The position numbers and the translations under genes were made by a program. 64,000 bases of DNA, taken from the NCBI RefSeq assembly GCF_009914755.1, contig NC_060938.1; one strand, written 5' to 3'. The notes beneath the pieces are model-generated. The model was given only the letters and a program-made list of their open reading frames with translations, had not been told where the DNA came from and did not search any database. Below are positions 1 through 64,000 of this stretch, one piece after another (positions within the stretch are counted from its first letter, which is position 1; each line of letters begins with the position of its first letter). The DNA is from the human T2T-CHM13v2.0 reference genome, Homo sapiens.

Positions 1-38
1 ATTCAGAGGACAGGACAGAACACTTGGACAAGTGAATC

Positions 39-69
<31 letters not shown>

Positions 70-177
70 CATTGGTTGGTTGATTTCCATTTTCTTAAGG
101 GGCACATACCTCACACCGCACACACACAAACACACACACGCACACACACACACACACGCACACACACGCACACACAC
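39..177 (+). repeat. (TCTG)n and interrupted (CA)n microsatellites in the leader of each unit
   Basis: Visible directly; TCTG count varies between units. Confidence 0.9.
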
Positions 178-238
178 TCCTTCCTTCTGCGAGTTAGAAC
201 ATTAGTAGGGGCCCCTGGGAGCTGCAGGTTTCCTAAAC

Positions 239-3220
239 ATGTCTGCACCTAAGAACAGTAGGGTCTTGTCTGGCTCTTCTTATGAACGGTCCCCCAGCCC
301 GGACTCCCCAAGGTCCATGCGAGCCTCACCCAGCTTCTCCCTCTCCCCTCTCAGAAACTCAGGCTTAAGGGGAAGCTCCTCACCAGGGATCGGGAGCTAC
401 CATTCACCATCCCCTAGGGCTTCACCACACTCACCTCTGTCATCACCAGAATCCCACAAGCTCCCATTTCCCTGTCCTCACCGTGATGGGCAATCAATAA
501 AGCCATTGGGCTCTCCCGTGTCCTCCTCTGAGGAATCCTCAGAGTCCCCACGTTCATCAATAATATACCACATGTTCTTACTGCCATCACCCAGCAGCTC
601 ACCCCCAGCTCTCGGGGGGTCTCCTGTGTCTCCCAGCTACTCTCCAAACAACCCCAGATTTCAGCTGCAGTCAGCCCCCCACAACAAGGAATCACCTACA
701 AACTCACGAGCCTCACGATGCTCCACCCCCTTGTCTTTCATCTCTTCACCCCCAGGCGTCAGGGTCTCTCCTGTGGCTCCCAGTTAGTCTCCAGCCATCC
801 GCAGGTTCCTGCGGGAGTCAGCCCCATGCACCCAGGAGTCCCCCAGAGACTCACAGGTCTCGGGAGAAAGTGAGCGGTCCCCCAGCCCTGACTCCTCAAG
901 ATTCATGCCTGCCTCACCCAGCTTCTCCCTCTCCCCTCCCAGAAACTCAGACCCAAGGGGCAGCTCCTCACCAGGGATGTGGAAGTCCTCTACATCATCC
1001 CGCAGGGCTTCACCACTCTCACATCCGTCATCAACAGAGTTCCACAACTTTACGTTTCCCTTTCCTAACCAAGCAGGACAATCACTCATGTCATTGTGTT
1101 CTCCCGTGACCTCCTCTGGAGATTCTTCACAGTCACCTCATTCATCAATAATATACCATATGTTCTTACTGCCATCATCCAGCAGCTCACCCCCAGCCAC
1201 CCATGACTCTCCTGTCTGTCCCAGCTACTCTCCAACTACGCCCAGATTTCAGCGGGAGTCTGTACCCCACACCCCAGAAACACCTACAAACTCACAGACC
1301 TCAGTGAGATCCTCGCCAGTCTCTCTCACGTCTTCACCCCCAGCCCTTACGGACCCTCCAGTCTGTCCCAGCTACTCTCCAACCACGCCCACATTTCAGC
1401 GCGGGTCAGTTCCAGGAACCCAGGGATCACCACCAAGCCCACCGCTTTCACTGAGTTACTCCCCAGTCTCTAGCACGTCTTTATCTCCAACCCTCAGGGA
1501 CTCGCCTGTCTGTCCCAGCTACTCTCCAAACACGCCCACACTTCAGCGGGAGTCCGTTGCAGGCACCCAGAAGTCACCACCAAACTCACCAATTTCACTG
1601 CGTTACTCCCCAGTCTCTCTCATGTCTTCACCATCCCTCAGGGACTCTCCCGTCTGTCCCAGCTACTCTCCAACCACGCCCACATTTCAGCTGGAGTCAG
1701 TTCCAGGCACCCCGGAATCACCACCAAACTCACCAATTTCACTCAGTTACTCCCCAGTCTCTAGCACGTCTTTATCTCCAACCCTCAGGGACTCTCCTGT
1801 GTGTCCCAGCTACTCTCCAACCACGCCCACACTTCAGCGGGAGTCAGTTCCAGGCACCCAGGAATCACCACCAAACTCACCAATTTCACTCAATTACTCT
1901 CCAGTCTCTCTCGTGTCTTCACCAGCCCTCAGGGACTCTCCTGTCTGTCCCAGCTACTCTACAACCACGCCCACATTTCAGCTGGAGTCAGTTCCAGGCA
2001 CCCCGGAGTCACCACCAAACTCACCAGTTTCACTCAGTTACTCCCCGGTCTCTCTCATGTCTTCACCCCCAGCCCTCAGGGACTCTCCTGTGCGTCCCAG
2101 CTACTCTCCAACCATGCCCAGATTCCAGCGGGAGTCAGTTCCAGGCACCCATGTATCACCACCAAACTCAGCAGTTTCACTGAGTTACTCCCCAGTCTCT
2201 CTCATGTCTTCACCCCCAGACCCCTGGGACTCTCCTGTCTGTCCCAGCTACTCTCCCACCACGCCCAGATTTCAGCAGCAGTCAGCCTCCCACACTCCGG
2301 AATCAGATACAGACTCACAGACTTCACTGAACTCCTCCCTGGTCTCTCTCAGGTCTTTGCCCTCATCCCACAGGGACTCTTGTGTCTCTTTCAGCTACTC
2401 TCAAAACTTCTCTAGATTCCAGCTGGAGTCAGTTCCAGGCACCCACGATACACCACCGAACTCACGAATTTCACTGACTTACGCCCCAGTCTCCCTCATG
2501 TTCTCACCCCCAGCCCTCAGGGACTCTTCTGTCTCTCTCAGCTACTCTCCAACCATCTCCAGATTTCACCTGGAGTCAGCTTCCCACACCCTGGAATCAC
2601 CTGCAAACTCACGGACCTTACTGCAACCATCCCCCATTTCTTTCACCTCTTCACCCCCTGCCTTCAGGGACTCTCCTGGGTCTCCCAGCTTCTCTCCAGC
2701 CTTCCCCAGATTTCTGCCACAGTCAGCCCCAGGCACCCAGGACAACCCTAGACACTCACAGGCCTCACCAGACTATCTCCCTATGACCTGTACCTATACA
2801 GGGATGGCTCCCACGCATCCCTCAGTGACCCCAAACCCATCTCCACTTACACTCAGGCACTCCCAGGGCCTGACAGCTACTCCCCGTTATTGTCCTTCAG
2901 TTCGAAGCCCTGGCCAATCTACTAGCCCACATGACGCAGTTACCTGGCCATTTCTCCACGGTTCCCGGGAGGGCCCCACACCCAGCCGCACAAGAGCCCC
3001 TCCTGCATTCCGTCCTCACACGCAGGCCTGTCCATCTACTTGCTACTGTCACACTCTTGCCAGCAGAAGAGGCCCCTGTAATGGCCGATATCACCACCCA
3101 GTCTATCCTCACCCCACAGCTGTGCAGCGGGAACCCCCTGCTGGCCCACGTGGCTGCCACAGCCCATGCTGGCACGACGCTCCAGCAGGTCGGCGTCCCT
3201 GCGGGCCAAACTACCGGTGA
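239..3220 (+). pseudogene. Copy 1 of Ser/Pro-rich YSPTTP-repeat ORF, nonsense at codon 183 (182 aa; downstream 771-aa ORF from 905)
   Basis: Same 2982-bp span as intact copies; TAC>TAG at 785-787. Confidence 0.7.
600..2780 (+). repeat. ACRO1-like 147-bp repeat inside the ORF (recurs in every unit)
   Basis: The 'a' of ccAgctactctcc falls at 635, 782, 1223, 1370, 1517, 1661, 1808, 1952, 2099, 2246, 2393, 2540 and 2687; consecutive monomers are 147 or 144 bp apart, except the 441-bp gap 782-1223. 147 bp is the ACRO1 monomer size. Confidence 0.85.
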
Positions 3221-3429
3221 CATGTCTAGCGTCACCCTCCTTCCTGGCAGTGACACTGTTGATGTGAACCCCAATTTCACATCTGTCATTTGTAAATAGG
3301 ACCATTTTCCCTTTTCGCTCTCCCTTCCATTCACAGGGCTTTTCATTCTCTCTGTTACTGCCTCCGTTTCAGATATTTACTCACCTTTTTCTCTCTCACT
3401 ATGTCTGCCGTGGGCTCCATGAGAGTGCG

Positions 3430-3762
3430 CCACATAAGATTCCCCCATTAAAAGTCATGAATTGAGTGGCTTTTAGTATACCTGTGGTTGTGCACATTCA
3501 AATTTAATTCGCATTTCATTGTAGAACGTCTTATCACTCCCGGCCAGAGAAAAACCCTGTAGACATTAGTCACTCCTCATTCTGTCTCAAACCCTCTCCC
3601 TCACCCGCAGCCCTAGGTAGCAACTACCTAGTGCGATCAATCCCATATGCATAGATTACCATATTGTGGACATTTCCTATAAGCGGAATTGCACAATAGG
3701 GGAGCTGTTATGACTGACATAACACGTAACACAATATTTTCAAGATTCGTCCACATTGTAGG
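3430..3762 (-). mobile_element. Old L1 (L1MB-like) 3' fragment, units 1-6
   Basis: Resembles antisense L1MB 3' end (gtggcttttagtata...ggacatttcctataagcggaat...ttttcaagattcgtccacattgtag). Confidence 0.7.
3447..3452 (+). terminator. Putative polyadenylation signal ATTAAA (present in units 1-6)
   Basis: About 227 nt after the stop codon, followed by a T/GT-rich tract (ggcttttagtatacctgtggttgtg). Confidence 0.4.
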
Positions 3763-3814
3763 CTTACCCACAGGGGGAAACCATTTTTTTGGGGGCTTTT
3801 AGTAACACCGGTGT

Positions 3815-3940
3815 TTTCTCCTTCGTTACGTCCTTCTTTCCTTCCTTCCTTCCTTCCTTCCTTCCTTCCTTCCTGACTTCCTTCTTTCCTTCCCTCCTTC
3901 CTCCTATTTCTCTCTTACTCCTTCTGCCCTCTCTCTTTCC
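3815..3940 (+). repeat. (TTCC)n polypyrimidine tract of variable length, units 1-6
   Basis: Visible directly. Confidence 0.9.
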
Positions 3941-4127
3941 TATGCCTTAGGTGCATCCCACATTCTGCGTTTTTTTGGGGAAATCCTCGACAGGTGCAGG
4001 AAAATTGTGTTATTGTAACTATTTACCGTTATCTCTCTTTCACGGCTCTCCATCAGTTGTGAATATCTATTGGTTTATCCCAAGTCTCTAAGCATATTTT
4101 CATTAGGTAAACCTGTTTTTCCTTATA

Positions 4128-4260
4128 CAGCTGTTTCTGGAGTATAGGGTCGCATACTCATAAACCCAGTGTAACTCAGAAACGCATCTAATATTCCAGT
4201 AAACCCATCATAACGTTGAAAAATCGTAAATCAAACCATCATAAGTCACGGTTTGTCCGT
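4128..4260 (+). mobile_element. Short MER47/Tigger5-like DNA transposon remnant, units 1-6
   Basis: aaacccatcataacgttgaaaaatcgtaaatcaaaccatcataagtc resembles MER47 termini. Confidence 0.5.
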
Positions 4261-4639
4261 GGATATGGGCCTCATCAATTCCATTGTATTCAGTAATGCT
4301 GTACACCATTAACAATGGCAGACTGATTGGGAGTGGATATTGATAGCATTATAAAAGTCAGTTATTAGAGGGATACTTCTTTAACCTGACTGAAGAACTG
4401 ATCTAATGGCTTTAGTACAGTGCATGATTATGTGCGATGTTTTGAGACAGAGTAGTACAATTGTGAATGAAATTTTATGGCTTTTTTTTCACTTAGTAGG
4501 AACCATTGTGTGTGGAAAAGTGAGAAAATGGCTTTCTGCTGTAGGGTCTGGCATTCATTGTAGATGTAAGCTGATTTTTCTGTGAGCAAATCTTATTCAA
4601 TAAAATACTACTCTTTATACTAAAAAACAAAAACAGTGG

Positions 4640-4975
4640 TGATGTGTGGTCATTATCCTCAGCAAACTTATCCAGGGAAAGAAAACCAAACGCCACAACT
4701 CACTTATAATGGGAGCTGAAAAATGAGATCCCATGGACACAGGAAGGGGAACAACACACACTGGGGCCTTCCGGGAGACAGAGCGTTAAGAAAAACAGCT
4801 ACTGCATGCTGGGCTTAATACCTAGGTGATGGGTTGACAGGTGCAGCAAACCACCATGGCACACGTTTACCTTAGTAACAAATCTGCACATCCTGCACAT
4901 ATACCCCAGAACTTAGGAACGAAACGAAACAAAAGACAACGAAAAAGCAACAGCAAAACGCTAAAGGCAAAATAA
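4640..4975 (+). mobile_element. L1PA (middle-aged) 3' UTR fragment with A-rich tail, units 1-6
   Basis: gggcttaatacctaggtgatgggttgacaggtgcagcaaaccaccatggcacacgtttacc...cagaactta. Confidence 0.85.
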
Positions 4976-5122
4976 AGTTTCAAACTGAGAAAGTGACAGA
5001 CCAAAGTCTGGTTCAAATCATGGATCCCAGCCCAGGTGCCATAAGGTCAGGATAAAGGATGTGATTACATATTGTCAATAAGACATGCAGCAAATGACCA
5101 GAATGATTATTCTCAACATATA

Positions 5123-5582
5123 TGTGTCTTCTAATTCAATGGTGACGCTATCTACCGGGACATAGCATTAGATTCCAAAGGGCCGAGACCCGCCAGACAG
5201 GCCTCCCACACTAATAACAATGGGAAGCCCTACGTTGCTTTACCTGTGCTTCTCAGCCACTGGCTATAAATCAGGTTGCCACCACTCCCAGATTTAGTTG
5301 CATTCATTTGCTGGAAGAGCTCACAGCACGCACGGAAACACTTACATTTGCCGTTGTATTTTAGCGGACATTGCACAAAGTTCAGAAATAAATGTGGGGC
5401 CCGGCATGTGGGGAGGGGCGCACTACCTTCCAGGAAGTGCTATCCAGAAGCTCTCTGAACCCAGTCCTTTTGGGTTTTGATGGAGACCTCATTCTATAGG
5501 CATGATGGGTTAAACCATAGGCTATTGGTGATCAACTCCACCTGGGGCTCTCCACCCTCCCTGGAAATTGGGGTTGAGGCTT
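5123..5582 (-). mobile_element. MER21-family LTR fragment, units 1-6
   Basis: ttacctgtgcttct...ggctataaatc, gctatccagaagctctctgaaccc and attggtgatcaact match the reverse strand of MER21. Confidence 0.75.
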
Positions 5583-6169
5583 TGCCATCCTCAGTCTGAC
5601 TAAAAGAATTTACCCAAACGGAATTTTAAAACAGATGAGCATAACTGGAATCTTAATTAGATGATTGGATTATCTGGAGCCACACCTTGATATTCCTAAC
5701 CCGAGCACCCTCATCCAACGAATGCTCCACCCAACTGGCTCCCAAGTCTCTACGTGGTTCCAGAGCAAAAGGATGTTGATACAACGCATATCTCCACCTT
5801 TTCTTCCAAGTCTTTTCGCTTACACGGAAAGACTTCTTCAACTGCCATGCATCAGGGTCAGGGGGAGGTCTTGTTACAACACAGATCTGCGGATCTCCGG
5901 CGTTTGACTGTGGCAAGGATGCTGCTGGTGTCAAAACCACAACGTGGGAACCACAGAACCACTAGTGGGTTTTCAGTGTTTCAGTGCATACAATTCCTAA
6001 TATATCTGGCTAAGAAAACTTGTAAGTTCTTAGATTGTCCCAAAGGTGGCGCACGAAATCAAAGCAGGAGAACAGTTTCCTACGAGGTGTAGCCTGGGAA
6101 AGTTGGGGGTGACTGATGGAAAGGAGGAGTGAAGCTCCACCCTTTCCGCTGCTAGGCTGCGCCCGAGGC

Positions 6170-6205
6170 TATTTAAACCCACCCTGGCTGGCCTGTACTC
6201 AGATC
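6170..6205 (+). promoter_or_regulatory. Putative core promoter: TATTTAAA (6170-6177) and Inr TCA+1GATC (A at 6201). TATA also at 24999, 31286, 37577; variant AATTTAAA at 12446, 18722
   Basis: TATA starts 31 nt before a YYANWYY match; CACCC/GC box upstream; CpG-rich first ~100 nt of the leader. Confidence 0.6.
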
Positions 6206-6326
6206 TTCGCGGAGCGGATCAGCGGCCGGAGCGTTTGGCGGACTCTGCGTGGACATGGAGCTCACAGCGTCTTGCGACTTGGAAGCGGATTCAGAGGACA
6301 GGACAGAACACTTGGACAAGTGAATC

Positions 6327-6357
<31 letters not shown>

Positions 6358-6526
6358 CATTGGTTGGTTGATTTCCATTTTCTTAAGGGGCACATACCTC
6401 ACACCGCACACACACAAACACACACACGCACACACACACACACACGCACACACACGCACACACACTCCTTCCTTCTGCGAGTTAGAACATTAGTAGGGGC
6501 CCCTGGGAGCTGCAGGTTTCCTAAAC

Positions 6527-9508
6527 ATGTCTGCACCTAAGAACAGTAGGGTCTTGTCTGGCTCTTCTTATGAACGGTCCCCCAGCCCGGACTCCCCAAG
6601 GTCCATGCGAGCCTCACCCAGCTTCTCCCTCTCCCCTCTCAGAAACTCAGGCTTAAGGGGAAGCTCCTCACCAGGGATCGGGAGCTACCATTCACCATCC
6701 CCTAGGGCTTCACCACACTCACCTCTGTCATCACCAGAATCCCACAAGCTCCCATTTCCCTGTCCTCACCGTGATGGGCAATCAATAAAGCCATTGGGCT
6801 CTCCCGTGTCCTCCTCTGAGGAATCCTCAGAGTCCCCACGTTCATCAATAATATACCACATGTTCTTACTGCCATCACCCAGCAGCTCACCCCCAGCTCT
6901 CGGGGGGTCTCCTGTGTCTCCCAGCTACTCTCCAAACAACCCCAGATTTCAGCTGCGGTCAGCCCCCCACACCAAGGAATCACCTACAAACTCACGAGCC
7001 TCACTTTTCTCCACCCCTGTGTCTTTCATCTCTTCACCCCCAGGCCTCAGGGACCCTCCTGTGGCTCCCAGTTACTCTCCAGCCATCCCCAGGTTCCTGC
7101 GCGAGTCAGCCCCATACACCCAGGAGTCCCCCAGAGACTCACAGGTCTTGGGAGATTATGAGCGGTCCCTCAGCCCTGACTCCTCAAGATTCATGCCTGC
7201 CTCACCCAGCTTCTCCCTCTCCCCTCCAAGAAACTCAGACCCAAGGGGCAGCTCCTCACCAGGGATGTGGAAGTCCTCTACATCATCCCGCAGGGCTTCA
7301 CCACTCTCACATCCGTCATCAACAGAATTCCACAACTTTACGTTTCCCTTTCCTAACCAAGCAGGACAGTCACTCATGTCATTGTGTTCTCCCGTGACCT
7401 CCTCTGGAGATTCTTCACAGTCACCTCATTCATCAATGATATACCATATGTTCTTACTGCCATCATCCAGCAGCTCACCCCCAGCCACCCATGACTCTCC
7501 TGTCTGTCCCAGCTACTCTCCAACTACGCCCAGATTTCAGCGGGAGTCTCTACCCCACACCCCAGAAACACCTACAAACTCACAGACCTCAGTGAGATCC
7601 TCGCCAGTCTCTCTCACGTCTTCACCCCCAGCCCTTACGGACCCTCCAGTCTGTCCCAGCTACTCTCCAACCACGCCCACATTTCAGCGCGGGTCAGTTC
7701 CAGGAACCCAGGGATCACCACCAAGCCCACCGCTTTCACTGAGTTACTCCCCAGTCTCTAGCACGTCTTTATCTCCAACCCTCAGGGACTCGCCTGTCTG
7801 TCCCAGCTACTCTCCAAACACGCCCACACTTCAGCGGGAGTCCGTTGCAGGCACCCAGAAGTCACCACCAAACTCACCAATTTCACTGCGTTACTCCCCA
7901 GTCTCTCTCATGTCTTCACCATCCCTCAGGGACTCTCCCGTCTGTCCCAGCTACTCTCCAACCACGCCCACATTTCAGCTGGAGTCAGTTCCAGGCACCC
8001 CGGAATCACCACCAAACTCACCAATTTCACTCAGTTACTCCCCAGTCTCTAGCACGTCTTTATCTCCAACCCTCAGGGACTCTCCTGTGTGTCCCAGCTA
8101 CTCTCCAACCACGCCCACACTTCAGCGGGAGTCAGTTCCAGGCACCCAGGAATCACCACCAAACTCACCAATTTCACTCAATTACTCTCCAGTCTCTCTC
8201 GTGTCTTCACCAGCCCTCAGGGACTCTCCTGTCTGTCCCAGCTACTCTACAACCACGCCCACATTTCAGCTGGAGTCAGTTCCAGGCACCCCGGAGTCAC
8301 CACCAAACTCACCAGTTTCACTCAGTTACTCCTCGGTCTCTCTCATGTCTTCACCCCCAGCCCTCAGGGACTCTCCTGTGCGTCCCAGCTACTCTCCAAC
8401 CATGCCCAGATTCCAGCGGGAGTCAGTTCCAGGCACCCATGTATCACCACCAAACTCAGCAGTTTCACTGAGTTACTCCCCAGTCTCTCTCATGTCTTCA
8501 CCCCCAGACCCCTGGGACTCTCCTGTCTGTCCCAGCTACTCTCCCACCACGCCCAGATTTCAGCGGCAGTCAGCCTCCCACACTCCGGAATCAGATACAG
8601 ACTCACAGACTTCACTGAACTCCTCCCTGGTCTCTCTCAGGTCTTTGCCCTCATCCCACAGGGACTCTTGTGTCTCTTTCAGCTACTCTCAAAACTTCTC
8701 TAGATTCCAGCTGGAGTCAGTTCCAGGCACCCACGATACACCACCGAACTCACGAATTTCACTGACTTACGCCCCAGTCTCCCTCATGTTCTCACCCCCA
8801 GCCCTCAGGGACTCTTCTGTCTCTCTCAGCTACTCTCCAACCATCTCCAGATTTCACCTGGAGTCAGCTTCCCACACCCTGGAATCACCTGCAAACTCAC
8901 GGACCTTACTGCAACCATCCCCCATTTCTTTCACCTCTTCACCCCCTGCCTTCAGGGACTCTCCTGGGTCTCCCAGCTTCTCTCCAGCCTTCCCCAGATT
9001 TCTGCCACAGTCAGCCCCAGGCACCCAGGACAACCCTAGACACTCACAGGCCTCACCAGACTATCTCCCTATGACCTGTACCTATACAGGGATGGCTCCC
9101 ACGCATCCCTCAGTGACCCCAAACCCATCTCCACTTACACTCAGGCACTCCCAGGGCCTGACAGCTACTCCCCGTTATTGTCCTTCAGTTCGAAGCCCTG
9201 GCCAATCTACTAGCCCACATGACGCAGTTACCTGGCCATTTCTCCACGGTTCCCGGGAGGGCCCCACACCCAGCCGCACAAGAGCCCCTCCTGCATTCCG
9301 TCCTCACACGCAGGCCTGTCCATCTACTTGCTACTGTCACACTCTTGCCAGCAGAAGAGGCCCCTGTAATGGCCGATATCACCACCCAGTCTATCCTCAC
9401 CCCACAGCTGTGCAGCGGGAACCCCCTGCTGGCCCACGTGGCTGCCACAGCCCATGCTGGCACGACGCTCCAGCAGGTCGGCGTCCCTGCGGGTCAAACT
9501 ACCGGTGA
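6527..9508 (+). CDS. Copy 2: intact 993-aa Ser/Pro-rich repeat protein with CTD-like PSYSPTTP motifs (putative)
   Basis: Uninterrupted ORF; AAACATGT start has A at -3; upstream TATA/Inr; downstream ATTAAA. Translation not demonstrated. Confidence 0.55.
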   Translation: MSAPKNSRVLSGSSYERSPSPDSPRSMRASPSFSLSPLRNSGLRGSSSPGIGSYHSPSPRASPHSPLSSPESHKLPFPCPHRDGQSIKPLGSPVSSSEESSESPRSSIIYHMFLLPSPSSSPPALGGSPVSPSYSPNNPRFQLRSAPHTKESPTNSRASLFSTPVSFISSPPGLRDPPVAPSYSPAIPRFLRESAPYTQESPRDSQVLGDYERSLSPDSSRFMPASPSFSLSPPRNSDPRGSSSPGMWKSSTSSRRASPLSHPSSTEFHNFTFPFPNQAGQSLMSLCSPVTSSGDSSQSPHSSMIYHMFLLPSSSSSPPATHDSPVCPSYSPTTPRFQRESLPHTPETPTNSQTSVRSSPVSLTSSPPALTDPPVCPSYSPTTPTFQRGSVPGTQGSPPSPPLSLSYSPVSSTSLSPTLRDSPVCPSYSPNTPTLQRESVAGTQKSPPNSPISLRYSPVSLMSSPSLRDSPVCPSYSPTTPTFQLESVPGTPESPPNSPISLSYSPVSSTSLSPTLRDSPVCPSYSPTTPTLQRESVPGTQESPPNSPISLNYSPVSLVSSPALRDSPVCPSYSTTTPTFQLESVPGTPESPPNSPVSLSYSSVSLMSSPPALRDSPVRPSYSPTMPRFQRESVPGTHVSPPNSAVSLSYSPVSLMSSPPDPWDSPVCPSYSPTTPRFQRQSASHTPESDTDSQTSLNSSLVSLRSLPSSHRDSCVSFSYSQNFSRFQLESVPGTHDTPPNSRISLTYAPVSLMFSPPALRDSSVSLSYSPTISRFHLESASHTLESPANSRTLLQPSPISFTSSPPAFRDSPGSPSFSPAFPRFLPQSAPGTQDNPRHSQASPDYLPMTCTYTGMAPTHPSVTPNPSPLTLRHSQGLTATPRYCPSVRSPGQSTSPHDAVTWPFLHGSREGPTPSRTRAPPAFRPHTQACPSTCYCHTLASRRGPCNGRYHHPVYPHPTAVQREPPAGPRGCHSPCWHDAPAGRRPCGSNYR

Positions 9509-12500
9509 CATGTCTAGCGTCACCCTCCTTCCTGGCAGTGACACTGTTGATGTGAACCCCAATTTCACATCTGTCATTTGTAAATAGGACCATTTTCCCT
9601 TTTCGCTCTCCCTTCCATTCACAGGGCTTTTCATTCTCTCTGTTACTGCCTCCGTTTCAGATATTTACTCACCTTTTTCTCTCTCACTATGTCTGCCGTG
9701 GGCTACATGAGAGTGCGCCACATAAGATTCCCCCATTAAAAGTCATGAATTGAGTGGCTTTTAGTATACCTGTGATTGTGCACATTCAAATTTAATTCGC
9801 AATTCATTGTAGAACGTCTTATCACTCCCGGCCAGAGAAAAACCCTGTAGACATTAGTCACTCCTCATTCTGTCTCAAACCCTCTCCCTCACCCGCAGCC
9901 CTAGGTAGCAACTACCTAGTGCGATCAATCCCATATGCATAGATTACCATATTGTGGACATTTCCTATAAGCGGAATTGCACAATAGGGGAGCTGTTATG
10001 ACTGACATAACACGTAACACAATATTTTCAAGATTCGTCCACATTGTAGGCTTACCCACAGGGGGAAACCATTTTTTTGGGGACTTTTAGTAACACCGGT
10101 GTTTTCTCCTTCTTTACGTCCTTCTTTCCTTCCTTCCTTCCTTCCTTCCTTCCTGACTTCCTTCTTTCCTTCCCTCCTTCCTCCTATTTCTCTCTTACTC
10201 CTTCTGCCCTCTCTCTTTCCTATGCCTTAGGTGCATCCCACATTCTGCGTTTTTTTGGGGAAATCCTCGACAGGTGCAGGAAAATTGTGTTGTTGTAACT
10301 ATTTACCGTTATCTCTCTTTCACGGCTCTCCATCAGTTGTGAACATCTATTGGTTTATCCCAAGTCTCTAAGCATATTTTCATTAGGTAAACCTGTTTTT
10401 CCTTATACAGCTGTTTCTGGAGTATAGGGTCGCATACTCTTAAACCCAGTGTAACTCAGAAACGCATCTAATATTCCAGTAAACCCATCATAACGTTGAA
10501 AAATCGTAAATCAAACCATCATAAGTCACGGTTTGTCCGTGGATATGGGCCTCATCAATTCCATTGTATTCAGTAATGCTGTACACCATTAACAATGGCA
10601 GACTGATTGGGAGTGGATATTGATAGCATTATAAAAGTCAGTTATTAGAGGGATACTTCTTTAACCTGACTGAAGAACTGATCTAATGGCTTTAGTACAG
10701 TGCATGATTATGTGCGATGTTTTGAGACAGAGTAGTACATTTGTGAATGAAATTTTATGGCTTTTTTTTTCACTTAGTAGGAACCATTGTGTGTGGAAAA
10801 GTGAGAAAATGGCTTTCTGCTGTAGGGTCTGGCATTCATTGTGATGTAAGCTTATTTTTCTGTGAGCAAATCTTATTCAATAAAATACTACTCTTTATAC
10901 TAAAAAACAAAAACAGTGGTGATGTGTGGTCATTATCCTCAGCAAACTTATCCAGGGAAAGAAAACCAAACGCCACAACTCACTTATAATGGGAGCTGAA
11001 AAATGAGATCCCATGGACACAGGAAGGGGAACAACACACACTGGGGCCTTCCGGGAGACAGAGCGTTAAGAAAAACAGCTACTGCATGCTGGGATTAATA
11101 CCTAGGTGATGGGTTGACAGGTGCAGCAAACCACCATGGCACACGTTTACCTTAGTAACAAATCTGCACATCCTGCACATATACCCCAGAACTTAGGAAC
11201 GAAACGAAACAAAAGACAACGAAAAAGCAACAGCAAAACGCTAAAGGCAAAATAAAGTTTCAAACTGAGAAAGTGACAGACCAACGTCTGGTTCAAATCA
11301 TGGTTCTCAACCCAGGTGCCATAAGGTCAGGATAAAGGATGTGATTACATATTGTCAATAAGACATGCAGCAAATGACCAGAATGATTATTCTCAACATA
11401 TGAGTGTCTTCTAATTCAATGGCGACGCTATCTACCGGGACATAGCATTAGATTCCAAAGGGCCGAGTCCCGCCAGACAGGCCTCCCACACTAATAACAA
11501 TGGGAAGCCCTACGTTGCTTTACCTGTACTTCTCAGCCACTGGCTATAAATCAGGTTGCCACCACTCCCAGATTTAGTTGCATTCATTTGCTGGAAGAGC
11601 TCACAGCACGCAGGGAAACACATTTGCCGTTGTATTTTAGCGGACATTGCACAAAGTTCAGAAATAAATGTGGGGCCCGGCATGTGGGGAGGGGCGCACT
11701 ACCTTCCAGGAAGTGCTATCCAGAAGCTCTCTGAACCCAGTCCTTTTGGGTTTTGATGGAGACCTCATTCTATAGGCATGATGGGTTAAACCATAGGCTA
11801 TTGGTGATCAACTCCACCTGGGGCTCTCCACCCTCCCTGGAAATTGGGGTTGAGGCTTTGCCATCCTCAGTCTGACTAAAAGAATTTACCCAAACGGAAT
11901 TTTAAAACAGATGAGCATAACTGGAATCTTAATTAGATGATTGGATTATCTGGAGCCACACCTTGATATTCCTAACCCGAGCACCCTCATCCAACGAATG
12001 CTCCACCCAACTGGCTCCCAAGTCTCTACGTGGTTCCAGAGCAAAAGGATGTTGATACAACGCATATCTCCACCTTTTCTTCAAAGTCTTTTCGCTTACA
12101 CGGAAAGACTTCTTCAACTGCCATGCATCAGGGTCAGGGGGAGGTCTTGTTACAACACAGATCTGCGGATCTCCGGCATTTGACTGTGGCAAGGATGCTG
12201 CTGGTGTCAAAACCACAACGTGGGAACCACAGAACCACTAGTGGGTTTTCAGTGTTTCAGTGCATACAATTCCTAATATATCTGGCTAAGAAAACTTGTA
12301 AGTTCTTAGATTGTCCCAAAGGTGGCGCATGAAATCAAAGCAGGAGAACAGTTTCCTACGAGGTGTAGCCTGGGAAAGTTGGGGGTGACTGATGGAAAGG
12401 AGGAGTGAAGCTCCACCCTTTCCGCTGCTAGGCTGCGCCCGAGGCAATTTAAACCCACCCTGGCTGGCCTGTACTCAGATCTTCGCGGAGCGGATCAGCG

Positions 12501-12602
12501 GCCGGAGCGTTTGGCGGACTCTGCGTGGACTTGGAGCTCACAGCGTCTTGCGACTTGGAAGCGGATTCAGAGGACAGGACAGAACACTTGGACAAGTGAA
12601 TC

Positions 12603-12633
<31 letters not shown>

Positions 12634-12802
12634 CATTGGTTGGTTGATTTCCATTTTCTTAAGGGGCACATACCTCACACCGCACACACACAAACACACA
12701 CACGCACACACACACACACACGCACACACACGCACACACACTCCTTCCTTCTGCGAGTTAGAACATTAGTAGGGGCCCCTGGGAGCTGCAGGTTTCCTAA
12801 AC

Positions 12803-15784
12803 ATGTCTGCACCTAAGAACAGTAGGGTCTTGTCTGGCTCTTCTTATGAACGGTCCCCCAGCCCGGACTCCCCAAGGTCCATGCGAGCCTCACCCAGCTT
12901 CTCCCTCTCCCCTCTCAGAAACTCAGGCTTAAGGGGAAGCTCCTCACCAGGGATCGGGAGCTACCATTCACCATCCCCTAGGGCTTCACCACACTCACCT
13001 CTGTCATCACCAGAATCCCACAAGCTCCCATTTCCCTGTCCTCACCGTGATGGGCAATCAATAAAGCCATTGGGCTCTCCCGTGTCCTCCTCTGAGGAAT
13101 CCTCAGAGTCCCCACGTTCATCAATAATATACCACATGTTCTTACTGCCATCACCCAGCAGCTCACCCCCAGCTCTCGGGGGGTCTCCTGTGTCTCCCAG
13201 CTACTCTCCAAACAACCCCAGATTTCAGCTGCGGTCAGCCCCCCACACCAAGGAATCACCTACAAACTCACCAGCCTCACGCTGCTCCACCCCTGTGTCT
13301 TTCATCTCTTCACCCCCAGGCCTCAGGGACCCTCCTGTGGCTCCCAGTTACTCTCCAGCCATCCCCAGGTTCCTGCGCGAGTCAGCCCCATACACCCAGG
13401 AGTCCCCCAGAGACTCACAGGTCTTGGGAGATTATGAGCGGTCCCTCAGCCCTGACTCCTCAAGATTCATGCCTGCCTCACCCAGCTTCTCCCTCTCCCC
13501 TCCCAGAAACTCAGACCCAAGGGGCAGCTCCTCACCAGGGATGTGGAAGTCCTCTACATCATCCCGCAGGGCTTCACCACTCTCACATCCGTCATCAACA
13601 GAATTCCACAACTTTACGTTTCCCTTTCCTAACCAAGCAGGACAGTCACTCATGTCATTGTGTTCTCCCGTGACCTCCTCTGGAGATTCTTCACAGTCAC
13701 CTCATTCATCAATAATATACCATATGTTCTTACTGCCATCATCCAGCAGCTCACCCCCAGCCACCCATGACTCTCCTGTCTGTCCCAGCTACTCTCCAAC
13801 TACGCCCAGATTTCAGCGGGAGTCTCTACCCCACACCCCAGAAACACCTACAAACTCACAGACCTCAGTGAGATCCTCGCCAGTCTCTCTCACGTCTTCA
13901 CCCCCAGCCCTTACGGACCCTCCAGTCTGTCCCAGCTACTCTCCAACCACGCCCACATTTCAGCGCGGGTCAGTTCCAGGAACCCAGGGATCACCACCAA
14001 GCCCACCGCTTTCACTGAGTTACTCCCCAGTCTCTAGCACGTCTTTATCTCCAACCCTCAGGGACTCGCCTGTCTGTCCCAGCTACTCTCCAAACACGCC
14101 CACACTTCAGCGGGAGTCCGTTGCAGGCACCCAGAAGTCACCACCAAACTCACCAATTTCACTGCGTTACTCCCCAGTCTCTCTCATGTCTTCACCATCC
14201 CTCAGGGACTCTCCCGTCTGTCCCAGCTACTCTCCAACCACGCCCACATTTCAGCTGGAGTCAGTTCCAGGCACCCCGGAATCACCACCAAACTCACCAA
14301 TTTCACTCAGTTACTCCCCAGTCTCTAGCACGTCTTTATCTCCAACCCTCAGGGACTCTCCTGTGTGTCCCAGCTACTCTCCAACCACGCCCACACTTCA
14401 GCGGGAGTCAGTTCCAGGCACCCAGGAATCACCACCAAACTCACCAATTTCACTCAATTACTCTCCAGTCTCTCTCGTGTCTTCACCAGCCCTCAGGGAC
14501 TCTCCTGTCTGTCCCAGCTACTCTACAACCACGCCCACATTTCAGCTGGAGTCAGTTCCAGGCACCCCGGAGTCACCACCAAACTCACCAGTTTCACTCA
14601 GTTACTCCTCGGTCTCTCTCATGTCTTCACCCCCAGCCCTCAGGGACTCTCCTGTGCGTCCCAGCTACTCTCCAACCATGCCCAGATTCCAGCGGGAGTC
14701 AGTTCCAGGCACCCATGTATCACCACCAAACTCAGCAGTTTCACTGAGTTACTCCCCAGTCTCTCTCATGTCTTCACCCCCAGACCCCTGGGACTCTCCT
14801 GTCTGTCCCAGCTACTCTCCCACCACGCCCAGATTTCAGCGGGAGTCAGCCTCCCACACTCCGGAATCAGATACAGACTCACAGACTTCACTGAACTCCT
14901 CCCTGGTCTCTCTCAGGTCTTTGCCCTCATCCCACAGGGACTCTTGTGTCTCTTTCAGCTACTCTCAAAACTTCTCTAGATTCCAGCTGGAGTCAGTTCC
15001 AGGCACCCACGATACACCACCGAACTCACGAATTTCACTGACTTACGCCCCAGTCTCCCTCATGTTCTCACCCCCAGCCCTCAGGGACTCTTCTGTCTCT
15101 CTCAGCTACTCTCCAACCATCTCCAGATTTCACCTGGAGTCAGCTTCCCACACCCTGGAATCACCTGCAAACTCACGGACCTTACTGCAACCATCCCCCA
15201 TTTCTTTCACCTCTTCACCCCCTGCCTTCAGGGACTCTCCTGGGTCTCCCAGCTTCTCTCCAGCCTTCCCCAGATTTCTGCCACAGTCAGCCCCAGGCAC
15301 CCAGGACAACCCTAGACACTCACAGGCCTCACCAGACTATCTCCCTATGACCTGTACCTATACAGGGATGGCTCCCACGCATCCCTCAGTGACCCCAAAC
15401 CCATCTCCACTTACACTCAGGCACTCCCAGGGCCTGACAGCTACTCCCCGTTATTGTCCTTCAGTTCGAAGCCCTGGCCAATCTACTAGCCCACATGACG
15501 CAGTTACCTGGCCATTTCTCCACGGTTCCCGGGAGGGCCCCACACCCAGCCGCACAAGAGCCCCTCCTGCATTCCGTCCTCACACGCAGGCCTGTCCATC
15601 TACTTGCTACTGTCACACTCTTGCCAGCAGAAGAGGCCCCTGTAATGGCCGATATCACCACCCAGTCTATCCTCACCCCACAGCTGTGCAGCGGGAAGCC
15701 CCTGCTGGCCCACGTGGCTGCCACAGCCCATGCTGGCACGACGCTCCAGCAGGTCGGCGTCCCTGCGGGCCAAACTACCGGTGA
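12803..15784 (+). CDS. Copy 3: intact 993-aa Ser/Pro-rich repeat protein (putative)
   Basis: Uninterrupted 2982-bp ORF. Confidence 0.55.
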   Translation: MSAPKNSRVLSGSSYERSPSPDSPRSMRASPSFSLSPLRNSGLRGSSSPGIGSYHSPSPRASPHSPLSSPESHKLPFPCPHRDGQSIKPLGSPVSSSEESSESPRSSIIYHMFLLPSPSSSPPALGGSPVSPSYSPNNPRFQLRSAPHTKESPTNSPASRCSTPVSFISSPPGLRDPPVAPSYSPAIPRFLRESAPYTQESPRDSQVLGDYERSLSPDSSRFMPASPSFSLSPPRNSDPRGSSSPGMWKSSTSSRRASPLSHPSSTEFHNFTFPFPNQAGQSLMSLCSPVTSSGDSSQSPHSSIIYHMFLLPSSSSSPPATHDSPVCPSYSPTTPRFQRESLPHTPETPTNSQTSVRSSPVSLTSSPPALTDPPVCPSYSPTTPTFQRGSVPGTQGSPPSPPLSLSYSPVSSTSLSPTLRDSPVCPSYSPNTPTLQRESVAGTQKSPPNSPISLRYSPVSLMSSPSLRDSPVCPSYSPTTPTFQLESVPGTPESPPNSPISLSYSPVSSTSLSPTLRDSPVCPSYSPTTPTLQRESVPGTQESPPNSPISLNYSPVSLVSSPALRDSPVCPSYSTTTPTFQLESVPGTPESPPNSPVSLSYSSVSLMSSPPALRDSPVRPSYSPTMPRFQRESVPGTHVSPPNSAVSLSYSPVSLMSSPPDPWDSPVCPSYSPTTPRFQRESASHTPESDTDSQTSLNSSLVSLRSLPSSHRDSCVSFSYSQNFSRFQLESVPGTHDTPPNSRISLTYAPVSLMFSPPALRDSSVSLSYSPTISRFHLESASHTLESPANSRTLLQPSPISFTSSPPAFRDSPGSPSFSPAFPRFLPQSAPGTQDNPRHSQASPDYLPMTCTYTGMAPTHPSVTPNPSPLTLRHSQGLTATPRYCPSVRSPGQSTSPHDAVTWPFLHGSREGPTPSRTRAPPAFRPHTQACPSTCYCHTLASRRGPCNGRYHHPVYPHPTAVQREAPAGPRGCHSPCWHDAPAGRRPCGPNYR

Positions 15785-18700
15785 CATGTCTAGCGTCACC
15801 CTCCTTCCTGGCAGTGACACTGTTGATGTGAACCCCAATTTCACATCTGTCATTTGTAAATAGGACCATTTTCCCTTTTAGCTCTCCCTTCCATTCACAG
15901 GGCTTTTCATTCTCTCTGTTACTGCCTCCGTTTCAGATATTTACTCACCTTTTTCTCTCTCACTATGTCTGCCGTGGGCTCCATGAGAGTGCGCCACATA
16001 AGATTCCCCCATTAAAAGTCATGAATTGAGTGGCTTTTAGTATACCTGTGATTGTGCACATTCAAATTTAATTCGCAATTCATTGTAGAACGTCTTATCA
16101 CTCCCGGCCAGAGAAAAACCCTGTAGACATTAGTCACTCCTCATTCTGTCTCAAACCCTCTCCCTCACCCGCAGCCCTAGGTAGCAACTACCTAGTGCGA
16201 TCAATCCCATATGCATAGATTACCATATTGTGGACATTTCCTATAAGCGGAATTGCACAATAGGGGAGCTGTTATGACTGACATAACACGTAACACAATA
16301 TTTTCAAGATTCGTCCACATTGTAGGCTTACCCACAGGGGGAAACCATTTTTTTGGGGACTTTTAGTAACACCGGTGTTTTCTCCTTCTTTACGTCCTTC
16401 TTTCCTTCCTTCCTTCCTTCCTTCCTTCCTGACTTCCTTCTTTCCTTCCCTCCTTCCTCCTATTTCTCTCTTACTCCTTCTGCCCTCTCTCTTTCCTATG
16501 CCTTAGGTGCATCCCACATTCTGCGTTTTTTTGGGGAAATCCTCGACAGGTGCAGGAAAATTGTGTTGTTGTAACTATTTACCGTTATCTCTCTTTCACG
16601 GCTCTCCATCAGTTGTGAACATCTATTGGTTTATCCCAAGTCTCTAAGCATATTTTCATTAGGTAAACCTGTTTTTCCTTATACAGCTGTTTCTGGAGTA
16701 TAGGGTCGCATACTCTTAAACCCAGTGTAACTCAGAAACGCATCTAATATTCCAGTAAACCCATCATAACGTTGAAAAATCGTAAATCAAACCATCATAA
16801 GTCACGGTTTGTCCGTGGATATGGGCCTCATCAATTCCATTGTATTCAGTAATGCTGTACACCATTAACAATGGCAGACTGATTGGGAGTGGATATTGAT
16901 AGCATTATAAAAGTCAGTTATTAGAGGGATACTTCTTTAACCTGACTGAAGAACTGATCTAATGGCTTTAGTACAGTGCATGATTATGTGCGATGTTTTG
17001 AGACAGAGTAGTACATTTGTGAATGAAATTTTATGGCTTTTTTTTTCACTTAGTAGGAACCATTGTGTGTGGAAAAGTGAGAAAATGGCTTTCTGCTGTA
17101 GGGTCTGGCATTCATTGTGATGTAAGCTTATTTTTCTGTGAGCAAATCTTATTCAATAAAATACTACTCTTTATACTAAAAAACAAAAACAGTGGTGATG
17201 TGTGGTCATTATCCTCAGCAAACTTATCCAGGGAAAGAAAACCAAACGCCACAACTCACTTATAATGGGAGCTGAAAAATGAGATCCCATGGACACAGGA
17301 AGGGGAACAACACACACTGGGGCCTTCCGGGAGACAGAGCGTTAAGAAAAACAGCTACTGCATGCTGGGCTTAATACCTAGGTGATGGGTTGACAGGTGC
17401 AGCAAACCACCATGGCACACGTTTACCTTAGTAACAAATCTGCACATCCTGCACATATACCCCAGAACTTAGGAACGAAACGAAACAAAAGACAACGAAA
17501 AAGCAACAGCAAAACGCTAAAGGCAAAATAAAGTTTCAAACTGAGAAAGTGACAGACCAACGTCTGGTTCAAATCATGGTTCTCAACCCAGGTGCCATAA
17601 GGTCAGGATAAAGGATGTGATTACATATTGTCAATAAGACATGCAGCAAATGACCAGAATGATTATTCTCAACATATGAGTGTCTTCTAATTCAATGGCG
17701 ACGCTATCTACCGGGACATAGCATTAGATTCCAAAGGGCCGAGTCCCGCCAGACAGGCCTCCCACACTAATAACAATGGGAAGCCCTACGTTGCTTTACC
17801 TGTACTTCTCAGCCACTGGCTATAAATCAGGTTGCCACCACTCCCAGATTTAGTTGCATTCATTTGCTGGAAGAGCTCACAGCACGCAGGGAAACACATT
17901 TGCCGTTGTATTTTAGTGGACATTGCACAAAGTTCAGAAATAAATGTGGGGCCCGGCATGTGGGGAGGGGCGCACTACCTTCCAGGAAGTGCTATCCAGA
18001 AGCTCTCTGAACCCAGTCCTTTTGGGTTTTGATGGAGACCTCATTCTATAGGCATGATGGGTTAAACCATAGGCTATTGGTGATCAACTCCACCTGGGGC
18101 TCTCCACCCTCCCTGGAAATTGGGGTTGAGGCTTTGCCATCCTCAGTCTGACTAAAAGAATTTACCCAAACGGAATTTTAAAACAGATGAGCATAACTGG
18201 AATCTTAATTAGATGATTGGATTATCTGGAGCCACACCTTGATATTCCTAACCCGAGCACCCTCATCCAACGAATGCTCCACCCAACTGGCTCCCAAGTC
18301 TCTACGTGGTTCCAGAGCAAAAGGATGTTGATACAACGCATATCTCCACCTTTTCTTCAAAGTCTTTTCGCTTACACGGAAAGACTTCTTCAACTGCCAT
18401 GCATCAGGGTCAGGGGGAGGTCTTGTTACAACACAGATCTGCGGATCTCCGGCATTTGACTGTGGCAAGGATGCTGCTGGTGTCAAAACCACAACGTGGG
18501 AACCACAGAACCACTAGTGGGTTTTCAGTGTTTCAGTGCATACAATTCCTAATATATCTGGCTAAGAAAACTTGTAAGTTCTTAGATTGTCCCAAAGGTG
18601 GCGCATGAAATCAAAGCAGGAGAACAGTTTCCTACGAGGTGTAGCCTGGGAAAGTTGGGGGTGACTGATGGAAAGGAGGAGTGAAGCTCCACCCTTTCCG

Positions 18701-18878
18701 CTGCTAGGCTGCGCCCGAGGCAATTTAAACCCACCCTGGCTGGCCTGTACTCAGATCTTCGCGGAGCGGATCAGCGGCCGGAGCGTTTGGCGGACTCTGC
18801 GTGGACTTGGAGCTCACAGCGTCTTGCGACTTGGAAGCGGATTCAGAGGACAGGACAGAACACTTGGACAAGTGAATC

Positions 18879-18909
<31 letters not shown>

Positions 18910-19078
18910 CATTGGTTGGTTGATTTCCATTTTCTTAAGGGGCACATACCTCACACCGCACACACACAAACACACACACGCACACACACACACACACGCA
19001 CACACACGCACACACACTCCTTCCTTCTGCGAGTTAGAACATTAGTAGGGGCCCCTGGGAGCTGCAGGTTTCCTAAAC

Positions 19079-22060
19079 ATGTCTGCACCTAAGAACAGTA
19101 GGGTCTTGTCTGGCTCTTCTTATGAACGGTCCCCCAGCCCGGACTCCCCAAGGTCCATGCGAGCCTCACCCAGCTTCTCCCTCTCCCCTCTCAGAAACTC
19201 AGGCTTAAGGGGAAGCTCCTCACCAGGGATCGGGAGCTACCATTCACCATCCCCTAGGGCTTCACCACACTCACCTCTGTCATCACCAGAATCCCACAAG
19301 CTCCCATTTCCCTGTCCTCACCGTGATGGGCAATCAATAAAGCCATTGGGCTCTCCCGTGTCCTCCTCTGAGGAATCCTCAGAGTCCCCACGTTCATCAA
19401 TAATATACCACATGTTCTTACTGCCATCACCCAGCAGCTCACCCCCAGCTCTCGGGGGGTCTCCTGTGTCTCCCAGCTACTCTCCAAACAACCCCAGATT
19501 TCAGCTGCGGTCAGCCCCCCACACCAAGGAATCACCTACAAACTCACCAGCCTCACGCTGCTCCACCCCTGTGTCTTTCATCTCTTCACCCCCAGGCCTC
19601 AGGGACCCTCCTGTGGCTCCCAGTTACTCTCCAGCCATCCCCAGGTTCCTGCGCGAGTCAGCCCCATACACCCAGGAGTCCCCCAGAGACTCACAGGTCT
19701 TGGGAGATTATGAGCGGTCCCTCAGCCCTGACTCCTCAAGATTCATGCCTGCCTCACCCAGCTTCTCCCTCTCCCCTCCCAGAAACTCAGACCCAAGGGG
19801 CAGCTCCTCACCAGGGATGTGGAAGTCCTCTACATCATCCCGCAGGGCTTCACCACTCTCACATCCGTCATCAACAGAATTCCACAACTTTACGTTTCCC
19901 TTTCCTAACCAAGCAGGACAGTCACTCATGTCATTGTGTTCTCCCGTGACCTCCTCTGGAGATTCTTCACAGTCACCTCATTCATCAATAATATACCATA
20001 TGTTCTTACTGCCATCATCCAGCAGCTCACCCCCAGCCACCCATGACTCTCCTGTCTGTCCCAGCTACTCTCCAACTACGCCCAGATTTCAGCGGGAGTC
20101 TCTACCCCACACCCCAGAAACACCTACAAACTCACAGACCTCAGTGAGATCCTCGCCAGTCTCTCTCACGTCTTCACCCCCAGCCCTTACGGACCCTCCA
20201 GTCTGTCCCAGCTACTCTCCAACCACGCCCACATTTCAGCGCGGGTCAGTTCCAGGAACCCAGGGATCACCACCAAGCCCACCGCTTTCACTGAGTTACT
20301 CCCCAGTCTCTAGCACGTCTTTATCTCCAACCCTCAGGGACTCGCCTGTCTGTCCCAGCTACTCTCCAAACACGCCCACACTTCAGCGGCAGTCCGTTGC
20401 AGGCACCCAGAAGTCACCACCAAACTCACCAATTTCACTGCGTTACTCCCCAGTCTCTCTCATGTCTTCACCATCCCTCAGGGACTCTCCCGTCTGTCCC
20501 AGCTACTCTCCAACCACGCCCACATTTCAGCTGGAGTCAGTTCCAGGCACCCCGGAATCACCACCAAACTCACCAATTTCACTCAGTTACTCCCCAGTCT
20601 CTAGCACGTCTTTATCTCCAACCCTCAGGGACTCTCCTGTGTGTCCCAGCTACTCTCCAACCACGCCCACACTTCAGCGGGAGTCAGTTCCAGGCACCCA
20701 GGAATCACCACCAAACTCACCAATTTCACTCAATTACTCTCCAGTCTCTCTCGTGTCTTCACCAGCCCTCAGGGACTCTCCTGTCTGTCCCAGCTACTCT
20801 ACAACCACGCCCACATTTCAGCTGGAGTCAGTTCCAGGCACCCCGGAGTCACCACCAAACTCACCAGTTTCACTCAGTTACTCCTCGGTCTCTCTCATGT
20901 CTTCACCCCCAGCCCTCAGGGACTCTCCTGTGCGTCCCAGCTACTCTCCAACCATGCCCAGATTCCAGCGGGAGTCAGTTCCAGGCACCCATGTATCACC
21001 ACCAAACTCAGCAGTTTCACTGAGTTACTCCCCAGTCTCTCTCATGTCTTCACCCCCAGACCCCTGGGACTCTCCTGTCTGTCCCAGCTACTCTCCCACC
21101 ACGCCCAGATTTCAGCGGCAGTCAGCCTCCCACACTCCGGAATCAGATACAGACTCACAGACTTCACTGAACTCCTCCCTGGTCTCTCTCAGGTCTTTGC
21201 CCTCATCCCACAGGGACTCTTGTGTCTCTTTCAGCTACTCTCAAAACTTCTCTAGATTCCAGCTGGAGTCAGTTCCAGGCACCCACGATACACCACCGAA
21301 CTCACGAATTTCACTGACTTACGCCCCAGTCTCCCTCATGTTCTCACCCCCAGCCCTCAGGGACTCTTCTGGCTCTCTCAGCTACTCTCCAACCATCTCC
21401 AGATTTCACCTGGAGTCAGCTTCCCACACCCTGGAATCACCTGCAAACTCACGGACCTTACTGCAACCATCCCCCATTTCTTTCACCTCTTCACCCCCTG
21501 CCTTCAGGGACTCTCCTGGGTCTCCCAGCTTCTCTCCAGCCTTCCCCAGATTTCTGCCACAGTCAGCCCCAGGCACCCAGGACAACCCTAGACACTCACA
21601 GGCCTCACCAGACTATCTCCCTATGACCTGTACCTATACAGGGATGGCTCCCACGCATCCCTCAGTGACCCCAAACCCATCTCCACTTACACTCAGGCAC
21701 TCCCAGGGCCTGACAGCTACTCCCCGTTATTGTCCTTCAGTTCGAAGCCCTGGCCAATCTACTAGCCCACATGACGCAGTTACCTGGCCATTTCTCCACG
21801 GTTCCCGGGAGGGCCCCACACCCAGCCGCACAAGAGCCCCTCCTGCATTCCGTCCTCACACGCAGGCCTGTCCATCTACTTGCTACTGTCACACTCTTGC
21901 CAGCAGAAGAGGCCCCTGTAATGGCCGATATCACCACCCAGTCTATCCTCACCCCACAGCTGTGCAGCGGGAACCCCCTGCTGGCCCACGTGGCTGCCAC
22001 AGCCCATGCTGGCACGACGCTCCAGCAGGTCGGCGTCCCTGCGGGCCAAACTACCGGTGA
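19079..22060 (+). CDS. Copy 4: intact 993-aa Ser/Pro-rich repeat protein (putative)
   Basis: Uninterrupted 2982-bp ORF. Confidence 0.55.
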   Translation: MSAPKNSRVLSGSSYERSPSPDSPRSMRASPSFSLSPLRNSGLRGSSSPGIGSYHSPSPRASPHSPLSSPESHKLPFPCPHRDGQSIKPLGSPVSSSEESSESPRSSIIYHMFLLPSPSSSPPALGGSPVSPSYSPNNPRFQLRSAPHTKESPTNSPASRCSTPVSFISSPPGLRDPPVAPSYSPAIPRFLRESAPYTQESPRDSQVLGDYERSLSPDSSRFMPASPSFSLSPPRNSDPRGSSSPGMWKSSTSSRRASPLSHPSSTEFHNFTFPFPNQAGQSLMSLCSPVTSSGDSSQSPHSSIIYHMFLLPSSSSSPPATHDSPVCPSYSPTTPRFQRESLPHTPETPTNSQTSVRSSPVSLTSSPPALTDPPVCPSYSPTTPTFQRGSVPGTQGSPPSPPLSLSYSPVSSTSLSPTLRDSPVCPSYSPNTPTLQRQSVAGTQKSPPNSPISLRYSPVSLMSSPSLRDSPVCPSYSPTTPTFQLESVPGTPESPPNSPISLSYSPVSSTSLSPTLRDSPVCPSYSPTTPTLQRESVPGTQESPPNSPISLNYSPVSLVSSPALRDSPVCPSYSTTTPTFQLESVPGTPESPPNSPVSLSYSSVSLMSSPPALRDSPVRPSYSPTMPRFQRESVPGTHVSPPNSAVSLSYSPVSLMSSPPDPWDSPVCPSYSPTTPRFQRQSASHTPESDTDSQTSLNSSLVSLRSLPSSHRDSCVSFSYSQNFSRFQLESVPGTHDTPPNSRISLTYAPVSLMFSPPALRDSSGSLSYSPTISRFHLESASHTLESPANSRTLLQPSPISFTSSPPAFRDSPGSPSFSPAFPRFLPQSAPGTQDNPRHSQASPDYLPMTCTYTGMAPTHPSVTPNPSPLTLRHSQGLTATPRYCPSVRSPGQSTSPHDAVTWPFLHGSREGPTPSRTRAPPAFRPHTQACPSTCYCHTLASRRGPCNGRYHHPVYPHPTAVQREPPAGPRGCHSPCWHDAPAGRRPCGPNYR

Positions 22061-25000
22061 CATGTCTAGCGTCACCCTCCTTCCTGGCAGTGACACTGTT
22101 GATGTGAACCCCAATTTCACATCTGTCATTTGTAAATAGGACCATTTTCCCTTTTCGCTCTCCCTTCCATTCACAGGGCTTTTCATTCTCTCTGTTACTG
22201 CCTCCGTTTCAGATATTTACTCACCTTTTTCTCTCTCACTATGTCTGCCGTGGGCTCCATGAGAGTGCGCCACATAAGATTCCCCCATTAAAAGTCATGA
22301 ATTGAGTGGCTTTTAGTATACCTGTGGTTGTGCACATTCAAATTTAATTCGCAATTCATTGTAGAACGTCTTATCACTCCCGGCCAGAGAAAAACCCTGT
22401 AGACATTAGTCACTCCTCATTCTGTCTCAAACCCTCTCTCTCACCCGCAGCCCTAGGTAGCAACTACCTAGTGCGATCAATCCCATATGCATAGATTACC
22501 GTATTGTGGACATTTCCTATAAGCGGAATTGCACAATAGGGGAGCTGTTATGACTGACATAACACGTAACACAATATTTTCAAGATTCGTCCACATTGTA
22601 GGCTTACCCACAGGGGGAAACCATTTTTTTGGGGGCTTTTAGTAACACCGGTGTTTTCTCCTTCTTTACGTCCTTCTTTCCTTCCTTCCTTCCTTCCTTC
22701 CTGACTTCCTTCTTTCCTTCCCTCCTTCCTCCTATTTCTCTCTTACTCCTTCTGCCCTCTCTCTTTCCTATGCCTTAGGTGCATCCCACATTCTGCGTTT
22801 TTTTGGGGAAATCCTCGACAGGTGCAGGAAAATTGTGTTATTGTAACTATTTACCGTTATCTCTCTTTCACGGCTCTCCATCAGTTGTGAACATCTATTG
22901 GTTTATCCCAAGTCTCTAAGCATATTTTCATTAGGTAAACCTGTTTTTCCTTATACAGCTGTTTCTGGAGTATAGGGTCGCATACTCATAAACCCAGTGT
23001 AACTCAGAAACGCATCTAATATTCCAGTAAACCCATCATAACTTTGAAAAATCGTAAATCAAACCATCATAAGTCACGGTTTGTCCGTGGATATGGGCCT
23101 CATCAATTCCATTGTATTCAGTAATGCTGTACACCATTAACAATGGCAGACTGATTGGGAGTGGATATTGATAGCATTATAAAAGTCAGTTATTAGAGGG
23201 ATACTTCTTTAACCTGACTGAAGAACTGATCTAATGGCTTTAGTACAGTGCATGATTATGTGCGATGTTTTGAGACAGAGTAGTACATTTGTGAATGAAA
23301 TTTTATGGCTTTTTTTTTCACTTAGTAGGAACCATTGTGTGTGGAAAAGTGAGAAAATGGCTTTCTGCTGTAGGGTCTGGCATTCATTGTAGATGTAAGC
23401 TTATTTTTCTGTGAGCAAATCTTATTCAATAAAATACTACTCTTTATACTAAAAAACAAAAACAGTGGTGATGTGTGGTCATTATCCTCAGCAAACTTAT
23501 CCAGGGAAAGAAAACCAAACGCCACAACTCACTTATAATGGGAGCTGAAAAATGAGATCCCATGGACACAGGAAGGGGAACAACACACACTGGGGCCTTC
23601 CGGGAGACAGAGCGTTAAGAAAAACAGCTACTGCATGCTGGGATTAATACCTAGGTGATGGGTTGACAGGTGCAGCAAACCACCATGGCACACGTTTACC
23701 TTAGTAACAAATCTGCACATCCTGCACATATACCCCAGAACTTAGGAACGAAACGAAACAAAAGACAACGAAAAAGCAACAGCAAAACGCTAAAGGCAAA
23801 ATAAAGTTTCAAACTGAGAAAGTGACAGACCAACGTCTGGTTCAAATCATGGTTCTCAACCCAGGTGCTATAAGGTCAGGATAAAGGATGTGATTACATA
23901 TTGTCAATAAGACATGCAGCAAATGACCAGAATGATTATTCTCAACATATATGTGTCTTCTAATTCAATGGTGACGCTATCTACCGGGACATAGCATTAG
24001 ATTCCAAAGGGCCGAGTCCCGCCAGACAGGCCTCCCACACTAATAACAATGGGAAGCCCTACGTTGCTTTACCTGTGCTTCTCAGCCACTGGCTATAAAT
24101 CAGGTTGCCACCACTCCCAGATTTAGTTGCATTCATTTGCTGGAAGAGCTCACAGCACGCAGGGAAACACTTACATTTGCCGTTGTATTTTAGCGGACAT
24201 TGCACAAAGTTCAGAAATAAATGTGGGGCCCGGCATGTGGGGAGGGGCGCACTACCTTCCAGGAAGTGCTATCCAGAAGCTCTCTGAACCCAGTCCTTTT
24301 GGGTTTTGATGGAGACCTCATTCTATAGGCATGATGGGTTAAACCATAGGCTATTGGTGATCAACTCCACCTGGGGCTCTCCACCCTCCCTGGAAATTGG
24401 GGTTGAGGCTTTGCCATCCTCAGTCTGACTAAAAGAATTTACCCAAACGGAATTTTAAAACAGATGAGCATAACTGGAATCTTAATTAGATGATTGGATT
24501 ATCTGGAGCCACACCTTGATATTCCTAACCCGAGCACCCTCATCCAACGAATGCTCCACCCAACTGGCTCCCAAGTCTCTACGTGGTTCCAGAGCAAAAG
24601 GATGTTGATACAACGCATATCTCCACCTTTTCTTCAAAGTCTTTTCGCTTACACGGAAAGACTTCTTCAACTGCCATGCATCAGGGTCAGGGGGAGGTCT
24701 TGTTACAACACAGATCTGCGGATCTCCGGCATTTGACTGTGGCAACGATGCTGCTGGTGTCAAAACCACAACGTGGGAACCACAGAACCACTAGTGGGTT
24801 TTCAGTGTTTCAGTGCATACAATTCCTAATATATCTGGCCAAGAAAACTTGTAAGTTCTTAGATTGTCCCAAAGGTGGCGCATGAAATCAAAGCAGGAGA
24901 ACAGTTTCCTACGAGGTGTAGCCTGGGAAAGTTGGGGGTGACTGATGGAAAGGAGGAGTGAAGCTCCACCCTTTCCGCTGCTAGGCTGCGCCCGAGGCTA

Positions 25001-25351
25001 TTTAAACCCACCCTGGCTGGCCTGTACTCAGATCTTCGCGGAGCGGATCAGCGGCCGGAGCGTTTGGCGGACTCTGCGTGGACTTGGAGCTCACAGCGTC
25101 TTGCGACTTGGAAGCGGATTCAGAGGACAGGACAGAACACTTGGACAAGTGAATCTCTGTCTGTCTGTCTGTCTGTCTGTCTCATTGGTTGGTTGATTTC
25201 CATTTTCTTAAGGGGCACATACCTCACACCGCACACACACAAACACACACACGCACGCACACACACACACGCACACACACGCACACACACTCCTTCCTTC
25301 TGCGAGTTAGAACATTAGTAGGGGCCCCTGGGAGCTGCAGGTTTCCTAAAC

Positions 25352-28333
25352 ATGTCTGCACCTAAGAACACTAGGGTCTTGTCTGGCTCTTCTTATGAAC
25401 GGTCCCCCAGCCCGGACTCCCCAAGGTCCATGCGAGCCTCACCCAGCTTCTCCCTCTCCCCTCTCAGAAACTCAGGCTTAAGGGGAAGCTCCTCACCAGG
25501 GATCGGGAGCTACCATTCACCATCCCCTAGGGCTTCACCACACTCACCTCTGTCATCACCAGAATCCCACAAGCTCCCATTTCCCTGTCCTCACCGTGAT
25601 GGGCAATCAATAAAGCCATTGGGCTCTCCCGTGTCCTCCTCTGAGGAATCCTCAGAGTCCCCACGTTCATCAATAATATACCACATGTTCTTACTGCCAT
25701 CACCCAGCAGCTCACCCCCAGCTCTCGGGGGGTCTCCTGTGTCTCCCAGCTACTCTCCAAACAACCCCAGATTTCAGCTGCAGTCAGCCCCCCACAACAA
25801 GGAATCACCTACAAACTCACGAGCCTCACGATGCTCCACCCCCTTGTCTTTCATCTCTTCACCCCCAGGCGTCAGGGTCTCTCCTGTGGCTCCCAGTTAG
25901 TCTCCAGCCATCCGCAGGTTCCTGCGGGAGTCAGGCCCATGCACCCAGGAGTCCCCCAGAGACTCACAGGTCTCGGGAGAAAGTGAGCGGTCCCCCAGCC
26001 CTGACTCCTCAAGATTCATGCCTGCCTCACCCAGCTTCTCCCTCTCCCCTCCCAGAAACTCAGACCCAAGGGGCAGCTCCTCACCAGGGATGTGGAAGTC
26101 CTCTACATCATCCCGCAGGGCTTCACCACTCTCACATCCGTCATCAACAGAGTTCCACAACTTTATGTTTCCCTTTCCTAACCAAGCAGGACAATCACTC
26201 ATGTCATTGTGTTCTCCCGTGACCTCCTCTGGAGATTCTTCACAGTCACCTCATTCATCAATAATATACCATATGTTCTTACTGCCATCATCCAGCAGCT
26301 CACCCCCAGCCACCCATGACTCTCCTGTCTGTCCCAGCTACTCTCCAACTACGCCCAGATTTCAGCGGGAGTCTGTACCCCACACCCCAGAAACACCTAC
26401 AAACTCACAGACCTCAGTGAGATCCTCGCCAGTCTCTCTCACGTCTTCACCCCCAGCCCTTACGGACCCTCCAGTCTGTCCCAGCTACTCTCCAACCACG
26501 CCCACATTTCAGCGCGGGTCAGTTCCAGGAACCCAGGGATCACCACCAAGCCCACCGCTTTCACTGAGTTACTCCCCAGTCTCTAGCACGTCTTTATCTC
26601 CAACCCTCAGGGACTCGCCTGTCTGTCCCAGCTACTCTCCAAACACGCCCACACTTCAGCGGGAGTCCGTTGCAGGCACCCAGAAGTCACCACCAAACTC
26701 ACCAATTTCACTGCGTTACTCCCCAGTCTCTCTCATGTCTTCACCATCCCTCAGGGACTCTCCCGTCTGTCCCAGCTACTCTCCAACCACGCCCACATTT
26801 CAGCTGGAGTCAGTTCCAGGCACCCCGGAATCACCACCAAACTCACCAATTTCACTCAGTTACTCCCCAGTCTCTAGCACGTCTTTATCTCCAACCCTCA
26901 GGGACTCTCCTGTGTGTCCCAGCTACTCTCCAACCACGCCCACACTTCAGCGGGAGTCAGTTCCAGGCACCCAGGAATCACCACCAAACTCACCAATTTC
27001 ACTCAATTACTCTCCAGTCTCTCTCGTGTCTTCACCAGCCCTCAGGGACTCTCCTGTCTGTCCCAGCTACTCTACAACCACGCCCACATTTCAGCTGGAG
27101 TCAGTTCCAGGCACCCCGGAGTCACCACCAAACTCACCAGTTTCACTCAGTTACTCCTCGGTCTCTCTCATGTCTTCACCCCCAGCCCTCAGGGACTCTC
27201 CTGTGCGTCCCAGCTACTCTCCAACCATGCCCAGATTCCAGCGGGAGTCAGTTCCAGGCACCCATGTATCACCACCAAACTCAGCAGTTTCACTGAGTTA
27301 CTCCCCAGTCTCTCTCATGTCTTCACCCCCAGACCCCTGGGACTCTCCTGTCTGTCCCAGCTACTCTCCCACCACGCCCAGATTTCAGCGGGAGTCAGCC
27401 TCCCACACTCCGGAATCAGATACAGACTCACAGACTTCACTGAACTCCTCCCTGGTCTCTCTCAGGTCTTTGCCCTCATCCCACAGGGACTCTTGTGTCT
27501 CTTTCAGCTACTCTCAAAACTTCTCTAGATTCCAGCTGGAGTCAGTTCCAGGCACCCACGATACACCACCGAACTCACGAATTTCACTGACTTACGCCCC
27601 AGTCTCCCTCATGTTCTCACCCCCAGCCCTCAGGGACTCTTCTGGCTCTCTCAGCTACTCTCCAACCATCTCCAGATTTCACCTGGAGTCAGCTTCCCAC
27701 ACCCTGGAATCACCTGCAAACTCACGGACCTTACTGCAACCATCCCCCATTTCTTTCACCTCTTCACCCCCTGCCTTCAGGGACTCTCCTGGGTCTCCCA
27801 GCTTCTCTCCAGCCTTCCCCAGATTTCTGCCACAGTCAGCCCCAGGCACCCAGGACAACCCTAGACACTCACAGGCCTCACCAGACTATCTCCCTATGAC
27901 CTGTACCTATACAGGGATGGCTCCCACGCATCCCTCAGTGACCCCAAACCCATCTCCACTTACACTCAGGCACTCCCAGGGCCTGACAGCTACTCCCCGT
28001 TATTGTCCTTCAGTTCGAAGCCCTGGCCAATCTACTAGCCCACATGACGCAGTTACCTGGCCATTTCTCCACGGTTCCCGGGAGGGCCCCACACCCAGCC
28101 GCACAAGAGCCCCTCCTGCATTCCGTCCTCACACGCAGGCCTGTCCATCTACTTGCTACTGTCACACTCTTGCCAGCAGAAGAGGCCCCTGTAATGGCCG
28201 ATATCACCACCCAGTCTATCCTCACCCCACAGCTGTGCAGCGGGAACCCCCTGCTGGCCCACGTGGCTGCCACAGCCCATGCTGGCACGACGCTCCAGCA
28301 GGTCGGCGTCCCTGCGGGCCAAACTACCGGTGA
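25352..28333 (+). pseudogene. Copy 5: same codon-183 TAG as copy 1
   Basis: ORF track 25352..25900 plus 26018..28333 in the same frame; 2982-bp span. Confidence 0.7.
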
Positions 28334-31300
28334 CATGTCTAGCGTCACCCTCCTTCCTGGCAGTGACACTGTTGATGTGAACCCCAATTTCACATCTGTC
28401 ATTTGTAAATAGGACCATTTTCCCTTTTCGCTCTCCCTTCCATTCACAGGGCTTTTCATTCTCTCTGTTACTGCCTCCGTTTCAGATATTTAGTCACCTT
28501 TTTCTCTCTCACTATGTCTGCCGTGGTCTCCAGGAGAGTGCGCCACATAAGATTCCCCCATTAAAAGTCATGAATTGAGTGGCTTTTAGTATACCTGTGG
28601 TTGTGCACATTCAAATTTAATTCGCAATTCATTGTAGAACGTCTTATCACTCCCGACCAGAGAAAAACCCTGTAGACATTAGTCACTCCTCATTCTGTCT
28701 CAAACCCTCTCCCTGACCCGCAGCCCTAGGTAGCAACTACCTAGTGCGATCAATCCCATATGCATAGATTACCATATTGTGGACATTTCCTATAAGCGGA
28801 ATTGCACAATAGGGGAGCTGTTATGACTGACATAACACGTAGCACAATATTTTCAAGATTCGTCCACATTGTAGGCTTACCCACAGGGGGACACCATTTT
28901 TTTGGGGGCTTTTAGTAACACCGGTGTTTTCTCCTTCCTTACGTCCTTCTTTCCTTCCTTCCTTCCTTCCTTCCTTCCTTCCTTCCTTCCTGACTTCCTT
29001 CTTTCCTTCCCTCCTTCCTCCTATTTCTCTCTTACTCCTTCTGCCATTTCTCTTTCCTATGCCTTAGGTGCATCCCACATTCTGCATTTTTTGGGGAAAT
29101 CCTCGACAGGTGCAGGAAAATTGTGTTATTGTAACTATATACCGTTATCTCTCTTTCACGGCTCTCCATCAGTTGTGAACATCTATTGGTTTATCCCAAG
29201 TCACTAAGCATATTTTCATTAGGTAAACCTGTTTTTCCTTATACAGCTGGTTCTGGAGTATAGGGTCGCATACTCATAAACCCAGTGTAACTCAGAAACG
29301 CATCTAATATTCCAGTAAACCCATCATAACGTTGAAAAATCGTAAATCAAACCATCATAAGTCACGGTTTGTCCGTGGATATGGGCCTCATCAATTCCAT
29401 TGTATTCAGTAATGCTGTACACCATTAACAATGGCAGACTGATTGGGAGTGGATATTGATAGCATTATAAAAGTCAGTTATTAGAGGGATACTTCTTTAA
29501 CCTGACTGAAGAACTGATCTAATGGCTTTAGTACAGTGCATGATTATGTGCGATGTTTTGAGACAGAGTAGTACATTTGTGAATGAAATTTTATGGCTTT
29601 TTTTTCACTTAGTAGGAACCATTGTGTGTGGAAAAGTGAGAAAATGGCTTTCTGCTGTAGGGTCTGGCATTCATTGTAGATGTAAGCTGATTTTTCTGTG
29701 AGCAAATCTTATTCAATAAAATACTACTCTTTATACTAAAAAACAAAAACAGTGGTGATGTGTGGTCATTATCCTCAGCAAACTTATCCAGGGAAAGAAA
29801 ACCAAACGCCACAACTCACTTATAATGGGAGCTGAAAAATGAGATCCCATGGACACAGGAAGGGGAACAACACACACTGGGGCCTTCCGGGAGACAGAGC
29901 GTTAAGAAAAACAGCTACTGCATGCTGGGCTTAATACCTAGGTGATGGGTTGACAGGTGCAGCAAACCACCATGGCACACGTTTACCTTAGTAACAAATC
30001 TGCACATCCTGCACATATACCCCAGAACTTAGGAACGAAACGAAACAAAAGACAACGAAAAAGCAACAGCAAAACGCTAAAGGCAAAATAAAGTTTCAAA
30101 CTGAGAAAGTGACAGACCAACGTCTGGTTCAAATCATGGTTCTCAACCCAGGTGCCATAAGGTCAGGATAAAGGATGTGATTACATATTGTCAATAAGAC
30201 ATGCAGCAAATGACCAGAATGATTATTCTCAACATATATGTGTCTTCTAATTCAATGGTGACGCTATCTACCGGGACATAGCATTAGATTCCAAAGGGCC
30301 GAGTCCCGCCAGACAGGCCTCCCACACTAATAACAATGGGAAGCCCTACGTTGCTTTACCTGTGCTTCTCAGCCACTGGCTATAAATCAGGTTGCCACCA
30401 CTCCCAGATTTAGTTGCATTCATTTGCTGGAAGAGCTCACAGCACGCAGGGAAACACTTACATTTGCCGTTGTATTTTAGCGGACATTGCACAAAGTTCA
30501 GAAATAAATGTGGGGCCCGGCATGTGGGGAGGGGCGCACTACCTTCCAGGAAGTGCTATCCAGAAGCTCTCTGAACCCAGTCCTTTTGGGTTTTGATGGA
30601 GACCTCATTCTATAGGCATGATGGGTTAAACCATAGGCTATTGGTGATCAACTCCACCTGGGGCTCTCCACCCTCCCTGGAAATTGGGGTTGAGGCTTTG
30701 CCATCCTCAGTCTGACTAAAAGAATTTACCCAAACGGAATTTTAAAACAGATGAGCATAACTGGAATCTTAATTAGATGATTGGATTATCTGGAGCCACA
30801 CCTTGATATTCCTAACCCGAGCACCCTCATCCAACGAATGCTCCACCCAACTGGCTCCCAAGTCTCTACGTGGTTCCAGAGCAAAAGGATGTTGATACAA
30901 CGCATATCTCCACCTTTTCTTCAAAGTCTTTTCGCTTACACGGAAAGACTTCTTCAACTGCCATGCATCAGGGTCAGGGGGAGGTCTTGTTACAACACAG
31001 ATCTGCGGATCTCCGGCATTTGACTGTGGCAACGATGCTGCTGGTGTCAAAACCACAACGTGGGAACCACAGAACCACTAGTGGGTTTTCAGTGTTTCAG
31101 TGCATACAATTCCTAATATATCTGGCCAAGAAAACTTGTAAGTTCTTAGATTGTCCCAAAGGTGGCGCATGAAATCAAAGCAGGAGAACAGTTTCCTACG
31201 AGGTGTAGCCTGGGAAAGTTGGGGGTGACTGATGGAAAGGAGGAGTGAAGCTCCACCCTTTCCGCTGCTAGGCTGCGCCCGAGGCTATTTAAACCCACCC

Positions 31301-31442
31301 TGGCTGGCCTGTACTCAGATCTTCGCGGAGCGGATCAGCGGCCGGAGCGTTTGGCGGACTCTGCGTGGACTTGGAGCTCACAGCGTCTTGCGACTTGGAA
31401 GCGGATTCAGAGGACAGGACAGAACACTTGGACAAGTGAATC

Positions 31443-31473
<31 letters not shown>

Positions 31474-31642
31474 CATTGGTTGGTTGATTTCCATTTTCTT
31501 AAGGGGCACATACCTCACACCGCACACACACAAACACACACACGCACACACACACACACACGCACACACACGCACACACACTCCTTCCTTCTGCGAGTTA
31601 GAACATTAGTAGGGGCCCCTGGGAGCTGCAGGTTTCCTAAAC

Positions 31643-34624
31643 ATGTCTGCACCTAAGAACAGTAGGGTCTTGTCTGGCTCTTCTTATGAACGGTCCCACA
31701 GCCCGGACTCCCCAAGGTCCATGCGAGCCTCACCCAGCTTCTCCCTCTCCCCTCTCAGAAACTCAGGCTTAAGGGGAAGCTCCTCACCAGGGATCCGGAG
31801 CTACCATTCACCATCCCCTAGGGCTTCACCACACTCACCTCTGTCATCACCAGAATCCCACAAGCTCCCATTTCCCTGTCCTCACCGTGATGGGCAATCA
31901 ATAAAGCCATTGGGCTCTCCCGTGTCCTCCTCTGAGGATTCCTCAGAGTCCCCACGTTCATCAATAATATACCACATGTTCTTACTGCCATCACCCAGCA
32001 GCTCACCCCCAGCTCTCGGGAGGTCTCCTGTGTCTCCCAGCTACTCTCCAAACAACCCCAGATTTCAGCTGGAGTCAGCCCCCCACACCCAGGAATCACC
32101 TACAAACTCACGAGCCTCACGGTGCTCCACCCCCGTGTCTTTCATCTCTTCACCCCCAGGCCTCAGGGACTCTCCTGTGGCTCCCAGTTACTCTCCAGCC
32201 ATCCGCAGGTTCCTGCGGGAGTCAGCCCCATGCACCCAGGAGTCCCCCAGAGACTCACAGGTCTCGGGAGATTATGAGCGGTCCCCCAGCCCTGACTCCT
32301 CAAGATTCATGCCTCCCTCACCCAGCTTCTCCCTCTCCCCTCCCAGAAACTCAGACCCAAGGGGCAGCTCCTCACCAGGGATGTGGAAGTGCTCTACATC
32401 ATCCCGCAGGGCTTCACCACTCTCACATCCGTCATCAACAGAATTCCACAACTTTACGTTTCCCTTTCCTAACCAAGCAGGACAGTCACTCATGTCATTG
32501 TGTTCTCCCGTGACCTCCTCTGGAGATTCTTCACAGTCACCTCATTCATCAATAATATACCATATGTTCTTACTGCCATCATCCAGCAGCTCACCCCCAG
32601 CCACCCATGACTCTCCTGTCTGTCCCAGCTACTCTCCAACTACGCCCAGATTTCAGCGGGAGTCTGTACCCCACACCCCAGAAACACCTACAAACTCACA
32701 GACCTCAGTGAGATCCTCGCCAGTCTCTCTCACGTCTTCACCCCCAGCCCTTACGGACCCTCCAGTCTGTCCCAGCTACTCTCCAACCACGCCCACATTT
32801 CAGCGCGGGTCAGTTCCAGGAACCCAGGGATCACCACCAAGCCCACCGCTTTCACTGAGTTACTCCCCAGTCTCTAGCACGTCTTTATCTCCAACCCTCA
32901 GGGACTCGCCTGTCTGTCCCAGCTACTCTCCAAACACGCCCACACTTCAGCGGGAGTCCGTTGCAGGCACCCAGAAGTCACCACCAAACTCACCAATTTC
33001 ACTGCGTTACTCCCCAGTCTCTCTCATGTCTTCACCATCCCTCAGGGACTCTCCCGTCTGTCCCAGCTACTCTCCAACCACGCCCACATTTCAGCTGGAG
33101 TCAGTTCCAGGCACCCCGGAATCACCACCAAACTCACCAATTTCACTCAGTTACTCCCCAGTCTCTAGCACGTCTTTATCTCCAACCCTCAGGGACTCTC
33201 CTGTGTGTCCCAGCTACTCTCCAACCACGCCCACACTTCAGCGGGAGTCAGTTCCAGACACCCAGGAATCACCACCAAACTCAACAATTTCACTCAATTA
33301 CTCTCCAGTCTCTCTCGTGTCTTCACCAGCCCTCAGGGACTCTCCTGTCTGTCCCAGCTACTCTACAACCACGCCCACATTTCAGCTGGAGTCAGTTCCA
33401 GGCACCCCGGAGTCACCACCAAACTCACCAGTTTCACTCAGTTACTCCTCGGTCTCTCTCATGTCTTCACCCCCAGCCCTCAGGGACTCTCCTGTGCGTC
33501 CCAGCTACTCTCCAACCATGCCCAGATTCCAGCGGGAGTCAGTTCCAGGCACCCATGTATCACCACCAAACTCAGCAGTTTCACTGAGTTACTCCCCAGT
33601 CTCTCTCATGTCTTCACCCCCAGACCCCTGAGACTCTCCTGTCTGTCCCAGCTACTCTCCCACCACGCCCAGATTTCAGCGGGAGTCAGCCTCCCACACT
33701 CCGGAATCAGATACAGACTCACAGACTTCACTGAACTCCTCCCTGGTCTCTCTCAGGTCTTTGCCCTCATCCCACAGGGACTCTTGTGTCTCTTTCAGCT
33801 ACTCTCAAAACTTCTCTAGATTCCAGCTGGAGTCAGTTCCAGGCACCCACGATACACCACCGAACTCACGAATTTCACTGACTTACGCCCCAGTCTCCCT
33901 CATGTTCTCACCCCCAGCCCTCAGGGACTCTTCTGTCTCTCTCAGCTACTCTCCAACCATCTCCAGATTTCACCTGGAGTCAGCTTCCCACACCCTGGAA
34001 TCACCTGCAAACTCACGGACCTTACTGCAACCATCCCCCATTTCTTTCACCTCTTCACCCCCTGCCTTCAGGGACTCTCCTGGGTCTCCCAGCTTCTCTC
34101 CAGCCTTCCCCAGATTTCTGCCACAGTCAGCCCCAGGCACCCAGGACAACCCTAGACACTCACAGGCCTCACCAGACTATCTCCCTATGACCTGTACCTA
34201 TACAGGGATGGCTCCCACGCATCCCTCAGTGACCCCAAACCCATCTCCACTTACACTCAGGCACTCCCAGGGCCTGACAGCTACTCCCCGTTATTGTCCT
34301 TCAGTTCGAAGCCCTGGCCAATCTACTAGCCCACATGACGCAGTTACCTGGCCATTTCTCCACGGTTCCCGGGAGGGCCCCACACCCAGCCGCACAAGAG
34401 CCCCTCCTGCATTCCGTCCTCACACGCAGGCCTGTCCATCTACTTGCTACTGTCACACTCTTGCCAGCAGAAGAGGCCCCTGTAATGGCCGATATCACCA
34501 CCCAGTCTATCCTCACCCCACAGCTGTGCAGCGGGAACCCCCTGCTGGCCCACGTGGCTGCCACAGCCCATGCTGGCACGACGCTCCAGCAGGTCGGCGT
34601 CCCTGCGGGCCAAACTACCGGTGA
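31643..34624 (+). pseudogene. Copy 6: nonsense at codon 663 (TGG>TGA), 662 aa
   Basis: gacccctgagac versus gacccctgggac in other copies; stop at 33629-33631. Confidence 0.7.
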
Positions 34625-37600
34625 CATGTCTAGCGTCACCCTCCTTCCTGGCAGTGACACTGTTGATGTGAACCCCAATTTCACATCTGTCATTTGTAAA
34701 TAGGACCATTTTCCCTTTTCGCTCTCCCTTCCATTCACAGGGCTTTTCATTCTCTCTGTTACTGCCTCCGTTTCAGATATTTACTCACCTTTTTCTCTCT
34801 CACTATGTCTGCCGTGGTCTCCAGGAGAGTGCGCCACATAAGATTCCCCCATTAAAAGTCATGAATTGAGTGGCTTTTAGTATACCTGTGGTTGTGCACA
34901 TTCAAATTTAATTCGCAATTCATTGTAGAACGTCTTATCACTCCTGACCAGAGAAAAACCCTGTAGACATTAGTCACTCCTCATTCTGTCTCAAACCCTC
35001 TCCCTGACCCGCAGCCCTAGGTAGCAACTACCTAGTGCGATCAATCCCATATGCATAGATTACCATATTGTGGACATTTCCTATAAGCGGAATTGCACAA
35101 TAGGGGAGCTGTTATGACTGACATAACACGTAGCACAATATTTTCAAGATTCGTCCACATTGTAGGCTTACCCACAGGGGGACACCATTTTTTTGGGGGC
35201 TTTTAGTAACACCGGTGTTTTCTCATTCCTTACGTCCTTCTTTCCTTCCTTCCTTCCTTCCTTCCTTCCTTCCTTCCTTCCTGACTTCCTTCTTTCCTTC
35301 CCTCCTTCCTCCTATTTCTCTCTTACTCCCTCTGCCCTCTCTCTTTCCTATGCCTTAGGTGCATCCCACATTCTGCGTTTTTTTGGGGAAATCCTCGACA
35401 GGTGCAGGAAAATTGTGTTATTGTAACTATTTACCGTTATCTCTCTTTCACGGCTCTCCATCAGTTGTGAACATCTATTGGTTTATCCCAAGTCACTAAG
35501 CATATTTTCATTAGGTAAACCTGTTTTTCCTTATACAGCTGGTTCTGGAGTATAGGGTCGCATACTCATAAACCCAGTGTAACTCAGAAACGCATCTAAT
35601 ATTCCAGTAAACCCATCATAACGTTGAAAACTCGTAAATCAAACCATCATAAGTCACGGTTTGTCCGTGGATATGGGCGTCATCAATTCCATTGTATTCA
35701 GTAATGCTGTACACCATTAACAATGGCAGACTGATTGGGACTGGATATTGATAGCATTATAAAAGTCAGTTATTAGAGGGATACTTCTTTAACCTGACTG
35801 AAGAACTGATCTAATGGCTTTAGTACAGTGCATGATTATGTGCGATGTTTTGAGACAGAGTAGTACATTTGTGAATGAAATTTTATGGCTTTTTTTTCAC
35901 TTAGTAGGAACCATTGTGTGTGGAAAAGTGAGAAAATGGCTTTCTGCTGTAGGGTCTGGCATTCATTGTAGATGTAAGCTTATTTTTCTGTGAGCAAATC
36001 TTATTCAATAAAATACTACTCTTTATACTAAAAAACAAAAACAGTGGTGATGTGTGGTCATTATCCTCAGCAAACTTATCCAGGGAAAGAAAACCAAACG
36101 CCACAACTCACTTATAATGGGAGCTGAAAAATGGGATCACGTGGACACAGGAAGGGGAACAACACACACTGGGGCCTTCCGGGAGACAGAGCGTTAAAAT
36201 AAACAGCTACTGCATGCTGGGCCTAATACCTAGGTGATGGGTTGACAGGTGCAGCAAACCACCATGGCACACGTTTACCTTAGTAACAAATCTGCACATC
36301 CTGCACATATACCCCAGAACTTAGGAACGAAACGAAACAAAAGACAACGAAAAAGCAACAGCAAAACGCTAAAGGCAAAATAAAGTTTCAAACTGAGAAA
36401 GTGACAGACCAACGTCTGGTTGAAATCATGGTTCTCAACCCAGGTGCCATAAGGTCAGGATAAAGGATGTGATTACGTATTGTCAATAAGACATGCAGCA
36501 AATGACCAGAATGATTATTCTCAACATATGTGTGTCTTCTAATTCAATGGTGACGCTATCTACTGGGACATAGCATTAGATTCCAAAGGGCCGAGTCCCG
36601 CCAGACAGGCCTCCCACACTAATAACAATGGGAAGGCCTACGTTGCTTTACCTGTGCTTCTCAGCCACTGGCTATAAATCAGGTTGCCACCACTCCCAGA
36701 TTTAGTTGCATTCATTTGCTGGAAGAGCTCACAGCACGCAGGGAAACACTTACATTTGCCGTTGTATTTTAGTGGACATTGCACAAAGTTCAGAAATAAA
36801 TGTGGGGCCCGGCATGTGGGGAGGGGCGCACTACCTTCCAGGAAGTGTTATCCAGAAGCTCTCTGAACCCAGTCCTTTTGGGTTTTGATGGAGACCTCAT
36901 TCTATAGGCATGATGGGTTAAACCATAGGCTATTGGTGATCAACTCCACCTGGGGCTCTCCACCCTCCCTGGAAATTGGGGTTGAGGCTTTGCCATCCTC
37001 AGTCTGACTAAAAGAATTTACCCAAACGGAATTTTAAAACAGATGAGCATAACTGGAATCTTAATTAGATGATTGGATTATCTGGAGCCACACCTTGATA
37101 TTCCTAACCCGAGCACCCTCATCCAACGAATGCTCCACCCAACTGGCTCCCAAGTCTCTACGTGGTTCCAGAGCAAAAGGATGTTGATACAACGCATATC
37201 TCCACCTTTTCTTCAAAGTCTTTTCGCTTACACGGAAAGACTTCTTCAACTGCCATGCATCAGGGTCAGGGGGAGGTCTTGTTACAACACAGATCTGCGG
37301 ATCTCCCGCGTTTGGCTGTGGCAAGGATGCTGCTGGTGTCAAAACCACAACGTGGGAACCACAGAACCACTAGTGGGTTTTCAGTGTTTCAGTGCATACA
37401 ATTCCTAATATAAATGGCCAAGAAAACTTGTAAGTTCTTAGATTGTCCCAAAGGTGGCGCATGAAATCAAAGCAGGAGAACAGTTTCCTACGAGATGTAG
37501 CCTGGGAAAGTGGGTGGTGACTGATGGAAAGGAGGAGTGAACTCCGCCCTTTCCGCAGCTAGGCTGCGCCCGAGGCTATTTAAACCCACCCTGGCTGGCC

Positions 37601-37733
37601 TGTACTCAAATCTTCGCGGAGCGGATCAGCGGCCGGAGCGTTTGGCGGACTCTGCGTGGTCTTGGAGCTCACAGCGTCTTGCGACTTGGAAGCGGATTCA
37701 GAGGACAGGACAGAACACTTGGGCAAGTGAATC

Positions 37734-37768
<35 letters not shown>

Positions 37769-37937
37769 CATTGGTTGGTTGATTTCCATTTTCTTAAGGG
37801 GCACATACCTCACACCGCACACACACAAACACACACACGCGCACACACACACACACGCACACACACGCACACACACTCCTTCCTTCTGCGAGTTAGAACA
37901 TTAGTAGGGGCCCCTGGGAGCTGCAGGTTTCCTAAAC

Positions 37938-39671
37938 ATGTCTGCACCTAAGAACAGTAGGGTCTTGTCTGGCTCTTCTTATGAACGGTCCCCCAGCCCG
38001 GACTCCCCAAGGTCCATGCGAGCCTCACCCAGCTTCTCCCTCTCCCCTCTCAGAAACTCAGGCTTAAGGGGAAGCTCCTCACCAGGGATCCGGAGCTACC
38101 ATTCACCATCCCCTAGGGCTTCACCACACTCACCTCTGTCATCACCAGAATCCCACAAGCTCCCATTTCCCTGTCCTCACCGTGATGGGCAATTAATGAA
38201 GCCATTGGGCTCTCCCGTGTCCTCCTCTGAGGATTCCTCAGAGTCCCCACGTTCATCAATAATATACCACATGTTCTTACTGCCACCACCCAGCAGCTCA
38301 CCCCCAGCTCTCGGGGGGTCTCCTGTGTCTCCCAGCTACTCTCCAAACAACCCCAGATTTCAGCTGGAGTCAGCCCCCCACACCCAGGAATCACCTACAA
38401 ACTCACGAGCCTCACGGTGCTCCACCCCCGTGTCTTTCATCTCTTCACCCCCAGGCCTCAGGGACTCTCCTGTGGCTCCCAGTTACTCTCCAGCCATCCG
38501 CAGGTTCCTGCGGGAGTCAGCCCCATCCACCCAGGAGTCCCCCAGAGACTCACAGGTCTCGGGAGATTATGAGCGGTCCCCCAGCCCTGACTCCTCAAGA
38601 TTCATGCCTGCCTCACCCAGCTTCTCCCTCTCCCCTCCCAGAAACTCAGACCCAAGGGGCAGCTCCTCACCAGGGATGTGGAAGTGCTCTACATCATCCC
38701 GCAGGGCTTCACCACTCTCACATCCGTCATCAACAGAATTCCACAACTTTACGTTTCCCTTTCCTAACCAAGCAGGACAGTCACTCATGTCATTGTGTTC
38801 TCCCGTGACCTCCTCTGGAGATTCTTCACAGTCACCTCATTCATCAATAATATACCATATGTTCTTACTGCCATCATCCAGCAGCTCACCCCCAGCCACC
38901 CATGACTCTCCTGTCTGTCCCAGCTACTCTCCAACTACGCCCAGATTTCAGCGGGAGTCTGTACCCCACACCCCAGAAACACCTACAAACTCACAGACCT
39001 CAGTGAGATCCTCGCCAGTCTCTCTCACGTCTTCACCCCCAGCCCTTACGGACCCTCCAGTCTGTCCCAGCTACTCTCCAACCACGCCCACATTTCAGCG
39101 CGGGTCAGTTCCAGGAACCCAGGGATCACCACCAAGCCCACCGCTTTCACTGAGTTACTCCCCAGTCTCTAGCACGTCTTTATCTCCAACCCTCAGGGAC
39201 TCGCCTGTCTGTCCCAGCTACTCTCCAAACACGCCCACACTTCAGCGGGAGTCCGTTGCAGGCACCCAGAAGTCACCACCAAACCCACCAATTTCACTGC
39301 GTTACTCCCCAGTCTCTCTCATGTCTTCACCATCCCTCAGGGACTCTCCCGTCTGTCCCAGCTACTCTCCAACCACGCCCACATTTCAGCTGGAGTCAGT
39401 TCCAGGCACCCCGGAATCACCACCAAACTCACCAATTTCACTCAGTTACTCCTCAGTCTCTAGCACGTCTTTATCTCCAACCCTCAGGGACTCTCCCGTG
39501 TGTCCCAGCTACTCTCCAACCACGCCCACACTTCAGCGGGAGTCAGTTCCAGGCACCCAGGAATCACCACCAAACTCACCAATTTCACTCAATTACTCTC
39601 CAGTCTCTCTCGTGTCTTCACCAGAAAAACCCATTGGCCAAGAAAAGTTTCACACACACACAAAAAAATAG
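37938..39671 (+). CDS. Copy 7: truncated 577-aa ORF reading through into flanking L1-derived sequence
   Basis: Repeat homology ends at 39624; new tail EKPIGQEKFHTHTKK* follows. Confidence 0.4.
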   Translation: MSAPKNSRVLSGSSYERSPSPDSPRSMRASPSFSLSPLRNSGLRGSSSPGIRSYHSPSPRASPHSPLSSPESHKLPFPCPHRDGQLMKPLGSPVSSSEDSSESPRSSIIYHMFLLPPPSSSPPALGGSPVSPSYSPNNPRFQLESAPHTQESPTNSRASRCSTPVSFISSPPGLRDSPVAPSYSPAIRRFLRESAPSTQESPRDSQVSGDYERSPSPDSSRFMPASPSFSLSPPRNSDPRGSSSPGMWKCSTSSRRASPLSHPSSTEFHNFTFPFPNQAGQSLMSLCSPVTSSGDSSQSPHSSIIYHMFLLPSSSSSPPATHDSPVCPSYSPTTPRFQRESVPHTPETPTNSQTSVRSSPVSLTSSPPALTDPPVCPSYSPTTPTFQRGSVPGTQGSPPSPPLSLSYSPVSSTSLSPTLRDSPVCPSYSPNTPTLQRESVAGTQKSPPNPPISLRYSPVSLMSSPSLRDSPVCPSYSPTTPTFQLESVPGTPESPPNSPISLSYSSVSSTSLSPTLRDSPVCPSYSPTTPTLQRESVPGTQESPPNSPISLNYSPVSLVSSPEKPIGQEKFHTHTKK

Positions 39672-40271
39672 TTTAAACTGAAAGAAAATTTTTTAAAAAC
39701 TTAATAAAATGTGGGATGCAGATAAATCTTTTCTTAAAGGTACATTTATAGATGTAATATACTGAAAATAAAAGGCTTCAATCAATGACCTTTAGGTTCT
39801 TTTTTAAGAGGCTAAAAAATGAACAAAGTATATCCAAATTAAGAAGAAGGAAGATGATAAAGATAAAAATGTAAACCAACAACATAGCAAATAACAAAAG
39901 TTGGAGCTAATTAATATACCCACAAATTGGTTCTTTGAAAAAAATTTTTTTAATAAACAATGGCTAGGAAGATTTATCTCGAAAAAATTTAGAGAAGCTA
40001 CATAATGTAGATAATGGGAATTAAATAGAGGATGTAACTACAGAACCTACAGACATCAATATAATTATGAAAACTTTAGGCCAATACATTTGACAATTAA
40101 AATAACATGGGAAATTATTTGTAAAACTAATTCTTAAAACTGATGCAAAATGAAATAGAAAAAGTAATAGCTTCTCTATGTATTGAAGAATTTTTTTTAA
40201 TTTAAAAAGGTTTCTATACTTACAGGCTACATGCTTTCTTAGGTGAATTCTATCAAACATTTAAGAAGGTA

Positions 40272-40618
40272 CAGAGAGTCCTCAACTTACAGTGGTTTGA
40301 CTTGTGCTCTTCTGACTTGATAATGGTGCTTTCATCTGTGTACATTAATGATGAGCATCAATATGACCAGTTTTTCACTATCAGTGTAGTTTTCAATAAA
40401 TTTCATGAGATACTGAATATTTTAAAATGGGCCTTGTGGTAGATGATTTTGCCCAATTGTAGGATAATGTAAGTGTTCTGAGCAAGTTTAAGGTAGGCGA
40501 GGCTAAGTCATGATATTCAGTAGGTTAAATATATTAAATGCGTTTTAGACTTACAATATTTTCAATTTAGGATGAGTTCATTAAGACATAAGACAATTGT
40601 AAGTTGAGGAATATCTAT
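40272..40618 (-). mobile_element. MER47A-like (TcMar-Tigger) DNA transposon
   Basis: Terminal inverted repeats tcctcaacttaca / tgtaagttgagga; internal gatgattttgcccaa...gtaagtgttctgagc. Confidence 0.75.
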
Positions 40619-40662
40619 AATATCAATCTTGAACGGACTCTTTTTAAGAAATAGAATTTAAG

Positions 40663-40963
40663 GGCCGGGCACAGTGGCTCACACATGTAATCCCAGCACT
40701 TTGGGAGGCCAAGACGGGCAGATCACCTGGGGTCAGGAGTTTGAGACCAACCTGACCAGCATGGAGAAACCCCCGTCTCTACTAAAAGTACATAATTAGC
40801 AGGGCGTGGTGGCGCTTACCTGTAATCCCAGCTCCTTGGGAGACAGAGGCAGGAGAATAGCTTGAATCTGGGAGGCAGAGATTGTGGAGAGCCTAAATTG
40901 TGCCATTGCACTCCAGCCTGGGCAACAAGAGTGAATCTCCGTCTCAAAAAAAAAAAAAAAAAA
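40663..40963 (+). mobile_element. AluS
   Basis: ggccgggcacagtggctcac...poly-A tail. Confidence 0.95.
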
Positions 40964-42811
40964 GAAAGAAAATTTAAAGGGACATTTCCTATCTTATTTT
41001 ATGAACCCAGTATTGCCGATTCCAAATCGAGACAAAGGCATTATACAACTTTGATGTTTATCCCTCATAAACATAGACTCAAAAGTCCTTAAAACATAAT
41101 AACCAATTGAATGTAGCAGTACATAGAATGGATAATAAACTGTGAACAAATTAATTTTCTAGCAAGATTGCAAAGTTAATTTATTATTTGAAAGATCAGT
41201 TTAATCAATTTTATTCACCTGGATGGTTACATCTGGCAAAACTCAGCAAACTGTGCACTTTAAAATAGTATTTATTTTATGTAAATTATGTTTCAATACA
41301 ATGGATTTAAAAAAAAAAACGTTTCCCAGAGTGATCAAAGTTGAGGGCAGGGAACAGTAAACATCAGTGCTTATGTTATAGCTACTAGAAGCCTCCCAAT
41401 TCCAACGACATGCTTTCAAGCAGGTCTGATCCTTCCCCTGGAGGATACCTCTGACCCAGGTGTGCTACAAATGCATTGCCCCTAGTTGCTTCTGTCACCT
41501 TAGTGATGGAAGTGACAACAGGGTACTGGAGAAAGAAAAGGTGTACAGGGTTCCAAATATACATTCTATTTCCAAAGGACATTTGTGAAGCCAGTGAAAA
41601 GCGAACAAACAAGCTGCTAAATAAGTCACAAGTGTGTTCTCATACAGTTTTGCGATTAACTAAATAGGACATTCAACAGATAAAATTTGTTTTACATAGT
41701 TACTCCTCTAATAGGATGAACTTGTGGATTGTGAGATAGAGCTGATATAACCTGTTTTCTCTCTGCCTCTTTTTTTTCCCCCAAGTTTTGTGTGCAATAC
41801 ATTAGGAAAAATATAATTGGGCTACAAAGCTACAAAAATGGCTTCCTGGCAGTTCCATGCTTGTTTCCATGTGGTGCCTATATTTGGCACTGTGTTCTCA
41901 TTTGCACTTTCCTGCTTGATTAGTTAATGTATGAAGGACAAGCCTGATCTCTACTGTGAATTTTTACCAAGGTATTCTAGTAGAAAAATGAGTATGTAAT
42001 GGTGCTGTGGCATGCTAAAGTGTGTAAAACATTAAGAATCTAAAAATATGCTGATTTCCAAGTTTTGTCCCAGAGCAACTGTGCACTCTGATTATATCGC
42101 TACTGCTATTTAAAGTTATCCATTTGCATGTCTAAAAAATAGATTCATACTGATTGTCCCATTTTGATCTCAAAAAACTCCGGAATATGAGAGTCGTGAT
42201 CAAGGGACGCTTCATGAAATGTTCCAAAGTTAAAGTGTGCAATGAAACCAGATTTATCATAGCCTTATTTAAAATAATTATTTCTAAAATTATTATTGTT
42301 TAATTATAAACGGTATCCTTTCAGGATACTTGGAAGATCCATAGCAGTGCTTTTATTTTCACAGAACAAGCATAAATTATTTATGAAATAATAACTCAGA
42401 TACAGAGATTACTTCCTATTGGCCTTACATATGAATATAAATAAATACATATTATGAACATGAGCATACTTATTTTATAATTATGTAAATGTGTGTGTAA
42501 TGTTATATATAAGTTCAATAAAGTCATGCTTATACATGGTTTCAATTCATGCTTCTAAAAACCACTCAATGTAGTCATTATCATATGTTAATAAATAATC
42601 TCTGAAAATGTGCTTCTAGTAGTTTCACAATATCCCATCATAAAGATTGTCATGCTGTTTTTAAGTCATACTTTTGGGTATATAAGTTATATCTGATATT
42701 TTTCTGCTACATATATACTATTATAAATCTATTAGTAGCTGATTTTTTGTCAACACATATGATTGTTTCCTCACAATAGTACAAGAGTTGGTTGTAACTT
42801 TATTTCCTTCC

Positions 42812-44960
42812 AACATTTATTTTAGGTTCAGCGGGTACATGTGCAGGTTTATTATATGGGTAAAATGTGTGTCAATGGGATTTGGTGTACAGATTAGGTA
42901 GTCATCCAGGTAGTGAACGTAATATCTAATAGGGAGTTTTTTGATCCTCACTCTCCACCAACCCTCCACCCACAGTAGACCTTGTGTCTATTGTTCCCTT
43001 CTCTGTGTCCATGTGGACTCAATGTTTAGCCCCCACTTATAAGTGAGAACATGCAGTGTTTGTTTGGTTTTCTGTTCCTTCATTAATTCACTTAGAATAA
43101 TGGTCTCCAGCTCCATTCATGTTGCTGCAAAAGACATTATTTCATCCTATTTTATAGGTGTGTAGTATTCCATGGTGTATGTACGCTGCATTTTTTTAAT
43201 CCAGTCTTCTGTTAACAGGCATCTAAGTTGATTCCGTGTCTTTGCTATTGTGAATAGTGTTATAATGAAAATATGCGTGCATATGTCTATGACAGAATGA
43301 TTTATATTCCTTTGGGTATATACCCAATAATGGGATTGCTGGGTTGAATGGTAGTTCTGTTTTAAGTTATTTCAGAAATCTCCAAACTGCTTTCCACAAT
43401 GGCTGAACAAATTTACATTCCTGATGAAACTGGAGACTTCCCTGACTCCCCTTGGCAGGATGTGCAACAGGGGTGTGGCTTGTCTGGCCACCGTGTGTGC
43501 TGTCAAACCCCTTACTGGGCAGGGGAGCATGCAGACAGGCAGGTGCAATAGGCAGGGCAAGTGGCCATGGTACTGTCTAGGGGTGGATTCCTGCGACTCC
43601 CACAGCCCAAGTGGGCATGTGTTACAGTGCACTCTTTTAGCTTTGCCATCCACAGACGGCTTAAGTGTTAACCTGTTCAGTGCCCTCTTGGTACCCAGTT
43701 CCTTGTCCAGCATCCAGAAAGAATTAAGTTGCACACAGACTTGAGGATGGTGAATGTGGGGGTTTTATTGAGTGGTGGAGGTGGCACTCAATGGGATGGA
43801 TGGGGAGCTGGAAAGGGGATGGAATGGGAAGATGATCTTCCCCCGGAGCTTTGCCATCCAGAGGCTGATCTCTCCAACCACTGTCAGCCAAACTCCTCTA
43901 GGCATTCAGATGCTCCTTCTCTTCTTTCTGCCACATCATTCTGCAATTCTGCTCTTCTGTTCATCTCCTCATCTGCTTGCCATCCAGAGGCTGATCTCTA
44001 CAACCACTGCCAGCCAAACTCCTCTTGGCATTCAGATGCTCCTTCTCTTCTTTCTGCCACATCATTCTGCAATTCTGCTCTTCTGTTCATCTCCTCATCT
44101 GCTTGTCTGCTTCTGGAGCCTGGGGTCTGGGGCATATATGGGTACAGGACAGGGGGTGCATGGTGAGCTGAAAGACAACTTTTGGGTGCAAAAGCAGGAA
44201 TGCCTGTTCCCATTTAGGGCCATGGGTTTCCAGGCTTGTGGGCAGGGCTTTGCCAGGGAACCACTCTCTTCTACCCAGTATTTCCCTGTCTCCTTTCTAT
44301 ATCACCACCAGCAGTGTATAAGCATTCCCTTTTTTCCACAAACTCGGCACCGTCTGTTATGTTTTGATTTTTTAATAATAGCCATTCTGGCCGGTGTGAT
44401 ATGGTATCTCATGGTTCTGATTTTCTGATAATTAGTGATGTTGAGTATTTTTTCATACGGTTGTTTGCCATACATACGTTGTATTTTGAAAAAAGAATTC
44501 ACAGACGGCTTAAGTGTTAACCCGTTCAGTGCCCTCTTGGTATCCAAGTCCTTGTCCAGCATTCAGAAAGAAGTTGCACATGGACTTGAGGATGGTGAAT
44601 GTGGGGGCTCATGTTCTTTGCCTATTTGTAGTGGGTTTGTTTTTTGCTTATTGATTCTTTATACATGCTAAGTATTAGACCTTTTTCAGATATGTAATTT
44701 GAAAATATTTTCTTCTGTTCTGTAGGGTGTTCTCTGTTGATAGTTTCTTTTGCTGTGCTGAAGCTCTTTAGTTTCATTAGGTCCCACTCATCAATTCTTC
44801 TTGTTGCAATTGCTTTTGGAATCTTCATCATGAAATATTTGCCTGCGTCTATGTCCAGAATGATATTTCCTAAGTTTTCTTCTAGGGTTTATATAGTTTT
44901 GGGTCTTACATAAGTCCTTCATCCATCTTGAGTTGATTTTTTTATATGGTGAAAGGAAGG
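42812..44960 (-). mobile_element. L1PA15/16-like 3' fragment interrupted by a MER50 LTR
   Basis: ggtacatgtgcaggttt...ccccacttataagtgagaacatgc...atttacattc | ccaccagcagtgtataagc resumes after the LTR. Confidence 0.8.
43422..44304 (-). mobile_element. MER50 (ERV1) solo LTR
   Basis: Reverse strand begins TGATATAGAAAGGAGACAGGGAAATACTGGGTAGAAGAG and ends ...GTTTCA(TCA); AATAAA on the minus strand. Confidence 0.8.
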
Positions 44961-47900
44961 GAGTGTACATGCCCCTGTGATATTGTTCCTAATATCCAGG
45001 TTGGGAGAGGATATTATACTCAATATTGCAGGAAGTGTCGACCACCCTGAATATTGCTTTTAATATCCGGGGAGAGAGGGTGATATTACTCCCAATATCA
45101 TCCTCTCCCCCCACACCCTGCATAGTACAAGCAATATCAAAGGGGGTCTGTGCAACACCTGCAATATTGGGAGTAATATCCTCCCCCAACATGGATATTA
45201 GAAACAGTATCACAAGGGGTTGTACACCACCTGTGATATTATGGAGTACTATCATTTTCTTTCCCCATGGATATGTAGAACAATATCACAAAGGTGGTGT
45301 ACAACCCCTGCTATATTGGGAGTAATACTGTACTTTCCCCACCTAGATATTAGGAACAATATCACGGGGGGTTATACACCACTGCAACATTGGGAGTAAT
45401 ATCATCCTTTCCCTCCCTGGATATTAGGAACAATACCTCATGGGTGTGTACACCCTGTTCCATATTGGGATTAATATTTTCTCCCTTGCTGGACATAAGG
45501 AAAAATATAACGGGGGGTATACACTCCTTATGATATTGCCAGTAATATTATAGACTCCCCAAAGGGATATTAGAAAAAGTATCAGAGAGGGGTGTACATC
45601 CCCTGCGATATTGGGAATAATATTCTTTCATCCCTGGATATTAGGAATAATATCACAAAGGGGTTTTATATCCCCCGTGACATTTTAATTAATATCATCT
45701 TCCCCACTGAATATTAGGAACAAATTCCCAGGGGTGGTACACCACCTGCAATATGGACAGCTATATCATTGTCTCTCCCCCGAATATAAGGAACAATATC
45801 ACAAGGGGGTTGTACAACCCCTGTGATATTGGGAGTAACTTTATACCCTTTCCACATGGATATTAGGAACAATATCACAGGGTGGGTGTACACCCACTGC
45901 GATATTGGGAGTAATATCATCCTCCACCCCCTGGGTATTATGAACAATATCATGGGGAGGGGGTGTATGTCCTCTGTGATATTGGGAGTAATATCATCCT
46001 GTCCCCTCTGGATATTAGGAATGATATCACAGCGGGGCTGTACCTTTTCTGCACTATTGGGAGTGGTATCACCCCCTCCCCCTATGGATATTAGGAACAG
46101 TATCACAAAGGGGGTGTACACATCCTGTGATATTGAGAGTAATATTGTCCACTCTTCCCTGGGATATTAGGAACAATATCACAGGCAGAGTGTACACCCC
46201 CTGCTATTTTACCTGTAATATTATTCTCATCCAACTTGGATATTAGGAATAATATAACAGGAGGGGTGTACACCACCTGTGATATTGGGAGTAATATCAT
46301 TCTCTCCCCCCATGGATATTGAGAACAATATCACTGGGGCGGTTTACACTTCCTGCGCCATTTAGAGTAATATCATCCTTTTCCCCCATGGATATTAGGA
46401 ACGATATCGCATGGGAAGTGTACACGCCCGCCATATTGGGAGTAATATTTTCTCCCTTGCTGGACATTAGGAACAATATCACGGGAATGCACACACCCTG
46501 CGATATTGCCAGTAATATTGTAGTCTCCTCCCAGGATATTAGGAACAATATCACAAGGGGGGTGTACATGCCCTGTGATATTGGAAGTAATATCATCGAC
46601 TCCCCCCACGGATATTAGTAACAACATCAGAAGGGGTGTACACCCCTTGCGATATTTATAGTACTATCATCCTATACCCCCTGGATATTAGGAACAATAC
46701 AATGGAGGGGTGTATACCCACTGTGATATTGGGAGTAATTTCATCCTCTACCCCTTGGATGTTAGGAGCAGTATCACAAGGGGGGTGTCCACCCTCTGTG
46801 ATATTAAAAATAATACCATTCTCTCCTTCTCTGGATACTAGGAATAATATCACAGTGCTGGTGTGCACCCTTTACACTATTTGGAGCAATATCACCCTCT
46901 CCCCAACTTGATATTAGAGACAATATCATGGGGGGTGGCGTGTAACACCCTGCACTGTTGGGAGTACTATCATCTATTCTTCCCCTGGATATAAGAAACA
47001 GTATCACAGAAGGGGTCTACACCTCCTGAGATTTTGGGAGTAATATCATCCTCTCCAAATCTGGATATTAAGAACAGTATAATGGGGTGTAGGGAGTAAT
47101 ATGGTGGGAGTAATACAATCCTCCTCCCCACTTGATATTAGGAACAATATCGCAAAACGTGTGTACGCCCACTGTGACATTTGGAGTAATATCAACATTT
47201 CCCCACCTGGTATCACGGGGAGAGTGTACACTCCTTATGATATTGGAAGTATCATTGTCTCTCACTCTCGATATTAGGAAAAATAGCACAGGGTGTGTAT
47301 ACACTTCCTGTGATTTTGGGAAGAACATCATACCCTTCTGTCTTTGATATTAGGAACAATATCACAGAGGGGATGTACAACTTATGTGATATTATAATAT
47401 TCTTTCTTCCCATGGATATTAGGAATGATATCCCGGGGGGCTTGTTGTACACACCCTGTGATACGGACAGTAATATCATTGTCCTTCCCCCTACATATTA
47501 GAAACAATATCACAAGGGTGGTATACATCCCCTGGATATTAGAAACTATCACAGGGGGGCTGTACAACCTCTTTGATACTGTGAGTAATACCATTGTCTC
47601 CCCTCCTGGGTATTAATAACAATATCATAGGGTGGGTGTACACCCCCTGCAATATTGGGAATAATATCATCCTGTCTTCCCCGGGATATTAGGAATGGTA
47701 TCACAGGTGGGGTTTACACCCCCTGCAATTTTGTCAGTAATATTACTTCTGGATGTTATTGAATATATCACAGTGGGGGTGTACACCCCCTGTGATATGG
47801 GGAGTAATAGCATCCTCTTTCCCACTGGATACTACAAACAATATCGCAGATTGTGTACAACGTCCTGTGATATTGTTCACAATATTTAGGGAAGGAGAGG

Positions 47901-48810
47901 ATGATATTACTCCACATATCACAGGGAGTGTTACATCCCCTGTAATATTGTTCATAATATTTAGAAGACGACAGGATGATATTACTCCCAATATAGTAGG
48001 AAGTATACACTACCCTGTGATACTGTTCATAATTTTTAGGGGATTAGAGGATGATATTACTTCCAATATCACAGGGAGTGTACACTGGTGATATTGTTTA
48101 TAATTTTCAGTGGATTAGAAGATATTATTCCGAATATCACAGGGGTTGTACATCCCCAAGTGATATTGTTAATATCCAGTGGGGAAGAGGATGTTATTAC
48201 TCCCCATATCACGGGGGATGTAAACCCGTTTGTGGTATTGTCACTTACATCCGGGGGGTAGAGGATGATATTACTCTGCATATCATAGAGGGTGCACACG
48301 GCTGTAATGTTGTCCATAATAACATCCAGAGGGGAAGAGAATATTATTCCCATGTTTCAGAAGGTGTACACACCCCTGGGATAGTCTCTGTAACATTTAG
48401 GGAAGAAGGGGATGATACTACTCCAGATATTGCAGGGGGTGTACACCCCCCTGTGATACTGTTCGTAACGTTTAGGGGGAAGAGGATGATATTACTCCCC
48501 ATATCGAAGGGATTGTACATCTCCCTATATATTGTCCATAACATCCAGGACAGGAGAGGATATTACTACTCCCCATATCACAGGAGGTGGACAACCCCCT
48601 CTAAATATGTCTAACATCCAGGCGGGGACAGGAGGATATTTTTCCCCATAACCTAGAGAAAGTAAACCTCCTGCGATTTTGTCCATAACATCCAGTGGGG
48701 AGAGGATGATATCACTCCCCATATTGCAGGGGGTGCACACTCCACTCTGATATTGGCCATAATATCCGGGGGGGGTGAAGTATGAAGTCACTACACATAT
48801 CGCAGGGATT
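44961..48810. repeat. SATR1/SATR2-like satellite with ~72-bp monomer and internal strand switches
   Basis: Monomer ggatattaggaacaatatcacagggggtgtacaccccctgcgatattgggagtaatatcatcctctcccc repeated dozens of times. Confidence 0.8.
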
Positions 48811-49113
48811 ATTAGTATCAGATTGTTTGAAGGACTCACAGTAAGGGTAGTAGTAGGGCGAGTTCTAACTCAAATAGGGGAAATGTGATGGCTACTAGAA
48901 AGAATTTTATGGAGAAGGGAATGTGGGCAGAGGATAGAGGGTCAAATCTGCATTCATAAGGGCTAGACTTTTCTATATATATTTATTTTATACATATATA
49001 TATATTTTTCTCTCTCTCTACATATATATATTAAGTTGTGGGAGCCAAAATGTAATAATTATTAGTAACAGGGCTAATAGGGTGTTGATTACTAGGGTTA
49101 ATGTTAGGTGAAT
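48805..49113 (-). pseudogene. NUMT: MT-ND3 partial, interrupted by a TA-rich expansion
   Basis: Reverse strand encodes [20 protein letters not shown] and [25 protein letters not shown] in the mitochondrial code. Confidence 0.9.
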
Positions 49114-49174
49114 TACTGTTTTTCGGATGCTATCAAAACTTTGGAAATCATGGTACTATTTATACTAAAAGAGT
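49114..49174 (-). pseudogene. NUMT: mt-tRNA-Gly pseudogene
   Basis: Reverse strand ACTCTTTTAGTATAAATAGTACC...TTCCAA..., lying between COX3 and ND3 as in mtDNA; small deletion 3' of the anticodon. Confidence 0.85.
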
Positions 49175-49714
49175 AAGATCCTCATCAATAAGTAGAAACA
49201 TACAAGAATAGTCATACTACATCTACAAAGTGTCGATATCAGGCAGCGGCTTCAAAGGCAAAGTGATGACTAGATGTAAAGTGGTATTTTAATTGGCGGA
49301 GAAGGCAGACTGAGGAATGTTGATCCAATAATGACGTGAATTCTGTGAAAGCCTGTAGCTATAAAAAATGTTGAGCCATAAATACCATCAGAAATAGCAA
49401 AGGGAGCTTTGAAGTATTCTGAGACTTGTAGGAGGGTGAAGTAAATATCTAATATAATTGTAACAGGTAGTGCTTAGATTGTATGTTTTTGATTATTTTT
49501 TGTTAGGCTGTGATGGGCTCAAGTAATTGAAACTCCTGATGCAAGTAATACAGATGGATTCAGGAGAGGTACTTCCAGGGGGTCAAGGGGAGAAATACCT
49601 GTTGGGGGTCAATGCCCTCCTAATTCTGGAGTAGGGGCTAGGCTAGAATGGTAGAATGCTCAAAAGAATCCAGCGAAGAGGAATATTTCTGAGATAATAA
49701 ATAGGACTGTCCCA
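49175..49714 (-). pseudogene. NUMT: MT-CO3 3' portion
   Basis: Reverse strand encodes [58 protein letters not shown] with TGA=Trp. Confidence 0.95.
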
Positions 49715-49821
49715 TCATTGGAAGCTCCTGCATACCATAAGCTACTAGAGGTCAGTAAACATATTTGTGTGTATCCTGGAGTACCTAGAAGACAGTCTTC
49801 CATGTAAGAAGCATTTTACTT

Positions 49822-50116
49822 GTTGTTTTTTGAGATGGGGTTTCACTCTGTCACCCAGGCTGGAGGGCACTGGTGAGATCTTGGCTCACTCCAATCTCCA
49901 TTTCCTAGGCTCAGGTGATCCTCACACCTCAGCCATCCAAGTAGTTGAAACAATAGAGCTATGTCACCATAGACCAGTGTCACCACGCTGGGCTGAGTTT
50001 TGTAGAGATAGGGTTTTGCCTTGTTACCCAGGCTCTTCTTTAACTGTTGGGCTCAAGTGTTCTGCTCGCCTCAGCCTCTCAAAGTGCTGGGGTTACAGAC
50101 ATGAGACATTCAGCCT
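49822..50116 (-). mobile_element. Alu (diverged, AluJ-like)
   Basis: tttttgagatgggg...aaagtgctggggttacagacatgag. Confidence 0.85.
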
Positions 50117-50484
50117 TAATAGTTGTTTAATCTGAATAAATAAACAAATGAATTTTTATATAATGGAATGTTATAAGTAATATAATAAACCTAATGTATC
50201 TAATCATTAAATATTGTATTTAAAATATTGCTTACATTGTATTATTTTTTAATATTTAAGGGTGTATAAGTTTTGACATGTTATGTTGAGAAATTATGCA
50301 ATAATTAAAAAGGAAATAAAAGAGAAATAGGTCATCGGTAGCAAAGAGGGTTACAATATATTTTCTAGTATCATTCAACTGGAATCTTAACATTGAGATT
50401 TTAGATTAACATTTCTTAAGGTTTTTATTAGACCCAACTCATGTTCCATTAAATATACCGTTTCAAGCCATACATTACTCTTTA

Positions 50485-51256
50485 TTATTATTATTATACT
50501 TTAAGTTCTAGGGTACATGTGCACAACGTGCAGGTTTGTTAAATATGTATACATGTGCCATGTTGGTGTGCTGCACACATTAACTCGTCATTTATATTAG
50601 GTATATCTCCTAATGCTATTCCTCCCCTCTCCCCCCACCCCATGACAGGCCCTGGTGTGTGATGTTCCCCATCCTGTGTCCAAATGTTCTCATTGTTCAG
50701 TTCCCACCTATGAGTGAGAACATGTGGTGTTTGGTTTTCTGTCCTTGCAACAGTTTGCTCAGAATGATGGTTTCCAGCTTCATCCATGTCCCTACAAAGG
50801 ACATGAACTCATCATTTTTTATGCTGCATAGTATTCCATGGTGTGTAAGTGCCACATTTTCTTAATCCAGTCTATCATTGATGGGCATATGGGTTGGTTC
50901 CAAGTCTTTGCTATTGTGAATAGTGCCACAATAAACATACATGTGCATGTGTCTTTATAGCAGCATGATTTATAATCCTTTGCATATATATCCAGTAATG
51001 GGATGGCTGGATCAAATGGTATTTCTAATTCTTGATCCTTGAGGAATCTCCACACTGTCTTCCACAATGGTTGAACTAGTTTACAGTCCCACCAACAGTG
51101 TAAAAGTGTTCCTATTTCTCCACATCCTCTCCAGCACCTGTTGTTTCCTGACTTTTTAATGATTGCCATTCTAACTGGTGTGAAATGATATCTCATAGTG
51201 GTTTCAATTTGCATTTCTCTGATGGCCAGTGATGATGAGCATTTTTTCATGTGTCT
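50485..51256 (-). mobile_element. 5'-truncated L1PA (about L1PA4-5) with 18-bp target-site duplication
   Basis: L1 ORF2 C-terminus ([26 protein letters not shown]) plus 3' UTR; gccatacattactcttta at 50467-50484 and 51257-51274. Confidence 0.95.
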
Positions 51257-51577
51257 GCCATACATTACTCTTTAGAATTCTGGTGACCAATTCTTTTTCT
51301 GGGTGGAAAGTTGATGGAAAGTTCCAGTTTTCTCTCTCTGTTATAATAATGTTCTTTCAGGTAATGGTAGATGACCATATTTAGCTAATTGAATGTCTTA
51401 TAGTAAGAAACACTATCACAGAAGTACTTACAAAAAACTAATTGCAGCATAAATATTAATTAGTATTATCAGAGTTATGAAAGACCGAAGGCTCTGTTAT
51501 AGATCTATTTCCCCATGTACTTTATTGTACTTCATGTTTTTCGTTTTCTTTCTTGGCTTAAGCTCATATTTCATTGA

Positions 51578-51942
<365 letters not shown>

Positions 51943-51958
51943 TAAAGAAATTGATTAG

Positions 51959-52255
51959 GGCTGGGTGTGGTGGTGCACAATGCTTATCTCAACATTTTGG
52001 GAGGCAGAAGTGGAAGATTTGCTTGAGCCCAGGAGCTTGAGACCAGCCTGGGAGGTATAATGAGGCCTTGTCTCTACAAAGATAACAATAAAAACATTAG
52101 CATGACATGATGGTATGCACCTGTAGTTCCAGCTATTCAGGAAGTTGAGGTGGGAAGATTGCTTGAGGTCAGGAGTTTGAGACCACAGTGAGCCATAATC
52201 AGGCCCCTGCATTCTAGCCCTGGGTTGACAGAGTGAGACCCAGTTTCATAAAAAG
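51959..52255 (+). mobile_element. AluJ-like
   Basis: ggctgggtgtggtgg...gattgcttgagcccaggag-type AluJ motifs. Confidence 0.9.
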
Positions 52256-52449
52256 AGATTGATAAGAAACTCTTGATGCAACTCATTATAATTTTAAATG
52301 GAAACTAATTCTTGATATTACCTTAGCAGTGTGTCCCCCAGAAAGTGTCAGAGCCTTTACGTGGACCTTCTCATGAAAACGGAAACAGAATAGTCAATGG
52401 AAAAGGAGAAGGTGAGAACCGTATTTTATTTAAAAAGTCATTTGATGGA

Positions 52450-52765
<316 letters not shown>

Positions 52766-53534
52766 TTAAAATATGAGCACTAATAGAGTTTAATAGCTAA
52801 AGAAAATGTCCTATTAACTGTATCATAAGTAAAAGAGAAATGAAATGGTGATAAGTGGTGTCTCTAACCAAGGGTCAGCAGTTGATTCTATTGGAAGTAC
52901 CACTAAAGGAGCTGAGTTATGAGTTCCATTTTAACATACTCTAAGACCTGAGGCAAGTCAGGAGAGAGGGAAGAAGAAATGAATAAAAGAGAAAGAAAGA
53001 ATGAGGAGGGCAGAGTGTACATGGAATAAATAAAAAAAAGTGGATGTATGTAATGGAGGGTAGTAAAGTCAAATTGATCTGTAGAAGAAGGAAGAACAGG
53101 GTGTTAGAAATAGGAAGGAAGATAAAGTGAGCTTCCAGTACCAAAATGTGTCATATAATTACAGTAACATTTTCCTTCTCTTGCTGTCATTCTTGCTACT
53201 GGGGAGGCATTAAGGATTGAGGTACTTTACCATGCAGACCTGTGTTTTATCTACCATAGATGAACATCACCGTAAATGGTCAGCCATGTATGGCTATAAT
53301 TTGTTTTTATAGAAAATGAAAAGAATAGTGTTGGGTGATTTATTGGGAAGAAATTAATTAGAGAAGCTTTGCCTGATTAAAAGTTCATTAGAAACATTAT
53401 GGCTTATAACGTAGTATTAAATTCAGGGACATAATAGGAAAGAAGTTGAGGCTAGGCCAAAAAGGCCAATTAGGGTAAACCAATATGGAAGCACACCAGT
53501 GTAGAACAGGGCATTCAAATTGTCATGAATTCGT

Positions 53535-53650
53535 TGAGGAGCTTCTGGAAAGTGCACATTCTGACTCAGCAGGTATTGGAGTCTGCATTTCTCATGAGCA
53601 CTCAGGTGATGTTTGTGCTGGTCCTTGGACACAGCTCTGAATAGCAAGGG
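53535..53650. mobile_element. MER5A-like fragment
   Basis: attctgactcagcaggt...tctgcatttctcatgagcactcaggtgatg. Confidence 0.5.
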
Positions 53651-56600
53651 AATAGCCTTCCTTTAGAGAAATCTGGAAAAAGAACCACTGGAGAGCAATT
53701 TAAAAAATAACAGAATCCAGGGAAAGCTTTAATTTCCTTTTATTTCTGAGCATGATTCTAGCCACAAGGGAAGGAAAATGAGATGAAAAAAGAGAGATTA
53801 CAGGTGTATACTACTGCTGAATACAGATGAAAAAAGTGGTCACAATCATCCATAAAAAGCAGTTAGGAAGGGAAGCATCAGGATGACAGTTCTGATAATC
53901 ATTTTTTCAAAGGAAGAGGGATGGTGAATGGACACAAAAGGAGGAAAGAAAGACATTTGCTGGGGTCTTGGGAGTTAAAGCCAAGTAAACTTGAGACAAC
54001 TCACTTCCAGTTGCTTCAGCATATGCCCAGTCTCACAAAAGAGGTTATTGCTGTGGAGAGTACTGGAGACAGGAGGGAGTGCTAGAGTTGGGGTAAACCA
54101 CAGCAGCTCATTTCACTTGATAACTGTCAGGCCTCAGGGAGAGAAGTTTCACTGACATGAGTGAATAAGATATGATTAAGTTGCATATAGATGCTTTGGC
54201 GAAATTTTTTTGAGACAGCCAGTTCTTTGATATGATAGCTGTTTTATAAAAGTCCTTTACAGTGTAAGATAATATACCAAACTTAGTTAATTTTAGAAGT
54301 AATCATAAAATTCATTCCATGAAAACCAAAATTATCATTTTCAATAAATACTGCACTGATTTTGAAATATAAATATGTATTAATATCCAGCAAGTCTGTG
54401 GTCATTCAATGTTTTCTTTTTTGATAAATATTTTGATATCAGAAGCTTATTCGACATGGTTTATTTGATGTGTTTTATGGACCACCTTGCATGAGTGGAT
54501 CAAGGAGCTCTAATTCAAGGCCAAATGAGGGGATAGGAGAAATGTAGGTGCTGCAGTAGCCCATGTGATCATGGGAAAAATGAGTACTTTGATTAGCTGT
54601 TATTTCATAAGTGTGTATCCTAGCTGATCAATGTAGAACCCTTTCTTTGATGAGAGGTGAATCCCACATTCACCTGAACTGTCATCCCAACTGAGTATTT
54701 CCTCAGTGACAAGACAAGGGGAATTTATTTGTGCTGTGCTGGCAGCAATGCCTCTGGTGTGTGGAGTTAAAATACTCTGTACATTCACCATCAGCTTTGA
54801 CATTGATTCTCTCAGGTTTGATTTGCCCCTCTGTTTAATGGTCCCTTTTCTCCTTATTAGTCCACGTGTTCACGGTTATATCAATGCTTTTCTATTTTAA
54901 GTATAGGCATTTGAAACATAATCTCACTACTGAAATGTAAACTGTGCATTTTGGGAATCCTATATTCCTATTTTCCTCATTGTGTTTCTGTCATGTTGCT
55001 GTCCTAGGCAATGAAAAGACGAAGCCAAGAAGAACCCTCAAAACCTTAAGTAAATATTTTTATAGCCAGGCCTGAGAATTCAGCTCGACAGTAACACTGC
55101 ATGAATGTTTGGTTGGTCCTGTCATACTTACATATAATTGATGACATATCCCCTTTGCTTTGTAGGGCCTTCTGCAAAACATCCTTCCTTGAAGATAATT
55201 AATTATGTATATTTTTGAATCACTAACTCCATGTTGTATAAAATATATATGATTTATGAATCGTTTTCTTTTAAAACCCATTCAGCCTAGCACTGAAGTG
55301 GAAGATCCTGCTGTGAAAGGAGCAGTACAAAGAAAGAAAGTACAGACATTGAGAGCAGGTACATTTGATGGAATACTGGAAATAAAGTACAGTCAATGAT
55401 TGGATGTACTCATATTATTCTTATTCCTAATTCTATTTGTTCAATATTGAACAGAAGGCATTGACATAAATGTTATTGTTGGTATCCATATTTGAATAAA
55501 AACAAATTTAGAAGCATAAAAAAGATTTTAAAAATGTAAGCTTTAAGTCAGATGTTTCTGTTTTAATGTTTTGAATAGCATGAAGTTTTCAGTATAAAAT
55601 TTTTATACTTGTCAGGGATTCAAAGCAGTGAATTTTGAGACTCTTAAGATATTTCCAGTGAGTTAAGTGCTAGTTGGAGTTCTGATCTTTACCTAGAGGA
55701 AAGCTTTACCTATTAAAGTGTCAGTTTCTGTTTTAACTTCAGAGGCTTGCTGCTAGTGTTATTACACTGATGATCTGAAGCTTATCAGATGTTCTAATGA
55801 GCAAGACTGTGTGTGTAGGTGTATATATAGATGTGTGTATGCGTGTGCTTGTGGCATCTTTCACTATTACAAATGACGAAAGTAATGATTCATTTATGAC
55901 TGGTAGACACAGTCTTTTAAAATGGTGATTTTGAGCCTTTTTAGTGTTAAAGTTTTTAAAACATGATTGCATAGAGGCTACCAACATCATAAGTTGGTTG
56001 TTTTTCATTTCAATGCCCTTTTGAAATCTTTAACTACATTGTGATGCCCAGAAATAATATGCAGAATTTTTTGTGTCCTAAAATAGTATGTGAGTGGTTA
56101 TATACTTTATATACCTTTCTGCCACTTTCTTTGGTGTGTTTTGTATTATATTTTCCACTTGTACCCACATTGGTGTGATTATCTCTGGTTTAATTCATTT
56201 TACACTGTTCATTGTATTCCCTCATACCACTTTACCACATTTAGTTAGACTCTCCTGTTGCTGATAAATGAAGAAATAAAAAGAAAAATAATGTCAGTTT
56301 AAGAGGGCTTTTCTTTAATCAGTTTGTATCTATTAGCATTTACTATATGAGAGTTTAAACCTGAAAAGTTCAGAATACAAGCATGCACCACCATATTTTA
56401 TTAATGCCCTTAGAACTATGACTCATGAGCCTTTAGCCTATGAAGTTAGGACAATTCATTTCTCTGAAGAAGAATGCTGGGCTGTTCTCAGAAAAGAAAA
56501 CTGAAAATAGCAAATGATATTGTCTTATTTTACCTCTTGGACATCCTTGAATGAAACTGCTACTAAAGGGATACTCGGATCAAAATTCAGATCTAATGTT

Positions 56601-56841
56601 TTGAACAGTATAGTTTGTGAATGTCCAGTGATCATGAGCCCTTGATGGGGAAATGACCTTTCGAGTTTCACTTTTGCATTTTTTGCTCGTTTCGTTGACT
56701 TGTCTTGAAAGCTTAAATTCAACTATTTTATTTTTACAGAAATCAGGAATATAACATTTAAAATATATGTCTGTCCTGTCTCACGGTGTTGTGTACTCTT
56801 CAGATCTTGTATGAACATAGACTTATATGGGAACAATTAGG

Positions 56842-57146
56842 TTTTTTGTTTGTTTGTTTTTGTTTTTGAGACAGAGTCTTGCTCTGTCACCAAGGCTGGA
56901 GTGCAGTGGCTCAGTCTTGGCTCATTACCACCTCTGCCTCTCAGGTTCAAGCAATTCTCCTGCCTCAGCCCCTCGAGTAGCTGATACTACATGCACGTGC
57001 TACCATACCCTGCTAATTTTTCTATTTCTAGTAGAGATGGGGTTTCACCAGGTTGGCCAGGCTGCTCTTGAACTCCTGACCTCAGGTGATCTGCCCACCT
57101 CGGCTTGCCAATGTGCTGGGATTACAGGTGGGAGCCACTGTGCCAG
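56842..57146 (-). mobile_element. AluS
   Basis: ttgagacagagtcttgctctgtc...gaactcctgacctcaggtgatc. Confidence 0.9.
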
Positions 57147-58914
57147 CTACAAATAATATTTTTAAGGCTGTTATATTTTATACAATTCTTTGGTCTATGT
57201 GAATTCTGAAGGTATTCATGCATTGAGGGAAGATTATCTCAGTTTAATGAAAGCAGTTTTTAATTTAAAGTATATTCATTAAATTTTTTTTGAAGTTTTT
57301 TTCTCTAGTACACAGAAACACACAATAGTATCATGGGTATTTGACCTTAATGTGTTTATGCACAAACTTAGTTATTCAAATATTTTCCTATCCCTGAAGA
57401 ATCTTAATTACTAATAAACAAATTTCTCATGGAAAACAACATATATAACAGAGATGGTTGAGTGATTGAAAGTAAACTGTAGTAAATACCAGAAGCTTAG
57501 AACAAGTTAAGTAAACTTGTCTGAGTTAATAGCAATTACAAGACTTTTAAAATACATTGGACCACGGGGGAGTAGTGCATTTGTGGGGTAGAGGACAACA
57601 TGGTACTGCTTCAGTGAAGAAAGAACTTTTACACCTTATTACAATTTGTATTATTATTTACATTCTAATAAATAAAAACTTTATTTTCAGATATTTTACA
57701 TCATGTTTCTACTAGTTGAACCATCAATAGTAAGACTTTTCAAAGATTTGGGAAGTTGTGAGTTGATGATAAATATCTGTATCACCATCAGTGATCAAAA
57801 ATCAGACAGCAACTACCATAGATTTTGGACATGCGAACTTCATAGTTAAAGAAAGGATTAATCTTGGAGCTGTGTTTCTATCAAGGAATTACACTCTTCA
57901 TTACCTGTGTGAATCGCAGTTATTAGAGTAGAAAGAGAGCAAAGAAGGGAAAGAAGCATAGAAAATTTTATTCTAGATTACCTCGTTTGGCTTCATGCTA
58001 CCATAGTTCTGACTTTTAAAGAGTCATTTTGTGGTCAAATATACTTTGTGTTCACTCCCCTTATGCAGCCTACAACCAAACAGAATGGTTCTTAGCAAGG
58101 CATTTGTATTCTTCCCTTAAGGAAAGCAACATATAAATAAGAAAGGGAATGAGAAGAAAGAGTGATTTCATTGAGGTTGGTATTTAACATAAATTTGAGT
58201 ACAGGTACCATGATTATATTTAGAATTTTGTGGCTGGATGGGAAAACCAGCTAGATGTCTATAGATTTCCTACTCAAACACAATGTGCCTTTGTTTTACT
58301 TTTACGTCTCTAATTTAGCAATTATTAGGTACAACTGTATGCAGTGTCACTAAAAATACCTCCCAAAACCAAATATTAAATAATGTCTATGGCTTTCTGT
58401 TTTATAGTGTTGATTTTCCCAATATTAATGGGAACCACTGAGCATTTGCCTTGTGGTGTCTCCTCAGCTGTATTCACATATTCCATCACCTTTTCTTAAT
58501 GGATAATCACGCACTATGAGTAAGGGTTTTCAGAAAAGCTGTGTCATTTAAAGATAACACAGGAGCAACAAATTTAATTCTGCTAGGACGCCTGGTCTAC
58601 TGATTAACTGCAGCTAATATGAGGTCTACTTCACATCCAAGTTAAATTCAGTGCCCTTAATCAGTCATATGATGAGGTCAACAGTAATAAATTATGCAAT
58701 ATTTTTTCACCCACCCCTATAGTTTTAATTTCTTTTTCCCCTTATGTCTGTGTTTAACATTTTGCTTTGCAAAACATGATGATAATCTTCTAGAGTAGTG
58801 AGGACAAGCTATAAATCCAAAGTTTCTTACCTATGCAAATGACTTGTTTGCTCTATTTTCTCATGAGCTTGGTAGATCCAGGGAACAGAACTTTTAAAAC
58901 AAAATCCCCATATG

Positions 58915-59417
<503 letters not shown>

Positions 59418-59684
59418 TTATTCAATAGAAATTCATTCTTATAATGGCCACTGATACCTATATCCTAAATATTTCTGAAAACATCTCCTCAGGCCTGCAT
59501 CATCTTTGCAACATTGCCTTATATTTTATCTTTGTTCATTGATTTATATGCCTCAGAATTTTATGCTCCTCACAGTATTTAGAGTGAATTATCCCTAATG
59601 CAAATAGATCCGTGAATCACTCCTGAATACCTAATGTCTAAGCATCTTAAAGGTTTATATAAGGATTTCAGAAACTGACTTCTG

Positions 59685-59980
59685 GGTTGGGCACCGTGGC
59701 TCATGTCTGTGATCCCAGCACTTTGGGAGGCTGAGGCAAGTGGATCATTTGAGATCAGGAGTTCAAGACCAGGCTGGCCAACAAGGTGAAACCCCATCTC
59801 TAATAAAATACAAAAATTAGCAGGTGGTAGTGGCACGCGCCTGTAATCTCAGCTACTCAGGAGGCTGAGGTAGGAGAATTACTTGAACCTGGGAGGCCGG
59901 GTTGCAGTGAGCTGAGATCATGCCACTGCCCTCCAGTCTGGGAGACAGAGTATAACCTTGTCCAAAAAAAGAAAAGAAAA
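59685..59980 (+). mobile_element. AluS with target-site duplication gaaactga(c/t)ttctg
   Basis: Alu consensus motifs and flanking duplication. Confidence 0.9.
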
Positions 59981-60109
59981 GGAAACTGATTTCTGCCCAA
60001 ATCTCCATCTGTATCCCTTTCCCCATCTGCCTTTTTCTCTGGAATTACTGAGCTGCTGGTAATGGCCCCCTCACCATTCCTCTTCTGCAGAGAAATACAT
60101 ACGCTCTTG

Positions 60110-60308
60110 GAGGCTTCTCTTCCTCTCTTGTTGCTGCCTGGCATGTGCTCACCCTTTCCTGCCCTCTGCCTCGCTTAATCTGGCTAACCTCACTCTCTAA
60201 GTCTCAGCTCATGGATGATCTTTAGGAAAGCCATCCCTGACAGCTTCTATTTTCCTTCCTTATTCCCCAGTGCCTAACACTTAGCAGGAACTCAATAAGT
60301 AATTATTT
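60110..60308 (+). mobile_element. L2 3' fragment
   Basis: tccccagtgcctaacac...aggaactcaataagta resembles the L2 3' terminus. Confidence 0.5.
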
Positions 60309-60526
60309 AGCAAAATTAAGACTGCTTATACAAAGATGATTCAAAAGATTATCCTCTACAGTCTAGCAGCAAAGGGGTCAACATGTAAAGACATGATGTG
60401 CAGGTCAGGTGGTAAAGTGACACTAGAAAAATTGACAAGGTACTAAGGGACCCCAACGAAGCAGACACCTGTGTGTGTGGAGAAAGATACCTAGAATCAA
60501 GGAAGATTTCACATAGCATTCTGAGC

Positions 60527-60822
60527 CTTTTTTTTTTCCTCTTTTTGGAGACAAGTTCTTACTCTATCACCCAGGATTGGAGTGCAATGGCATGATTGAG
60601 ACTCACTGAAACCTCAGACTCCTGGGCTCGAGGGATCTTCTCATCTAAGCTTCTTGAGTAGCGGGGACAACAGGAACATATCACCATACCTGTCTAATTT
60701 TTTGTAGAGTCAAGGTTACCTATGGTTCCCAGGCTGGTCTTAAACTCTTGGCCTTGAGCGATTCTCCCATTTTGGCCTTCCAAAGTGCTGGGATTACAGA
60801 TGTGAGCTATTATGCCCAGCCT
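60527..60822 (-). mobile_element. AluJ-like
   Basis: ttttggagacaag...ttccaaagtgctgggattacagatgtgagc. Confidence 0.85.
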
Positions 60823-62582
60823 ACTTTCTGAGTCTTAAAAGATGAAAATAAATTTTTCAGAATAGCAGGGGAAAACATTTGTGATGTAAAAAATGGGGTG
60901 CACACTAATTGAGGTATAAACAACAATAATTTTGCAAATTATTAGTAACTGCCAACTCAATTAGTGTCTTGTTAAAAAGATACTGTTATGAAGTATAATA
61001 AAGCATTACGTTGTATATTTTGACTGTATTTCAAATTTCTGTTTTGTTTCCAACAGTTTTGTTGACTTATGTTGGGTGGAACAATTTGTGAGTGACCCTG
61101 AGATTTTACATGGCTTGAATCTGGTGATATCTGGCGTCTCCCCAAGTGGTTTGTTGAAGTTTTGGATAATTAGAAGTATTTCTTACAGAAGTAAATATTT
61201 CAGTAAACATTGTTTCATTCAAACTCTCAAAATATAAAATACAAAGAAATGTTATTCTCTATTTATTTTTATAAAGATTATAGTCCTTATCTAACTCTTC
61301 TTAGTTCATTTGAACTAAATCAATGACTTTGTCAACAGAACAAACCTTACCAGTGGCTTTAGAGGAAGAGCAAGAAAGGTGTGAAAGAAGTGAAAAGAAG
61401 CAATCACAGGTATATGAAAATTTAAGTTCTTGTTTAATATTAGGGGTTTTTTTTGCTTTACTAACAAAGCATAGTCCAAATGACATGACCTTTCAGACTA
61501 TACCTTTAGAATCCAATAGATCATAATTTTATATTTAATTTTTAAAACATCTTAACCAGTTATGAAACTTAAGATATTCTTACTATCTCTAGTAACTATT
61601 AGTTATTCTAGTAATTCTTAGTATCTCTAGTAATTCATAGCTGTATTTACCCTTAGAATTGAGGCAAGAAATTTTCAGAATTATCTTGCTGTTTTATTTA
61701 TATAACCTTACTCATAATACACAAGGTAACATGAAGTATTGGGTCATATTACTGAGGAATATAAATTATGAACAGTTTAACAATAATGGCCACTGAGTTA
61801 AACTAGTGTTAAAGGAGTCATCATTGCCAGTGCTTCAAATGTTGCAGTTTTATATTGCTGGTCACCAGTGCCGAGGTTAAAGATTTATTCTGTTTTGTGG
61901 TCACCAGTTGACTTCTGTGTCTGTGTTCAGGGAGTGAATGGGGTCATAAAAGTCAATGCAGTTGCCTATTAAGAGAATCCTACCTTGCAGAATGGGACCT
62001 TTGGTGTCAGGGTGTGAACAATAACTTTATTTCAACATAAATACATAGTAAACATTACTGAAATTTTAAAAATCCAAACCCTATCACTACTGGAACTTAA
62101 AATATATTAGAAGTGGATATAAGCAGAAATTCTATCTAGATACATAACACTATCATAGTATATCATTTGAATTAGAATTTAAAATTTTACTTCTCTTTCT
62201 TATTGGTGTTCAGTTTAGCTCTTAATAATTTAGTGTTTGCCTAGTGCTCTAGTTAATCTTCAGAAATAAACATGCACTGTAGGGGCTCACTCTTTCTGGT
62301 ATGCTGAGGTAAAGTCTTTGTAAGAGAGGAAGCTTTTATAATACTACCTATCATCTTTGAATTCATTTCTGGTAGATTTTACACAAATGCATTAAGTTTA
62401 GTCCAAACAGACAGTGAGAGTTCAGCTTGCTGGTTCATGTTTCTGTCCTATGTTAAGCCAAAGCAAATTATTTTTCACTTTTTAGTTACAATCCCATAAT
62501 TTAAGAGTAGCAACACATAGATTAAGTTTCACAGTTAAATTTTAATTATTTTCTAATATTTCTTTGTTTATACTTGATTAAA

Positions 62583-63707
62583 GCTAATTTTAAAACATGC
62601 ACTCTGACAGAAAAGACATCTGAGAAACAAAACAAGCAAATTTGTTTTCCATTTTGCACCTGCCCCCCACCAAAAAAAGTCTCAAGAACCAGAACTGGGT
62701 AAGAACAGTGATAAAGGGAATCAATCTATATATTCATGACTTTCTTTAAAATTCATTACAAACAAGTTCAAGCTGAATATTGGTAAAAGTTCTGAAAACT
62801 CCAAAATTACTACTTGCCCTGAGGAAGAGCTCCTACATGGTAACTCTAAAGAGGGATGAACAAAAAAGGAGTGCCCTCTAGTCTGATGAATCATGTCCCT
62901 GATTGTGAGGAGAAAAATGTATCTGGAGGGTCTAGCTCTGTGGCAGTCCAGGCAGCGCCTGAACAGAGGAAGCCCATGTCAAATGTCTTTTTATTCCATT
63001 CACACTCCAGGTCCCTGAAATACACTTACCAGTCATCTTCTAAGCTTCATTTAATTTAAAATAAATCAGACTATAAAAATGATAACAAACCAGACACACA
63101 GCTTGTTTCTAACACAGATGATGGAAATTTTTGTTATGATATAGAAACTGAAAAAGTAAGGAACCCAGTAATTATGATTGAAATGAAAGATGATTAAGAG
63201 TTTGACATGCAAATGGAAAAATATATAAACCCAAATACCACTAATTGGAAATTAGGCATTGGTCTCAGTCTAGAGATCCAGAAAGCCTTTTTGATTTGTG
63301 GTTTACCCACCCCAAAGAAATGAAGCATATGATTCAGATAGAAAGTCACAGTATTTCTGCTGCTACAGATACTTATAAAAACAGAAAACCAACACAGTGC
63401 TTATTCCAGAAGCCGCTGTATGACAATCCCAGTGTTAATAACTACAAAACCATGAATCTTGAACTATAAAATGTGGGTTATTCTTTGCCACATAGTGAGA
63501 GAACATCAAAAATATAGCTAGAAGACTTACAGCAAGATATTTCAAGGTCACCAAGATATCACATATATACATATGTAACAAACCTGCACATTGTGCACAT
63601 GTACCAGAACTTAAAGTATAATAATAGTAAAAAGAATGAGGTAGGCATGTTACAAGTAGAGCTCCTGGCTTTGGAGAAACAGAAAGTCCAACTTCAAAAA
63701 GACAGAG
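62583..63707 (+). pseudogene. Decayed CCDC144/ANKRD26-family large exon (5' boundary uncertain)
   Basis: Fragments SQEPELGK, CPEEELL, NHVPDCEEKN, QSSSKLHL, NDNKPD, RNPVIMIEMKDD*EFDMQM, NNYK, LQQD and KNEVGMLQVELLALEK end at GAG|GT (63707); multiple stop codons. Confidence 0.65.
63560..63632 (+). mobile_element. Very short L1PA 3' end inserted in the decayed exon
   Basis: atacatatgtaacaaacctgcacattgtgcacatgtacc...aacttaaagtataataat. Confidence 0.85.
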
Positions 63708-64000
63708 GTTCACTTGCTGCTTCTTTTTTCTCTTTATCAATTATATGATTTAGTCAAATTTTCTATTCAAGAAAATCTCATGTGTACAGTTACAGCGGGG
63801 TTTTCTAAATGTGTAATTATGTGTCAAAGTAGATTAGTCCTGCTATCTAAACAATGGTTCTGGAGAATGTTCTCATAATGTTTCTTCATTAATCAACCTA
63901 AGTCTCACTCTCAGTCTTCCAAGTGGCATATGAGCTGGGAAACTAATTCAGCCATATACCACGTGACCTTCTGAATGAGATCAACATAAAGAAATTGCTA

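What the first reader, a model, noticed from the sequence alone, without database searches (positions are those of the whole stretch)
6170..9740. The ACRO-type satellite unit is built like a complete protein-coding gene, suggesting a hidden tandem gene family
Seen in sequence: each ~6.28-kb unit has TATTTAAA 31 nt before an Inr match and a CpG-rich start. The ~326-nt leader has no ATG in copies 3-7, so the first ATG (AAACATG, A at -3) opens the long ORF. ATTAAA follows ~227 nt after the stop. The start-to-stop span is exactly 2982 bp in all six full copies, while unit length varies from 6273 to 6295 bp through indels outside it. Established: this type of unit is usually catalogued as satellite/composite repeat and masked. 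Inference: it is a multicopy single-exon-CDS gene array, analogous to D4Z4/DUX4 or RS447/USP17, hidden by masking and multi-mapping reads.
Basis: partly seen in the sequence, partly recalled or inferred. Interest (0 to 1): 0.92.

Follow-up and report, generated by a model that had tools for sequence, protein, structure and literature searches.

The report
Gene-like unit in acrocentric ACRO repeat
Each 6.3-kb unit of the human acrocentric 'ACRO' satellite carries a promoter-like start, a roughly 1000-codon reading frame that has stayed open across primates, and a polyadenylation signal, so it is probably a hidden many-copy gene of the very early embryo, although no protein has yet been shown.

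Summary
The anatomy is real but overstated. A 2982-nt span (993 codons, 6527-9508) recurs in six full units. Only 3 of those 6 are open; the others carry TAG at codon 183 or TGA at codon 663. TATTTAAA is the minority form (9 of 36 units; 25 read AATTTAAA).

The frame is not a chance product:
- It has 0 internal stops, against 13 and 17 in the other sense frames.
- Old internal duplications show no stop and no frameshift.
- 97 of 114 scored copies genome-wide keep an open frame of at least 890 aa.
- Start and end recur in a marmoset model, a solitary 358-aa short form on chr2, and a distant unnamed 355-aa relative.

Substitution patterns nevertheless look neutral: dN/dS is 0.84-1.34 in six paralogue comparisons, and nonsense variants among array units occur at the neutral rate. 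There is no Pfam domain and no confident fold.

Each unit has a perfect DUX4-type motif about 510 bp upstream. Published work reports DUX4-induced, poly(A)+ ACRO1 RNA at the 4-cell stage.

The idea is partly in print: CTD-like in-silico translation (2020), one sentence calling it a "putative protein coding gene" (2025), and 'RPB1-like' models in monkeys.

Verdict: a gene-derived macrosatellite, probably still coding (about 0.55). Translation is unproven.

The parts
5662..5672 (-). Perfect match to the DUX4-type motif TAAYYBAATCA (TAATCCAATCA), about 510 bp upstream of the TATA-like box of copy 2. It occurs once per unit.
   Evidence: 6 matches in the window, one per unit, against 0.58 expected and none of 100 shuffles reaching 6; 36 of 36 units. 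The motif consensus is recalled, not taken from a call.
6140..6339 (+). Short CpG-rich patch around the putative start site.
   Evidence: 14 CpG in 200 bp, observed/expected 0.82. Most other 200-bp windows of the unit are at or below 0.62.
6170..6177 (+). TATA-like octamer TATTTAAA. It reads AATTTAAA in most units.
   Evidence: 9 of 36 units TATTTAAA, 25 of 36 AATTTAAA.
6199..6205 (+). Initiator-like match TCAGATC (YYANWYY) with A at 6201, 31 nt from the first T of the octamer. This is the putative transcription start.
   Evidence: The consensus is recalled. No 5'-end data were available.
6201..6526 (+). Putative 326-nt leader holding (GTCT)n at about 6326-6357 and a CA-rich microsatellite at about 6400-6465. 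It is ATG-free in most units.
   Evidence: 32 of 34 units ATG-free; 17 of 2000 shuffles ATG-free.
6527..9508 (+). 993-codon ORF plus TGA. The product is 23.5% Ser and 18.1% Pro, with 81 SP and 17 TP dipeptides.
6569..7744 (+). Old in-frame internal duplication of 588 nt: codons 15-210 against codons 211-406.
   Evidence: 76% identity, 0 indels, 0 stops in frame 0 (3-4 per copy in each other frame), dN/dS 0.65.
7481..9061 (+). Main run of ACRO1 147-bp subrepeats read as 49-codon (or 48-codon) units, each made of 7 CTD-like heptads. Two further units lie at 6893-7150.
9062..9505 (+). Non-repeat, Cys/His-rich C-terminal region (codons 846-993) with the conserved core CPSTCYCHTLA.
   Evidence: It has the lowest variant density of the unit (19 of 447 columns). 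No confident fold.
9735..9740 (+). ATTAAA, 227 nt after the stop. This is the putative poly(A) signal.
   Evidence: 36 of 36 units.
239..3220 (+). Copy 1 of the ORF span, broken by TAG at codon 183.
12803..15784 (+). Copy 3, an open 993-codon ORF.
19079..22060 (+). Copy 4, an open 993-codon ORF.
25352..28333 (+). Copy 5, broken by TAG at codon 183.
31643..34624 (+). Copy 6, broken by TGA at codon 663.
37938..39671 (+). Copy 7. The array ends inside the ACRO1 subrepeats, leaving a 577-codon ORF stump.

Best explanation
The ACRO unit is a gene-derived macrosatellite. An ancestral short gene consisted of a Ser/Pro-rich N-terminus, one 49-residue unit of seven Pol II CTD-like heptads, and a Cys/His-rich C-terminus. 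A solitary 358-aa copy of this form still stands at chr2:161.74 Mb. The gene grew by in-frame expansion of its 147-bp unit and was then amplified as a 6.3-kb unit on the acrocentric short arms and on chr3 and chr4.

Each unit keeps a DUX4-type site, a TATA-like box with an initiator, an ATG-free leader, the ORF and an ATTAAA signal.

Shown here: the frame, its start and its end have been kept open over deep divergence, while the amino-acid sequence drifts at about the neutral rate.

Inferred: selection acts on being translated through, and on length and composition, as for a disordered low-complexity protein. It acts on the array as a whole, so single units can decay.

My proposal: a roughly 3.5-kb intronless mRNA starts near 6201, ends after 9740, and is translated in cleavage-stage embryos. 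Translation itself has not been shown.
For: Stops by frame:
- Frame 0 has 0 internal stops, against 13 and 17 in the other sense frames.
- For the 13 subrepeats, 276 random substitutions from their consensus give a mean of 9.4 frame-0 stops, with 0 of 3000 runs stop-free. Observed is 0. Frame 2, used as a control, is expected at 7.1 and observed at 5.

Frame-keeping in old duplications:
- All subrepeat lengths are multiples of 3.
- The 588-nt internal duplication is 76% identical, with 0 indels and 0 stops.

The 35-unit comparison:
- The CDS has 202 substitutions and 0 indels.
- Flanks of about 3000 bp have 209 substitutions and 15 indel blocks, of which I class 7 as non-repeat. By hand, (209/411)^7 is about 0.009.

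Diverged copies:
- chr22 proximal copy: 90 differences in 2835 nt, an intact 945-aa ORF, and an in-frame loss of 48 codons.
- chr4 copy: 104 differences, 0 indels, one stop at codon 973.
- chr2 short form: an intact 358 aa ending at the same ...HYR.
- chr19 copy: 165 differences in 2454 nt, 828 open codons, and both indels in-frame.

Genome-wide: 97 of 114 scored copies keep an open frame of at least 890 aa, and lengths step by whole units.

Relatives:
- A marmoset 832-aa model with the same start and C-terminus.
- An unnamed 355-aa relative that is 47% identical over the C-terminus, shares the core CPSTCYCHTLA, and ends within 2 residues of the human end.

Gene-like anatomy.

Expression, from passages in PMC6545021, PMC5832720, PMC8990217 and 10.64898/2025.12.22.696056.
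Against: - dN/dS is not below 1: 1.31 (chr4), 1.08 (chr22 distal), 1.34 (chr21), 0.84 (chr22 proximal), 0.91 (chr2) and 0.86 (chr19). Out-of-frame control readings range from 0.33 to 1.63.
- Differences are spread evenly over codon positions, for example 33/35/36 for chr4.
- Subrepeat pN/pS is 0.87, against 1.00 and 0.85 in the control frames.
- Variants among units are 148 nonsynonymous, 49 synonymous and 5 nonsense, against 138.5, 56.1 and 7.4 expected under neutrality.
- 8 of 34 chr14 units and 3 of 6 window units carry a nonsense codon.
- No Pfam family matches at E up to 1.
- The C-terminal model has mean pLDDT 55 and pTM 0.12, with no secondary structure.
- The two Old World monkey models are frameshifted after about residue 250.
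- There is no RefSeq model in this window (hub table).
- Boots et al. found no stable ACRO1 transcript in HeLa, and report that ACRO1 RNA blocks Pol II elongation in cis.
- Database relatives are ORFs by construction, and predicted models may have been patched.
- The expected number of indels rests on a small sample from the flanks.
Confidence: 0.55

Rival explanations
1. Relic ORF in a non-coding satellite. The unit descends from a real gene, but the amplified copies now act only as DNA or RNA: a Pol II-binding aptamer RNA that attenuates its own transcription, early-embryo heterochromatin or nucleolar organisation. The frame is a slowly decaying leftover.
For: Substitution patterns are neutral in every paralogue comparison. 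Nonsense alleles have spread to 2-3 units each. An RNA-level activity was shown experimentally (PMC7714431, sections 7 and 9). There is no domain and no fold.
Against: The frame is stop-free and frameshift-free across internal duplications that are 10-25% diverged. The marmoset model keeps about 600 collinear in-frame residues. The distant 355-aa relative keeps both start and end. The chr19 copy, 6.7% diverged, has only 1 frameshift and 2 stops in about 950 codons. The leader is depleted of ATG. A relic should decay faster than this.
Confidence: 0.33
2. The frame is kept open for an RNA-level reason, with no functional product. For example, passage of ribosomes might stabilise or export the transcript, or the C-rich aptamer sequence might be constrained in a way that happens to exclude stops in one register.
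For: The sense strand is 40% C and has few stops in all three sense frames (0, 13, 17), against 44-93 on the other strand. Unnamed database ORFs run 180 aa or more in the +1 register of the subrepeats. SELEX reads map 1029 sense to 1 antisense (PMC7714431, Table 2, seen).
Against: Frame 2 has a stop-free consensus too, yet it gained 5 stops while frame 0 gained none. The non-repeat N- and C-terminal parts are also open, and their ends are conserved.
Confidence: 0.08
3. The ORF is a chance product of composition and of copying a stop-free 147-bp unit.
For: Tandem copying spreads an open unit, and the composition is stop-poor.
Against: Stop-free frame 0 appeared in 0 of 3000 neutral simulations. 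About 470 codons lie outside the main subrepeat run and are also open. The termini are conserved in diverged copies and relatives.
Confidence: 0.04

Closest known systems
D4Z4 macrosatellite / DUX4
   Same: A multi-kb tandem unit, amplified in primates and present on acrocentric short arms. Each unit carries an intronless ORF with its own promoter-like start. It is silenced in somatic cells and active at the cleavage stage. ACRO1 is reported as a DUX4 target, and each unit holds a DUX4-type motif.
   Different: DUX4 has two homeodomains under clear constraint and a known function. The ACRO ORF has no recognised domain and dN/dS near 1. From recall, D4Z4 depends on a poly(A) signal beyond the last unit, whereas every ACRO unit has its own ATTAAA.
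RS447 megasatellite / USP17L
   Same: A tandem unit of several kb, each encoding one intronless ORF, catalogued as a satellite and variable in copy number (from recall).
   Different: USP17 is a folded enzyme of a known family. The ACRO product is predicted to be disordered and has no family.
ACRE / ACRO1 Pol II-binding RNA aptamers (Boots et al. 2020, PMC7714431)
   Same: This is the same element: a 6-kb higher-order unit holding 147-bp ACRO1 arrays. That paper already noted that the translated consensus resembles the CTD, with 23 of 49 residues identical.
   Different: The abstract, the term-search passages and sections 7 and 9 that I read translate only the 147-bp consensus and treat the element as RNA. 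In those parts I saw no full-length ORF, start, stop, promoter, poly(A) signal, C-terminal region or short form.
RNA polymerase II RPB1 C-terminal heptad domain
   Same: The units have heptad periodicity: 38.5% of SP-SP spacings are multiples of 7, against 14.6% in shuffles. The only PDB sequence matches are RPB1 CTDs, the best at E 4.7e-6. NCBI names the monkey models 'RPB1(-like)'.
   Different: PF05001 does not match, and none of the RPB1 catalytic domains is present. The PDB match carries a heavy composition bias, and human or bovine RPB1 reaches only E 0.4-0.95. This is a resemblance, not membership.
Mucin-type Pro/Thr/Ser tandem-repeat exons
   Same: Long in-frame tandem repeats whose copy number changes by whole units. 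The frame and composition are kept while the residues drift (from recall).
   Different: The ACRO ORF shows no signal peptide or secretory context. It sits inside a macrosatellite.

Membership tests
Protein-coding gene (evolutionary criteria) | A long ORF kept open beyond chance. | tested here: met
   0 internal stops against 13 and 17; 0 of 3000 neutral simulations stop-free; 97 of 114 copies with at least 890 open codons.
Protein-coding gene (evolutionary criteria) | Purifying selection on residues (dN/dS clearly below 1, excess of third-position changes). | tested here: not met
   dN/dS is 0.84-1.34 in six paralogue pairs, no different from the out-of-frame controls. Only the old internal duplication gives 0.65, with differences by codon position of 36/49/56.
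Protein-coding gene (evolutionary criteria) | Start and stop positions conserved in diverged relatives. | tested here: met
   The MSAP... start recurs in marmoset, Papio, Piliocolobus and unnamed records. The end lies within 2-3 residues in the chr2 short form and in the distant 355-aa relative.
Protein-coding gene (experimental criteria) | A capped, polyadenylated transcript with the predicted ends; ribosome footprints; peptides. | not testable with these tools
   [quoted passage not shown] A full-text search for a 9-residue peptide found 0 papers.
Macrosatellite gene array (D4Z4/DUX4, RS447/USP17 kind) | Tandem units of several kb, each holding a complete ORF. | tested here: met
Macrosatellite gene array (D4Z4/DUX4, RS447/USP17 kind) | The product belongs to a known functional protein family. 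| tested here: not met
   Pfam gives 0 families. The AlphaFold2 model of the C-terminal region has mean pLDDT 55.
DUX4 target | A DUX4 recognition motif near the promoter. | tested here: met
   TAATCCAATCA occurs once per unit, about 510 bp upstream, in 36 of 36 units. The chr2 copy has the variant TAATTCAATCA. The consensus is recalled.
DUX4 target | DUX4 occupancy and DUX4-dependent transcription from this promoter. | not testable with these tools
   Induction of 'ACRO1' RNA is stated in passages of PMC8990217 and 10.64898/2025.12.22.696056. I did not read the primary papers.
RPB1 CTD heptad repeat (PF05001) | A match to the family model. | tested here: not met
   One search gave no family at E up to 1. 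The whole-genome scan with PF05001 matched nothing anywhere, including the controls, so it is uninformative.
RPB1 CTD heptad repeat (PF05001) | Seven-residue periodicity of SP motifs. | tested here: met
   38.5%, against a shuffle mean of 14.6% and a maximum of 27.7% in 500 shuffles.

The most novel reading that the evidence does not exclude
The ACRO arrays are a family of more than 100 genes. At embryonic genome activation they make a protein of about 105 kDa or larger carrying some 90 Pol II CTD-like heptads and 98 SP/TP sites. This protein would act as a CTD mimic: a decoy or scaffold for CTD kinases, phosphatases and CTD-binding factors, or a client of Pol II condensates. Its own mRNA binds Pol II and limits its output. 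Together these would form a primate-specific, DUX4-driven brake or tuner of the first wave of transcription, encoded on the nucleolar-organiser chromosomes.
Probability: 0.15. Interest if true: 0.9.

Novelty: new member of a known kind. Interest (0 to 1): 0.66.

Why it matters
If the ORF is translated, the human genome holds an unannotated, primate-specific gene family of more than 100 copies on the acrocentric short arms, chr3 and chr4. It would be switched on by DUX4 at genome activation, and possibly in FSHD muscle and some tumours where ACRO1 RNA is reported. Its product imitates the Pol II tail. That would add a candidate effector to the DUX4 programme and give a function to the repeat class most specific to acrocentric chromosomes. 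It would also explain why the copy number of these arrays is worth tracking. If the ORF is not translated, it remains a clear case of a gene turned into a satellite whose frame outlives its constraint on residues, and a warning for ORF-based annotation of T2T assemblies.

Tried and rejected
- Pfam scan of the 993-aa product: 0 families.
- Rfam scan of the whole window: 0 matches.
- Whole-genome scan with PF05001, meant to fetch the true RPB1 CTD for a DNA-level comparison: nothing matched, even in the controls, so it is uninformative. The question of descent from POLR2A is left open.
- AlphaFold2 on the C-terminal 154 residues with a 10-row alignment: mean pLDDT 55, pTM 0.12, no secondary structure. 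No fold search was made.
- Bacterial-type promoter and terminator scan: irrelevant to a human locus and disregarded.
- First BLASTN figure for the chr22 proximal copy (91.6% identity, 20 gaps): this was a register slip caused by a missing subrepeat. The codon alignment gives 3.2% divergence.
- A transition/transversion difference between CDS and flanks as a sign of subrepeat conversion: rejected, because the ratio is near 1 everywhere.
- dN/dS tests on six paralogue pairs, the subrepeats and the array variants: no coding signal.
- Search for a separate parent gene in the human genome with the distant relative as query: only ACRO copies and the chr2 short form appeared.
- Named relatives of the distant short form: none beyond those already found.
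- Full-text search for a 9-residue peptide: 0 papers.
- A pattern search of the genome failed and was replaced by a DNA search.
Full report
**What is there**

The window (human T2T chr14:186001-250000, per the hub note) begins inside a tandem array. Its start-codon anchors lie at 239, 6527, 12803, 19079, 25352, 31643 and 37938, giving units of 6273-6295 bp. The array ends near 39.6 kb, inside the seventh unit.

Each unit holds a 2982-nt span from ATG to TGA. In copy 2 (6527-9508) this reads as 993 codons. Inside the span, Tandem Repeats Finder sees 10.6 copies of a 147-bp unit at about 80% identity. This is the ACRO1 satellite. The whole 6-kb unit is the 'ACRO' composite, also called 'ACRE', of the literature (passages in 10.64898/2025.12.22.696095; PMC7714431 section 7).

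Most of it holds for copy 2:
- TATTTAAA is at 6170, and an initiator-like match has its A at 6201, 31 nt downstream.
- There is a 200-bp CpG patch with 14 CpG, observed/expected 0.82.
- The start context is AAACATG.
- ATTAAA lies 227 nt after the stop.
- The span is 2982 nt in all six full copies.

Three points do not hold or were left out:
- Only copies 2-4 are open. Copies 1 and 5 have TAG at codon 183 and copy 6 has TGA at codon 663.
- TATTTAAA is the minority form. Over 36 units (32 from chr14, one each from chr4 and chr21, two from chr22), 25 read AATTTAAA, 9 read TATTTAAA and 2 did not match my pattern.
- Of the 7 indel sites that make the window's units differ in length, 2 are microsatellites and 2 are homopolymer runs.

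The leader is ATG-free in 32 of 34 units. That is seen in only 17 of 2000 shuffles, or 37 of 2000 without the microsatellites.

**Is the frame more than chance?**

Frame 0 has no internal stop. The other two sense frames have 13 and 17, and the opposite strand has 93, 44 and 47.

The ORF is built from old duplications. There are 13 units of 49 or 48 codons, and a 588-nt duplication of codons 15-210 onto codons 211-406.
- I placed the 276 observed differences from the subrepeat consensus at random. This gave a mean of 9.4 stops in frame 0, and no stop-free run among 3000. The observed number is 0.
- The same substitutions gave 5 stops in frame 2, whose consensus is also stop-free, where 7.1 were expected. 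Shared ancestry of units makes the events fewer than 276, so the true P is larger than the simulation suggests.
- The 588-nt duplication is 76% identical, with no indel and no stop in frame 0. The other frames hold 3-4 stops per copy.

**Copies elsewhere in the genome**

A protein search of the window's own genome scored 46 copies:
- 26 of 34 on chr14 have no internal stop, and 8 have one.
- 9 of 9 on chr22 are open.
- 3 of 3 on chr21 are open.

A second search, using a distant relative as query, scored 114 matches to the C-terminal part. Of these, 97 sit in an open frame of at least 890 aa. Frame lengths such as 1003, 1052, 1101, 1145, 1248, 1317 and 1387 step by about one subrepeat. The arrays lie on chr3 (95.75-95.85 Mb), chr4 (49.24-49.29 Mb), chr13, chr14, chr15, chr21 and chr22. 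Solitary copies lie on chr1, chr2, chr19 and chr20.

I fetched six diverged copies:

| Copy | Differences from chr14 copy 2 | State of the frame |
|---|---|---|
| chr4 | 104 of 2982 nt | no indel, one stop at codon 973 |
| chr22 distal | 36 | open |
| chr21 | 40 | open |
| chr22 proximal | 90 of 2835 nt | intact 945-aa ORF, lacks exactly 48 codons |
| chr2:161.74 Mb (short form) | 56 of 1074 nt | intact 358-aa ORF, same start and same end |
| chr19 | 165 of 2454 nt | see below |

The chr2 short form consists of the N-terminus, about 1.5 units and the C-terminus. It has its own TATTTAAA, initiator match and ATG-free leader.

The chr19 copy has one frameshift near residue 80, a stop near residue 110 and a stop 17 codons before the end. 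Between them 828 codons are open, and both indels there are in-frame (+10 and -49 codons).

Across 35 aligned units the CDS has 202 substitutions and no indel. About 3000 bp of flanks have 209 substitutions and 15 indel blocks. I class these as 5 microsatellite, 2 long homopolymer, 1 alignment-end artefact and 7 ordinary. By hand, (209/411)^7 is about 0.009.

**The evidence against coding**

The substitution pattern carries no coding signature.
- Nei-Gojobori dN/dS against chr14 is 1.31 (chr4), 1.08 (chr22 distal), 1.34 (chr21), 0.84 (chr22 proximal), 0.91 (chr2) and 0.86 (chr19).
- The same alignments read out of frame give 0.33-1.63, so frame 0 is not special.
- Differences fall evenly on codon positions (33/35/36 for chr4).
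- Subrepeats give pN/pS 0.87, against 1.00 and 0.85 in the control frames.
- Only the old 588-nt duplication hints at constraint, with dN/dS 0.65 and differences by position of 36/49/56.
- Among the 35 units, the variants are 148 nonsynonymous, 49 synonymous and 5 nonsense. With matched mutation classes, 138.5, 56.1 and 7.4 are expected. Nonsense alleles have spread to 2-3 units.
- The C-terminal non-repeat part has the lowest variant density: 19 of 447 columns, against 126 of 1533 downstream and 83 of 1525 upstream. In the chr19 comparison it is 92.5% identical, against 88.2% for the 3' flank. Its dN/dS there is 1.49 on 26 changes.
- Transitions and transversions are about equal everywhere in the unit. 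I cannot explain this.

**Relatives outside the genome**

The product matches no Pfam family. The only matches among solved structures are RPB1 C-terminal domains (best E 4.7e-6, with strong composition bias).

SP dipeptides recur with a 7-residue period: 38.5% of spacings, against 14.6% in shuffles. The 49-residue unit is therefore seven CTD-like heptads, as Boots et al. noted for the consensus.

The large protein collections hold:
- an 832-aa marmoset model named 'RPB1', with the same start and the same C-terminal region. About 600 residues are collinear at 60% identity, and one stretch reads in the +1 register;
- 282- and 291-aa 'RPB1-like' models from Papio and Piliocolobus, which are frameshifted after about residue 250;
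- unnamed records, including intact shorter variants of 652 and 361 aa;
- Plasmodium ovale 'proteins' 90-94% identical to the human sequence. I take these for human contamination, a known problem for ACRO1 (passage in PMC6581058).

The C-terminal 154 residues have only 14 relatives among 1.84 billion representatives. One is an unnamed 355-aa ORF with an N-terminal Ser/Pro-rich part, a single unit and the C-terminal part. It is 47% identical over that part, keeps the core CPSTCYCHTLA, and ends within two residues of the human end.

At that divergence a neutral sequence would not stay open. However, database proteins are ORFs by construction, and I have no DNA for them.

AlphaFold2 gives no confident fold for the C-terminal part (mean pLDDT 55).

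**Regulation**

Each unit has one perfect match to the DUX4-type motif, about 510 bp upstream of the TATA-like box. That is 6 of 6 in the window and 36 of 36 units. The motif consensus is recalled.

From passages I read:
- DUX4 activates ACRO1 transcription (PMC8990217; 10.64898/2025.12.22.696056).
- ACRO1 RNA peaks at the 4-cell stage in single-cell data that the authors describe as poly(A)-selected (PMC6545021).
- ACRO1 is hypomethylated in spermatogonial stem cells and sperm, and its RNA rises in the early embryo (PMC5832720).
- Boots et al. found no stable transcript in HeLa. They showed that sense ACRO1 inserts block Pol II elongation in cis.

None of these papers maps transcript ends on the unit.

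**Reading**

The frame, its start and its end are conserved far beyond what neutral decay allows, while residues drift freely and single units decay. The simplest account is a gene-derived macrosatellite under array-level selection for a translatable, Ser/Pro-rich, disordered product whose length and composition matter more than its sequence. I put this at about 0.55.

The main rival is that the arrays are now only RNA or DNA elements carrying a slowly decaying relic frame. It explains the neutral substitution pattern better and the open frame worse. I put it at about 0.33.

**What is in print**

- The 6-kb unit and the CTD-like translation of the 147-bp consensus are published (PMC7714431).
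- The ape acrocentric preprint treats ACRO as a satellite and discusses other amplified genes.

My searches found no paper that describes the full-length ORF, its promoter-like start, the DUX4 motif, the C-terminal region or the chr2 short form. Subscription journals and supplements were not covered.

Noticed in passing
G000 chr2:161739833-161740909 (locus L035, 1334-2410): A solitary short-form copy with an intact 358-aa ORF (N-terminus, about 1.5 units, C-terminus). It has its own TATTTAAA, initiator match and ATG-free leader. Homology to the ACRO unit runs at least 1.37 kb upstream and stops 53 nt after the stop codon, at an Alu. It is a possible parent locus of the whole family.
   Followed up: partly
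G000 chr15:101-152 kb and chr21:207-221 kb: Distal arrays on chr15 and chr21 carry open frames of 1145-1387 aa, that is, several more in-frame subrepeats than the chr14 units. Product length therefore differs between chromosomes.
   Followed up: no
window 10115-10160 and equivalent places in each unit: A (TTCC)n = (GGAA)n microsatellite whose length varies between units. ACRO1 RNA is reported as raised in plasma vesicles of Ewing sarcoma patients. In the same paper, EWS:FLI1 expression in HeLa did not change it (PMC11060741).
   Followed up: no
whole unit, 35-unit alignment: Transitions and transversions are about equal among unit variants in the CDS and in both flanks (198 to 213 in all). This is far from the roughly 2:1 usual for human variation (recalled). 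It is unexplained; the cause may be the mutation process, conversion or assembly error.
   Followed up: partly
window 486-640 of the CDS (codons 144-215; about 6956-7171): Differences between the window's units cluster here: 23 of the 46 variant rows listed fall in these 72 codons. This suggests a conversion tract from a diverged copy.
   Followed up: no
window 10980-11240: A stretch that reads like the 3' end of an L1 element followed by an A-rich tail, in the same orientation as the ORF. This is my reading of the sequence, and it agrees with the Dfam parts named in 10.64898/2025.12.22.696095.
   Followed up: no
window 45132-47194 and 47839-48762: Degenerate tandem arrays with a 74-76-bp period (27.7 and 10-12 copies, 67-68% matches) just distal to the ACRO array. 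The unit contains an internal inverted repeat.
   Followed up: no
window 43796-44428: A 210-aa ORF overlapping two 97%-identical copies of a 126-bp repeat.
   Followed up: no
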